The translations under genes and the position numbers were made by a program. Under the pieces are notes generated by a model. That model saw only the letters and a program-made list of their open reading frames with translations. It searched no databases and was not told where the DNA came from. Of a DNA stretch of 64,000 bases, positions 1 through 64,000 are shown one piece after another; within the stretch, counting starts at the first letter, position 1; each line of letters starts with the position of its first letter. This DNA comes from Cetorhinus maximus (taxonomy: Eukaryota), in the NCBI RefSeq assembly GCF_964194155.1, contig NC_135897.1:63550001-63614000 (forward strand), read 5' to 3'.

Positions 1-1589
1 ATTTTTTCACAGGCCTTTTTCAAAAAGTTTGTTTTAAGCAAGGGATGTGTTACTGTTCTTGGAAACAATGCAGTCTCTTACTTGTAACAGTGATGCCTGT
101 TATCTGTAAACCACTACTGATATAAAACATGTGTTCCAGAAGGAGGTCACAGGCACATCGTAAATGAATGTGATTCTTAAAGAGGCAAGTAAGATTATGT
201 CAAAGCATTCATCCATAATCTTGCTACCATGTATGGTTTCATGCTCTTGTGACAATGTGAGACATATTCTAATTGTGATGTGTGGGAAAACTATTCAATA
301 TAATAATATACTTAAACTTAACTAGCCACTTCAGAATTCTGTGGTATGTTCAGTAATGCCTCAGCTCTGAACAAATAGATTTTGATTCAAGAAGTGCAAG
401 TCCAGGGATAAACCCCATAAAAAAAGATGTGGAATAATTTATCATAACAATGATTCACAGGATTAAGATTCCATTGCGAGTATCGTCCTACAGTTCATCT
501 CTATAATCAAAATTGGACGCTTAATATAGCAAGTAGTCATTTAGCTCTATTCAGAGATAATTATGTGCATTTCAATCAGTGCAAACCCACATTATGACAA
601 GACAAACTAATTTTCTAATTAAAGTGCTTCTGGCATCTTTTTTTTTAAAATGGGAGACACCTTAAATGGAGGTTAGCGTTGACAGTGTTCATTTTTCTAA
701 ATGGAGGTAATCAATAACATGCAGATTATTTTTTGACAAAGCTATGATTTATCTGAAACTTGTATTGTGGTGACTGCTTCTGTTACAGTGCAAATGACTG
801 CAGTTTTTAAAAATCCATTTATATGGTTAAAGATATGGTTGTCACTGGCAAGACCAGCATTCATTGCCCATCTACCCTCTTGAATCAATAACTATACTTT
901 CAAAAGTTAATTTTCAGAATATCTATTGCAGTGACTAATTTTATCCAGATTTTAAATGTACTGGCTCTACTGCAACAAGGAAAGTAAGGGTTCAGTATTA
1001 TTACACATGTCAGCAATTTTTAACATGGGGAGCTTTTTGTATGTTATAAAATAGTATTTACAGCATTGATGCATTACAAATAAAAGTTTGTCTCCCACAG
1101 AATACTTTTGGCTAGCTTCATTTTATCCTTACAGTTCTTGATAGTTTTCTGTGTATTATACCTGTATCCTTATAGTCCATTAACAATAGTGCATTTCTTG
1201 AATATTTAATCATTAATAAAGTTCATCTATATGCTTTATGAATATACTTATTTCACAATATTTACAGATAGTTTTTTAAAATTTCTTTCGAACAAAATTT
1301 AAACAATAAGAAAACATAGGATAGGAAAACATAAAATATGAATGTGTCCTTCATAACAAAGCAGATATCTTTAACTGTCTTCGTTAATTGTGGAGTATGC
1401 TGCATTTAAAATGTTAGTAGTAATGCTAGAATTATTTCAACTTCAAATTTAAAAATTTGCGGGGACTTGAACTGATGCTAACATAACTAGGGGAATGTGA
1501 GAGAGAGATAGAAAGACCGATTAGAAATAAGCAAATTCATTATTCATCAAATTACTAGGCATTTAGGCTGTTTTCTATCCAGAGAGTAC

Positions 1590-1717
1590 CTTGTTTTGTT
1601 CTTCAATATCATAGATTCTAGGAAACATAGCATTATCACAGCCATCCTTCTCAATTCCCCTCAATTGAAGGTAAAATTGCCATTTTGTTTCAAAAGAAAA
1701 CCAGTTCTCACGATAAT
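1590..1717 (-). CDS. ADPRHL1: ADPRHL1/ARH2-like gene, coding exon 5 (gene continues beyond the left edge)
   Basis: 128 bp. Acceptor ttcacAG, donor AAG|GTactc. Encodes (D)YRENWFSFETKWQFYLQLRGIEKDGCDNAMFPRIYDIEEQNK, matching ADPRHL1 [22 protein letters not shown]...AIFPDNYDAEEREK. Confidence 0.93.
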
Positions 1718-4213
1718 CTGTGAATATGAGCAAATATAAGGACTGTGTAAAGGAAATAACTCACACAAAATATAGCCAATATATTTAAAATCTGCACATG
1801 AATTATTTACAGGAATAGACATTCTAATTAAAACTAATTAAAATTAAAACCTGAAAACACAGGAATTGCCAATACTTCTATCAATATTATCCTTCCATGG
1901 TCTCTCTCCACCCTACTGAAATCTTTAGGTTTACATCCTACAACCTACAATAGCCTCCACTTGCCCTCCTCTCTGCTCCAGCCTGCAGCCACCATTCTCT
2001 GCATTATGGATTTTTCTCCCCAAAACCAATTGCCACATTATCTTTATCTCTTCTTCAGAAGTCTCCTAAAATTATTTCTTGGTCATTTCCTTTAACATCA
2101 TCTAATTCCTGCTCAATGTCCATTGTTGCTCCTGTAAAGGTAATTCTGATTGTTTATCAGAAAAAAGATGCTACAAGATATAAGTCATATCTAATGAATT
2201 TGATTACATTATGCTGTGATTGCACTTTATTTTCAACCTTCAGCATAGAGGAGGGGGCTGGTTGCTCTGCTGACTTAATCATTTCTCTGATCCGAATTCA
2301 AATCTTGTTCAATAAATACAAAAGTTGTGGCTGAATGAATTTGGAATGTGTCAATGCAATTCTTGGGGAGGTGAGCCAGCACCACCAAACCAACTTAATA
2401 TGGCATTATATTGCTAGTGTTTTTTCGGAAAGACAAAGAGGACAGCAGAAAGGAGTCAAAGTGCTACACTGCTGCTCTAAGGTTGTGGAGAGGACAGATT
2501 TTTGGGGAAAGGTATGAGTTTTCTTTACCTTGTATCTTATTTATGATGTCTGAGCTGGGATGATCTGATGCTCGTTGCAGTAAGTATATATGCTTCGGTT
2601 GCCTATCTGTCATAACTCTTATGGGGAACCTTTCATGTCATGTTAGCATCCAAATTTTCTTCTTAAGTTTTGTTCATTAGGGAGCTGACTTAGCAATGTC
2701 ACATGCTATAATTATTATATTATAATTACCAGGAAGAGATGGCTTCCGAGGCAGCTGATTCCCCAATACATTATGTATTGGGATTTCTGATTAGCACCAG
2801 CCTTGGTTCATTGGTTGCATTATTATCTCTGGGTCAAAAAAATCACGGATTCATGAAACTTCTGAAACTGGAGCATACAATCGAGGGTGATATTGCCATG
2901 TAATAATGGAGGAGTGCTACATTTCAGATGAGATGTTAAGCCTGCCAATTCAGTTACATGTAAAAAATACAACCATGATGTCCTCACAGCCCAATCTGCA
3001 TATTTAAAGAAGAACCCTGCCAGTTTCAGGAAGGTTGCCTCTTGTCTGGAAAAAGTTAAAATTGGAAGAAGCTGCAGGATCAATATGAGACATCAGTGAG
3101 TGAACTCTACTGGTGATTTTAACCACTCGGCTACCTGATTTCGGCTGAGCAGCAAGGGTTAAAACTGCCCCTATTATGTCACACTTGTCCCATTTATTTT
3201 GAGAAAAAACAGAAAATAGTTTTTAAATGATAAACACTTGGTTGGTGTGTGTGTGTGTCTATATTACGCTTAATGAGCAGCTCTTCTGACTAATCATATT
3301 CAATAGTAGGTTTGATCAGCAATTACCCAATCGGGGCAGGGCAATGAATCAAGTGCCCTATTTTCTGTGAGCCAGGAAACAAGAGAACAAAGACTCAAGC
3401 TGACGAGTCAGTTGGTGAGATCTGCTAAAAGAAAGGACAGTGAAGAGCAGGCAGTTTTCATTTAGGAAGGAAGTCAACTTTGCCTCAGATGGCTGGCCAC
3501 ATTCAAGTTGAAAAGCGGTCTTAGAAAATTGGTTGCATTTTTATTATTTTGCTTATTCTCCTGGATAGAGCTGAAGTTAGTGGGATTATAGGTAAGATTT
3601 GGTCAAAATAGTTGCTCAGCACATTTACTGTAAAATATAGTGAAGGTAACTATTTATTGCAGATTTCATCTTACTAAGGTGTTATCAGTCTGCCTACTGA
3701 TAAACTGAAGAAGCACGCATCAGGAAGACATGACATCCAATTCAGATTGCAAAGGGGTCCTATTGTTATGCCCTCACCCTGCATCCCCCCATTGGATGGT
3801 ATGTTTCAATGTTGGGCAGCATGGGAACAATCTTGATCACAAGATGGAGAGATCGCTTATTAATACAAACAGTCTGCTGAATCTCAAGATAATATCCATG
3901 GCAGACCCAGTATTGTAATTCTAATTAAATTATTTTTTGGAACTATTATTATAAGATAAATGTGTGTTAAATGCAAAATCCTTTCTTTATACTCTGCAAT
4001 GAAAGTACATGAAAAATATTGCAAGGTGTGAAAACAGAAATCTTTGTGATCCGAACATTTTCTAACACATATGTAGCAAAATGTTTTCACAGTTTACATT
4101 TACTTCTATAGAAATGTTGTATTATACCTATCAGGATCTAAAAATAAATGTCCGAATAATAAGAAAAAAATAAGTCTTATTTAAGAAATAGATTGGCAAG
4201 CTGGAAACCCTAC

Positions 4214-4354
4214 CTGAAAAGTGCTTCATCTTCCTTTCACAGTGCTGTTCTGCAATTGGCATCACTTCCATCATTCTACGTCCCCACTGAACAATGGGCT
4301 TCCCTTGAATAGCATATGATGTAAAAAGTGCTGTACAGAAAGTACCTAGAAACC
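4214..4354 (-). CDS. ADPRHL1: ADPRHL1/ARH2-like gene, coding exon 4
   Basis: 141 bp, phase 1-1, ctgtAG...CAG|GTag. Encodes (G)FLGTFCTALFTSYAIQGKPIVQWGRRMMEVMPIAEQHCERKMKHFS, matching ADPRHL1 [39 protein letters not shown]. Confidence 0.95.
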
Positions 4355-4986
4355 CTACAGATGAACATGTTTAGTGTTAATGTTTCAGATAGTAAATTAG
4401 AACCAGTCTGGTGTTTTGAATAAAGTATCAGCTTTTTCCAATGCATATTTTTGAGAACATAAAATGTTTATCTGTAAGATGACATGTGCAGTTCACTATA
4501 CAGTTTGGTTCCATAATAGCAAAAATAACACAACTAAGTTCAGACAGTAGGCCTGCCATTTTGGATCCAGCTTGATTGCAAAATCCTGGTGCATAAAAGA
4601 TACCAGCGTAAAGTCAATGTATGGAATTATACAGCATGATGGTGTGCAATATATTGAAACAAACAATACAGTGCAAACCTAAATATAATGAAGGTACAAA
4701 TCTCAAACATAGACAGAATGACAGGTGAAGATATATCCTTCCCTTTCAGGTTTTCACTTTCATACCAGTCCCAAATGCTGCACTTGAATCATCCACTAGC
4801 AAATGCACAAAAGTGGATCAGAAGACACACCCTATAATCTTTGCACCCTCCTTAAGTCCTCTTACTAAATGACCCTTGATGCCACAGCTGAGTTTGAGAA
4901 CTCATTGTGCAGAGAATTGGGAAGATAAATTTGCATCTTTCTCTTAAGCCATGTTGCTGCATCACACTCAAGTGATACAATGGGTG

Positions 4987-5730
4987 GGGTGGAATTTAAT
5001 GGTCACGATGGCGGGTTCATACTCCGGCTGGACAGCCGGTGGCAACTGCACTGCGGCCATTCCCAATTGCACAGCCTACTGACTGCCATTAGGATACCCG
5101 GTTCTTGCAGGGGCATTTTCCGCATAAATTACTCCTGCAGGGTAGACAGCTTCTGGCTAATCAAAAGCCTGCAGATCTCCAGTGCCAGAAGTGCTACAGG
5201 GAGTGGTTGCCACTCCCAGTACTGCAGTAGGCCTCAGGCTGAGGGTTGTCATTGGAACACCATAATACAGGTAAAGGGGGTGGGATTGCCAAGGTCTGTC
5301 AGAGAGGGGGGTTGCTGTAAAGGGCAGCAGGGGGCTCCTGCCAATCCTTCTCTTGCCCTGTGCGGACCCCTCATGGGCACAGGATGCCCAAGGAGGGACT
5401 TGCCCCGAAACAGGCTGCAGGCTTATCTGCCAGTGTTAATCTGGTGGTTTGCCCACATTGCGTGGCCTCTGCCTGATGTTAGTTGAATACCAATGGTGGT
5501 GGCGAGGCCTTTAGGTAACCATTTAAGGGCCCCAATTGGCCTCCGTGCAGGAAGGCCGTTCTTGACCCTGTGCACCCCAGGCTTAATTGAGGGACATGGG
5601 GATCAGGAAAGTGATGGGCTCTCTACCCTGTACCTTCTCACCCCATCATGCAGCTCCCCCCCCCCACCACCCCCAACCCTGTATCCCAGTCCGCTCCTGG
5701 GGTGGTGTGGGGGACCTTATAATTTTGCCC
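4987..5730. mobile_element. Non-autonomous PIF/Harbinger-type MITE
   Basis: Imperfect terminal inverted repeats GGGTGGAATTTAA... / ...TTATAATTTTGCCC resemble the TIR of the autonomous Harbinger at 11275-15426. GC-rich interior with no real coding capacity. Confidence 0.6.
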
Positions 5731-5759
5731 AACATGCAGTATTATTATAGGAGGAGGCA

Positions 5760-6825
5760 AAGGGGGGAGTGTTATGTGTACTGGGTACAGTTCTGGCTGC
5801 TAAATTATAAAAAGGCACTGGAGAGGGTGCAAATAAAGGATATACAAGGGTGATAGCAGGAATGTGAGGTTACACCTATCAGGATAGGTTAAAACAGTTG
5901 GGTCTCTTTCCTCGACATAATGAAGGTCTTAAAGTTATGAAAGGTTTTGATAAGAGTAAAGACAGATAGGATGGTTCCATATGTGTGGAAGAGCAAAATT
6001 AGAGACCATCAATACAAGATAATCACCACGAAATCAAACAGGGAATCAGAAGAAACTTATTTACCCAGACAATGGTGAGAATGTGGAACTTGCTACCGCA
6101 GGGATTAATTGACATGGACGGAATGGGCTGAATTTTCGTCTGGGTGCGGAGGTGAGTTTCGCTGCGTGAAGGCCACAGTTTGCTTTTTATTGGAGGAAAC
6201 CTGATTTTCCTCCTCCCAAGGAATGTAAAATATTTTTCATTGATATTGCATGGAATCTTGAGGACTGTACATAGTACAAGCGCGTGAGTGGTTATGGACA
6301 ATATATGGGGGCATTAAGGGGGCATGGATGATCTATGGGGGCATGGGGTGGCACAGGCTGGCATAGGATTTTTGGGGGGGTGAGGTAGGTGAGAGGTGAG
6401 TTTTAGGGGGCCCTTAAACACTTGGGAGCTGGGATACTGTGTTGGAGAACTGAGGGGGGCCTTCTAACTGGCCCACCTTCACACCCACACTCCAGCACGG
6501 CTCGTAAACCTGACCCTGGTGTGAAAAGACGAAAATGACATGTGAACTCACACATGGGTCAGGTGTGCAGTTCATGAGCTGCGGAAATGTGCAGGTCAGG
6601 TTTTCCAAAGCCCAGAGGCACATTTGGCCCTATAGGTGCATTTAAATGTGAGGGGTTGCGGGGGGGGGTCTGGTGGTGGAGGTGCTAGATAAGTATATAA
6701 AGGAGGAGGAAACAGGGGTTATTCTGTTAGAGTTAGATGAAGAAGGATGACGGGTGGCTCATATGGAGCATAAATACTATAAATGGTTGGGTGGAATGGT
6801 CAGTTTCTGTGTAATTCTATGTATT
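5760..6825 (+). mobile_element. CR1 LINE 3' fragment, split by a MITE at 6125-6630
   Basis: Decayed ORF2 C-terminus (YWVQFW...KALERVQ; RRNLFTQTMVRMWN). CR1 3'-UTR-like sequence resumes after 6630. Confidence 0.7.
6125..6630. mobile_element. Harbinger-type MITE nested in CR1
   Basis: Termini GGGCTGAATTTTCGTCTGGG / CCCAGAGGCACATTTGGCCC are imperfect inverted repeats. CR1 sequence is continuous on either side. Confidence 0.6.
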
Positions 6826-7257
6826 ATAAATGAGATTTTAGACAAGATGCAATAAAGCAGAATCTGATACAGTAATATGTTGATTAAAGAATGTTACATA
6901 ATTTTCTACTTTATTTTTCCTAATTGTTTTACTTATGAATAGAGAGCATAGATTTGCTGTTTACTTCAATGATGTGCTATTATTTACAGTGTCTACATTT
7001 TACAACATTACACAGCTGATGTAGGCCAAGCTGTAATAACTGCTTAGTAAAATGCAGTTTTTGGTTGGTTTTTGAGTATAGCATTAGAACTAACATCCCG
7101 GTACTTAACTAACCCAGCATACTTAAATGCTATCGGCAAAAAGTATGAACAAATTTATTTAATGGTTTTAGTTATCACATTGGAACAGTTCTCTTGATAG
7201 TCATCAGACATACGCATTTATTGCTGAAAGGGTATTACTTAATCCTTTACGTGTTAC

Positions 7258-7383
7258 CTGCTGGATAACTGTGCGTCATTCGACCACATTCAATGCTGAC
7301 TTGCAGGAGGTCATTCAGTTGCTCAGCCTTTGAATAGCACATACCGACACACATTGTTCTTGCAGCTGCTCCAAATTTAGGTT
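7258..7383 (-). CDS. ADPRHL1: ADPRHL1/ARH2-like gene, coding exon 3
   Basis: 126 bp, phase 1-1, ttcacAG...CAG|GTaac. Encodes (E)PKFGAAARTMCVGMCYSKAEQLNDLLQVSIECGRMTHSYPA, matching ADPRHL1 [42 protein letters not shown]. Confidence 0.95.
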
Positions 7384-8479
7384 CTGTGAATTGGCACGTG
7401 ACAGCCGATTGATAGCGGTGCTTCAAATTCCACATCACTTGTACATACCAATGTTAGTAAACAAGCACTAATTATTAGTACATTTAAAAAGCCAACTTTT
7501 AACTGCATTGATTTAATCATGATGAATAATAAAACTTTTATCTCATTCCTTAAATATCTAAGTAGAGGAAACATTTAATGTGCTGACTGAGTTACTAAAG
7601 CCCTTGATTATGATCTGATGGTGACTTCAACCTCATTATTAATAAATATTATGTACATTAAAAATATGCCACTCAAGTTTTATTGAAATGAAAATCAATA
7701 ATATGCATTCAAACATAAAAGTGTAAACTGTACCCTTAGCTTTGAAATGGAATTTCTACTCGTATTATCACAAAATTGCTGAATACAGACTATTTACAGT
7801 GAATTGTTCAAGATTCACCAAAACGTCAAGCATTCACTAATGTCATATGTACACTTACAATGCCAGTTTATTTTGGATGCCTTTTAAAAGGACAATTAAT
7901 TGGATTATTTAAACTTTGAACAGAAGTTTGAGTTATGTACAATCTCACATTTACTGCTTTTGCTTGTAAAACAAAATACTAAAATTGAGTAGTTTTCTGT
8001 CCTGGTCATCTTTGTTTTTCCCAGAATGACATGTGTTACCAGCTACTCTGTTGATAATAGAAAAGTAAAGTATATGTACAGTCCCTACATTCCAAATTGT
8101 AACATGAAGATCTTGTCAGAGATTGCGGATTCTCTGAAATTGTTACACTGAACACCATTACCTCAAACATTGTCCACCCTACCACATCCCCCTCACACAC
8201 ACACGCACGCGCATGCAAAACCCTACACAACGTTTGAGTTAAGAGAATTCTCCTGCTCTGTTCAAACTTTCTTGCATTCAATCTTGGATCTGTGGCCTCA
8301 TTCTTTAACTCAAAGCTACTGGAACAGTTTGTTCCTATCTCACCTATCTTATTTTTCATAATTTCTATCACATTACATTGCTCTCTAATCTACATTGTTA
8401 TAACAAAAAAGATCCAATTTTTAAAGTTCTTTTTCATACCAGATAGCATCTAGCTAATCTGTGTTGTACCCATTCCAAA

Positions 8480-9410
8480 GCCTCAATATCCTTCCTACAC
8501 GCTAACTGTGTTCTTAAGATTTTACGTAGGCTCATCATGACCCCTTCGCATTTATATTCTGTATCTTTTGAGATAAAACTAGAATGTTGTTAGTTTTTTC
8601 TCACAGCCTGATCAACCTGAACTGTTGCCTTTAACGTTTTGTGTACACAAATTCCCAAATCCCTCTTCTCTTCTATGACACCGAGCCCTTTTTCATTCAA
8701 AATATAATTAATGCTTGTTTAAAACTAAAATGCATCACATTACACTTACCATAATTGAGTCCTATCTGTCACTTTTCAGCTTATTCCATTATCTTATCAA
8801 TATCCCCGACATTGCTTCCTCTGATCTTCTAAAGAATTAACTAGAGATCACATTTTGGTACCATCTGCAAATTTCAACACCACACCCTTTTGGTCTATAA
8901 CCAAATCATTGATATACATGGTGAATTGAAGTGCTCCAGAACTGAAATCCTGAGGGATATCACTATCCACTTTCAACCTAAAATCTTCTATTCTCCATTT
9001 CTCCCTTCTAAAACTTACTCTCATTTGCTATTCTCCCTGTAACTCCATATCCCTTAAACTTCACTAGCAATTTCCCATATGGTAACTTATCAAAACCTTC
9101 CTAATGTCCATTCACTATTTTCCCGATCTATCATGTCTGTTCCCTCAAAGAATTCACTGTGTTTGAATCATCTCTTTTGAAATATGAACTGACTTCTAAC
9201 TTTTTTTTGTTATTTAGATAGGTGGTCATTTCATCAAGGCTTTGTCATCCTCAGATATTAAGCAAACTAGCCTGTAATTACCCAAATTAACACCGTTTCC
9301 TTTTTAAAAAATGGATACTCCATTAGTTCCTTTTCAGTCCTCTGGCACTCAATTTAATTTCTAGGGCCTTTGCAATTTCCTCCCTCAACTACTTCAAGAT
9401 CCTGGCAGGT
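8480..9410 (-). mobile_element. Old, degraded CR1 LINE RT-region fragment
   Basis: Reverse strand shows decayed FADGTK-like and KCNVMHF-like RT motifs (ccatctgcaaattt, aaaatgcatcacattacactt). Confidence 0.55.
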
Positions 9411-9424
9411 GTTTGCTTATGCTT

Positions 9425-10065
9425 TAGAGTCATAGAGTTATACAGCACAGAAACAGGCCCTTCGGCCCATTGTGTCCATGCCGGCCATCAAGCACCTATC
9501 TATTCTAATCCCATTTTCAAGCACTTGGCCCATTACCTGTATGCTATGGCATTTCAAGTGCTCATCTAAATACTTCTTAAATGTTGTGAGGGTTGCTGCC
9601 TCTACCACCCCCTCAGGCAGTGTGTTCCAGATTCCAACCACCCTCCGGGTGAAAAAATGTTTCCTTAAATCCCCTCTAAACCTCCTGCTCCTTACCTTTA
9701 ATCTATGCCCCTTGGTTATTGACATCTCTGCTAAGGGGAAAAGTTTCTTCCTATCTATGCCCCTCATAATTTTGTATACCTCTATCAGGTACCCCCTTCA
9801 GCCTTCTCTGCTCTAAGGAAAACAACCCTAGCCCATCCATTCTCTCTTCATAGCTGAAATGCTGTAGCCCAGGCAAAATCCTGGTGAATCTCCTCTGCAC
9901 CTTCTCCAGTGCAATCACATCCTTCCTATAGCGTGGCGACCAGAGCTGCACACAGTACTCCAGTTGTGGCCTAACTAGCATTTTATACAGCTTCAACATA
10001 GCCTCACTATTCTTATATTCTACATCTCGGCTGATAAAGGTAAGTATGCCATATGCCTTCTTATC
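9425..10065 (-). mobile_element. CR1 LINE 3' end (5'-truncated)
   Basis: ORFs 9751-10110 (LYKMLVRPQLEYCVQLWSP...ALEKVQRRFTR) and 9438-9767 (GHRLKV...HFFTRRVVGIWNTLP), with a tagagt/catagagt microsatellite tail. Confidence 0.92.
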
Positions 10066-10324
10066 CAAGCCAAGCTTTGACGCTTGGTTATCCCTTAATT
10101 TAACTAACATTTAAGATTTTCATTTTATCTGCCACAGTATTTCTCATCTCTCTAGTTGGATATGGTGGTGCAGATGACTACCAACTTTCCCTACATAACA
10201 GTCATAACAGTTCCCTACATAACAAAATGATTTATTTTGTGGTATTTTGAAGTAATAGTAGGGATGTTGTAAAGGGCCATAAGCTTAAGTGCAATTGTTC
10301 TATGACTGGGCCAGCTTTCCACTG

Positions 10325-10665
10325 TCTGGTCAGAGTAGATAGGGAGAAACTGTTCCCATTGGGGGAAGGATCAAGAACAAGATGACACAAACTTAAGGTA
10401 ATTGGCAAAAGAAGTAGTGGCGACATGAGGAAAATATTTTCCTGCAGCAACTGGTTCAGATCTGGAATGCACTGCCTCGAGTGTGGTGGAGGCAGGTTCA
10501 ATTGAGGTGTTCAAAAGGGAATTGGATCATTACCTGAAAAGGAAAAAAATGCAGGGCTAAGGGGAAAAGGCAGGAGAGCGGCACTAGATGAATTACTCCT
10601 TCAGAGAGCCAGCACAGACATGATGGGCTGAATAGCTTCCTGCTGTGCTGTAACCATTCTATAAT
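10325..10665 (+). mobile_element. CR1 LINE 3' fragment
   Basis: gagtagatagggagaaactgttccc...tggaatgcactgcct...ctgtgctgtaaccattctat is a typical CR1 3' end. Confidence 0.75.
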
Positions 10666-11949
10666 TTGGCATAATCACACCTAACGGTATCATACCACCC
10701 TCTCTAAAGCTAAACTTCTTACAATTCAAGGAACATTATGGAGGGGACCAATGATCTCAGATTCCTCAATTTCATTCCTGCAAACTCTTTTAGCTGCTTT
10801 TCCAACCTCAACTTTTAAAATTTTGCAAAGAAATTATGGATATTTTGGTCTCCAAAGGGAGGACCATCCACACAGGTGCTTCAGCCACTACCTCCTTCTG
10901 ACCTCACGTCCATCTCCAATCTTCTCACAGCCTCTCACTCACTCATCCTGATTCTTTATAACTCTGTAGTTTCCTCCTTACCACTCCTAATTCTTCCTCC
11001 AAATTCAACTTTTTCTATGAGGACCATCTCTTGCTCTCTTAAGCCTCTCCCATCCAATTTGTGATCATTTAGTTATGTCTCATTATTCTATGCTCGTTAA
11101 TATTGTAACGAGGTCCATCTGATCAGGCACCATCCCCCCCCTATTCAAAACTGCCATCATCTCATACTCTTTAAAAGGCATACCTAAGCCATTTTGTTAT
11201 CACCAACTACCATCCAAACTCCAATTTCCATTTCCACTCCAAAGTCCTTAAGAGTGTTGTCACCTCCTGGCTTTGGGCGGAGTTTTCCGAGCCCGCTGGT
11301 GGCAGGTGTGATAGGTGGCATGCGCAGAAAATATGGCGTGACCTGCTTCACAACGGCGTGAAGGCAGGTCACGATTGTCTGGTCAGGCCACTACCAACGT
11401 TTCCTGCCATCGGTTGGCGGGGAGCTAATTGTAATATATCAGTATATAATTAAAAGGCCATCCCACCAGGCTCTTGGAACCCCGCCATATCATCCATCCA
11501 CGTTGGCGGGAAAGCACGCCGACTTATTTCACAACAACACACAGGCGACATGCACTTGGTGGCCTTCACTTTGGGGGAACTGAGGTGAACGAGCAGCAGC
11601 GTTCTCCAGTTTACAGACTTCGAATCCACCACCATTTATTGGACCACGGAGCAGTTGGACTGCACACGTTGTACAATCTCCTCGCCAACGCTGGCCATGT
11701 AGCAGTCACTGCTGGAGGCGCTCACAGCCCTTTGCAATCTCAGCATCCCAGTTTGGACCAGTGTCCCCCATGTCGCAGGTTGACAGGGCAGCCCTGCAGC
11801 GCACTCATCTCTGGTCATCCGAGGGGTGACCAGCACTTGCTGGGAAGCATTAAGGGGCAGTCACACACGGCCAGGAAAGCTGATAAGTACAGCCATGATA
11901 ACCACGTCTCTCTCTCTCTTTCATGCTGCAGGAAGACCATGTCAGGATC

Positions 11950-13165
11950 ATGGATCCTGGTGACCTAGCTGTATGCCCAATGGCCTACAGAGACGCTAAA
12001 AGACTGAGGAGAGAGTGACTGAGGCTCCTGGCTGCGCAAAGGCAGGAGCAGCAACCTCATGAAGGGGCAGTAGGGGTTCCCGCACACGCTGCCCAGGAGC
12101 GACAGCAAGCCGTGGCTGGTCGGCGCCTAGTGACAGCCAGGGTCTATAGACGCCGCCTGCCATTCCTGCAGATGACTGAGAACCAGTGTCGCTGACGACA
12201 TGTCTAGGGACCTAGTGGCTCACATCTGCCACTTACTGCAGGACTCAGCGCCAAGGGGACATGGAGGGCATCCACTGCCAGTGGCTGTGAAAGTGACTGT
12301 GGCGCTCAATTTCTATGCCAGTGGCTCCTCTCAGGGCTCCACAGGTGACCTCTGTGGGATTTCATAATCCGCCACCCACAAATGCATCCATGAGGTCATG
12401 GATGCCATCTTCTCCATGGCACACAACTTTGTGCATTTTGCCCGGGACTAGGACAGCCAGGATGCAAGGGCCATTGGATTCACCCTGATCTCGGGATTCC
12501 CACAGGTGCTGGGTGTGATTGACTGCACTCATGTGGCACTCAGGTCTCCGTCGCTACACTCGATGGACTACATCAACTGCAAGGGCTCACAGAACGTGCA
12601 GCTGGTGTGCGACCACCAGAAACGCATCCTGCAGGTGTGTGCACGGTTTCCAGGGAGTGTACACAACGCCTACATCCTGAGTCGCTCGCAGATCCCGGCA
12701 GCCTTCCAGAGTCCACAGAGGCTGCAGGGTTGGCTCCTTGGGGACAATGGCTGATGACACCCATGCGGCAGCCTCAGACTGCAGCAGAGCAATGCTATAG
12801 TGACGCTCATGCTGCAACTTGCTACTTGGTGGAGCAGACCATCGCGATGATGCAGATGCGGTTCTGGTGCGTGAACCAGTCTGGTGGAGCCCTGAAATAC
12901 AGTCCACAGAGGATGTCACACATCGTCATCATCTGCTGCACCCTTTACAACCTGGCGCGGCAATGGGGAGAGGAGCTGGCTGAGGAGGAGATGGAGGAGC
13001 TGGAGGTCTCCTCCAATGAGGAGGACACAGACAGGGATGAGGGTGAGGGGGTCCTCAGTGGTGATGACGATGGGGATGAGGCTCTCGCACTGGGAGGCGA
13101 GGCAGGCGTGCTCGGGAGGCTTTCATAGCCGCCACATTTGTGGAGGATGATGACGGAATGCAGTG
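11950..13165 (+). pseudogene. Harbinger (HARBI1-like, DDE_Tnp_4) transposase, disrupted
   Basis: Motifs [67 protein letters not shown] and CCTLYN, plus an acidic tail. Premature stops and frameshifts. Confidence 0.9.
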
Positions 13166-13429
13166 AGGTGTCCCCATAGGTCCTCACATCGCAGTTGTGA
13201 ATATTTGACTCCAGTCTGGCTTATGGCAGCACCAATACCCTCTGTGAGAATGCTCCTGTCATGGAGATGCAGTGGAGGCCATAACAGTTGCTCGATCACA
13301 GGAGGATGATGACAACTTGCAGTGAGGACACTCCATAGATCTTCACATAGCTTCTGAGAATGTCTGTCTTCTGTCTGGCCGAGGGCAGCTCACTTGCGCT
13401 CCATGATCAGGGCCATCTCAGAGACGCAG

Positions 13430-15150
13430 CCATGAAACTTTAGATTACTTTTACCTAACTTTCCTAATCCAGCAGCTACGTTTTTGTGCTCCCCAGACAT
13501 CCACAGCAGAGACGGAGTCAGCCTGCTGACTGTGACGCCCTGTCTCTGATGACTTTGGTGGGCGTCCTCTGGAGGTCCGAGACTTGGTGCCCCTTGGCCT
13601 GCTTTCGGGGTCCTGCTGTGTGGCAGTGGCACCCTCCTCGGCCTGTGAAACTGGATCTGCAGAGATCACAGGAATAGGGGATTTGGATCAGCCGGTCACT
13701 CCCAGAGTCGCCTGTGTGGATGGCCCCAGAGTGTGCACCTGCTGATCCTTCTCCCTATGGGTGCCTGAGGGTCCCTGGTTGACTCCGTGAGCGGAAGGGG
13801 TAGCTGGACTGAGATCGAGCTGCCCAGCACCCCTCTCATGTACACACTGTTGGAGGCCAACTATGACATAAGCAATGGAGTTAAACCCGGGCTGGAGTGC
13901 AGGAGTGACGTCCTGGACCAAGGTCTCCATAGCAGCCGCCATCCTGCCAGTGTTGACCTCAGTGCATTGGCATGCCGGTGCTATGACCTCAGCCTGAAGA
14001 TGAATGGACTCCTCCATCGTGCCTTGCAAACTGAGGAGTGCAGCGGACATCCCTTCCTGATGTTCCCGAGCTTGCCTTTGCAGCTCCAGCAACTGTGACA
14101 TGACTGAGTCTAGAGGCTCATCATCTGACTCGGACTCAATGTTCTGGCCTCCAGCAGTCCTCTGGGGACTTGGGAAGTCCCTGCCTCCGCCTGCTGTGGA
14201 TCAGAAAGTGCGATGTGCTCACCAGATTATGACCCCGAGGCTACTCTAAAGCCAGGTCCCACCGAGGTGTGTGTCTCTGCGCTGGTGGAGGGTGTGGGTG
14301 AGCACTGTGACGGGACTTCAGGGAGGGTGCCTTCAGATTCCTCTTCAGAGGTTTCTTTGGGGCTTAATTGGAGGCTGTGGGTCATGGACTCTGTTGGCTG
14401 TTTGGCAGATGTGCCTGCGAAAGCAAGGGGAGATAATTAGTGCAGGGCAGTGGCCTGTGAAAGAGGACACATCACTCACAGCTTGGTTGTCTGATGGATG
14501 TTGCACTGCTGGATCCTCACTTGGTAGAGCAGCGCCGACCTCACCGTCAGCACAGGACCGGTCCCGGTCATCGCTGACCAGCTGGATGGCTTTGTTTTCG
14601 AATTCTGTCAGAACTTTGATCTCCAGCATCCCTCCACCTGTCTGCCACTTTTCCCTCCTTTTATGTGCCAGTTTGTCCTGCATGGATAGAGGTGGGGAGA
14701 GTGCATCAGGATGCCTGCCAGGCCAGCTGATAAGTATGCCCGGCCTGTGTGGGTGGAGAGTGGTCCCATGGATGGGATGAGGACAATGATGGGGTGTGTG
14801 AAAGAATGAATGGTGATGTCCCTTGCACTGACGGTGAGTGAGGGCCCTGTGGATGTGTGATGGATTTGAGAGTATGTGAGTTTAGAGTGATGAAAAGAAT
14901 GTTTACCCTGGTGGAACGGAGGAGATCGTTCATCCTTTTGTGGCACTGGGTGGCTGTTTTCCTCTACAGGGCATTTGCGCTGACCACTGCTGCTACCACC
15001 TCCCAAGCCAGGTTGGTGAATTTGCTGCCCATCCTACAGCCAGAGTGAGGGTAGAGCACATCCTGGCAGGCCTCCAAGTCATCCAGCAGTTGCTTGAGGG
15101 GCCCATCATTGAAGCGGGGGGGCTGCGGTCTTTTTTCTTTTGCTTGCCAT
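13430..15150 (-). pseudogene. Harbinger second gene, Myb/SANT-like DNA-binding protein (spliced, disrupted)
   Basis: ATG at 15150 (MASKRKK...RFND...DVLYP...AWEVVAAVVSA...TQCHKRMNDLLRSTR), donor GTAAAC at 14906, then exon DKLAHKRREKWQTGGG...LTEFE and a coiled-coil exon (LLELQRQAREHQEGM). The 3' limit is approximate. Confidence 0.8.
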
Positions 15151-15584
15151 GTCTCCCAGGCAGCGGTGATGAATTGGTGGCGATGAGTGCTTTGCTGGTG
15201 GGTGCCTTTTAAAGATGGTGGCTGGCATGATGCAACAGCGGGGTGATGCCGAGCTGGTGAATGAGAGCCCGCTCGCTATGGAAACTTCCTGTTTCCCGGG
15301 AATGAATAAATAATGAGGCGGTCTCAGGAAGATACGGTGTGAAAAACCACCATTTTTGTTGGTGGGCAGGACTCCATTTTACCCGCTTGCTACAGCGCTT
15401 AGTGCAATTCTGAGAAAATTCCGCCCTTTGTTTCATTTCACCCTTAACTCCCTGTTTGAAATCCTTAACTCTCTTTCTCCAGTACTGTCAGCACCAAGGT
15501 TGCCCTGATCAAAGTCATGTGATATCTTCTGCAATTCAGGATACCTTCGATGACCATGGTATATTATGATGTTCAGTACAGTTG

Positions 15585-16032
15585 ATCATTTATGAAGAGA
15601 GGTTGGATAGACTTGGGTTGTTTTCGTTGGAGGAGAGAAGGGGTGACCTGGCCGAGGTGTACAAGGTTATGAGGGGCATGGACAGGGTGGATATGGAACA
15701 GCTGTTCCCCTTAGTTGAAGGGTCAGTCATGAGGGGGCATAAGTTCAAGGTGAGGGGCAGGAGGTTTAGGAGGGATGTGAGGAAAAACCTTTTTACCCAG
15801 AGGGTGGTGATGGTCTGGAATGCGCTGCCTGGGAGGGTGGTGGAGGCGGGTTGCCTCACATCCTTTAAAAAGTACCTGGATGAGCACTTGGCACGTCATA
15901 ACATTCAAGGCTATGGGCCAAGTGCTGGAAAATGGGATTAGGTAGGTAGGTCAGGTGTTTCTCACGTGTCAGTGCAGACTCGATGGGCTGAAGGGCTTCT
16001 TCTGCACTGTGTGATTCTTTGATTCTGTGATT
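15585..16032 (+). mobile_element. Young CR1 LINE 3' end
   Basis: ORF 15582-15941 (YEERLDRLGLFSLE...GHKFKV...FTQRVVMVWNALP) and a tgattc tail. Nearly identical to the copy at 40310-40666. Confidence 0.92.
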
Positions 16033-18814
16033 TTCCTCCATATACTTCAATCTACTTGTGAACAACCAGGAAGATTTGCCTCTATTTATAAGAGTATTGA
16101 AGTTGACTCATAAATTATTTTGTTTTCATTTATGCAGAGTTCACCTTGTATCATAAAGGCATCTCCAATTCAGATTAAGTAATAATCAACTTGTGATTTG
16201 GTGTTACTAAGTGTAAATTATCACTTGATTAATTTACAGTCATTGCACAGCAGTCGGTCTCTAACCCTTCACTGTGAATATCATCATACATACATTGACT
16301 AAAAGGAGCACATTGGCTATTCATGTCTACCCTGGCAGCAGCTAGTGACAAAATAGCTCAAAACAATCACACACAAACTTAACATATAAAATACACGAAG
16401 AAAACATATTCAATGAAATAGTTCCAAAACTGTAATCTCATTTCAGGTTCAATTGAGGACAATAGTGTCAACTAAATCAATTGAAAGACGAGCATATGAA
16501 ATAGGAGTAGAAGTAGGCCATTCAGCCCCTCGAGCCTGCTCTGCCATTCAATAAGATCATGGCTGTTCTGTTTGTGTTTTGAGTTCTACATTCCCAATTA
16601 CCCCCGATAATCTTTGATTCCCTTGACTAACAAGAATCTATCTACCTCGGCCTTAAAAATATTCAGTGACCCAGCTTCCACTGCCTTCTGAGGCAGAGAG
16701 TTCCAAAGTCATACAACCCTTTGAGAGAAAACAAATTCTCCTCATCTCTGTCCTATAAGGGCCACCCCCAATTTTAAAACAGTGCCCCCTAGTTCTGAAT
16801 TCACTCAACAGGAAACATCCTCTCCACATCCTCCTTGTCAAAACCATTCAGGATCTTATATACTTCAATCAAGTCACCCCTCACTCTTCTAAACTCCAGT
16901 GGAAACAAGCCCAGCCTGAGTCCAACTTATTCTCATAAGACAGTGCTCATTCCAGGTATCAATCTAGTAAACCTCCTCTGAACCACCTCCAACGCATTTA
17001 CATCCTTCCTTAAATAAGAAGGTCAAAACTGTACACAGCATTTGAAATGTGGTCTCACCAATGCCTGTATAACTGAAGCATAACATCCTTACTTTTATGT
17101 TCAAGTCCTCTCATAATAAAGCATAGCATTCCATTAGCCTTTTTGATTACATGCTGTATCTGTATACTTATGTTTTGTGACTCATGCACAAGAATGCTTA
17201 GATCCTTCTGCACCTCAGAATCCTGCAGTTATTCTCAGTTTAAGTAATACTCTGCTTTTTTATTCTTCCTGCCGAAGTGAACAACTTCACATTTTCCCAC
17301 ATTATACTCCACCTGCCAGATTTTTGCCCACCTACTCAACCTATCTATATCCATCTGCAAACTCATGTCTTCTTCACAACATATTTTCCTAACTATTTTT
17401 ATGTCTTCTACAAATTTACCTTTACTCTCCTCATCTAAGTCATTGCTGTAAATTGTAAAAGGTTAAGGCCCCAGCACAGACCCCTACGTAACTCCAGTCA
17501 TCACATCTTGCCAATCAAAGACACATTTTTGCATACTCTGTTTTCTGCCAGCCAGCCAATTTTCTATCCAGGCTAATATGTGACCCCCTACACTCTTAGC
17601 TTTTATTTTCCGCAATAACCTTTGATGTGGCACCTTATCAAATGCCTTCTGGAAATCCAAGTACAGTACATCTACAGGCTCCCCTTTATCCATATTAATC
17701 CTTCAAAGGACTCTAATAAATTGGTTAAGCATAATTTCCCTTTTGCAAAACCATGCTGACTCTTCCCGATTACCTTGAATTTTTCAATGTGCCCAGCTAT
17801 AACCTCTTTAATGATCGACTCTAACACCTTCCCCATAACAGATATCAAGCTAACTGGCCTACAGCTTCCTGTTTTCTGTCTCCCTTCCTTCTTGAATAGA
17901 GGGGTTATATTTGCTACTTTCCAGTCTGGTGGAACCTTTCCAGAAACTAGGGAATTTTGGTAAATTAACATCAACACATCTACTACCTTATTAGCCACCT
18001 CTTTTAAGACCCTAGGATGAAGTCTATCTGGACCTAGAGACTTGTCAGCCCACAGCTCCATCAGTTTGCTCAGTACCTCTTCCCAAGTGATTGTAATTTC
18101 ACCAAGTTCCTCTCTCCCCTCCACTCCTGATTTGCAGCTATTACTAGAATGTTTTTTGTCTCTTCTATAGTGAAGACAGAAGCAAATTATTTGTTCATTT
18201 TGTCTGCCATTTCCTTATTATCTACTATTAACTCCCCATTCTCACCCTCTAGAGGACCAACACTCACTTTAACTACTCTCTTCCTGTTTAAATACCTGCA
18301 GAAACTCTTGCTATCCATTTTTACATTTGTAGCTAGCTTTCTCTCATAATCTAATTTCTTTTTCCTGATTCCTTTTCTCTGCCATTCTTTATATTCTGAC
18401 AAATCATCTGATCTGCCACTCAACTTTGTGCAGTTATATGCTTTTTCCTTAAGTTTGGTGCTTTCCCTAACTTTAGTTAACCACGGATGGTGGGTCCTCC
18501 CTTTAGAATTTTTCTTTATGGTAGGAATATACTTATTCTGAGTGTTCTGAAATATCCCCTTAAAATGCCAGCCACTATTTTATTGATCTATTCCCTAGCC
18601 TAGTATCCCAGTTAACTTCAGCAAGTTCAGCTTTCATGTCCACATAGTTGCCCTTAGTTAAGTTTAAAATACTAGTCTTAGACCCACTCTTTTCCCTTTC
18701 ATATCAGATGTAAAATTCAAACATATTGTGGTCACTGCTACCTAGGGATGTCTTTACTCTGAGGTCATTAATTAATCCTGTCACATTACACAATACCAAG
18801 TCTAATATAACCTG

Positions 18815-19377
18815 AAACAAAAACAGAATTACCTGGAAAAACTCAGCAGGTCTGGTAGCATCGGCGGAGAAGAAGAGTTGATGTTTCGAGTCCTCATGAC
18901 CCTTCAACAGAACTGAGCAATATCAGGAGAAGGGTGAAATATAAGTTGGTTTAAGGTGGGGGGGGGGCGGGGAAGAGAAGTTGGAGGTGGTGGAGGGGGG
19001 GGGGTTGTAGGAACAAGCAAGCAGTGATAGGAGCAGATAATCAAAAGATGTTACAGACAAAGGAACAAAGAGGTGTTAAAGGTGGTGATATTATCTAAGA
19101 GAATGTGCTAATTAAGAATGGATGGCAGGACATTCAAGGTACAGCTCTAGTGGGGGTGGGTGGAAAGACTGACAGGGCATTACAGTTATAGATTTAAAAA
19201 TAATGGAAATAGGTGGGAAAAGAAAAATCTATATAAATTATTGGAAAAAACAAAAGGGAGGGGAAAGAAACGGAAAGGGGGTGGGGATGGAAGATGGAGT
19301 TCAAGATCCAAAGTTGTTGAATTCAATATTCAGTCTGGAAGGCTGTAAAGTGCTTAGTCGGAAGATGAGGTGCTGTT
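18815..19377 (-). mobile_element. Penelope-like element 3' fragment inserted in CR1
   Basis: Minus strand encodes the GIY-YIG C-terminus QHLIFRLSTLQPSRLNIEFNNF, followed by a pLTR. Flanked by a 7-bp direct repeat TAACCTG (18808-18814, 19378-19384). Removing it restores the CR1 reading EQVILDLVLCN. Confidence 0.85.
18875..18914 (-). ncRNA. Minimal hammerhead-ribozyme-like motif in the Penelope pLTR (variant core)
   Basis: agtt-CUGUUGA-aGGGUC-augag-GACUC-GAAAC-AUC-aacu. Stem I is agtt/aact and stem II is GGGUC/GACUC. The core departs from CUGANGA...GAAACGUC. Confidence 0.55.
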
Positions 19378-20275
19378 TAACCTGCTCTTAGATAGTTTCT
19401 TAGAGCAGCATGTTCTGGAACCAATCTTGAAAGCATCTTATGAGCTCCTCATCCAGGCTATTACTGCCAATCTGATTTTTCCACTTTATATGTAGATTAA
19501 AGTCACCCATGATTATTGCTGTCCCTTTATCACAAGCACCCAATACTTCTTTATGTATACTTTGTCCTATATTATGGTTACTGTTAGGGGGCCTGTAGAC
19601 CACTCCCACTAGTGACTTCTTTTCCCTACTATTCCTCTTCTCCACCCAAACCGATCCTTCATTCTTGTCTCCTGAACCAAGGTCACCTCTAACTATTGCA
19701 CAAATGCCATCCTTGAATAACAGTGCTACCCCTCCACCTTTACCTAGCTTCCTATTCTTCTTGAATGTCATATATCCCTCAATATTCAAGAGGCAATCCT
19801 TGTCATCCTGCAGTCATGTCTCTGTAATGTCTATCAGATCGTATTTATTTACTTTAATGTGCAATATCAATTTGTTTACTTTGTTATGGATGCTACACAC
19901 ATTCAGATACAGAGCCTTTAGTTTTGCCTTTTTGTTATCTTTGTGACATCTGGTCTTGATCCTTGGTACATTCTTAGATTTTTTTCTCTCTGTCCCTTCC
20001 TGCCATTCTCCAACCCTCATTTCCCATATTACTATTTTCCTCTCTTACCTTGTCTCTACTCTTTGATATACCACATTTGGCCCCCTGTTTCCACTATTTA
20101 GTTTAAAATCTGAACAATAGTGGTTTGTACTAAATCTTGGTTATTAATTATTCTTTATTTTCATTCCACAGTAACTCTAATTTACCTATATTTCCCCGAG
20201 TCAGGACATTAATATTTCACAGCCTTGATGTGCAATTAATAGACACTGCTTAAAATTACATGAAATGCCTCTCAC

Positions 20276-20434
20276 CTCCTCTTTTTAAGGAGGTGTATCT
20301 TTTAGAAGTGTAGTCTTTTGTCCGCACTTGGACTCCGTCTAATACTGATTTTGGTTGACGTTTCTGGTATCTATGCAATGTAATGAGATATCCCTTTGCT
20401 GCCTGGCTGCAAAGTTCTTGTAAGGAATCCCATC
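20276..20434 (-). CDS. ADPRHL1: ADPRHL1/ARH2-like gene, coding exon 2
   Basis: 159 bp, phase 1-1, tctttcAG...GAG|GTgag. Open frame (G)WDSLQELCSQAAKGYLITLHRYQKRQPKSVLDGVQVRTKDYTSKRYTSLKRG aligns loosely with ADPRHL1 DYWCLDDLYREMVRCY...RRPDPATIEG. Confidence 0.85.
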
Positions 20435-21373
20435 CTGAAAGAATAGCACAGATTGATTACTATTAGCATGCTAACGATAAGGTAATATTTGATAAAAAAA
20501 ACTTAAACGCACGAAAGAGCTAACTTAAATGCGCAATCCATTCAATAATAAAAAGAATGTAACAACAAAAAAAAATCATTTGAAGATGCTGGAAATAGGT
20601 ATCAGGTTAAAGTTCTGTTGAAGGATCCACACCCGAAAGATCAGTGTTTTCTCCTGGCTAACAGAGCTACGGTGCATTTCCCACATTTTATATGAGGGGT
20701 GTAACTCCACCGTTAACTTTTTATGTCGAAAATATACGCTATGCCGCACAATCAAAAATGATGTGATATTTGGAAAGGGAACTGATGAAAATGACGTCTT
20801 CATTTTGCTAGTGACGATAATTTTAGTCTGTTGTCTGAACTACTGCACGATTAATAAAACGGGGCTTAAGTTAGTCTTTGGAGGCACTTGGCAGTTTACC
20901 TTTCAAGTGCAAATATGAATGAAATGTAGCATTCTGCTTGGGATTTTTGTTTCGTTTTAGAATGCTACTTTTGAGAAATGAGTTTAAGGAGCCCACGAGC
21001 TTGTTATAGTACCTGGAAAGGGCGGTGTCGTGTTAATCGTTTCAATCGGGCATTTAGCTACGTTAACAGCGCTCAGATTGCATGTTGTCGTTCCAAAATC
21101 GCTCTTTAGCGGTCCGAAGTATCAGACAGTGGTGTCAGAACCACACTTTTAACATTTGTATCTTCACTGATAAAATAACGTGAAGGCTATCTGTGCAGGG
21201 GAATGGTGTGAATGAGCTGTGTTTATGGGTGAGCAGAGATATCAAGCAGTTGATGGACAGCAATGCTTCAATATCACATCTAACAGGGACGAAAGAGAAG
21301 AGAGAAAAAGGGATACAAGGCAAGAAACAAAAGAGCAAAAGGAAAGGAAAGCGAACACCAAAGGAAAACTCAC

Positions 21374-21584
21374 CAGAAGCTAATGCTTCAGCAGTTGCCA
21401 TGTGCATGAGAGTATCAAATGGAACCTGCCACTGAAGTGATTTCGAAATCATCGTGTCAATCTCTCCTGATAAATCAGTCTCCGTCAATTTTAGCCCAGG
21501 TTTGTTGCACTCGTGGGAAATGTTGTGATAGCCCATGACATTCCCAAGCGCTCCGAGCACCATGGCAGCTTCGTACCTCTCCAT
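21374..21584 (-). CDS. ADPRHL1: ADPRHL1/ARH2-like gene, coding exon 1
   Basis: ATG at 21584, 211 bp, donor TG|GTGAGT. MERYEAAMVLGALGNVMGYHN...WQVPFDTLMHMATAEALAS matches ADPRHL1 [21 protein letters not shown]...WPVSDNTIMHIATAEALTT. Confidence 0.93.
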
Positions 21585-21679
21585 TGGATCAGCTCCCAAA
21601 ACCCCGAACTGACAGTCAGACTTCCCTCGACTGTTTCGCAAATCCACGCCGAGGTCTAAATGTACAGTCTGGGCTTCTG

Positions 21680-21720
21680 GAGTCCCGCCCCACTCCCTGC
21701 CGATTGGACCTTTAAAACCA
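21680..21720 (-). promoter_or_regulatory. Putative proximal promoter of the ADPRHL1-like gene (GC box and CCAAT box)
   Basis: GGGGCGGG (+ strand cccgcccc, about 21683) and CCAAT (+ strand attgg, about 21703) lie 100-120 bp upstream of the ATG. Confidence 0.4.
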
Positions 21721-24519
21721 CGTGCATCCTAACTGAAACGCGCCAACTACAAGTTTCGTTCACAGCGACTTGAGAAGTCCCGGTCAGTTCACTCACACTG
21801 CAGTTTTGTTGACTACAGTATTTTAAAATAGAGTCAAATAGAGTTTCAATTTTATTCAAATCGCGATCTGACATCTAAAGCTGAAGGATTTAACTAGGGT
21901 TGAAACTACTTATTCTGGCCAATTCAAACTACTCATCGATGTTTGTGTGTAAGAGACAAATTGATCAGTTCAGCGTGAATTTTAGTCTGGATACAGGAGA
22001 GTATATTTTTATTTAGCCTGATGATTTTGCTTGCTACTCAATTGAGTTCTGGAATTCTCAAACCGATTCCCAGAAGACGAAAATTCATAATAAATCTACA
22101 GGTACATGTTGCAAAGAGACTGAATAAGTAAGTTACAAATATTTACAAAGTTTAAGAGTCTTTTCTTAAAACAAATATTTCAAATTATTAATAAGATGCA
22201 ATAAAGTTTGGAATAAGTAAAAGTGCGAAGTATTCTAAAGTTTTTGTACGGAGTTGGTTGATCGAAATCAGATTAAAGGCGCGTGATGTGATCTATACAA
22301 TCCTCATCATTAAATTATGTCATCGAGTGTTTTAACTAAACTTTCTAAATCCAACTTCCGTCTTTAATTTGCTTTGTCGCCGTTGCAATTTTATATTTAA
22401 CAACTGCATTTTGTTTTACTTAGGATTGTAACAAGGATTAGACTGTTAACATGAGTTTCGATACTTGCGTACCTGTCTCGAGTAACATCCTATTGTTCAT
22501 ATGCTGATTGTGAATAATGTAATTTTATATAATGCAGCCTTGCGATTTAAAACAAATCCGCCTCTTTTAATAACCAGAGGTCTCAATGAATTGAAATAGT
22601 ATTCGTGCTCAGATTCAATACTGACGTTCGCACCATAAATACTAGAAGGGAACATTTACAAGGCTACGGGGAAGGGTCTGATTTCACATTTAGTGTTTCA
22701 TTTCCATTTTGAAAGAAGGGAGGGGTTTTCTCTTCACGGTTATAGATTCGGGTGAAGTATAGAAATAAACAAATACATGACAACAACGACGTGCATTTAT
22801 ATCTCATCTTACAGGCTTCATAGACTGTGGTTAGCAAGCCATTTACAATGTTATCTTGTATTGGGGTAATGGCACAAAGCATCAAACTAACCTAAATACA
22901 CACATACTATACGAGTGTGTCTTTTTCACACTCCAAATGTCACACACCAGAGGCTAGAAGTGCAAAACACCCAGGCAAAGGGAAAGTGGAGCCTGAAATC
23001 CTCAAGAACTTTCTAATCAACAAAATCTCCGCACCAAACACTAATTAAACGTTGCCTTAAGGTGTGTTTACTTAACACACAAGTTGTGTATTACATGATT
23101 TAATACTCACCTAAGTCCTCATAAACGATGTCACCGTGTCACTAACGGTCCGTTAGATAATAAATAAAACTCATATCTTAAATCTACGGCACCTTATCTG
23201 AGTTTTCAGACCTAACAGTTTCCCCAACTTGTTGCAAAAAATACTGAACTAACGCTTCCTTGTTAGTTGTGAATGGAAGACATCTTCCAGTTTAGGTATG
23301 ATGTTCACCCAAAATGTGACTGGGCGTCTACACATAGGTCCAGACTTTGTATAAGTACAACTGTAACTGAAATTTGGAGATCGGATCACAAAACCCATTT
23401 CTGTGTTAGCAATGTAATCAGGATTTATGCTTTCTCTCTGTTGCCATTACTTGAATGGAAAACCAATAGCCGGAGGCACTCCTGCGCAATGACTAATGCT
23501 TGCCACATTTGAGGAATGAAGGCGGGATCTTCAAAATGTCATTAAGAAATTTGGGAAATATATTATATTACTGAGTCAACAACTTAGTAACAGTTGATCC
23601 AAATAATATGCTGAGTATGCCGTGGAATCGTGCTGTTTCAATGTTGTCTAAACATGCAGGTATGATTTCAGCAGTTTTGCTACTGAAGGTGGAGGTTCCG
23701 CTTATTTTTGCCTCGTCAAATTATATAACGTTACATTTGCTACAAATGCGTTTTCTTGGCTGGAAAATGAGCAGTGACAAGGAATGTTGACATTTTACAT
23801 CAGAGTGTAATTAATTTGGTCAATTATAATTTGATCTGTGACTCCGTATAGTTCTGTAAATTTGGTTTTGAGGAGCTGGGACTTTTTAAAATCAAAACGT
23901 TGTATTATGCAGATTGATATTTGTAATAATATTGATATTATTTGACGAGCATTTCGTACTATGGTAAACATATAAATGTAAAGCACTCTGGGACAGCCCG
24001 AGTTCGTGAAAGGCGCTATATAAACGTAAGTTCTTTCTTCCTTTTCTTTATCTACAAGTATTTGATAATCTGAGGCAAGGGTTTGCAAAATGTATTCAAG
24101 TCCTATCCCACAGGTATATTTCATATTATTTATGCCAAATTCCGCCATCATTATTGAAGCCGACCAGTTGCTTTACCGTAGATGAAATTTCCATAATGAC
24201 AAGGGTACAGCATGCCATGTATTCCGCGGAGTAATTTTGATCAGTGTAGTTGGAACACACAAACACACACACAGAATTTTGATAGGGCTCACTCGCCAAA
24301 GCAAAACTATTTTGCGCAACTAATGGTATATAATATAAATTATACTCTTGTTGAATTTGACTTTTTATACAACCGATTATTTAAATAACATTCAACTTCA
24401 TGACCAACGACTCGCTGAATCTGACTTTCTATGTAATTCTTAGATTGCAAACTAATACACCACATTTTCATAGGGTAAATCATTACAATTTGAGTTAGAG
24501 AGGGGATGCATCGTCAAGC

Positions 24520-24650
24520 CAAACACCATAATAACTGTTCTGAAGAAGATTCATATTCGACTCGAAATGTAAACTCTGTTTCTCTCTCCACAGATGCCAG
24601 ACGTGCTGTTTTTATTTCAGATTTCCGGCATCGGCAGTATTTTGCTTTTA
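24520..24650 (+). mobile_element. Penelope pLTR remnant with hammerhead-like motif
   Basis: gtt-CTGAAGA-agattc-atattc-gactc-GAAA-tgta-aac followed by tctgtttctctctccacagatgc...gcagtattttgctttt. Same terminal sequence family as 18815-18914 and 62030-62200. Confidence 0.6.
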
Positions 24651-25019
24651 TCATAATATATAACCATTTGTGGGGAAATACATACAGAAATCTTCTCATC
24701 ATTACTAGGTAAGGCTACCTAATCTTGAAGGTTTACTTTAGCTGTGAAGCTATAAGAGCGAAAGGGACAAGAGGGATCTTGGCCCCAGTTGGACATTTTT
24801 CAGCATGCTTAGCAAAAATTTGGTAGGCAGTACTTAGCCCAACAGACCAGAATTTTACCTACAACCACCCATTGAATATATCCAGATTAGTCATAAGACA
24901 CTTTCTTACTCAAAGAAAAGGATGACCACTGCATCACTAAAAAGAGATTGGAGGTATAGCTGTAGATCTACAATTTAGAAACAGGGAATGAAATACAACC
25001 ATACATTTTGTAAAAGAAA

Positions 25020-25482
25020 GAAAATGAAGACTTGCATTCATGAGCATCTTTCACTGCTATAGGACTTCTCAACGCTTTTAGAGCCAGAGAAGCCATAGAC
25101 CTTTGAAGTGTAGTCACTGTTGTAATGTAGGAAATGCAGCAACCAATTTTCACACAGCAAGCTCCCACAAATAGCAATGTGACAATGACCAGATGATCTG
25201 TTTTTGTGTTGTTGATTGAGGTATAAATATTGGCCAGGACATTGGGATAACTCCCCTGCCTCAAAATATTGCCCTGGGATCTTTTATGTCCACCTGAGAG
25301 GGCGGATGGGGCTTCGGTTTAAGGTCTCATCCAAAACAAGCATCTGAGCCAGAGCAGAAATTCCTCAGTTCTGCACTGAAGCCGTCAGCCTTGATTTTTT
25401 GCGCTAAAGTCCTGGAGTTGGGAATACAACTCACAACCTTGTGACTCAGTGCGCTACTCGCCAAACTGAGCTACAGCTGACA
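25020..25482 (-). mobile_element. tRNA-headed DeuSINE (SacSINE1-like), near full length
   Basis: Minus-strand tRNA-like head (tgtcagctgtagctcagt...), Deu-domain-like core (tcctggccaatatttatacctcaatcaac...cttgctgtgtgaaaattggttgctgcatttcctacattacaacagtgactacacttcaaa) and an L2-type tail. Confidence 0.75.
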
Positions 25483-26102
25483 TAACAAGACGTGCAGGGA
25501 GCATAGTAAAATCAACCAAACGAGATTGCATCTTTTAAAAAATCGGAGATGCCAATGTCATGAACATTTTAAATTTTCAGCGCTGTGCCAATCACCTGAT
25601 GCTGAGCGAGTAAAGTCCCTCCCATGGCACTCTGACGCAGCGAGACTGTAAAAGGCTTTTCCTTTTTGCAAGTTACAGCTTGAAACTGTGTGCTTGTGTA
25701 TGTTATGGAGAAGTGGTGCATTATTTTATGTTAATATACATCTTAAAAATTATTTCCCCTCGAAAGCTCCTCCTCTAATGACCCTACCCTCACGACCTAC
25801 ACAAAATAATATTTTTTTTTCAACTTTTCCCCCCCTCCTCCTCAATGTGTTTGTGAAATATTTTCAGCAGATAGTTGGCTGCAGAGTGAGAGAGAGAGAG
25901 ACTGAGTGGTCTGGTATAGCGTTGCTGCTGCTGCCTACAGTGGGTTGTAAGTGAAGTCGAGGAGGAGTTGAGTTTGCCAGTGAAGTTTGGCTCATCCCCC
26001 ATCCCTCCTTCCCCGCCCCGTGGCCGTGGCCGCAGTGACCGGGGTTGCAAGGCAGCGAGCGACGGGCGGCTCTAACTTTCCCCTCAGAGTCTCTCAGTCT
26101 CA

Positions 26103-26123
26103 GTGTGTGTGTGTGTGTGTGTG
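26103..26123. repeat. (GT)n microsatellite in the DCUN1D1 promoter region
   Basis: gtgtgtgtgtgtgtgtgtgtg. Confidence 0.9.
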
Positions 26124-26235
26124 GAGGGGGGAGAGGGAGAGTGCGCTGCACTGCGCATGAGTGTCACCCACGGTGACTGCTAATTGTCCGTTTTTTTTTT
26201 CTTTTTATTTTTTAAAGAGGCCCGAGCGCTTGAAG

Positions 26236-26238
26236 ATG
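26236..26238 (+). CDS. DCUN1D1: DCUN1D1 first coding exon (initiator ATG only)
   Basis: gaagATG|GTGAGT lies inside the CpG island. The phase-0 join to exon 2 gives MNKLKSSQ, as in vertebrate DCUN1D1. Confidence 0.8.
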
Positions 26239-28884
26239 GTGAGTGTTTCTCAAATGATCTTTCACAATGTAATCGCGCCGGCGGGCGGGCGACTCCACGC
26301 CATCCCCCCCTCCCCCCTCCCTTTGGAGCGGCGGCCGCCGCTCGGGTTTGCTCCGGCTCGGCCTGGCCTGGCCTGGCCCTCCGGTTTCGCCACAAGCCGG
26401 GCCCCGGCTGCTGCCGCCGCCGCCTCTACTCCCACACCGCCCCCCCCACCCCCCCCCGCGCGCGCGACACACATTTCACCATTGAATAGCTTTCCCTTCC
26501 CCGCCGCCCCGTGTGAGCTCTATCAGGGAGGGCCCGAGTGACAGGCCCTCCCCTCCGTGGGACTCTCTCTACCGGCAGCCTAGAGGAAAGCGGTCGGCGC
26601 CATCGTCACTCGAGGCCCGCTGCTTTCCAGGCCTACAGCAGACGGATGTGTGCTGGGGGTTTTTTTTTAAACCCCCCCCCCCCTCCTCTCCATGATTTAT
26701 TTTTAAACTGAAATGTGGACGAGTTTGTGTAGCGGGGACTGGGGGGGGGGGTCGGTTTCACAGGCTGCCCTTCATATTCTGCATTATATAAACTCTTGCT
26801 GTCCTCTTCCCGTGTTTCTGTGCCTTTTTAAAAAATAAAATGCTCTCTTCCTCTCCCCCCCCTCCTCTCCTCTCCTCCAATGCCTTTCTGGTCTAAACTG
26901 CGCCACTGTAGAGGGTTTCTTGGGTTTTACTCCGTTTGTATTTATCTGGTAAATAGGAATAGCAACTCATTTTCTAATGGGGCGAATACTCTGTAGTTAA
27001 TGCCAACGCTTGCAACAACCATCTGTAAATGTTAGTTTTTATTAATTCTGTTTTAGGTTTATCAGTACTGCCATGGGGAAGGCTGCTTTTTAGTTTACCA
27101 AAAGTTGAAAGGATTGTGTTGGATACATTTTTATTTATGCAGCTCTTGCACAGTACCTTGCTGCTGTTCAATGATTCTTTCCTTGGTAGGATTTATTAAT
27201 CAGGACTTGATCATACTTGAACATTGTTAATATTTTGTGGCAAGTCTGATTTTTGGTCAAGCTGAATGTACAGTTTGCAAAGAAACCCTTTGTTGAGAAC
27301 TACTTTGCAAATAGGGACAAAAGTAGTTGCTGCATTCATTTGTGCTTCCGTATTTATCATGCAATTTTGAACCTATATGGAGAAACAAATTACTACCCCT
27401 GAATGAAGAACTAAGTCGTGTAATCGAAGGTTTCAAACCCCCAAAAAATTGCGCAGCTCTTGTGCTGTTGACTTAGGCCATTTGTAACAATATTAATTCT
27501 TTACGAGGTTAGCATGATTTAAATACTGAATATTGCTTTTCTGTTCTTTATCTTATAACGATGGGCATGTTGATATATATTGGCCTTGGAATTTCTTAGC
27601 AATTACTGTTTCTAAATGCTCTCACTTCAATGGTGATAGCCTAATCGTTCAGTCCTTGTGTAAATGTCACAGAATATCAAGAACATAGAATATGATAATG
27701 GTTGGTGTCTGTATTGATAGCTAAGTTAGAATGCTTTTGTGAAATGCATCTTAGGGTGTTTTTCAGGTCAATACAGTACACTTGATCACCCCATTTAACA
27801 CAGAAAACATTTGCTCCCTCCACCACAAGTGTACTATAGCTGTGATGTGTCCTGTCGACAGATAACAACACTACAGCAAGTTGTCAAAGCTCCTCCCAAA
27901 CCCACAACCTTCCACCTAGAAGGAGGAAAACAGGTGCATGGGAACAGCCATCACCCCCAGTGTCCTCTTCTAGCTACACAGCATCTATGCTTGGATATAT
28001 ATTGCTCTTTCTCTCTGGATCAAAACCCTGAAACTCATCTGACAGCATTGTCAGCACAACGTGTCACCACAATGACTGTGGTGGTTCAAAAAGAAAGTCC
28101 ACTGCCACTTTCTCAAGGACAACTAGCGATTGGGCAATAAATGTCAGAGATGCCTGTGTCTTGAGAATGAAACACTATAAAAGTTGAATTGAAACTGACT
28201 AAAAGTGGGACAAAATTACCGTTGTAATACCAGCTTTGCAGGTTATATTATCATTATGGGTTCTGAAAATTATGTTAAAATACACAAACAATATTTTCAC
28301 ACATCTCTTGTACTACTGTCATACATCATTAGTCTACAGGACGCTGCATGTCCATTTCACTACATTGAACTATTATTTTTCTTTTAGCAGAAATTTGGTT
28401 AGAAATTCCTAAGACTTTTCAAAAGTTAGTAACAAATTGAACAAACCTATTAGATTTCTCAGATCAGACTAGCTCATTTTGACTTTGTAATTTTAGTTCT
28501 TTAAAATTTATAAAAGTTTGTGCTTTGTTTTTGGATCACTTGTGCTTAGCTTGGCAAATTTAGGCAAAAAATTACATTATGTATGCAAGTAAGATGTGTT
28601 TATCTTTAATATTGATTTTTAACATTTCTGTCTTTCCCAGGAAGATCCCTAGGTTTTATCCTGGTCTGAGTTAGTTGATCTCAGCTAAGTTGCAATTTGG
28701 AGTTCTACAGTTGGTTTGAGTTGCTGGGTTAGAGAGGGCAAAATGAGCCAGGGTTCCTGCTTCTTGACTGTAATTCAGCAACCTAGCCTGGAAGTCCATG
28801 TGTGTGGACATTGGGTAAGGTTATCTGGATTGGGATCAGCTGTGATGCCCCCAGTGTTTGAATAGTGCACTGACACACAGTCAA

Positions 28885-29027
28885 ACTCTTTCGAGTTATC
28901 AACAGTCACAGATTGCAACTCTTTCGAGTACAATCACAGTTCTTGGTTTTCCGGGAGTGGGACATGAACCCACAACCCTCTGATTCAAAGGCGAGGGTGC
29001 TATGAACTGAGCCACAGCTGACACCTC
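28885..29027 (-). mobile_element. Short young tRNA-headed SINE, copy A
   Basis: Flanked by a 13-bp direct repeat GACACACAGTCAA (28872-28884, 29028-29040). tRNA-like head followed by a tail with a duplicated ACTCGAAAGAGTT. Confidence 0.8.
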
Positions 29028-31159
29028 GACACACAGTCAAGATTCACATGAATAATGGCTATCTAGGCAAGCTATTAGGGAACACCTGCAACTTGTGAAA
29101 CTAAACAGCAGCAAGTAGTCAATGAAGTGGGGAAGGAAATAAATTAGAAAGAAGGAAAACAAACTCCATCTTTTTTTTGAAGATGTTGAGATTGGAAAAA
29201 GAACTGATGCTCGCTTAATATCTTTTTGGAATTCTTTATTTAGTAAAGAGTTATTGAATGACCAGGTCAATTTTTGTTACTCTATTTTAGTTATGCATTA
29301 ATGTGTGAGTTTCCTTAGTATGTGGATTTTGAAAAAGGAACATTTGTTTTCAATCCCAGTAACTTTCTTGGGGTTGCAGAGTTACTTTTTAAAGCTACAT
29401 TTTGCAATTAAATGCAGGATGTTTAGATGCATATTGTAAAGTGTTATACTTTTGAATGCTTTGCAGTAAGATTTTGTGTATACGTTCAATGAGAAAATGC
29501 ATCCCACTGAGTCTGTGAATTTTTTATACCAGAAATCATGTTTCTCAGCATAGTTGGACAGCTATGATATTACTGTGCTCCATATTGTTTGTCTACTTTG
29601 TAAGAAAATTGTTTTATTGGAATCTTCTTCACAGATTGTATAAATCTTCCTTTGTGCAGATTTTAAAACATCTAAATTTTAATAATTAACTCCATTAAAA
29701 ATGCAGAGAATTCAAGTGAACCATGCTACATCCCACTAACTTCTGGAGCATAACATTTGAATGGAAAATTCTGATCTATGCATAAAGGATTTCCTAACTT
29801 TGTTTAAAACTCAGCATGGTGACTACAATTTACTTTTGAAGATTAATTACAATTGATAAATGTTTTTACTTTTTATATTTTGGCTGATTTGCTGAATGGT
29901 GGACTATGGAACTAAGAATTTAAAATAAGCTATTTTATTTGAATTCGATTTTTACAAATTGTTATCATAAGACCTTTAACCAATTTAAGAAATTTTAAGA
30001 TTCAACTTTTATTTGACTTGTGTAACTAGTGTCTTGAATCCATTTAAACAATTGTAGCTATTTCTATAATTTCTTATCTCTTAATCATTTAACACTTAAT
30101 AAATCACAATATTTAATTAAGAAGTTGTAACATTTTGAAAAGTATATGCGAAATCTGATCTCTCGTGAGATCTAATCCATTTGACAGATACACAGCATCT
30201 TGGGTTTCAGTCCAGAAATACATGCTCTAATGTCATTGGGATGCGCCAGATCAATCCTGTTTTTGGCACCAGGAAGCTATTTTTAGTTTCTATGAGGGAG
30301 GACAAAAACATATTTGGTGGTGCCTGTAACAAAATGTTAGTACAATGCTCATTTTGAGGTAGGGGGTGTACCCTTGGCTCCTTAATAATTTACACAAGCA
30401 TAGAAGATAAGTATGATTGGGTTATGCTTAAATAGAGTTGGGCTACATTTTGTGTGTGTTTTTCTGTTTTACTTCCATATGTTAGCTCACCTAGGCCTTA
30501 TTTTTGTTTCAGTATTTTAGCTACAATGGGGAAGATTAAAATAGCATAATTTAAGCCATGTCCAAAATATTCAAACAACTTCAAATTTTATTGAGTAAAA
30601 ATATTTTTTCCATTAGCATACAAAAAGAATATTCTACTAAATATTTGTTGCACACGTCCTGATAAATATGTTACTGAACAAAAATGTGGCTTTCCACTTT
30701 GTGCTGCGTTGGGCCTTGTATAGAATTTTTCGTCTGAATGTAATCCCAATTCTCTGTTAATTTCTGAGCTCTATTGTGATTTGCAGCTTTCCTGCTCTAT
30801 AATGAAACTGTATTCTTTGGAGTATTTCTATTCCACTACCTTGTGTGCTCTTGTAGATTCAGTTTCTGCTTCTCCCCCTGAGACTTTTCACTCTGCTGGC
30901 TAGATCTGATCTGTTCCTCCTGGTTCCCATCCTATTCTGGATGCTGTTCCTATGGTGCTCAATTATCTCTGCTGATAGCTGTTTGCTTCTGTGGTTACTG
31001 CTTCACCCTCTGGTTTCAATCTTCACCTCAACTCCGTTAAGCCACCCATTGCCAGATTTGGCTGGTCCACATTGAGTTCTTCTCTGCCAAAACTGCCCAC
31101 TACTCTGCGATCATCCTGGGCAATAAAGATAAGCCACACTTAACATCACTCCTGTTGAA

Positions 31160-31301
31160 GGTGTCAGCTGTGGCTCAGTTCATAGCACCCTCGCCTTTGA
31201 ATCAGAGGGTTGTGGGATCATGTCCCACTCCCGGAAAAACCAAGAACTGTGATTGTACTCGAAAGAGTTGCAATCTGTGACTGTTGATAACTCGAAAGAG
31301 T
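31160..31301 (+). mobile_element. Short young tRNA-headed SINE, copy B (inverted relative to A)
   Basis: Near-identical reverse complement of 28885-29027. Apparent TSD TTGAA. Inserted in an L2 fragment. Confidence 0.8.
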
Positions 31302-31639
31302 TTGAACTTCTCTCCCCTGTCCCTTCATCCTCCCCTCTAACAAGTGTGATGAGCTCTTAAATTTTCTTTGTTACTAAAATAGAACCTATCCTTTCCTTAG
31401 CTGCTTAACTCCCTACTCTTGACCATTAAGGCAAACCTTTCCCATGCTCCAGGAAGGGTGTTGCAGGGGTCAGGGGTTCTCAGAGCCCCTATCTCTCCCT
31501 CCAATATTGTCTATTTTGGACCTAAATCTGTCTTTTCTTTCTCTGTCATCTCATTTAATGTGCTCTTCAACCTCACTGTACCTATATCATTTCTACTACA
31601 GGCCTCTCTTTGTATCTCTGAATCTTGGAGGACAACGAC

Positions 31640-32830
31640 AATGACAATGATAATAACTTGTATTTATATAGTGCCTTAAAGTAATGAATTATCAAAAAAT
31701 GTCTCACAGAAGCATTATAAAAGAAAGTATAATGCCAGGCCACATAAGGAGATACTTGACCAAAGGTTTAATCAAAGAGGAAGATTTTAAGGCGCCTCAT
31801 AAAGATGAGTTAGATAGATGGCGGGGTGTAGGGAGGCAATTCCAGACCTTGGGGCCTAGGCAACTGAAGGCAGTGGTGGAGCAATTAAAATTAAGGATAC
31901 ACAAGAAGCCAAAATTAGAGGAATGCAGGTATCTCGGAGGGTTGTGGAGGAGATTGTAGAGATTGTGGACTGGAGGAGATTGTACAGATGGTGGGGCAAG
32001 GCCGTGGTAGCATTTGAAAACAAGGATGAGAATTTTAAAGTAAAGATGTTAAATGCTCAATCCATTCACCTGCAACAACGTTGCTTGAATACTTTGCTTG
32101 ATTGGACTCAAGGTAGTTCAGCAAGCACAAGAATGATAGGGCAATGGGACTTGCTGTGAGTTAAGACACAGGCAGCAGTTTTGGATGGCTTCAAGTTTAC
32201 TGATGGTAGAATATGGGAGGCCAGGCAGAAGTGCATTGGAATAGGTGGGTCGAGAGGTAACAAAGGCATGAATGAGGGTTCAGCAGCATGATGGGTGAAG
32301 TCAGGCAATGTTATGGAGTTGGAAATCCGAAGTTTACACCCTTAACCCTCGTTCCTCTTCTATGTGCTGCTTATTGGCAACTTTATCAGCAGATAAGGAG
32401 TCAGCTTCCTTGTGTGTGCTGATGATACCCAGCTCAACCTCTCCATCAGCTCCCTTGACAGACTGCTTATTTGACAGCCAGCCTTGGTTTAAGCCATGAA
32501 ACATTGAGAAGACCCAAGTTATCATCTTTGGCCTCACCACTGCCTCTGTCACATCCTGCACCAAGTCTTTCTATTGCATTAGCTGCCCTTGCTGACCTAC
32601 AATGTGCCTCCTAGTGCCTCCAATTTAAAATGCTTATCCCCTAAGAGGTCTCACCACCCTCATTTTGTAACTACCTCGAGCCCTATAAACCCCCTCCGAA
32701 ATCTTTCACATTCCCATCTCCCTGTCTTTAATAACTCTTTAACACCGCTTCTTTTACCAAGCTTTTAGTCAGTGCATCTAAGATCTCTTGCTTTGGCTCT
32801 GTCCCTTTTCTTAAAATCTTTGTCTCTGTG
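31640..32830. mobile_element. Two back-to-back L2 LINE 3' fragments (minus about 31640-32325, plus about 32335-32830)
   Basis: L2 tail acaacgacaatgacaat...ttgtatttatatagtgcc, then decayed RT C-terminal motifs (ADDTQL) after the strand switch. Confidence 0.65.
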
Positions 32831-34285
32831 ACGTTTGTCTTCAGTAAATGTGTTGTTTTTGCATTGTTTGGTTGACTGTGAAGTGCTGACAAAGCAGCAG
32901 ATCTTTTTGCTGAAATGTAATAGTTGCATTCATATGTATAGACACAACAGGTTGTCAGTCGTTCTTTGAAAGGAATGTGTTAATTCATACTGCAACTATA
33001 GATGTATTTATTTAAACTTTTTAAAAATCATTTTGTCAGTGTACTATTTTCTATAACTTACACTAATTACATAAGTGCATATATTTTATTTGTTATCCTA
33101 ATGGATTTGTTTGGCATATTAAGTAGAACTGCTGCAACTTTGATTATGTTGTGTAGAACCTGTGTACTTAATCTGGACTAGCTGATATCTGCGCCTCATG
33201 TTTTTCATTTAGGAGCTGCATGTTATAGAATCATAGAATGGTAATAGCACAGGAGAAGGCGATTTGGCTCATTATGTTCATGCTTGCTGTCTGTAAGAGT
33301 GACTCAGCTAGCCCCACTCCCCTTCCTTTACTCATATGCAGTTCCCTTTTGAAAGCCACAGTTAAATTTGCCTCTACCTTATGCTCGGCCAATGTATTCC
33401 AGATCCTAATCACTCGCAGCATAAAATAAGTTTCCTCATGTTCACCCACAGTCTATCACCATTTCCCAAATTGCTCACAGTATAACATCTGAAGCTACAA
33501 GTTGTCTATAACCTCTGTTCTTCCAGTTGACTTAGATGCGATGAAGGAGGGGGGCTTTGTTGCTTTATGGGAAATATTCTATCCCATTATTCTTGATGTC
33601 TGTCTATATTTCAGTTTAGAAACAAAGTAACCTCAAATTAACACCTTTTGAAAAAAAATTTTTTACTGTACATTGCTTATTTTCCCCTACTTGGCTTTCT
33701 CTGGTTAGGTTGAATTGAAGGTTTCCCAGTATTATCAGGATTCCTCTATGATCTCACGATATGATTTGAGCTGCTGAATTAGTTGACATATTCCCCAACT
33801 TCTAATGGCACAATATTTGAGCAATATTTTGTTTAATAATTTGACTTAAACCAAGGAAACCCAATTATGAAAGTGAATTCATCTGCAGCTATTGAACTTT
33901 CACTCTTTCACTTTTCTGGAAAGTTAAATCCACAAGTATTTGGGCAATAAAGCATCCTTTTTATGGTATTAATGCTTATAATTTACAGATATAACTAATA
34001 TAGTTGCTAAATTTAGTGAAGAATGAGATGAAAAAATGAGCCATACTCTATGCATCAGTTATGCAGGATCATTACAATGGGCACCTGTAGTTAAAAGGCT
34101 GATGATCTTTTTTTAAAAATAAAACTTAATGTTGAATGGGATCAGCTTTTTTTTTGCAGTGGCATATGCTAAGTGCTCTGGGACTTGGTTGGTTGTGTGT
34201 CTAAGTATCTGCATATTTGTAAAACTTGACCAAGTAATCAAAGCATAAGCTAAGCACTAACAACTTGTTCCTTTATTCTATGCAG

Positions 34286-34502
34286 AACAAGCTGAAGTCC
34301 TCACAGAAGGATAAAGTGCGTCAGTTTATGGTCTTCACACAGTCCAGTGAGAAAACTGCAGTATGTTGTTTATCGCAGAATGACTGGAAGTTAGATGTTG
34401 CTACAGACAATTTTTTTCAAAATCCAGAACTTTATGTTCGTGAAAGTCTGAAAGGTTCATTGGATAGAAAGAGATTAGAACAATTATACCATAGATACCG
34501 AG
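34286..34502 (+). CDS. DCUN1D1: DCUN1D1 (DCN1-like protein 1) exon 2, UBA-like domain
   Basis: 217 bp, tatgcAG...GAG|[78 protein letters not shown] has DCUN1D1-type rather than DCUN1D2-type residues. Confidence 0.97.
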
Positions 34503-35664
34503 GTAAGTGCAATTTTTGCATTTTTAAAGCATAAATTTATTTCATTAAAGTGTGGGACTTCTTTCAAAGCTACAGTCAATGGCTTTGATCTATAACACTT
34601 TGCCTTTAGGATCTTTTTAGAGTTATTGAAATATATGTCCTGGCCTTCTGTACAGCTTTTGTAGTATTTGAGTCCACTCCTAAGAGGTCATTACTTTTTC
34701 AAAGAAGGAACTAATTGGACTAGTTGTTTTAAGTATTCCAGTGCCATAGTAGAATGGGCTGATTTCATTTCAGTTTTGTATCATAGATTATACCTATGTT
34801 TCACGAGAAATCCATGTCATTAAAAATAGACAGGGCACATTTTGCAAGGAAGTACAAATTGAAGGCAAATCAACGCATGTACACTTTTAGTAACTGACTG
34901 AAAAGGCATTGGTATGGAACAATTGTAGCCAAGGCTTTGATCCTGTTTGCAGATGTATCCGCGTACAGGCATCCATGTTGTGAGCAGCGTTCCCAACATT
35001 TGTTTTCCTAATGTGTGCAGTTATATGGGACAGTAAACATTACAGTTTGACTACTTTCTGCTAAATTGCCACATGATATTCAATGATGCAAATAGATATA
35101 CTTGTAAACTTTTCTGCGTGTAAGACATCTGTGGGATGTGTGGGTCACAATCTGCTATGTTGTGCATGATTAGACTTGAGGGTTCTTTGCAAATTATCTA
35201 TATCTAGGCTTTAACTAATAATTCTGCTTTTTTAATATTGATTTTTCTACCGTTATCCCATTTCTTCACAAATGGTGATGTGATAGATTATGGTTTATGG
35301 CTGGAAGAAGACCTCTGGTACCTCACTCAACAGCAGCTCTTAATGTGTGCCTGGATAGTAAATGTTGGCAAACTATTCATCTGTGGGAGTGTCACAGTTG
35401 TGCCCACTCCTGTATTTTTCTTGAATTCCAAATGTATTCTATCAAGGGTAGCTGCTGCATAGCAATCAGGAATGAGTCCTGATCATTTATTTTTCTGCAT
35501 CACTCAAACCTTGAGGTCACTAAATCCAAATGTAGTGGCCTCTTTGCAGTTGTCTGATGGATCAAACCTGGGGACATGCAAGATCTGTATGATTGAGTCA
35601 CAGTGTATATAGTGCATTAACTCAAAGTTCAATTTGGAGGGGAGCTCTATACAGCTGCTTAGAG

Positions 35665-38330
35665 GATTAGAACAGCAGCAATTTATATTTATATATCACA
35701 TTTAATATAATGAAATGTCCCAAGGTGCTACACAGGAGTGTTCTAAAACTAAGTATGACGCTGAGCCTCATAAGGAGATATTAGGCCAGAAAGACTTGGT
35801 CAAAGCGGAAGGTTTTACAGAGTGTCTTAAAGCAGAAAGCGAAGTAGAGTAGTGGAGAGGCGTAGGGAGGGTATTCCAGAGCTTGGGATCTCGTCATTTA
35901 TTGTCCCTTGATTCAAAGGTGATGTCTGCTCAGGGTCGTGGGTTTCTGCCATGGGTCTTAAGATAACTGAATAGACTGATTTTCGACCCACAGTTCTTTG
36001 GGTACATGGGGCAGAATGTCCAACGAGGTAGTGGGATCCGGAGTGCAAGATTTGCATCCTTTTCTTTCCATTTCTGTCATTGTTCTGCTTCATCATTAAG
36101 ATGTTGTGACTCAAAACATGATGCAGCTTGATGGACATGTTGCTGCCATTTTGAATGATTGGCCACTCTTGAAATTATCCATGAATGTTCTAACACTCAG
36201 AGTTGCAAAATTTAAAGTTTTCCTCCTTTGACCACAGATAGTGATCCCACAGGGTGTGGTTCCCCAGACAAAAGAAAGTGGAACAGCCTATTTTTAGGGC
36301 ACCTTTCCAACCCCATTCCCACTTGAGGTAAGCAGAGAGTATCCAGAAGAGGACTGCTCAGTCACAGATGCTGCTGCCCAAAGACACCTTTGTCCCAACG
36401 CAGGTATCTAGTGATTTTCATGCTTCTATCACCTTTGTGCAGAATCTTGATTAGTGACTTGCAGATTCACAGCCCTGTTCTGGTTGTCAATTCTCCAACG
36501 CCACAGGATGAGCCCTGCATATGACTTTGTTTAACGTGGGGATCTTGGGGTGCCGTCATTGTACACATGACCTTGAAAGGTTGGTGGTCAGATTTAGGTG
36601 GCGTTTTGAACCAGCCGGTGAAATGCACAGTCTTTGTTCTGCTGATGAGGACTTTTTGGACCGAAGTTTGTCTGACAACTCTCCCTGACCTTGCTGCCAT
36701 GGGTGCCCTACCAGGAGCAAGGAGGTCCTGATGGCATTTCTCAAGGGATCATTGAAGCACACAGCCCGCTCCAACAAGGCAAGGTAGAGATCCACAGAGG
36801 GTGCCATGGCTTGGGACCTAGACAACTGAAGGCACGTTCACCAGTGATGGAGCAATTAAAACTGGGGATACCAAGAGGCCAGAATTGGAGGAGTGCAGAT
36901 ATCTCAGAGGGTTGTGGGGCTGGAGGTGACTACAAAGATGGGGAAGGGCAAGGCCATGGAGGGATTTGAAAACAAAGATGACAGTTTTGAAATCAAGACA
37001 TTGCTTGACTGTGGGAGCCAATGTCGGGTCAGTGAGCACAAGAATAGCAGTGGAAAAGGGACTTGCTGTGAGTTAAGACACCGGCAGCAGAGTTTTGGAT
37101 GACCTCAAGTTTATGGAGGGTAGAGTGTGGGAGCCCAGCCAGGAGTGCGTTGGAATAGATGAGTCTAGAGGTAACAAAGGCATGAATGAGATTTTCAGTA
37201 GTAGACGAGCTGAGACAGATGGAGTTGGGTGATGTTATGGAGGTGGAAATATTTGATCTTGGTGATGGCACAAATGAGGTCAGAAGCTCATCTTGGGATC
37301 AAATGTCACACCAAGGTTGTGAACATACTGACTCAGACTGTTGCCAGGGAGAGCAATTGAGTTGGTAGCTAGGGAGCAGAGTTTGGAGCAGTGACTGAAA
37401 ACAATGGCTTCAATCTTCCCAATTTTTCATTGGAAGAAATTTCTGCTTATCCTGTACTGAATGCCAGATAAGCAGTCTGATAATTTAACAACAGTGGCGA
37501 GGCCAAGACAGGTCGTTGTGAGATAGAGTTGGGTGTCAACAGCTTACATATTACAATTGACATTGTGCCTTTGGATTATGGTGCCGAGGGGCAGCATGTA
37601 GATGAGAAATAGGAGGGGGCCAAGGATAGATCCTTGGGCGAGACACCAGAGTTAACTGCGTGGGAGCAGGGAAAAAACCCATTGCAGATGATACTCTGAC
37701 TATGATAAGCTTGATAAGAATGGAACCAGATGAGAGCAATCAAACCCAACTGGACGACAGTGCAGTGGTGTTTGGGGAGGGTGGCGCGGTAAACCGTGTC
37801 AGAGGCTGCAGACAAGTCAAGAAGGATGAGGGGGGAAAGTTTACCTTTACCTCAATAACATAGATTTAATTTGTGACTTTGATAGCTGTTTTGGTACAGT
37901 GGCAGGGACGGAAACCTAATGGGAGGGATTCAAACATGGAGTACTGGGGAAAATGGGAACAAATTTGGGAGGCAACAACATCTTCTAGGACTTTGTAGAG
38001 GGAAAAGAAACTTTTAGGTGGGATGGTAGTTTGCAAGGACAGTCAAGCATTGTGTTTTAGAGAAGAGGTGTGATTGAAGGCAGATTTAAAGAGAGAGGGA
38101 CAATACCTGAAGAGAGAAAACTCTTCACAATATTGCTTAACATGGGGGTCAGGAGGGGAAGTTGGTGATCAGTTTAGTGGGAATAGGATCGAGGGATCAG
38201 GATGTGAGTCTCATGGACAGGATCAGCTCCGAGAGGGCGAGGAGAGCCAGGAGAGAAAGCAGAGAAATATGCAAGTTCAGCATTAGGGTGGGGGAAGGAG
38301 CATTAAGGAAGTTTGGCCTAGTGACGGGGG
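35665..38330 (-). mobile_element. L2 LINE (ORF2 3' half) interrupted by an RTE-derived insert
   Basis: ORF fragments LIHAFVTSRLIYSNALLAGLP...LEVIQNSAA, FKSLHGLALPHL and LSAASDTV. 3' tail at about 35665. Confidence 0.85.
35889..36808 (-). mobile_element. Internally deleted RTE-type retroposon (5' UTR plus 3' end)
   Basis: 8-bp TSD GCTTGGGA (35881-35888, 36809-36816). The minus-strand 5' end ctaccttgccttgttggagcgggctgtgtgcttcaatgatccc...ctcctggtagggcacccatggc resembles RTE/Expander 5' UTRs. Confidence 0.6.
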
Positions 38331-40309
38331 AAATGGGGATACAGATGGATAAAAGATGCTGCTAAATGTGTTTCTTTATGTCATTAGGGATAAGGTGACA
38401 ATTTAGCTGAAATATGTTCACTTTTAAGGATTTATAGTAGTCTGTGGTTTGTCTTGAATTGTTCAGACAAAGCAGGGTTATATGAAAAATGCTATGCGAG
38501 TACTTTGAATTTTAATTGTCACAGTAGTCTTGTAGAGCTAACAGTTGGAATCCAAACAAGAGTTCAAAGTTACCGCCTGCTCCTTTAACGGAATTAACAG
38601 CTGTGCAACTTCAGATTTGGTCAGGTTTTCTCAGAATAATGGAAAAGATATTACTGGCCTTAGTAAAATTCAAAAACTGCATTTGTGATCATCTTTGCTG
38701 CTTTTAGTTAAAACCGCACTGAAGACTTCTAAAAATTGAATCCAATCCATTCCTTGAGCATATTTGAAGTAATGGAGATGCAAACTTGCAGAACGACAGT
38801 ACTGCACTTGTAGTAGAGGCTGATATTTTGGAAAGGTCTTGCTACATCAAAGTTGTGTGTGACCTCTGTACTTGATGAGGGAATTATAAAAACGAATATA
38901 CTTATCTTTTTGAAAGTTGAATAAACATCAAAATTTGTGTTCTAGTTTGTCAATATTCTACATACCTCAACTGATTGCAACTAATTTTTTTTAAAAATGT
39001 GATTGTGTCAAAAGCTTTCTGCATCTAATTCTTGATTTTGCTTTATGAAAAGTTTAATGTATTAGAATTTGGTATTTTTCTATCCTGCTATTCCATAACA
39101 TTTCAGCATCCTTTATGATTTTTTCTTATTAAAATAGCCTGCAGTGCATCTTTCTTTTTTTGTGAAGGGCGTTCATTTTATTAATAACTGCTCCATTGCC
39201 TGTGTTGGAGATGAGCAGAAGACTTTTGTTGTAGGATTGTCTGAACACTGGGTTGACACCTCAAGTTAAGTACAATACCAGAATGTTCCAAAGTGTTTCA
39301 CAGCCAGTGAACTAGTCTTGAAGTGTACTTACTGTTGTATCCTCTTGGCATTATCTGCTTCTTTTTAATGATGGACATGCTCAAGATTTTGCTCTATTCA
39401 CTTGGATCAATGAAGTTTGAAAGAAATGCTTCAGCGTATTAAAGTGAAAATGATAGGTTTTCAGATAATTGCTGTTGAGATTCATGTTTCCTGTCAAGTT
39501 TCATATAAATGCATTTTAACCTACAATTATCATAGAATATTTCAGCAGTATTCCATTTATCTAGAATGTCAACTCTTGTTTAGATCAAAATGGCTGAGCC
39601 TACTTTAATCAAAATTTAAGTTTTTTCCTGGCAATTCAGACAGTTTTCTTTTTATCTAATGCTGTGTATGTTCAACTTTTAATCTTTTGAGTGGGTGGAA
39701 GTATTGACTTTTTTCAAAATGTGAGCATTTGTTAGCAAAGACATGGTTTTTAAGAATAGCTAGTTGGTCTTTTTATTTACCTTCTACAAATTTTCTCCCC
39801 CCTCCCCTGTTCCTGTCTCAAAGCCAATGATCTGGAATTCACCAAACAGCATTAGTTAGTCCATGGTGCTGTTTGGTCTCCTGTGATGAATTTTTCAAAA
39901 TTTGATGGAAGAAAAATTAAAATTCTCCATAATGAGAACGGCAGCAGATTGGGAATCACTGGATATTTAAGAATTTATTTTGCTGCTTGTTTTCTGTGGG
40001 ACTTTCAATCTATTCTGTTTATTTATAGCTGGCCACAAGACACTAAAATATATGAATGGAAATAAATACTGGCATAAGAAAAAGGATTATTAGAAAAATA
40101 GCAGTTCATTAACTCTCCAAATATAAATCAAGACTGACTATGAGCTGTTGAGTGTAGAATGGGTGCTGTAGTGTATCCCTGATTAACATTAGAATGATTT
40201 CAAGAAACAGAGCAGAAAACAGTTGTCCCAAGAGACAATTTCACAGTGTATCAAGGATTACCCTATAAATGGAAAAAAACTAGCATTCAGCAATGTGAGA
40301 TATAAGTAA

Positions 40310-40666
40310 AGTTATGAAGGGCATGGACAGGGTGGATAGGGAGCAGCTGTTCCCCTTAGTTGAAGGGTCAGTCACAAGGGGACATTAGTTCAAGGTGAGG
40401 GGCAGGAGGTTTAGGGGGGATGTGAGAAAAACCTTTTTACCCAGAGGGTGGTGACTGTCTGGAATGCGCTGCCTGGGAGGGTGGTGGAGGCGGGTTGCCT
40501 CACATCCTTTTAAAAGGCGCCTGGATGAACACTTAGCACGTCAAAACATTCAAGGCTATGGGCCAAGTGCTGGTAAATGGGATTAGGTAGGTAGGTCAGG
40601 TGTTTCTCACGTGTCGGTGCAGACTCGATGGGCCGAAGGGCCTCTTCTACACTGTGTGATTCTGTG
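40310..40666 (+). mobile_element. Young CR1 LINE 3' end
   Basis: Nearly identical to 15665-16030, including the tail gggattaggtaggtaggtcaggtgtttctcacgtgtc. Confidence 0.9.
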
Positions 40667-40769
40667 AAGATATTCACATTTGCATTACAGTCAATTACAA
40701 GGGGTGGGTTCTTGGATTGATTTGATCAGGTAAATGTAGAATGCAGGCACTATAGATTCATCGATTTTC

Positions 40770-41405
40770 ATCTTATAGAAGGAGACCATTTAGTGCACGG
40801 TGCCTGTACTGGCTCTTTTGAAGAAACTATCCAACTAGTCCCAATTCATTGCTTTTTTACCCCATTGCCCCTGCATTTTTTTTCTATTCGAGTGCTTGTC
40901 CAGTTTCCCTTTTGAAAGTTACTACAGTACGAAATCCACTTCCACCTCCCTTTCAGGCAGTGAATTCTTGACCATAATTTGGTGTGAATATAAATTCTGT
41001 TCATCTCTCCTGGTTGTTTTGCCAATTATGCTAAATGTATCCCTGTTACTGACCCACCCACCAATGGCAACAGTTCTCTATCTATTATCAAAACACCTCA
41101 TAATTTTGAACACCTCTGTTAATTTTCTCCTTGGAGCAGGAGAAGAGAAACTTTGTCAACTTCTTTAGCTTCTCCACATACTCAACCCTCGTATAATTCT
41201 GGTAAATCTTCTCTGCATTCCCTCCAAAGCCTTGATGGCCTTCCTAAAGTGCGGTGCCCATAATTAGATGCAATACCCTCGCTGGGATATGACCAGTTAT
41301 TTATAAAGGTTTAATGTAACTTCCTTGCATTTGTACTGTGTCTCTATTTATAAAGCATTTCCCAAATGCTCTTTTAATAGCTTTATACACTTGTCCTGAC
41401 ACCAA
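40770..41405 (-). mobile_element. Degraded CR1 LINE 3' fragment
   Basis: Reverse-strand remnants of WAPHFRK and QRRFTRI motifs plus a CR1 3' UTR. Confidence 0.65.
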
Positions 41406-44400
41406 CAAGGGTACAGTAGCACAGCAGTTCTAATACCTGGAGAGGCCTGGACTAATGATCTGGAGATATGAATTCAAACCAGCACCATAGCACCTGAGGA
41501 ATTTAAGTTAAATTAATTAAATAAAATCTGAAATAACATCAGTAATGATGACTATGAAACTACTTTTTGTTTTTAAAAAAAAATCTGGTGCACTAATGTC
41601 TTTTAGGGAACACATTCTGTCATTTTACCTGGTTTGACCTGCATGTGATTCCATAACCACATGTGAATGACTCTTAATTGACCTTACCAGTGACATCCAG
41701 ATACAGTGAATGAATTTTTCAGAAATGTATATGTGAACCCCCAGGACTCTGTTCCTGCACCTCCTTTAAAATTGTACCATTTAGTATATATCGCCTCTTT
41801 CCATTTTTCCTCCCAAATAGCAACTATTATATGTCCAAAAGCGATTTTGTCTCTGTCTTGTATACTTTGCTCATCAATGCCATCTTGCAAAAATCTAAGT
41901 GGCAGTGGTGGAATCAGTTTGTTAAATTCAGCAAATTCAGTCTCTCCATTTATTTTAATTAGCCAGAGTTATAATTCACTGTTCGGCTGTATTGTTGAAG
42001 GGAATGGCTGGGTGGCACCAAAAGTCTCAGGAAATTATGAAGTCGTATCAGTAACTATTGAAGTTACCCCATTATTTCCTGGGAATTCTGGACTGTAAAT
42101 TGGGCCCTGCAGTGTTAGTGTGCCTTTACAATGGCAAAGATCTCCTGGAAATTACGAACCTTTGACCTGTCGCAGGCACTGGTCACCTTCCAGTATTCTA
42201 GTCAGAAAAAGGGAGGGTTTTAGGGTTGAAAGAAGTTAGTTACTAAATAGATTGATCTGCTGACACTAGTATGTGGTGCTTGCTGTAAAGCTGCTTTCTC
42301 ATTTACTGCTAAGAGCAAGTTTGGACTATTAATAACTAGGTAAATGCGATACCATTTGAGTGAAGAGTATGCAGCCAAAACACAAGCATATTTCCTTGAG
42401 AGAAAAAAAAGTGTTTCACTGAGAAATTTTTTAATAAGATGTATACGAAGTTATAATCATGCGACTAACGTTTCACATCTAGTTCTGGTACATGTAAGCT
42501 GCCCATCTGTATTAGGTCTGCATACTGCAAAGATTACTGAATTAACTTTTCTCTGACTAAGTTTAAGAAATGATTTAACAATATTTGTGATAAAATATTG
42601 GAACCCGAGTTGAAATAATATATCCAAAAAATTGTCAGGATCTTTGCTTTTGAGGTGCTAACTTCCACTTTGGCCTATTTGTGGTTTTCTGCTAATTTCT
42701 GTTTTATTTTAAGTCCACACTTAAATTTGGAATCCAAATATAGATAGAAATATTTTAATTAAAACAAGATGTAATTGTTTAGAATGGTAAATATAGTTGT
42801 TCTGAAATCTGCCTCCAGAAATTGTCTAAATTGTGTATTCCTAATTAGCACCACATGAATCATATTGCCTTCAGGGTACATCCTCTGCGAGTGCCAAATT
42901 TGTATTTGTTAGTAGGAATAGGTGACTTTTACTGGAATCCTTTCCCCTCCATGTTCTTTGTGTTGTGTGTGTTCCCTGACTGCCTTTATCCCCTATGCTT
43001 CTATATGGACATGCATACATGGTATCTGATACACAGGAATTAAATTTGACATGGCTTTCCTCAGTCCGTTTGCAATATTATTACGAAACCCAGATTATGT
43101 ACAATTGGCTTCTGTATGGAAAAAGGTATCAAATGACAACTCGTTAATTAAAAAAAAAAGCCAATGACTTTTCAGTTTCGCACAATACTTTGTCTATTAT
43201 GCTGTTGCTAGTTACTGAAAATACCACATTGATAAGCTTTTCCACACACTTCTACACTATGCAGATTACAAAAATGGATAATCATACTTAAGGTTGTATT
43301 CTAGTAAGAATTTATCCCTGTGTGACAAGGACACATTCACAATATCACGTTCTAGATTCCTTGTTTTAAATGTCCTGCTGTCTTTATACACTCCTCACAA
43401 ATACAGAACAAATGTTCAGTTGACCACGTCTTTGAATTTTATCAGTTTTTTATTGTATCTTACCTTAAAATTAATTGATAAATGCACAGATTGTGTGTTT
43501 TGGGAAAACCAGTAATCTGTTTTGTCTCTATGATGTTGGGTTTTTATATACCTATTTACAGTTTGGACTAAGATCCAAAACTACAAAGACTTTTTTTTGT
43601 TGTTGCAAGAAATGGTTGGAAAATGAAGCTGAGCTGGCTTTTTCTTTATAACCTTGTACAATGATTTCACCAGGCCACTAACAATTTAAATTCTCTTCCA
43701 GTAGCAGTCTACTGATTTTCTCTTTATTCTTTCACGGGATGTGAGCGTCGCTGGCTAGGCCAGCATTTATTGTCCGTCCCAGATTGCCCTTGAGAAGGTG
43801 GTGGTGAGCCGCCACCTCGAACCGCCGCAGTACTCGTGGTGTAGGTACACCCACAGTGCTGTTAGGAAGAGAAATCTGTGAAATGCATTGCATGCTAATG
43901 AAAAAGAGGACATGCTTGTAACATTGACTTGTGTAAAGGACAAAGGAAATCCTTTCTGTGTTGGGGTACACAATTGGAACGTATGACCTTTTTCTTAAAA
44001 AGATTTGCATTTATATGGTACCTTTCATGACTTGGCCCCAAAGTGCTCCACAGCTAATGAAGCACTTTGGAAGTGGTAGTTACTATTATAATTGAGGAAA
44101 TGCAACAGTCAATCTGCACATGTAATCATTTTTACAGATTTGGACCAGTGGCAACTGGAACTGTCAAACTAATGGCAAACTGTATAAGCTTCAGCTTAAT
44201 TTTTACAGGGCACCAGTTACATTTCTCTCTCTCTCAATCCCCTTTACCACTTTACCTGAAGTCTGCCCGCTGGGTTACAGGTGCATGGCTTGCTATCAGG
44301 CTGCTGTCAATGTTGTCATGTGACTGGCTACCAGAGTCTGTCTCTAAATTACTCTTCCCTTCACTTTCCACTTTGATTTATGACATAACCATAACTCGAA

Positions 44401-45321
44401 GTTAAAAGACTCGGTTTGAAAGGCAGCAGTATAATTTTGTATTAGTATAATTTTCTTGCTGTTTTTAAGTTTTTATTTGGTCTGAGTTTTCACTCATTGA
44501 TCCTTTAAGCAGACTGGAACTGACTGATCTGATTTTAGTACTACAATATACCCTGAAAATTACATGAAAGGTGAATGAATGAAGGAAAGATGGTTACTTT
44601 TGTTTTTACCTTCCAAAGTGTGTTAGTTTTTTCCTCCACATTTCTCACTCAAATTTTCCTTTCCAACTGTTTTAAATAGATTAAATGTTTAGCCATTATG
44701 AGTAAATTTTAAGAAAGTTATCTCTCTTAGTCTACACTGCAGGCTAGTCTATCCCCATTTGTAAAGAATTGAGAAACCATCTGTAGGCTGGGTTTTAATG
44801 TAGTGAGAGACACTGGAATGGTGCAAGGTTATCATGACTTCAAAACATGAAACTCCTGAGGGAAGTTCTTGATTGTGACATTTTTCCACTAGAATGATGG
44901 ACCCATGCTAAAGTTATTTAGAAGGCAAATTACATTTGAAACCATTCTGAAGCTAATCATCGTGGTTAATGCTAAATCTGTTATCACCGGAAAAACATAT
45001 GGTGGGATTATCAAGGTTTTTCTTAAAATAAAAGGAATTGATATGAATGTAGAAATATTTTGAGTATACCTACATTGAGGGTAATGAGAGCATAAGCAAT
45101 AGCCACATGGAACATTTTGGCTCGGATTTTGTAGTCAGGGGCTAGTACTTTTTATTCGCCATTCATTACATTCACACTTGTCCACAGACTATCTATGGGT
45201 TTTTGTACTGGGATTTGCTGTTATTAAAACTCAATAACAGTGTGGTGCCCTCTATAGGGATCTGAGACTTGTGAAAAGAGCAAGCAACAGTGTGTCTCCT
45301 TAATCAGAACAAAGAATGCTT

Positions 45322-45993
45322 ACTGAGACACACAGTCTAAATGAGGAAGTATAAATTAGAATAGTTAATTCAATGGAAATGAAGTATAGAAAGCAAAATA
45401 GAAATGGAAAGAAAGATGGGATTAGGAGAGAGAAAAGTAAGAGTCCGAAAGAAAAAGGCCCAAATTTTGCTGTTGCAATGACTGCAAATCTGTCGGCGTT
45501 TGCTTTGACAGCAACTTCTGAAGTCCACACATGCGCGATGTGCTGTTGAAGTCTCCCCAGACTGCAATCAAATAGAAGGGACTGAACTGACGAGAACTTG
45601 TCTCCTACGGAATTAATTTTGCTGTAAAAGCACTGGGAAACAGTTACACTCGTTGAATGAGGTGTGACTAGGTTTTTAACAGCATACTAAGTTTTAGAAT
45701 TACTGCTGAGCAGCCTCACAGGCCCTGAGAAACTGATTTTATATTTGTGGAATTTCATTTTAAAATCCTTTTTAAAAGTTAGTTTGATACTTCAACTTCT
45801 TCCTTAACCTCAAGTATGTCTGAATCATTTATTTAGCTCTATGTGAAATTTAATTAGAAGTGAAACCTGGGCCTTTTTCTTTCTGACTCTTACTTTTCTC
45901 TCTCCTAATCCCATCTTTCTTTCCATTTCTGTTTCGCTTTCTATACATCGTTTCCATTGAATTAACTTCCTCATTTAGACTGTGTGTCTCAGT
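45322..45993. repeat. Local inverted duplication (arms 45322-45462 and 45868-45993)
   Basis: actgagacacacagtctaaatgaggaagt...gaaagaaaaaggccca is the reverse complement of tgggcctttttctttc...acttcctcatttagactgtgtgtctcagt. Few mismatches, one 15-bp indel, 405-bp spacer. Confidence 0.9.
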
Positions 45994-48900
45994 GCACCTT
46001 GCTTCCTGGTTTGCTATGAAAATACTTGTGTCATTGGCTGATTATCCTGCGATGATATTACTATTGCTGGATGACTAAAGATCCCATTTAACTTGATCAG
46101 ATTCAAACTGATACGGGGAAAGGAGAAATCCAAGCCAGAGAAAGCAGTAGATCTTTGTGGGCATCTATCTTTGAGGTCAGCAGCAAGCACCATTGCTTCA
46201 CTGCTGATTGATCTAGATTTTGCAATGTTTAAAAAAATTTTTTAAATTGTTTTCGAAATCTCCCGATGATAATTCAAATCTGCAGGAATGTGTCTCCATG
46301 TTTGTAAAAGTAAATTTTCAGTGCTAGTAATTAAGACTTAACACATTGTTTAAAAAATCACTTACACTTGAATGGACAAACTCTAACCTTTTCTGGTGTG
46401 TTTATTGGGTATCTATCATACACGTACCCCAACTTCACACTGCATCTGTTTGAATGTTGAGAATCTCAGTGAGGCACCAGTTCAGCACAGCTTCTGGAAG
46501 GACAGTGCATCTTGAACAGCAAATGTGATTCCTGTGTTTAAATGCATATGTATCTGCGCTGGAAGTTCTGGTCTGATTTGCACCTTAATTTCAGTGAGCA
46601 TTGATTTATTTATTTATTTAATTTATTTATCTACAGTTTATTTATTTGCTTCTACCACAAAATTCAGTGCCTGGAATAGACTGCTACTTAGTATATTAGA
46701 TACTAGTTCAGCTTGAGCATTTCAGAAGGAATGTAGATGTAATTTAAGAGAGTGGAGTGGCAGTAATTAATGTATCGGATTCTGACATAGGACAAATTTT
46801 CTGCCCTGGATACGAACTACCCATGCCTACAATTGTGGTACAGTTTTTTTTAAGTTTCTCCTTTCTTACACTGTTTGCTTTTGTGGCCAGGTTTAACAAA
46901 GTTGTTGTTGTTCTACACTTTATTGCAGTTGGACTATAAGGGGTTCTTGATGATTGAAAGGCAATAGGTCAGGAAAATTGGCTCAAGTGTCTCTATGCAT
47001 ATACTTGCTGTTGGCAAAACCACAGGTAGGAGACCTTGCATGCCAAGAGATATAGAGACATGTGGGTATTTGGTAAAGTCAGAAGTTGCAGCATAATGGC
47101 TTTTGTATATGAGCTGATTCATAGGAAAAGGAGATTGAAATCTGAGAACTGATCCTTTTTTTAGTTTGTGTGAAAGTTAAGTGCTTGTATACACTAGGAG
47201 TAAATGATCAACACTTAAATAATAAGGAGTAGTGACTTCCATTCTGCACCAGAGCATGATTTAGCAAGTTAAATGTGATGGTCAGGGCATTTAACTATAT
47301 AGCTGAAGACTGAGATCTTCGAATGGTGATGGAATAGATCCAACCTCGAAAAAGATTATGAAAGAAGCAACGCCTGAGATGCTACAACTGCGAACAAAGG
47401 CTTGAATGGAAGAATGATTGCATGTGCACTGCTATGAGAGCTGGCAGAGGTAGGAATCAATAGTGAGGTCCTATGGTATATATAGTCAATCTTACAACTG
47501 ATTGATCTCTGCAATGCATGTTGAATTTGAAGAAAAGATGGCTGCAAAATATGTATGTTTTAATGTAATTATGTATTTATACCTGTTTGTTTATATTGTT
47601 AAAACAAAGTTTCAGGTCATTGAATCCTTGTTTTGTTCAGAGATATTATTTATGAATTGCAGGTGCCAACTCAGAAATGCATAGTATTTAGTATTTTGAA
47701 GTTTTTTTTATGTCCGAGTGCAGACGTGGCTTTTTAATATTTTAGTGGGACTTCTGTTAGTCAAAGGAAATGCTATTTTATTTCATGTAGCATGCCATTG
47801 TATCAAGACACTGAATAATTCAAGTTACATTTTTATTAAGTGCCCAGGGAGTGTCAGCATTTTTGTCTGGTCCAAATTAAGTGTTTATGTTTATATTTTG
47901 AGGAAAATATGCATCGGTGATCTTGATTATTTTTGTTTATGCATTCAATTCATCTTTGTTAAAGCTTTTTTAAAAAATTCAGGATATAGTGGAAGAAGGT
48001 AGAATAGAGGCTACTGTTGTGCGAAAGTGGTGTGGCATTGCTCAGGTGGGGGTTTACTCAGACCTACTCCTGGGATCTGGACAAGAGCAAACCAAAGGTT
48101 ATGCAGGAGAGAATGAGAGTTTGGGAGAACCTCTGAGAAGGATGCTGGGTTCTTGGAAGCATAGAAAGTAGGGCTCGATTATTTTTGGCAGTTTTTCTGG
48201 TGGACGTTGGAGTATAGGAGAATGGAAACTGTCAGCTTTGACCTGTCTATCCATTCTCCCATGACATTTTAACAATTTGGACTTGTAAGGATGGCTTCCC
48301 AACCCTGAGCTGGAAACTGGCTCTTGTTTAAAGCACTTGGTTTGCATATACTGTGTGCTGACCGCTTGTCAGCTCTCTGTGCTTCGAAAAGCCAAGGGAC
48401 TACTTCAAATAGAGAAGCTGTTGCTGACCACCTCAACCCTTGAAATGTCAAGTTTTTAACTGAGCACCAGCTTTAAGTTCTTTGAAATGGCTCCTGTGCT
48501 ATTTTATTAACTTTAACAAGTCCTTCAAAGAATCTAAAGCTGGTGTTCAACGTGCCCTTATTTAGGAGCTGGGTGGGGCTGGCAGAGCCGTTGGCTCTTG
48601 GGTTGTGTAAGGAGCACCCAGCAGAGTTCTGGCTGGGCAAGTCTTCAGCAACAGATGAATGAAGTTATTAAGAACAGGACCACCTGCAGCTAAAGGATGC
48701 AAGTCAAAAGCTAGGAGGACCAGAGCTGGAGTGAATTGTGGAAATAATGAGCCAAAATAGTTGTGTTAATTTAAAAAAAAATTGATTTGTGTGGCATTTA
48801 CAGGAAGTACATGTTACATGTAGGAGTTTTAATATATTGATAGTAGATCTCTTGTGATGTACCTCCTTGTCATAAAACTGCATAGCCTCTGACTAAGGGT

Positions 48901-49804
48901 GGGTTATCAGTAAAATGTGATTTAAGAAAGTATAGGAAGTTAAGTGTGACATTTCTGGGAAGCGTTTCATATACTCAACATTCTTAATATATTCTAAATG
49001 AGTCAAAAGGAAGTTTGGGCATTCTTACTAAAACTTGCATTAGGTCCTAGCAATTATGTAATACTTTAGACAAAAATAGCTACACCACTCTAGCCAAAGA
49101 TGTGACAGATTCCTTTGAGTATCATTACAATACCCATTAGATTTTTCTAGACTGGGGAATGCCCAGCTCCAGCAAATTCTGGGCCTATATTCTAATTGCC
49201 CACAAAGTATTAAATTTGCTGCTGAGATAAAGTTATCACAAATTCTGTTACAGAATTTTGTAGCTCTATCTAAGTTGGATGCAGGTCTCATGTGCAACAG
49301 TCTGCATCTTGTTCCATTCCTCTGTCTTGGTTATATGTTGCAAGCTTTTCTCTAATGTAGCTGGTTGATACCAGCCTATGTGTAGCCTACTATTCAGTTA
49401 ATTCATCTAAACATAGCTTTTTGAATATTAAAACTATGAAATGGTAGCTAGTGATGTCCTGTTAGAATGACTACCATTTATGCAGAATGTTTAATTTGAT
49501 TACGTGAGATTGTATAAAAGATAAAAATTTGCAGGGCATAATGTTCAGATGGGAAATTTGGAGACCCAGTACAATGATAGATGCATAGAAAAATTCAACA
49601 CCAATCAGCATAAAGTAACACAGGGATAGAACATCAACAGATGGCATAGGAGGAAAGAGTGAGAGTAATTAATTAATGGCAATTAAAGGTTGCTAAAGGA
49701 AGAGGAATGTTTGGGTCTATAGGTATGAAATGTGCACAAAGTGGCAGACAAATGTGGAGTATTTCTTAGCTTGTGCTGGGGGTAGGTGTTATTATTGTTC
49801 CAGC

Positions 49805-50988
49805 TTTTTAAAAAAATTCATTCACGGGATGTGGGCATCGCTGGCCAGGCCAGCATTTATTGCCCATCCCTATTTGCCCTTGAGAAGGTGGTGGTGAGCT
49901 GCCTTCTTGAACCACTGCCGTCCCTGTGGTGTAGGTGCACCCACAGTGCTGTTAGGGAGGGAGTTCCAGGATTTTGACCCAACGACAGTGAAAGAATGGC
50001 GATATATTTCCAAGTCAGGATGGTCAGTGGCTTGGAGGGAATCTTGCAGGTGGTGGTGTTCCCATGTATCTGCTGCCCTTGTCCTTCTGCTGGTAGTGGT
50101 CATGTGTTTGGAAGGTGCTGTCTAAGGAGCCTTGATGAGTTTCTGCAGTGCATCTTGTAGATGGTACACACTGCTGCCACCCTTCTTTGGTGGTGGAGGG
50201 AGTGAATGTTTATGGAAGGAGTACCAGTCAAGCAGCCTGCTTTGTCCTGAAAGCTGTCAAGCTTCTTGAGTGTTGTTGGGTTGCACTCATCCAGACAAGT
50301 GGTGAGTATTCCATCACACTCCTGACTTGTGCCTTGTAAATGGTGCACAGGCTTTGGGGAGTCAGGAGGTGAGTTATTTGCCGCAGGACCCATAGCCTCT
50401 GACCTGCTCTTGTAGCCACAGTATTTATATGGCTAGTCCAGTTCAGTTTCTGGTCAATGGTAACTTGCAGGATGTTGATAATGGGGGATTCAGTGATGGT
50501 AATGCCATTGAATGTCAAGGGACGATGGTTAGATTCTCTCAAGGTGGAGATGGCCATTGCTTGGTACTTGTGTGGCACGAATGTTACTTGCCACTTGTTA
50601 ACCCAAGCCTGAATATTGTCCAGGTCTTGCTGCATCTGGACATGGACTGCTTCAGTATATGAGGAGTCACGAATGGTGCTGAACATTGTGCAATCGTCAG
50701 CGAACATCCCCACTTCTGACCTTATGATGGAAGGAAGGTCATTGATGAAGCAGCTGAAGAGAGTTGGACCTAGGACACTGCCCTGAGGAACTCCAACAGT
50801 GATATCCTGGAACTGAGATGATTTTCCTCCAACAATCACAACCACCTTCCTTTGTGCTAGTTATGACTCCAACCAGTGGAGAGTTTTCCCACTGATTCCC
50901 ATTGACTCCAGTTTTGCTAGGGCTCCTTGATGCCGCACTCAGTCAAATGCTGCCTTGATGTCAAGGGCAGTCACTCTCACCTCACCTT
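49805..50988 (-). mobile_element. CR1/L2-group LINE, 5'-truncated, with a well-preserved RT C-half
   Basis: ORF 50228-50845 GVPQGSVLGPTLFSCFINDLP...MFADDCT...IYKAQVRSVMEY. The same 3' end recurs at about 43730-43870 and 27810-28170. Confidence 0.9.
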
Positions 50989-51015
50989 TGTTTACGTTGC
51001 ATCACCAACGTCCGT

Positions 51016-51407
51016 TGAAAGGATGAGGGCTTACCCCAAAACGCCTTGAGAGTCGGATGTCTTGTTTAAGCTAGCGATTATTATTATGAGCATGCAAGGA
51101 GAAGGCCCACTCTCACGAGTAGGGGTTTTACAACACGATGTATAAGCAGTTAATTTGTATTGTTACAAAAAGTTGACTTGACCAGCTGCCTCCTCTTTAA
51201 TTGGATCTTTTCACCTGTCTGTGTCTTTCCCTGTTCTCGTCTTTTCTTGATCATGTCTCCTCGTATGACTCTGTCTTCTCTCCTCATCTCATTTCCTCTT
51301 GATTAGATCTACTCTGCCTCACACACATTATACAAGATTTAACAGTTTTCAGTTTTCAGTCAAGTTACCCATGATTCCCCTATGCCATATGTCAATTCCC
51401 CCTGTCA
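51016..51407 (-). repeat. 3' LTR (392 bp)
   Basis: tgaaaggatgagg...ccccctgtca. Colinear with 55529-55934, including the block ttacaaaaagtt(g/c)acttgaccagctgcctcctctttaattggatcttttcacct. Confidence 0.9.
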
Positions 51408-51695
51408 GAGCGCCCCGTCTTGGCACTTGGCCAACATCTCTGGCCCAAGGAAGGCATTACCATAGAACCCACTGCCCATCGAATAATCCAGGGATCCTAC
51501 CGGTTTCGACGAGCCTCGAATCCTTACCGAGGATCCTCTTACAACCTCACCTGTGTCCTAGTGACCAGGCTTAGACTGTAATTGATACTTTGTATTATGC
51601 TAAGAATGTGCTGAAATAAATTATAACCCGGGTTAAACTTCTACTCAAGCTAAACTATAACCTGCTTGCAATCTCTGCTTAGGGTACACTAAGGA

Positions 51696-53382
51696 CTAAA
51701 CTGATCCTCCCCAGTAGGTGCTCCCACCTTTCAAAAGTTCTCTTTCTGTACCTTCCAGAACATTGACCAGTGACATTTTTTGCTGTCTCTTTAGTCTGCA
51801 CAAGAGACAAGTCATATACAGCAACATCACCAACTGGGCAACCACCAAAACGTGGGAGATAATCCGGATCCACAGATGGATCTGCACGTTGAGGTCCCGA
51901 TTCCAGAGGTCCTCCCACTAAGTGGTGTCGTCTATCTGCTCAATGTCCTTGCTCTTTTACTGCAGAGCATGGTATGTCTTATCCACCCTTTCAAGTGCCC
52001 CCCGTATTGCATCAAGGTGCTCAGGCAGTGTGGGTATTGGTAGGAGAATTGGCTAACATATTGTGCCAGGTTATCCTTCATGTTTCCCTCAACTTGCATA
52101 AAAACTTTCTCCTGCTTGTGGATGTCTACCAGTTCAACCCTTCCCATCCGAGCTGCACCAGGGGTGTAGACATTCGGTATGGTTGGTCAGTGGACATGGG
52201 TGATTCCCATGGCAGTATTCCTGTCATGATGTAGTGATACAATATCTCCTTTTGCCCAGATATGCTACTCGTGTTGGTTCCAATTCAGCTGCTATAGCTT
52301 CCATTGTACAATTAGCCATTGCTGTAAGTCCACAACTGGTCTCTGCCTTCTCGTATATTGGGTGGGGGCACACCACTGTGGAGGACCCTACACTGCACTC
52401 ACCTAAAGTGGTACTTATCATGCTTCCCCCTTTCTCTACTACGTATGATGACACAACACAGTGTCTTACATAATAATCCCCTCTAATTACTCCTATATTC
52501 TCTACTCTATACAAGGTTCTTCCTGGTGTTAATTCTGTCAAAAGCAGGATTGCTAAGACCATGCCGAACAACAATCCATTTCTTAACACATTCAGTATTT
52601 GCTGAATACACATAAATTAAACCCCTGAGCTGGCAGCCGGCTATGTTCGACCCTGCCTTTATAGACAGGTTGGTCAACTGTTTGTTTGTAATCCACTTGG
52701 GTAGTTCTCCCTCATGAATTTGCCTTAGATTACCCCATGTCTGTTCAAGCACCCATGACCCACAAGTACTACAGACATCATTTTGGGCTGTCTTACGTGA
52801 GGCATTATGGCCTTCATTAATCAATTCGTTAATGGTCTGAGTGTGACCCTCCAATACAGTTGCCTAGGCCTGGACTCCTTGCTCTTTTTAAAATATTTCT
52901 TTAAGTTGAATGCTTAATTTACAGACCTTATGGCCCACCAAGGCCAGATCAATCGAACTTACTGTTGAGGTTCCTGTATTAAACTGCACAGTAGCGTCAC
53001 TTACCAAGCTGCGCTTCCTCCACCCCTTTCTCTGGAGGTGGGGATCTCCCCTGCTTCTGCTACTGACCTGGACTGCTTGTTGCTTCAGCAGTGCTGTGTT
53101 AGTGCCCAAGTTTTAGTTGAGCACCAAATGGGTAAGCCTAACTCTGATGTTCAGTACTTTGGGTATCAGCTGGTGGTGTACATTGTCACATAATACCTTT
53201 GTTTTCTCTTACTAACACTAATCCGCTTGCTGGACCTGTTTCCAGTTCTGGGCAGAGTAGCACACTTCATTGGTCAGGTCCCGTAAGGGTTGTCTTTTGT
53301 TCCTTCCCGAACTACCTGGCATATGTGGATACTGTTGTAGCCAGTAGTCCAATGCATATCGCAATCTGTATCGGTCGCCCAT
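51696..53382 (-). pseudogene. env-like class I fusion glycoprotein (F/foamy/lokiretrovirus type), frameshifted
   Basis: Signal-peptide-like GRPIQIAICIGLLATTVSTYA, then GPASGLVL, and a basic cleavage site WRKR|SLV at about 53011. Cys-rich block YRVENIG...LGEC...VVCP...SCG...NCTMEA...YLGKRRYCITTS and C-terminal TM HVLVVAQLVMLLYMTCLLC. About 560 codons in total. Confidence 0.8.
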
Positions 53383-53454
53383 GATTCAACCTGTAACAAT
53401 ATTGTTAGTTTCTGGGATCCACCTTGATCTCCCTGTAGAGTAAACAAATCAGCC

Positions 53455-53910
53455 ATTAAATGGTTTTACTTGTGACCAGTGTTTCCATCCTCACCTACCC
53501 TTACGGTCCATACACACAAAGTGTCACTACTCATCATAATGTCATCGGGTTTGTTTCACCATGCTTGCCATCCTGGTTTCTCTAGTAACACTTTAAGGAT
53601 TACCTGACTGCCCCTCTCAGTATCTCCAGGTCTCCCTTGTCCCCGGTGGTCCTAATCAGGTCCGCCATATCTTGTTGCCTCCCCCTGTGCCTGGTCTACC
53701 CACGCATTTCCCTGCTGGATTGGGGTAATGATCTCCTAGAGAACTTTTAACTACTGCAACTTTCTTTGGTAGTCCTGCTGCCTCTACAAGGTTCCTAATT
53801 ATTTTTTTCTGTATCTGACCTCCTACCTGCTTCAGGCAATCATGTAATCATGCACTACCTACTACAGTCCAAATGCAGACCTACTTTCCATGTATATGTT
53901 GTAACTTTGG
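53455..53910 (-). pseudogene. pol remnants: retroviral-type RNase H fragment joined to integrase C-terminal module
   Basis: YNIYMESRSAFG..VVHDYM, LVEAAGLPKK/VAVVK and GNAWVDQA (compare NIYTDSRYAFG-VHD...LPK-VAV...GN-AD-A). Then GSQVILKV...KPGW...WKHWSQVKPF, resembling the GPY/F-type integrase CTD. Confidence 0.65.
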
Positions 53911-55508
53911 TACTAAAGTTTAGAACTTAAAAATTACTAGAGCTTCATCCAGAGTTGTGCCAAAGTGTTTTAGCTTTAGAGTTTCCCTGAAAGTCACTCT
54001 TACCCAGTAACTTAAATCTTTAAACCTAGTTAATTTCCCTCAACCCTGTGGCTTGCAGGATTTTAGATTAATTGTCATCTGTCTCCAAACTTCTGTTTCT
54101 CTTTTTTTTGAATTTAGATCACCCGCTGTTTCAGTCCTAAAATGTTTATTTCCAAGTTTCAATTAGTAACATTAAGAATATTAAGAATAAATTCCCTCTT
54201 TTTTTTGAGAACTTTGCAGGAAGTTTTTAACACAAGACCAATCCAATCCAACTCAGAATTAATTAGAATGAATTATAATTACTCCAAACATTTCAAAATA
54301 AAGTACTCCTCCCCTTAACCCTAATCATAAAGTTACACATTCACACATACAAACATCATGCATACAAAAAATAAATCCATACACACACAGCCAGAAAAGA
54401 GCAGCACGTGCTTTTAAAGGAAGGTAAACAGAAATAAATCAATTACGTCAACAATCCCAATTCTTCTTTCTTCGAATGTCTTTCAACAACTGTTATTGGA
54501 AATGACAGCAAAAAGTAAATTCTCTCAAACAGACAAACTCTCCAAGAGGTTATGTGTCAGCCTTTCAAGTCATTCCAATCACTCAAATTCTTATTTTTAT
54601 CATGATTAGTTTCTTCTTTTTTAGCTTACATCCACTTGATGCAACTTTGCTCAGAGACATTTCACACACATTTGCTATTCAACAGCTTCCAAACGCACAG
54701 AGACCAAATGTCAACATAGACTTACACGCACACACAAGTTTTCCTTCTTTTGTCCCTCCAACAGCATTCTAGACTACTATGGTACTTCCAATGTAATTTC
54801 TACTAAACTTTCCCTGACTGCTCTCTGGGTTTGTTTTTACCACCAATTCTTTATTGGCCTGGTCTTGTTCCTGAACTCGCTGGCAGAATCCCAAATAAGA
54901 ATTGATTATGTTCATAATTGCTTTATCCTTCCTATCTTTCATTTGGCCCTTACATCATTCTCCTTGTGCTTCTGGTGGGTCATTAAATTTTCATCCATCT
55001 TTTTTCCTGATCAGATTCTCATATTTATCTGCTATAAACCTGGTAAGGAACCCCTCTGGTCTCCAATCCAGGCTTTTCAGCACTATCGGTCATTTTGCCA
55101 GAGTATTGTCTGCCTGAACAGTGTTGACCTACAGGATACCCTTTAAATCCCCTGTGCAGCTCGATCTCTTGTGAAGGTCTGCTTTGCGGTCTCTCTCAGT
55201 GCGGTCTCCTGCGTGGTAACAGCTTTCGGGATACCTCCCAAACCCCCCTCGTGGCTTCACCTACTATCTGGCTTTGTGTTGTGGCTTTCTCAGCATGGCT
55301 GTCTGTCTGGCCCTCTCAACTTGCTACCTTCTACCCTGGCACTTGCTTTGATTGCTCGACACTCGAGTCTCCAGGTGTTGGTTGTTTGATACCCACTTAA
55401 GTTGCCAGTCCTGCGACTGCATGGTAGATCTTTCCTAACTATGGGTGGTAAAATAAAAGATACTCACCCCTTGGTCAGTTCCTCACTGTCGTGGTCCAGA
55501 TGTGCCAT

Positions 55509-55526
55509 ATCCCATCCTCGTCGCTA
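55509..55526 (-). promoter_or_regulatory. Primer-binding site, tRNA-Ser(GCT)
   Basis: The + strand ATCCCATCCTCGTCGCTA matches the 3' 18 nt of vertebrate tRNA-Ser(GCT) (ATCCCATCCTCGTCGCCA) with one mismatch, 2 bp from the 5' LTR. Confidence 0.85.
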
Positions 55527-55528
55527 TA

Positions 55529-55934
55529 TGAAAGGGTGAGGACTCGCCTTGGTACCCAAAAACAGCTTGCAAGTTGGATGTCTTGTTCAAGCGAGTGATC
55601 TTTATTACAAGCATGCAAGGAGAAGCTCCGCTGTCACGGATAGGGGTTCTATAGTTTAAGCAGTCAATTTATACTGTTACAAAAAGTTCACTTGACCAGC
55701 TGCCTCCTCTTTAATTGGATCTTTTCACCTAACGCTGCCTCTTTCTCTGATCTCGTATTTTCTTAATCATGTTTCCTCATATGGCTCTGTCTCCTCCCCT
55801 GATCTTGTTTCCTCTTGATTAGATCTTCTCATATGACACTCTGCCTCATAGACATTATACAAGTTTTAGCAGTTTTCAGTTTTAAATCAAGTATCCCATG
55901 ATTCCCATATGCCATACATCAATCTCCCCTTTCA
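55529..55934 (-). repeat. 5' LTR (406 bp)
   Basis: tgaaagggtgagg...cccctttca with inverted termini. Minus-strand AATAAA at about 55601-55606. Confidence 0.9.
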
Positions 55935-56639
55935 CTGTAAAGGCACTGGAGAGTTTCTTTAGTGTTTTTTTTATTGGGAATTCCTTGGTGGTGTTTGTTT
56001 ATTCCTATCTGGGCCCAAATTAAGTTTCGGCATTGATAGGAAACCAGTTTTTTTTTGCACTCACTGCAGAATAATTGAACCCCACAAAAAATTTGTTTTT
56101 AAAATTATTTCCAAGGAACCTGTTAGCTTGCCTGTGAATGCTTTAAGCTTCGTTTTAAATTTGTAATGCTGCCAAGGAGCTGACTTCAGACTTCCCAATA
56201 TTTAATCGGAGGAAATTTCTGCTTATCATAAGGAAATGTTAGGAAAGATGATTAAAAGCTCAGTTTTAGAATTTAAGCCATGCTTTAGAGGAGGAGAAGA
56301 GGGAGGCAAAGAAGTTTTTGGGACAGGAATTTTAAAAAAAATTGATTATGAAGAGCTTTAAGATGTTTGAGACATGTAGGCTACTGACTCCATACCTCTC
56401 CTTGACAACAATCCGAGGCTGAACCAGTCTATCCACAACCTGGGTGTCATATTTGACCCCGAGATGAGCTTCTGACCTCTTATTTGTGCCATCATTAAGA
56501 TTGCCTATTTCCACTGCTGTAACATTGTCCAATTTCACCCCGTCTTGGCTCATCTGTTGCTGAAATTTGTTATTAAGGTGCTATATAAATATAGGTTACA
56601 TAAATGTAAGTCGTTTGTTTTGCTGGCGGTCGCTGAGGG

Positions 56640-56915
56640 TAAGAATGTTGGCCAGGATATTGGGACAATAATTTTCCTTGGATGCTAGGAGAGCAATTCA
56701 CTTTGGACAATGCTTTGTGATTTTTAATGTTCACTTCAATCCCACAACAGGCCTTTAATTTAGCATCTCATTTGAAGGATGATATCTCAAAATCTGAGCA
56801 CTCTTCTGATGATGCACTGAAATGCCAACCTAGATTATGTGCTCAAGTGTAGCTGGAACTCTCAAACTTCAGACTCAATTGTATGCGTGCAACCAACTGG
56901 GTTAGCCAGACACCT
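56640..56915 (-). mobile_element. Partial DeuSINE
   Basis: Decayed copy of the element at 25020-25482 (ttggccaggatattggga...tgcactgaaatgccaacctagattatgtgctcaagt). Confidence 0.55.
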
Positions 56916-56969
56916 TTTCGAGAAAGATTAGCACATTCTGAGTAAATGTGTACTTTTCTTTGCTTTTAG

Positions 56970-57138
56970 ATCCGCAAGATGAAAATAAAATAGGAATAGA
57001 CGGTATTCAGCAGTTCTGTGATGATTTAGGATTGGATCCAGCCAGTATCAGTGTACTGGTCGTTGCATGGAAATTTCGAGCAGCCACACAGTGTGAATTC
57101 TCAAAACAAGAATTCATAGATGGTATGACAGAATTAGG
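56970..57138 (+). CDS. DCUN1D1: DCUN1D1 exon 3, start of the PONY/cullin-binding domain (gene continues beyond the right edge)
   Basis: 169 bp, cttttAG...GG|GTAAGT. (D)[56 protein letters not shown], in phase with exon 2. Confidence 0.97.
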
Positions 57139-58414
57139 GTAAGTAAAATAATACATTTGTACATGTCTAGAAATAGAAATTCATGTTTAATAAGCTTGTT
57201 TGTTTATTCACTATGAAACCCTTCAAATCCATGTTGCAGTTATATAGATTTTATAGTCCTAGTTTTCAAGAATTGGTTCTGTAGGTTGAAATCTTGGACT
57301 TCCCTTCTATTAAAGCAATTTTTACATTACAGGGTAACTTTAACAGCAAAGAGAGCAACAGAGACAGCAAAAGGCCATAGAAGAGTGTTGAAGCTCTGTT
57401 GCCCATTCCTGTATAGAGAAGGGATTTCACAGCTACATTTATACAGGGCTCCCCCAGATTGAAACACAAAGTTGAAACTATATATATATGCAAGCAGTAG
57501 TCACTCATACACGTAATTGTTTTGGACAATATTTGACTATGTTTGTTCTAATAATGGCAGCTGCTGAGCAAGTGCTGTACAGTGAACTGGTAGTGAAATT
57601 GCTTACATTCTGCATGGTGTGGGAATACTTCAGCCATTTGCATTAATCCCTTGTTTTGTGGCTTCTCTATTTGATTTCAGCAAAGTTTCTACTTATGGTG
57701 AAGACAGGATTCTAGCTTGTATCACCCTTTGTCTGGAAAATAAATCATATTGGTCAGTTGTACGTGTTGCCTTTCAAGAATCATTTTTTTCAACAACATG
57801 GAAACCTTTTGATCTTAACACTTCAATTTGGTGCTTTTCAAACTTTAACTCCCGCAGTTTCTGTGATGGTTTGTCTTGAACTACCGTTTTTAAAAGGTAG
57901 ATTATAAAAAGCTGTAATAAAAAATACTATCTGTTTAAACAGGTTCTTCCCTTCAGAATTACTCAATCTTTTAGTAAAAGTGACAAATAATATTCTCTTA
58001 CTATAATGTGTTATTCCTTCCAATGTTTCTCAACCCCTTTGTGGTTGACCACCGCACCATACTCCATTACCTCTCTTTCACTTGTCTATCTTGGTGAGAC
58101 TGTCTTGCTTGGTTTAACCCGAGTTACCCAATTGTACCCAGAGCAGTGGCTTCTCTTTGCACCCCTATACCCTCACCTGCAGTGTCCATCAAGAATTATC
58201 CCTGCCCACCCCCCTTTCCTATCTGTTACATCAGCTGAAGACATGGGGTCAGTTTCCATGTGTGCTCCAATGATGGCCAGCTCTAACTCTTCACAACTTT
58301 TCTCACCCCTCCACTATCTCTGATGTTGGGCTGCTTGTCCAGCTTTCAGTCTTGGATAAGCCGCAATTTCATTCAGCTAAGCTTTGGGAAAGCTCAAGTC
58401 ATTGTCTTTGGCTC

Positions 58415-60295
58415 CAAATACAACAACTTATAACACCTTTTAAAGTAACAAATTATCCCAAGGTGCTTCTCAGGAGCATAATACAACCAAATATGACACC
58501 GAGCCATATAAGGCGATATTAGGTCAGATGACCAAAAGCTTTATCAAAGTCATAGATTTAAGGAATATCTTAGAGGAAAATGAGGTAGAGAAGTGGAGAG
58601 GCAGGGAATTCCAGAGCTTGGGGCCAAGGCAATGGAAAGCATGGTCACCAATGGCGAAGTGACTAAAAATGGGACAGGAGTGCAGATATCTCACATGGTT
58701 GTGGGCTGAGCGAGATTACAGAGATTGAGAGGGGCGAGACCATGAAGGGATTTGAAAAAAGGATTAGAATTTTAAAATCAAGATGTTGCTTGACCACGAG
58801 TCAATGTAGGTCAGTGAGCAATAGGGGTGATGGGTGAATGGGACTTTATGTAAGTTAAGAGTATTGCAAACAGCGTTTTGGAATGTCAGTTTTATGGAGG
58901 TTATAATGTAGCCAGGAGTCCAAGTAGTCATCTAGAGGTCACAAAGGCATGACTGAATATTTCAGCAGTAGATGAACTGAGATAGGGATGGAGTTAGGCA
59001 GTAGCTGAACTGAGATAGGGATGGGGTCAGGCAATGTTATAGAGGTGGAAATAATAAGCAGTCTTTAGTGATGACATGAATATATGGTCAGAAGTTCATC
59101 TCTGGGTCAAATATGACAGCAAGGTTGCAAACAGTCTGGTTTTTCAGGAAAGATGGGAATAGATTTGGGAGGCAACAACATGTTCCAGGACTTTGGACAC
59201 AAAGGCGGGGTTGGATATGGGACTGTAGTTTGCAAGGACGGGTTAGGGTTAAGTTTTGAAGAGAGGGATGATGGCCAATTTAAAAGAGAGAGGGACAGCA
59301 CCTGAAAAGAGAGAACTATTAATCATATTGGCTAACTTGGGGGCCAAGAATGGAATTTGGTTCATCAGTTTAGTGGGAATAGGGTCGAAGGAGCTGGAGG
59401 TGGGTATCAAGGACAAGATGAAGGCATGAGGAGGAATAGGAGAAAAACTAGAGAAAGATGCACACTCAAGGCCGGGGGTGGCAGGAGTTTTAGAGGAAGT
59501 TTGGCCCGGTAGGTTCATGGAAGGTAGGGATGAGGCAGTGTCAGCTCATGAGATAGTATTGACCTTAGTGACGAAGAAGTCCATGAGCTTGACACCTTTT
59601 GTTGGAGGTGAGGGTGGAGGAGAGAGGGAAATGGGGTTTAAGATGACAGTTTGAAGTAGCGAAAAGGTGTTATCCTTGGTTTCCAGAATGATTGTGGAAT
59701 AGTAAGCAGTTTCAGCAAACGAGAGCAGGCAGTGCCTGATGGTGCTTTATGTGGTCCAGCCAGATCTAACTGTGAATGGCTGAACCAGCTGTTCACCATA
59801 TTCTTTTAAGTATTTTGTCCCTTGGACGTAAGGGAGTGGAGATGAGGAGCGTACTAGGGGAGAAGCCAGGGTGAGAGAGAGCATTAGTTTTATTGGGACT
59901 CGGGCTTCAAAGGGTGGGGTTGAATAAATCAGTAGCTAAGAAATGTGGCAGACAGAGGGCCAAAGGTTAGAAAGTTGGGATTTTGAAAGTGCAGTTGTAA
60001 ATGAATTAGGGGATTTTTTTTTTCAGGCGCAGATACAGAAGGAGGTGGGGTTGGGACTTGGAAAGGAATATGTGTGTAGAGTGATACAAAGGAGTGATCA
60101 GAGATGGCCTTATTTGTGTTTGACAATGGGATTAATAAGACCACGAGTGACAGCAAGGTCAAGGGGTAGCCTTGAATATGAACATGGAGGGAGAAATTTA
60201 GGGAGGATAAGAAGGCAGTGAACTCAGAAGAGAGAGGATGGTGAAATAAAATGGAAGTTGAAACTACCAAGGATGAGAAGTCGTTCGGTGCAGTG
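58415..60295 (-). mobile_element. L2 LINE, degraded and internally deleted
   Basis: Fragments DPIPTKL...LANMINSSLFSGAVPLSFKLAII and an endonuclease-end SDH motif. L2 tail at about 58420. Confidence 0.8.
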
Positions 60296-61579
60296 GCTTC
60301 ACCACAAGCTCTGTACTTTCCCTGGTCACTGTCTTAGATTGAACCAGACTATTTGCAAGCTCAAGTGTCCAGTGTGACCCTGAGTTTAGTTTCCAACTCC
60401 ATTTCCTTCCAATCAAAGATTGGCACTTCTTCCAAAATGACTTTATTATCCACTGCCCCTGCCTGAGCCCATCTGCTACTGAAGCTCTTACCCATGCTTT
60501 GCCAAATGTGGACTCAACAGTATTAATGCTGTCCTGGGCTGCCTTCCATCCTGCGTAAATTCAGCAGATTCATGACTCTGCTGCCCTTCTTGCTGACCTA
60601 CATTAGCGCCCTGTCTCCGAATGTCTCAAATTTATAATTGTTCTTGTTCCAATTTCTCTCCATGGGCTCATTTCTCCCCATCTCTGTAGGCTCCTTTGTG
60701 CTACAAGCTCCCCCCTAGACTGAAGTATGCTCTGATTGTCTGACTGCAGAGTCGTGCATCCCTATCTTTTTACTCCATTATTGGCGGCTCTGCCTATAGC
60801 TGCTTATGCTCGTATGCAGGAAGGCCCTAAACTCCATCCCCCTACCTCCCTCCACTTCCCTCTCCTCCTTAGCACCACCTTTTTTGGCCAAACCTTTTCC
60901 TCCTCACTCCTAATATCTCATTTGGTTTTGTGTCTGCTTTGTCCTTGTACTTCTGAAGCAACATGGGGCATTTTGCTATATAAAAGCAAATTGCTGATGC
61001 TGTTGATGATATTGCTCATATGTCAACTGAGTAGGTCCAGTTTATGCAGGCTTTCAAATGAATTGAATGAGTATATGGAGAGGGAATGAGTGGAGTACTT
61101 CAGGATGACTCTGCATTCACTCTATTACTTAATCCTATATTGCAATACATTGATGCAGGTTTCAACCAATTTTGACATTAGGCTTCAGTTGGATAGTCTT
61201 TGTTGCCCCATCCATACTATCATCATCCTCTTGAATGTTGCCTTAAAAAAAAGGGATTCTGTTCCAATTTAGGGATTACACTTTGCTGTCGCATTTAAAA
61301 TCTGTACCTCAGTGCTGATGTTGCCCAAAGATGTGAAGGACGAATGACTGTTGAGTTGAATTGGATGGATGTTTTAAAAAAAAATATAGGCTTGGATTTA
61401 ACAGTCAGTGCTGAAACGAAGATGCTTGCTGCTGACTGCAAAGAAAACTGTGTAGAAAGATTTAGCAGTTTCTGTGGCATGGATTTCCCCTTTCCCACAT
61501 TAGTTTGAATCTGGCTCCAGGTCAAGGAGATCTCCTGGTGTCCAGCAGCATTGATGTCATCATGGATCTATGAGGGAAT

Positions 61580-62025
61580 GCAGGCTCTCCAAATGTAATA
61601 AGTCCTTTATTGGAGAGTTGAATTGTGAGGACAGATTTCATAAACTTGCCTTGAATATAAGTGGTTGAGGGGCGATCGAGGTGCTTAAAATTTTAAAAGG
61701 ATTTGATTGGATCGAAATAAATATTGCCTCTGCTGGGGTAATCGAGGGTAAGGGGACACTGTCTTAAAATAAGAGTGTCGGCATTCAGGTGAGAAATCAG
61801 AAAGCACTTTTTCACACATAGGGTAGTGAAAATTTGTATGCTCTTCTTCCTAAAGGCTGTGAATGCTGGGACAATTGCTGCTGTCAAGACTGAAATCGTT
61901 TTTTTGTTATGTAAGGGTATTAAGGGGTATGGGTAGAGCAAAGGTGAGAAAGTGGAGTAGAGATGCAGATTAGCCATGATCTAATTGAATAGTGTATAGG
62001 CCCAAGGGACTGAATGGCCAATTCT
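61580..62025 (+). mobile_element. CR1 LINE 3' fragment
   Basis: ggggacactgtcttaaaataagag...cacttttcacacatagggtagtg...gccatgatctaattgaat is a typical CR1 end. Confidence 0.75.
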
Positions 62026-62029
62026 TGTC

Positions 62030-62200
62030 ACAAAAGCAAAATACTGCAGTTGTGGAAACCTGGAATAAAAGCAAAATTCTGGAAATACTCAGCATGTCAG
62101 GCAGCACCTGCAGAGAGAACAGTTAACACTTCAGGTTGATGACCCTTTATCAGATCTGATGAAACGTCGACCTGAAACATTAACTTATTATTTCTGGCTT
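62030..62200. mobile_element. Penelope pLTR remnant with inverted terminal segment
   Basis: aaaagcaaaatactgcag...ctggaaatactcagc...gttaacacttcaggttgatgaccctttatcaga|tctgatgaaacgtcgacctgaaacattaac carries back-to-back hammerhead-like motifs. Confidence 0.65.
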
Positions 62201-62854
62201 TCTCTTGTTCTTATATCTTCAGCTTTTATGGCTATGGAGGTAGCTGCAGTGCCCAAAAAAATTTAAATGCCTGGAGCGTTTGTTTTTACCGTGGCTAATT
62301 GATAAAAGTAGCTGACTGAAATATAGAGTGTGCCTACATGGTGAGGGGATGGGAGTGCAAGTGAGTGTGCAGGTTAATAAGTTAGTACTTGAGGTTCATT
62401 GGGAGAGGAAAATTCTATTGGTCATAGGATATTTGGGCAATCAGGCTTGCCTAGTTTATATGGCTACATTTTCATTATATCTATTCCTGGCGTGGTTTAC
62501 CGTATACCACTGTTGACAATTCATTTAGTGATCATACAAACTGGAGAGCATGTAAGGTGCCAGTATTGCATTGTCCAAAAAATAAATTATTGGTAACTTG
62601 TCAAAACTCTGGCCTGAGAAATTTTTCATGTGTCCGTATAAGGGAGATTTGTCAAGCTTCAGCGAATGAAGATTTTATGGAGGAAGAGGAATTTTGAGTC
62701 CACAGCGTGACGTATGACAAAAAACGTAGAAATTTGTAATTGTGTGTTGGAAACTGCTGGTGTAGTTGCTTTCTTAATGAAATTGTGTAAATTGTTACAA
62801 TCCATGGAAAGACCGATAACTTTTTAAAAGAAATTTGAACTTCCATTGACTGAC

Positions 62855-63225
62855 ATGATTGAAGTATATAAGATCCTGAACAATCTTGACAAGGTGGACG
62901 TGGAAAGGATGTTTCCTCGTGGGTGAGTCCAGAACTAGGAGGGGGGCACTGTTTTAAAATTAGGGGTTGCTCTTTAAGGACAGAAATGAGGAGAAATTTT
63001 TTGAGGGCTGTGCAACTTTGGAACACTCTGCCTCAGGAGGCGGGGTCATTGAATATTTTTAAGGCAGATGTAGATAGATTCTTGTTAGGCAAGAGAATCA
63101 AAGGTTAACGGGGGTAGATGGGAATGTGAAATTCGAAACACAAGCAGAGCAGCCATGATCTTATTGAATGGCGGAGCAGGCTCGAGGGGTCGAATGGCCT
63201 ACTCCTTTTTCTTATATTCTTATGA
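62855..63225 (+). mobile_element. CR1 LINE 3' end
   Basis: GHCFKIRGCSLRTEMRRNF...LWNTLP. Same subfamily as 16490-16860. Confidence 0.85.
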
Positions 63226-64000
63226 CTGACTGGAAAGGTCAGAAGACAAATTAATTAAAAGCAACATTGAAAAAAATGCTATTTTTGTAGGCAACTTATA
63301 CTTTAACTACAGAAAACTTAACTGTTTAACTGTTGATATATGGGAAAATTCCATGTTACGGTTGTACTTCACACTGTCTCCAGAAGCCAATCTAAAGTGA
63401 TTCTTAGCTTCTGTGGGCTGGCTTCCTTACTTTTTCTTTCCCACAACTCACTTCTATCTTGGAGTTAAATATACAGTTCAAAGTATGACTGTTCATAAAG
63501 CCTGATCTTCCAAACACTTCCCTTTGAGACTTGGAGGCTAAAAGCCTATTCACTGTCAGTGCAGCTGCTCTAGTCGTGCTTTACACGTGTGAAAATCTTG
63601 CACCTTCTTCCCAGTAAATCAATTTGGGCCTCGCTGGCTCCATAGCAACCAAGCCACCCAGGCTTTTTGTGGAGCAGGTCTCATGTCCCCCTTCACTAAT
63701 GCATTTTACTTTAAATTAAACACAGTCCCAAAACATAAACTTTTAAACTTTGCATTTGAAACAAAATATTTTATTTCCAGGTAATAACTTACATCTATAA
63801 AACAGTACTGGTTAAGAGCTAAATGCTACATTCATGAACTAGGAATAGCCTTGGGCTACCCAAACATGCATTTTCACATGTGTACAGAGTACTTACTATG
63901 TCTTCTCCAAAATCCTAGTTCTGTTTTTCTCTTCTGTATTGTAAAGATGATCAATTTTCAGTTGAATCATAGTGCACTAGTTCAAAGGTACTGCACAGTT

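Follow-up and report, generated by a model that had tools for sequence, protein, structure and literature searches.

The ARH family has been described with three members (PMC9738213). In ARH1 (ADPRH; PDB 3HFW, 6G28), the metal motifs are 54-SDDT-57 and 302-DSDS-305 (PMC9738213). ADPRHL1 (ARH2) is a vertebrate cardiac pseudoenzyme (PMC4990356, PMC7390403), and its di-arginine loop, SSEGRGGRRGH, is essential in the frog heart (PMC7390403). Lamb 2021 assigns LAMP3 to quad B of paralogon 16 and LAMP1 to quad D, the pairs (A,B) and (C,D) having separated at 1R (PMC8040251). The same study describes ohnologs of this paralogon that were kept in slow-evolving fishes and lost in mammals (for example, [GPC5L], [SOX15] and [GRK1B]), which is also the pattern and the paralogon of the gene analysed here, denoted ADPRHL1 copy B; such retention represents a common overall pattern.

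Five exons of copy B were located on the minus strand of the window, the 64,000-nt stretch of Cetorhinus maximus DNA that was analysed. Exon 1 (21374..21584, 211 nt) begins with the ATG at 21584 and carries E25 as well as P55-F56-D57-T58, the altered metal motif, and exon 2 (20276..20434, 159 nt) is of phase 1-1. Exon 3 (7258..7383, 126 nt) contains FGAA and ECGRMTH, exon 4 (4214..4354, 141 nt) contains GFLG..CTALF and QGKP.VQWGR, and exon 5 (1590..1717, 128 nt) contains KWQFYL. The five in-phase, stop-free exons of the original prediction were reproduced (211+159+126+141+128 = 765 nt, 255 codons, zero stops), with a GT donor on all of them and an AG acceptor on exons 2–5; the seven motifs that it had named as diagnostic of ADPRHL1 were all located on the minus strand in exons 3–5. 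Beyond an intron of 16,983 nt after exon 5, exons 6–8 (133, 154 and 2521 nt; minus strand, G000:C20:63534606-63530372) lie outside the window, 15–20 kb past its left end. The complete CDS comprises 8 exons and 3573 nt, and the 1190 aa encoded are an exact match to the NCBI 'uncharacterized' model P0001. Copy B is a real gene and apparently undescribed, though a database model exists without a name.

A separate, more conserved ADPRHL1 (copy A) was found on contig C16 (26.83-26.88 Mb) of the same genome. The identity to macaque ADPRHL1 was 67% for copy A and 45% for copy B, and the two copies were 47% identical in the ARH domain. Exons 3–6 of copy B have the same lengths as those of copy A (126, 141, 128 and 133 nt), the difference is 3 nt for exon 1 and 6 nt for exon 2, and all seven introns are common to both, indicating that copy B is not a retrocopy. 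The ARH1 gene of this genome has just 3 coding exons, in contrast to 8 in copy B, and the intron positions are thus ADPRHL1-like rather than ARH1-like, as had been proposed. A conserved ADPRHL1 adjoining DCUN1D2 had also been anticipated; the separate copy was present, whereas the adjacency was not, as DCUN1D2 was not found in the searches of this assembly. At C16:28.08 Mb, a candidate third copy was rejected as a lone damaged fragment of copy A (exon 7 and 3' flank) with no other exon within 200 kb.

Splicing and read cover were evaluated in sequencing runs. Among four runs from closely related species, contigs spanned the exon 6-7 joint in 4/4 and the exon 7-8 joint in 3/4; for the exon 5-6 joint, loose contig ends, with the end of exon 5 abutting exon 6, were present in 3/4. 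Disrupted downstream exons and missing spliced transcripts would have spoken against the original prediction; exons 6–8 are intact, and exons 5–8 are spliced in relatives. In run X1, the bin depth was 17–23 in the five exon bins and 0–2.7 in most repeat-poor intron bins. Run X3 had zero cover in the exon 2 bin. This exon has the poorest conservation of all (47% within B, 18% against copy A), and the model has a pLDDT below 50 at residues 100-125. Exon 2 is missing from P0004, P0006 and P0009, three relatives' database models, which suggests that it may be skippable. In the same species, none of the runs holding the sequence is recorded as RNA, and a run of the same species label (X12, 11 million letters) had zero cover on the five exon bins, which weighs neither for nor against transcription. 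Exon 1 and its upstream sequence lie in a CpG-rich, AT-rich stretch (20001..25000, no strand assigned), in which CpG observed/expected was 0.60–0.83 per kb, compared with 0.1–0.45 in most other kb; this stretch is likely the unmethylated promoter region.

The relationships of copy B were explored in an ARH tree of 52 rows. The A, B and cyclostome proteins grouped apart from the 4 ARH1 rows at 100/100. Copy B fell in a clade of 18 rows (100/100, stem 0.69) with internal branching broadly that of the species tree, and a shark-only duplication was rejected (p-AU 4.7e-50). The members of the clade were cartilaginous fishes (sharks, rays and chimaera), coelacanth, bichirs, sturgeons, gar, and eels and tarpon; among the sampled proteins, no named tetrapod, lungfish or non-elopomorph teleost protein was placed within it. 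The A/B duplication is thereby older than the split between sharks and bony fishes. The loss that had been proposed for mammals proved wider, extending as an apparent loss to all sampled tetrapods, lungfish and non-elopomorph teleosts, and copy B was likely lost in land vertebrates. Moreover, copy B is not orthologous to human ADPRHL1, which is indicated by its separate clade and by the C16 copy holding the GRTP1/LAMP1 position. In UniProt-derived records, the B proteins of chimaera, coelacanth and eel bear no more specific name than 'ADP-ribosylhydrolase like 1'; this label represents hidden paralogy and matters for annotation.

In this genome, the gene order on C20 is LAMP3-MCCC1-B-DCUN1D1. 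The LAMP3-like gene (C20, 63.445 Mb, plus strand) had LAMP3 as its best PDB match, MCCC1 (C20, 63.48 Mb, plus strand) is a neighbour of copy B, and a P4-ATPase exon beyond DCUN1D1 (C20, 63.82 Mb, minus strand) is presumably ATP11B. DCUN1D1 is on the plus strand, with a likely ATG-only first coding exon in a CpG island (26236..26238, ATG and then a GT donor); exon 1 of human DCUN1D1 is ATG-only as well. Exon 2 (34286..34501, plus strand) matched DCN1-like protein 1 (8or2_F, E 1.9e-40) and was 69% identical to a snake DCUN1D2-type model, and exon 3 (approximately 56963..57136, plus strand) belongs to a gene that runs past the right end of the window. The predicted adjacency to DCUN1D1 was therefore confirmed, and the arrangement was refined to head-to-head rather than tandem, with about 4.65 kb from ATG to ATG. 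In amniotes, DCUN1D2 stands in tandem with ADPRHL1, as the fused models P0082, P0201, P0237 and P0239 show, and hence a local inversion must be assumed. On C16, copy A is accompanied by GRTP1 (26.20-26.24 Mb, 74–79% identity) and a LAMP1-like gene (26.59 Mb). The presence of this conserved ADPRHL1 on a second contig, close to GRTP1 and LAMP1, marks copy B as a paralog, and copy B is almost certainly an intact ADPRHL1 (ARH2) paralog. LAMP2 was absent among the PDB matches used to type the LAMP exons. The reading of hidden paralogy on C16, with copy A in an X-type LAMP2 block, was rejected because GRTP1 is located there and a LAMP exon on C8 is more LAMP2-like; C16 was consequently taken as the LAMP1 block.

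The origin of copy B was weighed among three explanations. That it is the sole ADPRHL1 of the genome, moved by translocation, or else a decaying pseudogene, is refuted. A genome search with the Pfam ADP_ribosyl_GH profile did give 7 matches without the copy B locus, which points to strong divergence; however, the conserved ADPRHL1 on C16 and the separate clade of copy B stand against a sole copy, and a pseudogene is contradicted by 1190 codons of open frame, by the spliced contigs in relatives and by a domain that shares 71% identity with its chimaera ortholog and 58% with that of coelacanth. Even the distal tail had 17 nonsynonymous and 14 synonymous codon changes, a rough ratio of 0.33. A whole-genome-duplication ohnolog, as the original prediction proposed, is highly probable: each copy lies in a paralogous block with one of a LAMP pair (LAMP3 on C20 and LAMP1-like on C16, in one genome). 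It is unlikely that copy B is instead a segmental or transposed duplicate from the jawed-vertebrate stem that reached the paralogous block accidentally or through a small block duplication independent of genome doubling. Such a duplicate would agree with the best tree, in which the A/B split follows the cyclostomes (90/92, an unstarred node) while the block pair maps to 1R, and with an orientation to DCUN1D unlike the amniote arrangement. On the other side, a LAMP ohnolog stands beside both copies, the seven shared introns rule out a retrocopy, and the position of copy B, with LAMP3 on one side and DCUN1D1 on the other, corresponds to that of amniote ADPRHL1 between LAMP1/GRTP1 and DCUN1D2 (the human order). 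Furthermore, the 1R topology was not rejected. Cyclostomes outside A+B in the best tree favour 2R, the alternative of A with cyclostomes had a p-AU of 0.436, and copy A was monophyletic in only 47% of the bootstrap trees (p-AU 0.497), so that the tree does not separate 1R from 2R. On the paralogon map, we place the A/B split of the ohnologs at 1R with fair confidence. Within the searched part of the Lamb 2021 supplement (PMC8040251), neither ADPRHL1 nor DCUN1D1 is mentioned.

Copy B belongs to the ARH family (phmmer matched residues 1-351 to human ARH1 at E 9.6e-72; precomputed PF03747) and is 35% identical to shark ARH1. The all-alpha ARH fold, a domain of about 350 aa, is predicted over residues 1-350, and in Foldseek the model matched human ARH1 best, with a TM-score of 0.79 by target length and an E of 8.7e-19. 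An ESM Atlas search gave generic ARH clusters only. The site residues were scored against the ARH1 residues of PMC9738213 and PMC7390403. Copy B has PFDT for SDDT and ESDA for DSDS, and the adenosine loop residues Tyr263, Ser264, Ser269 and Ser270 are replaced by S262, E263, S268 and K269. The D55 position was F/L/I in 17/17 B rows with that column and S54 was P in 16/17; G300 was W in 8/11 cartilaginous-fish B rows, and D15 and the H-D after the loop are lost in copy B. With S54 and D55 as P and F, the adenosine loop replaced and G300 as W, the cleft would be unable to hydrolyse ADP-ribosyl-arginine, and copy B is, judged by these residues, very likely a pseudoenzyme without hydrolase activity. 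Copy B could still be an enzyme, or bind a metal or ADP-ribose-type ligand with altered specificity, which we consider improbable. Shark B largely keeps E25 (8/11), D56 (11/11) and D304 (10/11); a D/E equivalent to D304 occurs in 17/18 B rows versus 1/28 A rows; D302 is present in 7/7 bony-fish B rows; and in coelacanth B the second ARH1 metal motif is complete, as GDSDST. The acidic residues at D302 and D304, kept by B and lost in A, may leave residual metal binding or activity, but most bony-fish B rows lack E25 and D56, and the loop region 100-125 is variable and unstable in the model, in addition to the replacements above.

Copy B resembles ADPRHL1/ARH2 in the broad sense: it shares the ARH fold, seven intron positions, a seven-exon core with a long exon 8, 45–49% domain identity and, compared with ARH1, the changes C129F and S264E. 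In both, a stop directly after the exon 7 donor would permit a short form. The differences are the diverged exon 2, the LAMP3/DCUN1D1 block, the absence from the tetrapods sampled, and the loss of D55 with D304 kept, which is the reverse of copy A. Moreover, the loop of ADPRHL1 proper is altered, with Ser-Lys in place of Arg-Arg and Val for His; coelacanth and sturgeon B have Arg-Lys at these positions. The Arg-Arg-Gly-His loop was absent in 38/38 B-class proteins and present in 206/219 A-class proteins. The 840-aa tail, which ARH1 lacks, is predicted to be disordered over residues 442-1172. Three tail motifs are common to copy B and the long ADPRHL1 isoform of tetrapods and teleosts, which implies that this isoform predates the duplication. 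In the long last exon, copy B and ADPRHL1 have in common a helix that follows the domain, RPT(R/K)FQLLQx(R/K)F and, at the C-terminus, KY..SY.D.

Taken together, copy B is, with good confidence, best explained as an intact 8-exon ADPRHL1 ohnolog, likely of 1R age, with a predicted product that is a catalytically dead ARH-fold scaffold with a long disordered tail. With Ser-Lys in place of the essential Arg-Arg loop, its cleft would bind a protein partner unlike that of ADPRHL1, and the tail would tether partners via the three shared motifs. By analogy with ADPRHL1, these partners would most likely be cytoskeletal or sarcomeric, and we give a muscle or cytoskeletal partner an even chance. More tentatively, copy B may be a fourth vertebrate ARH gene from 1R, with the long disordered tail as a functional part that ADPRHL1 inherited from its ancestor; in sharks and rays the products would have been divided between the genes (A the short domain only, B the long tailed form), and tetrapods would have lost B and make both by alternative splicing. 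If so, the three tail motifs would represent conserved sites of binding and point to a genuine role of the long human ADPRHL1 isoform, which has been little studied. Copy B adds a fourth ARH-family member in fishes and offers a natural pseudoenzyme variant with the same fold, a different cleft and no loop of the kind required in the frog heart. The A/B comparison singles out three short motifs of the tail that have persisted from before the shark/bony-fish split; they yield specific peptides and support the view that the exon 8 isoform of human ADPRHL1, labelled 'predicted', is real.

The gene under study (copy B) comprised eight exons on the minus strand. Exons 1 to 5 were located at window positions 21584-21374, 20434-20276, 7383-7258, 4354-4214 and 1717-1590, and exons 6, 7 and 8 (133, 154 and 2521 nt) lay outside the window, which spans C20:63550001-63614000, at C20:63534606-63530372. 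The original prediction of five minus-strand exons joined in phase was borne out: the introns are GT-AG and all 255 codons are open. The intron phases were 1,1,1,1,0,1,2. The coding sequence of 3573 nt translated exactly into the 1190 aa protein P0001, labelled by NCBI as 'uncharacterized protein LOC144693854 [Cetorhinus maximus]'. Copy B is thus already a public-database model, although unnamed.

The splicing of copy B was explored by placing contigs of four sequencing runs on exons 6-8; the runs represented related species (95-99% alike) and three studies, their RNA status was guessed, and X3 was flagged as probably DNA. The exon 6-7 joint occurred in four of four runs and the exon 7-8 joint in three of four, both at the predicted GT-AG sites. 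In three of the four runs, a loose contig end at exon 6 matched the end of exon 5. Within the window, depth in runs X1 and X2 tracked the five exon bins. Translation continued past the exon 7 donor meets an immediate stop, so a short form of 351 aa is possible; the chimaera and paddlefish database models terminate at the same point. Intron 7 was mostly covered in X1, at about a tenth of exon depth, which fits either a short form or pre-mRNA. Moreover, the 5 kb surrounding exon 1 were CpG-rich, suggesting a promoter that would be unmethylated in the germ line.

The window gene could be either a second ADPRHL1 or the sole copy after translocation. Exon 4 of copy B had three matches in the genome, namely itself, contig C16 (54%) and contig C11 (44%). 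The C11 match was an ARH1 gene with three exons, and C16 carried a complete seven-exon ADPRHL1 (copy A) with the RRGH loop. Across the domain, copy B was 47% identical to copy A, 35% to ARH1 and 45% to macaque ADPRHL1, whereas copy A was 67% identical to the macaque protein. Hence, the separate, more conserved ADPRHL1 that had been anticipated was present on C16. Querying the genome with two long ARH2-containing proteins gave no third full copy, in a stricter first look that weak copies could escape, and yielded only a fragment at C16:28.08 Mb. In an ARH tree of 52 chosen rows trimmed to the ARH domain (356 columns), the window gene fell outside copy A, in a B clade of 18 rows (support 100/100, stem 0.69). 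Together with the complete copy A, this identified the window gene as a paralog rather than a translocated sole copy. Within the B clade, bony-fish B (98/89) was sister to cartilaginous-fish B (100/99), and a duplication limited to cartilaginous fishes was rejected (p-AU 4.7e-50).

Relatives of copy B were collected through three word-indexed protein searches (13 of 13, the best 120 of 217 and the best 120 of 136 matches) and a cluster look-up, giving 264 proteins. According to class HMMs made from 50 of the tree rows, 38 were B-type, 219 A-type, 4 ARH1 and 3 unrelated. By source name, all 38 B-type proteins came from sharks, rays, chimaera, coelacanth, bichirs, sturgeons/paddlefish, gar, tarpon or eels. 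A phmmer search of 1.84 billion representatives, done without a word index, gave 917 matches; the best 150, of which 133 were new, added three B-type proteins from gar, eel and reedfish. No tetrapod, lungfish, osteoglossomorph or clupeocephalan name occurred among the B-type proteins listed, a result that covers predicted proteins rather than genomes and in which clusters can hide members.

The gene order on C20 was LAMP3-like (+), MCCC1 (+), copy B (-), DCUN1D1 (+) and a P4-ATPase exon (-), which we assume from its position to be ATP11B. On C16, GRTP1 was 0.6 Mb and a LAMP1-like gene 0.23 Mb from copy A, and amniote fused gene models contained DCUN1D2, ADPRHL1 and GRTP1 in tandem (P0082, P0201, P0237, P0239, P0195). 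With human LAMP1 lying on the GRTP1 side of ADPRHL1, the order LAMP-ADPRHL1-DCUN1D was repeated in both blocks, with DCUN1D flipped. In the published reconstruction of paralogon 16, quad B includes LAMP3, SOX2 and ATP11B, quad D includes LAMP1, SOX1 and ATP11A, and (A,B) and (C,D) separated at 1R, the first vertebrate genome doubling (Lamb 2021, PMC8040251). Accordingly, copy B would date to 1R if it is an ohnolog. The proposed origin by whole-genome duplication thus fitted the LAMP/DCUN1D order, but the tree did not separate 1R from 2R: cyclostomes branched outside A and B together (90/92), whereas copy A with cyclostomes (p-AU 0.436) and copy A as a single clade (p-AU 0.497) were not rejected. 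The conserved ADPRHL1 had also been expected beside DCUN1D2, but DCUN1D2 was not found in searches of the whole shark assembly, including C16:26.60-26.99 Mb, and TFDP had no match on C16. Part of the block of the human 13q34 type may have been lost, moved or left unassembled in Cetorhinus maximus. A BTB-kelch gene resembling KBTBD6/7 lay head-to-head with copy A about 15 kb upstream (C16:26809465-26818080).

The AlphaFold2 model of copy B, based on an alignment of 56 rows, was mostly confident for residues 1-350 and contained two helices at 369-413; the pLDDT was below 50 for residues 100-125 and 442-1172. The closest structures were those of human ARH1. ARH1 is described as requiring E25, S54, D55, D56, D302, D304 and S305 (PMC9738213), together with an adenosine loop that contains Tyr263 and Ser270 (PMC6309922). 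At these sites, copy B has E25, P55, F56, D57, E301, D303 and A304; its loop lacks the Tyr and the di-serine, and W299 replaces G300 of ARH1. The di-arginine reported as essential in ADPRHL1 (PMC7390403) is Ser-Lys in most shark B proteins and Arg-Lys in those of coelacanth and sturgeon. From these substitutions, we infer that copy B is a pseudoenzyme whose cleft has been remodelled. Counter to this reading, a residual metal site is possible because B retains D/E at position 304 (17 of 18 rows), where A mostly does not (1 of 28). Shark ADPRHL1 (C16:26832582-26832795) and lamprey P0053 have retained the full SDDT motif, which became SDNT in mammals; the catalytic residues were lost in steps. 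In molluscs, proteins of 800-1000 aa carried two tandem ARH1-type domains (P0136, P0137, P0139, P0140).

The disordered tail was compared across 19 B proteins and 24 long A isoforms from tetrapods and teleosts, the first alignment being limited to rows matching a regular expression. Three elements were common to both: a post-domain helix, RPT(R/K)FQLLQx(R/K)F and a C-terminal KY..SY.D...(R)A.D motif, the last absent from one A row (P0234). Hence, the long exon is older than the duplication. In earlier work, exon 8 of ADPRHL1 is treated as predicted and reported to be expressed little in the tadpole heart (PMC7390403). HMMs of the tail elements matched copy B exon 8 (E 5.9e-38 and 7.5e-18), but gave nothing significant (best E 0.23) in the 390 kb that surround copy A in the shark, 110 kb of them downstream, a repeat-rich stretch without N. 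Furthermore, all elasmobranch A proteins listed were short, with ends unlike those of bony-vertebrate A, and none occurred among the long matches listed (best 120 of 136). These results suggest that elasmobranchs may obtain the tailed form from B alone. In a rough selection check, the last 320 codons of copy B had 17 nonsynonymous and 14 synonymous codon changes (ratio 0.33; among 33 coding differences listed, run X1). By analogy with ADPRHL1, reported to localise to the Z-disc (PMC4990356), copy B may have a cytoskeletal partner.

The suspicion of an uncharacterised ARH-family member held: the database model is unnamed, and no description of a B-type paralog was found in the freely accessible literature searched on ADPRHL1/ARH2. 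Copy B is a real and conserved gene, apparently undescribed, and makes a fourth ARH-family member in fishes.

Several minor features were observed. The last exon of copy A (C16:26878045-26878193) ended some five codons before that of other sharks. A damaged duplicate of this exon 1.2 Mb away (C16:28080400-28080900) lacks one A within a short run and shows the longer end, so either a homopolymer error or a recent change may account for the early stop. A near-identical last exon of ADPRHL2/ARH3, whose main locus is on C22, adjoined an LTR-retroelement-like ORF at C3:23713456-23713569 and is probably a partial duplicate or retrocopy. In a DCUN1D1 intron, two overlapping cysteine-rich ORF fragments (window 52224-52863, minus strand) had no match in a Pfam search; they give the impression of possibly being a degraded envelope-like retroelement gene. 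Intron 2 of copy B contained a GC-rich PIF/Harbinger-like DNA transposon remnant (window 11400-15300; Pfam DDE_Tnp_4, E 1.2e-11), with CR1-like LINE fragments flanking it.

Follow-up and report, generated by a model that had tools for sequence, protein, structure and literature searches.

Orthoretroviral envelope (Env) proteins are treated as class Ia fusogens, unrelated to F proteins (PMC11468914), and independent Env origins have been preferred for the lokiretroviruses and the canonical retroviruses (PMC9040795). The lokiretroviruses (lokiorterviruses; PMC7947760, PMC9040795) carry an F-like Env, and the Env of foamy viruses (PDB 8rm0, 8rm1; PMC11468914) has a class Ib core fold. Among the canonical retroviruses, the snakehead retrovirus (SnRV) clade (clade Huo / class III) includes the elephant shark CmiERV lineage I, and SnRV-like endogenous retroviruses (ERVs) of cartilaginous fish are already in print, having been reported with an Env in Callorhinchus (PMC4422223). 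SnRV itself has an Env tail of 136 residues and 3' accessory ORFs (PMC12193657). The long tail and accessory ORFs are a feature of this one virus, not of its clade.

Here I describe an ERV copy, broken and polymerase-less, on the minus strand of a 64-kb stretch of Cetorhinus maximus DNA (hereafter the window), at positions 51016..55934. It belongs to a family of canonical retroviruses that is probably SnRV-like (class III) and equipped with a class Ib fusogen; within this family the window copy is a non-autonomous member, likely copied in trans.

Anatomy of the provirus

The provirus is an antisense insertion within an intron of a DCN1-like gene, and its LTRs and internal features all lie on the minus strand. 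Comparison of the LTRs delimits a 5' LTR of 406 bp (55529..55934; TG...CA) and a 3' LTR of 392 bp (51016..51407), which are identical at 326 of 384 aligned bases (85%, K2P 0.17); the LTR has 41 matches in the genome, from 40 of 68 scored candidates. The primer-binding site (PBS), read from the sequence at 55509..55526, is of the tRNA-Ser type. It fits the 3' end of tRNA-Ser(GCT) at 17 of 18 bases, and three Ser-type variants are found among relatives. A degenerate polypurine tract (51408..51425) was assigned from its position and by comparison with relatives. The preliminary description had reported a 4-bp target site duplication (TSD). Its length stands, and 4-bp TSDs were found in about ten relatives, and the repeat is near-perfect: the left copy (51012..51015) reads CCGT and the right copy (55935..55938) CTGT, agreeing at 3 of 4 positions and differing by one transition.

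Downstream of the PBS, a leader (55075..55508), with stretches 72–85% identical in subfamily copies, likely holds a packaging signal, judging from its position. It is followed by a decayed gag N-terminus (54781..55071), recognised by tblastn to the P0001 Gag N-terminus (37%, E 9e-8) and from copies in the same genome. Next is a non-coding, AT-rich segment (53910..54780), common to the subfamily and devoid of codon periodicity, which occupies the place of most of gag, PR and RT. Neither the gag remnant nor the AT-rich segment featured in the preliminary description. Two C-terminal fragments come next, one of RNase H (53700..53909; tblastn to P0002/P0003, L021 and L090) and one of integrase (53445..53645), which matches full-length relatives, the integrase core being deleted; the equivalent stretch of the relative L021 gives a weak PF18697 match (E 0.14). 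The last gene is a broken F-type env of ~560 codons (51696..53385), 45–48% identical to the env core that L021 naturally carries. Pfam searches on 10 window fragments returned no relevant family. The LTR alignment and tblastn bear out the organization first read from the letters, of a provirus with LTRs, a Ser-type PBS, C-terminal remnants of RNase H and integrase, and env. The copy is a dead insertion, and the locus itself is ordinary.

A non-autonomous subfamily

The provirus belongs to a non-autonomous subfamily lacking PR and RT. No PR or RT match was found beside the shared internal segment in any of 28 related loci, and in 20 of these the segment abuts RNase H or is separated from it by no more than 250 bp. 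Within the genome, env synonymous divergence is ~0.9–1.1, against ~25% mismatches in the shared internal segment, a disparity that points to recombination. The dN/dS of env lies at 0.23–0.32 for 10 of the 13 relatives compared and at 0.11 for another; one comparison gave no value, and the nearest copy stands at 0.72. Purifying selection as proof of a working Env in defective copies was rejected, given this last value, and recombination with helpers explains the pattern.

With PR and RT lost, copying was likely carried out in trans by autonomous SnRV-like relatives. LTR-driven RNA would be packaged by helper Gag-Pol, its reverse transcription would be primed with tRNA-Ser, and integration would generate the 4-bp duplication.

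Env of the window copy and its homologues

The window env encodes, in order, a hydrophobic leader, a short N-subunit, the decayed remains of a basic cleavage motif (53011-53022), heptads, a Cys-rich beta region and a TM (~51863-51798); it also contains the Cys-rich YRVENIG block, and is interrupted by several frame changes and stops. These reading frames agree with the ~560-codon env initially proposed, with its leader, short N-subunit, cleavage site, long Cys-rich C-subunit and TM. The reported lack of CX6CC and immunosuppressive motifs was likewise confirmed, neither CX6CC nor an ISD-like motif being found in the three minus frames of the window. In the Env alignment, CX6CC occurs in one of 114 rows, where it is located in the membrane anchor, and ISD-like matches in none. 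The combination that marks a gamma-type Env, CX6CC with an immunosuppressive domain in TM, was not found.

The env family is represented by at least 150 matches in the 4-Gb genome of the host itself, and homologues occur in at least six shark genera and three frogs. Unbroken homologues are annotated in the bamboo shark Chiloscyllium (GCC29952.1) and in the frogs Pelodytes (KAM8960540.1), Mantella (KAM5193609.1) and Xenopus (XP_031752662.1). Looking up env through a word index came back blank, due to index limits, whereas a full HMMER scan gave 50 homologues. Misaligned env fragments were removed before alignment (17 of 60 for alignment A2, and 14 of 93 for A4). Autonomous relatives possess a variable N-terminal Env module of ~170 aa, on a Pro/Thr-rich linker, that is absent from the window Env, and for which an Atlas search returned no usable match. 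The start of the Env core is ~80 residues from the cleavage site, and the cytoplasmic tail of the family is about 20–40 aa long.

Predicted fold of the Env core

The sequence used for structure prediction is the unbroken natural env core of L021, and not the broken env of the window. The resulting model has a pLDDT of 70 and a pTM of 0.54; an earlier, shallower env model (pLDDT 46) gave only weak matches. Against the PDB, the top Foldseek matches of the env-core model are all RSV or paramyxovirus F proteins (best E 3e-11, TM 0.41), and the 10 chains with a VIA Z of at least 8 consist of nine F proteins and the foamy Env 8rm0 (Z 8.3, 267 aligned, rmsd 6.5), the alignment with F and foamy Env running across residues 5–400. 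Matches in BFVD include baculovirus F, lispivirus glycoproteins, WEHV-1, WDSV and feline foamy Env; SnRV Env was not among the named matches, and the second-ranked one (A0A384ZVF2, 928 aa) is nameless. A published account of the SnRV Env fold was not found either. For the first Atlas match (0.94), PF00523 is present in 21% of members. PF00523 also matched two subfamily fragments at E 7e-5 and 2e-4, weaker than its curated cut-off, while sequence and profile searches of the PDB with env returned no F protein, only coiled-coil noise.

The F-type assignment holds because the core of this relative matches both RSV/paramyxovirus F and foamy Env. The prediction is thus of a class Ib fusogen that shares the paramyxovirus/pneumovirus F fold, and the alignment of the model with F and foamy Env agrees with nested domains I–III, contributed by both subunits. 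The proposal of an F-type, foamy-like envelope in an ERV of a probable cartilaginous fish is upheld by the Foldseek, VIA and BFVD matches, which include F proteins and foamy Env. The parallel first drawn between the YRVENIG block and the foamy TM likewise finds support in the fold comparison. The F2/F1 layout, heptads and Cys-rich beta domains resemble those of paramyxovirus and pneumovirus F (PF00523), baculovirus F and errantivirus F-type Env, which include the best structural matches; however, identity to F proteins is just 9–16%, and the shark Env is carried by a vertebrate retrovirus. The predicted structures of the epsilonretrovirus Envs of WDSV and WEHV-1 also match the env-core model (E 3e-9 and 4e-6), CX6CC and ISD being absent, but these proteins are far longer (1159–1317 aa), and the shark RT falls outside the epsilon/gamma-like clade.

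In such a protein, cleavage at the basic site would yield F2-like and F1-like subunits and expose the fusion peptide, and the two heptad regions would refold into a six-helix bundle. In autonomous copies, receptor binding was likely the task of the variable N-terminal module, and the subfamily of the window copy would carry the short Env without it.

Polymerase of the relatives and lineage placement

The RT-bearing relatives L068, L091 and L166 have a PQGFH motif in RT, part of the pattern PQGFH..P.IFH held in common with the SnRV clade. In the alignments supplementing the loki paper, all three occurrences of PQGFH are SnRV, and PFGY occurs 92 times, the 20 displayed being all loki-type Pol. 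Since the RT of the relatives carries the PQG motif instead of PFGY, the lokiretrovirus membership suggested at the outset is not supported. By hand count over 195 columns, the L091 RT shares 87 identities with SnRV, 78 with Loki-Lca and 69 with FFV; SnRV, which also has an aquatic host, is highest, by a small margin (45% against 40% for loki). Scores of RTs in the PDB are 216 bits for the MLV type, 159 for foamy and 115 for Ty3.

In RT trees, where SnRV, ERV-L, loki and foamy viruses are not represented by any named sequence, the nearest autonomous lineage groups with further shark RTs, together with one Pimephales Pol (99/99). The shark RTs sit in a retrovirus-like clade (100/99), separate from Gypsy-like rows, and are excluded from a clade with Gag_p30- and TLV_coat-bearing rows (100/100), the class labels being inferred from Pfam domains. 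A Gypsy or epsilon RT in the relatives, which the preliminary description regarded as counter-evidence, was not found: these RTs are apart from the Gypsy-like rows and outside the class I clade. Close Pol homologues have a tether and second RNase H (PF17919/PF17917 and PF00075), in a domain order read in L034, L166 and L167, a feature common to all retroviruses. A zf-CCHC was detected in all three scanned Gag frames, with two in L092. IMG/VR scans with the RT gave no match. The window copy differs from the SnRV clade in being non-autonomous.

Alternative placements

That the family extends the lokiretroviruses to cartilaginous fish is very improbable. Its Env does combine what is used to recognise a loki Env, namely a PF00523-like fold (as predicted), signal peptide, RXKR site, fusion peptide, coiled coil and TM; core length is similar, motifs are colinear, tether and RNase H are also alike, and RT identity to Loki-Lca is 40% by hand count. 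However, every RT-bearing relative read has PQGFH rather than PFGY, the Chondrichthyes row is 0 in the supplement of the loki screen, and no smc ORF was seen in the shark family, whose autonomous copies extend Env by an N-terminal module. A foamy-like ERV of cartilaginous fish is barely credible, for all that the Env fold (Z 8.3) and the 4-bp TSD are in common: the Gag has CCHC zinc knuckles, unlike foamy viruses, RT scores are lower for foamy than for MLV, the fish-foamy NSPIQAV motif is absent, and env ends ~290 nt from the 3' LTR. The N-subunit also lacks a large inserted domain; foamy Env has its receptor-binding domain inserted between the subunits, whereas the extra module of the shark family is N-terminal, as in the coronavirus spike. 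The Gag of Spumaretrovirinae is not known to carry Cys-His boxes.

Late capture of the Env from a lokiretrovirus or mononegavirus via recombination, as opposed to inheritance from a retroviral ancestor, is on the unlikely side. The env core is, by eye, colinear with loki Env motifs and of equal length, anamniote ERVs often exchange their env (10.1101/2021.11.23.469661), and the excess of env synonymous divergence over that of the shared internal segment points to recombination. F-type matches were nevertheless also obtained from foamy and two epsilonretrovirus Envs, so that capture would be required several times, and no loki or viral F protein was recognised among 20 profile matches looked up by name. 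It is unlikely that the shark, cyprinid and frog members make up a deep canonical-retrovirus lineage of their own, with the same F-type Env and only superficially SnRV-like. The RTs do group apart in a starred clade shared with Heterodontus, Mustelus-cluster and Pimephales Pols, RT identity to SnRV is just 45% by hand count, and the family, with its Ser PBS, a pair of zinc knuckles in Gag, a short Env tail and no room for accessory ORFs, differs from SnRV with its long tail and accessory ORFs (PMC12193657). Yet the exact PQGFH is shared with SnRV alone among the supplement references, and SnRV-clade ERVs are known in a chimaera (PMC4422223). An SnRV-like lineage with a class Ib fusogen is the reading retained here.

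Implications for retroviral envelopes

In the literature searched, no F-type Env on SnRV-like shark ERVs was found. If such an Env goes with an SnRV-group polymerase, the envelope type is spread more widely among retroviruses than published schemes assume, and is likely older. I tentatively suggest that the F-type Env may be the ancestral retroviral envelope, surviving in loki, foamy, epsilon and the SnRV-like shark/frog lineage with interchangeable, partly Ig-like N-terminal modules, and that gamma- and beta-type Envs could be later replacements. A canonical-type RT in cis with a predicted F-fold Env is a direct counter-example to the schemes of PMC11468914 and PMC9040795, and the four scenarios of PMC7947760 become testable with trees and structures. 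The family also provides a natural series, in which one fusion core occurs with and without different N-terminal modules.

Structure and age of the provirus

The provirus sits on the minus strand, antisense between two plus-strand exons of a DCN1-like gene (DCN1-like protein 1/2), the first at 34313–34450, recognised by short motifs, and the second at 56970–57139 (E 3e-33). A LINE-type RT fragment (PF00078, E 4e-14; 49800–50990) adjoins its left end. Pairwise alignment of the 5′ and 3′ LTRs (55529–55934 and 51016–51407) gives 326 identical bases out of 384 (K2P 0.17), and the target site duplication is CCGT/CTGT; some ten relatives whose LTR pairs are clean also have 4-bp duplications. The 18-nt primer-binding site fits the expected end of tRNA-Ser. 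Between the LTRs, the N-terminus of gag survives as a remnant, alongside an AT-rich segment devoid of codon periodicity, C-terminal fragments of RNase H and of integrase, and a broken env that spans ∼560 codons. The structure proposed in the preliminary description is confirmed, as is its account of env, where neither a CX6CC nor an immunosuppressive (ISD) motif was found. The provirus is dead, and as an insertion it is ordinary. Using the two rates of PMC4422223 (2.2e-9 and 2.2e-10 per site per year), its LTRs are ∼40 to 390 million years old, a span so wide that the provirus is datable only as old.

A non-autonomous subfamily

Searching the 4.0 Gb genome with an env fragment identified at least 150 matches (150 of 150 scored, from 1610 candidates), and a second env family, 30% identical, gave 215. 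In natural copies (loci L021, L034, L091 and L166), the order between the LTRs is gag-PR-RT-tether-RNase H-IN-env. I fetched 28 loci carrying the internal AT-rich segment, drawn from 52 segment matches plus LTR and env searches, and none has a PR or RT match (E 1e-4). In 13 of these the segment meets RNase H where it does in the window, in seven more it does so within 250 bp, and the remaining eight have no adjacent RNase H match. The subfamily is non-autonomous; many of its loci retain the integrase core, a further part missing from the window copy. Ten loci share the short env start of the window copy, with a leader ∼30 residues from the core, whereas in autonomous copies a module of ∼170 residues and a linker rich in Pro and Thr precede this core. 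From established retrovirus biology, such elements would be packaged and reverse transcribed in trans, with Ser priming; the anatomy, the shared PR-RT loss, the homology and the RT motif are the observed parts of this mechanism.

Other groups of copies were seen. In five loci with the window's LTR type (L046, L048, L049, L065 and L096), env matches jump from core positions ∼30–85 to ∼204, apparently a common loss of the cleavage and fusion-peptide region. Copies of 6.9–7.1 kb with the L021 LTR type, including L023, L029 and L033, show no long pol frame between gag and env, and are possibly another non-autonomous subfamily. Dozens of near-identical broken copies are clustered (G000 contigs C29 and C30, many small contigs, and C22:3.4–5.4 Mb), and were probably amplified within large segmental or tandem duplications.

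Placement of the polymerase

The closest named Pol and Env homologues are from sharks, which, together with the genome size, points to a cartilaginous fish as the probable host. The autonomous lineage nearest to the window is that of L166 and L167 (env DNA identity is 71–76% for L034 and L167). RT frames of the relatives score 216 bits against MLV-type RT, 159 against foamy and 115 against Ty3. Two RT trees were built (54 and 44 rows, with redundant bird sequences and part of the Gypsy-like ones omitted); they hold no named lokiretrovirus, foamy, ERV-L or snakehead retrovirus (SnRV) row, and the outgroup does not fall cleanly on one side of a branch. RTs from this genome, L166 and L167 among them, cluster there with those of Heterodontus, Pimephales and a protein of a Mustelus cluster (99/99). 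The cluster lies within a retrovirus-like clade (100/99) and apart from the rows that bear Gag_p30/TLV_coat, which form a clade of their own.

Lokiretroviruses are defined by RT position, with an F-like Env, and their Chondrichthyes row reads 0 in PMC7947760. In its supplement, PFGY occurs at least 92 times, the 20 listed occurrences all being in loki-type Pols, and PQGFH at least three times, each of these in SnRV. The relatives of the window have PQGFH, not PFGY, and the lokiretrovirus relationship offered as one option in the preliminary description is not supported by this RT test. A hand count over 195 RT columns gives 87 identities to SnRV, 78 to Loki-Lca and 69 to the foamy reference FFV. 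The CCHC knuckles of the family's Gag and the Env layout argue against foamy virus membership. From the motif, the hand count, the trees (themselves lacking an SnRV row) and the knuckles, the best reading is that the family would work like a canonical retrovirus, on the SnRV/class III side.

Fold and constraint of the envelope

The naturally unbroken env core of L021, 45–48% identical to the window env, was modelled as a stand-in. An earlier model from 44 rows was poor; that from 114 alignment rows has pLDDT 70 and pTM 0.54. Every PDB match that Foldseek lists is an F protein of RSV or a paramyxovirus (best E 3e-11, TM 0.41). In a VIA-align comparison with 48,161 chains, ten reached Z ≥ 8: nine are F proteins and the tenth is foamy Env in its prefusion form (Z 8.3 over 267 aligned residues, rmsd 6.5); the rmsd values are high, as expected because pre- and post-fusion states are compared. 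Matches in BFVD include F-type proteins of lispiviruses and baculoviruses, along with the Envs of feline foamy virus, WEHV-1 and WDSV. An Atlas match and weak PF00523 matches point the same way; PDB sequence searches with env found no F protein. Judged by eye, the core runs colinear with loki Env sequences given in the PMC7947760 supplement. The Env of this family is therefore predicted to have the class Ib F-fold, so that the F-type part of the preliminary interpretation stands.

Two side matches were observed. The walleye epsilonretrovirus Envs (BFVD Q9WHI8 and A4GTG3) match the model at E 3e-9 and 4e-6, and the literature search found no published statement of their F-type likeness. A fish filovirus (Wenling thamnaconus) glycoprotein ranks third among the BFVD matches (A0A2P1GML9, E 2e-12).

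By analogy with F proteins, such an Env would be cleaved at its basic site, and would insert its fusion peptide before heptad collapse, while the N-terminal module may bind the receptor. The basic motif is kept in 16 of the 30 own-genome rows spanning the site. The window env has a dN/dS of 0.23–0.32 against ten of 13 relatives, which could be taken as proof of a working short Env in defective copies. I reject this: dN/dS is 0.72 against the nearest copy, and env is more diverged at synonymous sites than the shared AT-rich segment, so the constraint probably dates from helper lineages, with recombination.

Distribution and implications

An env profile of 44 natural fragments, searched against 1.84 billion representatives, identified 50 homologues. 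Names were looked up for 20 (four clusters had none), and those named come from sharks (Chiloscyllium, Mustelus, Scyliorhinus, Pristiophorus, Heterodontus, Heptranchias and Rhincodon) and frogs (Pelodytes, Mantella and Xenopus). Four annotated full-length homologues with differing N-terminal modules are candidates for recent invasion or co-option: P0127 (Chiloscyllium punctatum; labelled Ig-like by UniRef), P0133 (Pelodytes), P0155 (Mantella; a cluster of 16 members) and P0148 (weak V-set match, E 0.045). Three other annotated proteins (P0128, P0138 and P0153) join env fragments to F-box, cadherin or Niban-like parts, and are either gene-model artefacts or exonisation.

SnRV-like shark ERVs are already known. 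PMC4422223 describes CmiERV lineage I as SnRV-like, PMC6001957 reports clade Huo from every major group of vertebrates, and PMC11089739 counts 2843 clade III RT loci in six chondrichthyan genomes. Orthoretroviral Env is class Ia and foamy Env class Ib in PMC11468914, in whose searched passages neither loki nor snakehead nor epsilon retroviruses are named; the portion seen of 10.1101/2021.11.23.469661 deals with gamma-type Env only. Full-text searches of a largely open-access literature found no paper that ascribes an F-type Env to SnRV-like retroviruses or to epsilon retroviruses. Within the literature searched, what appears new is that a canonical-type RT is paired with a predicted class Ib F-fold Env whose N-terminal modules are exchangeable, in sharks and probably also in frogs. 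Independent Env origins are preferred in PMC9040795; I would put an ancestral F-type Env at slightly short of even chances. The pairing of this RT with an F-fold Env bears on the origin of retroviral Env.
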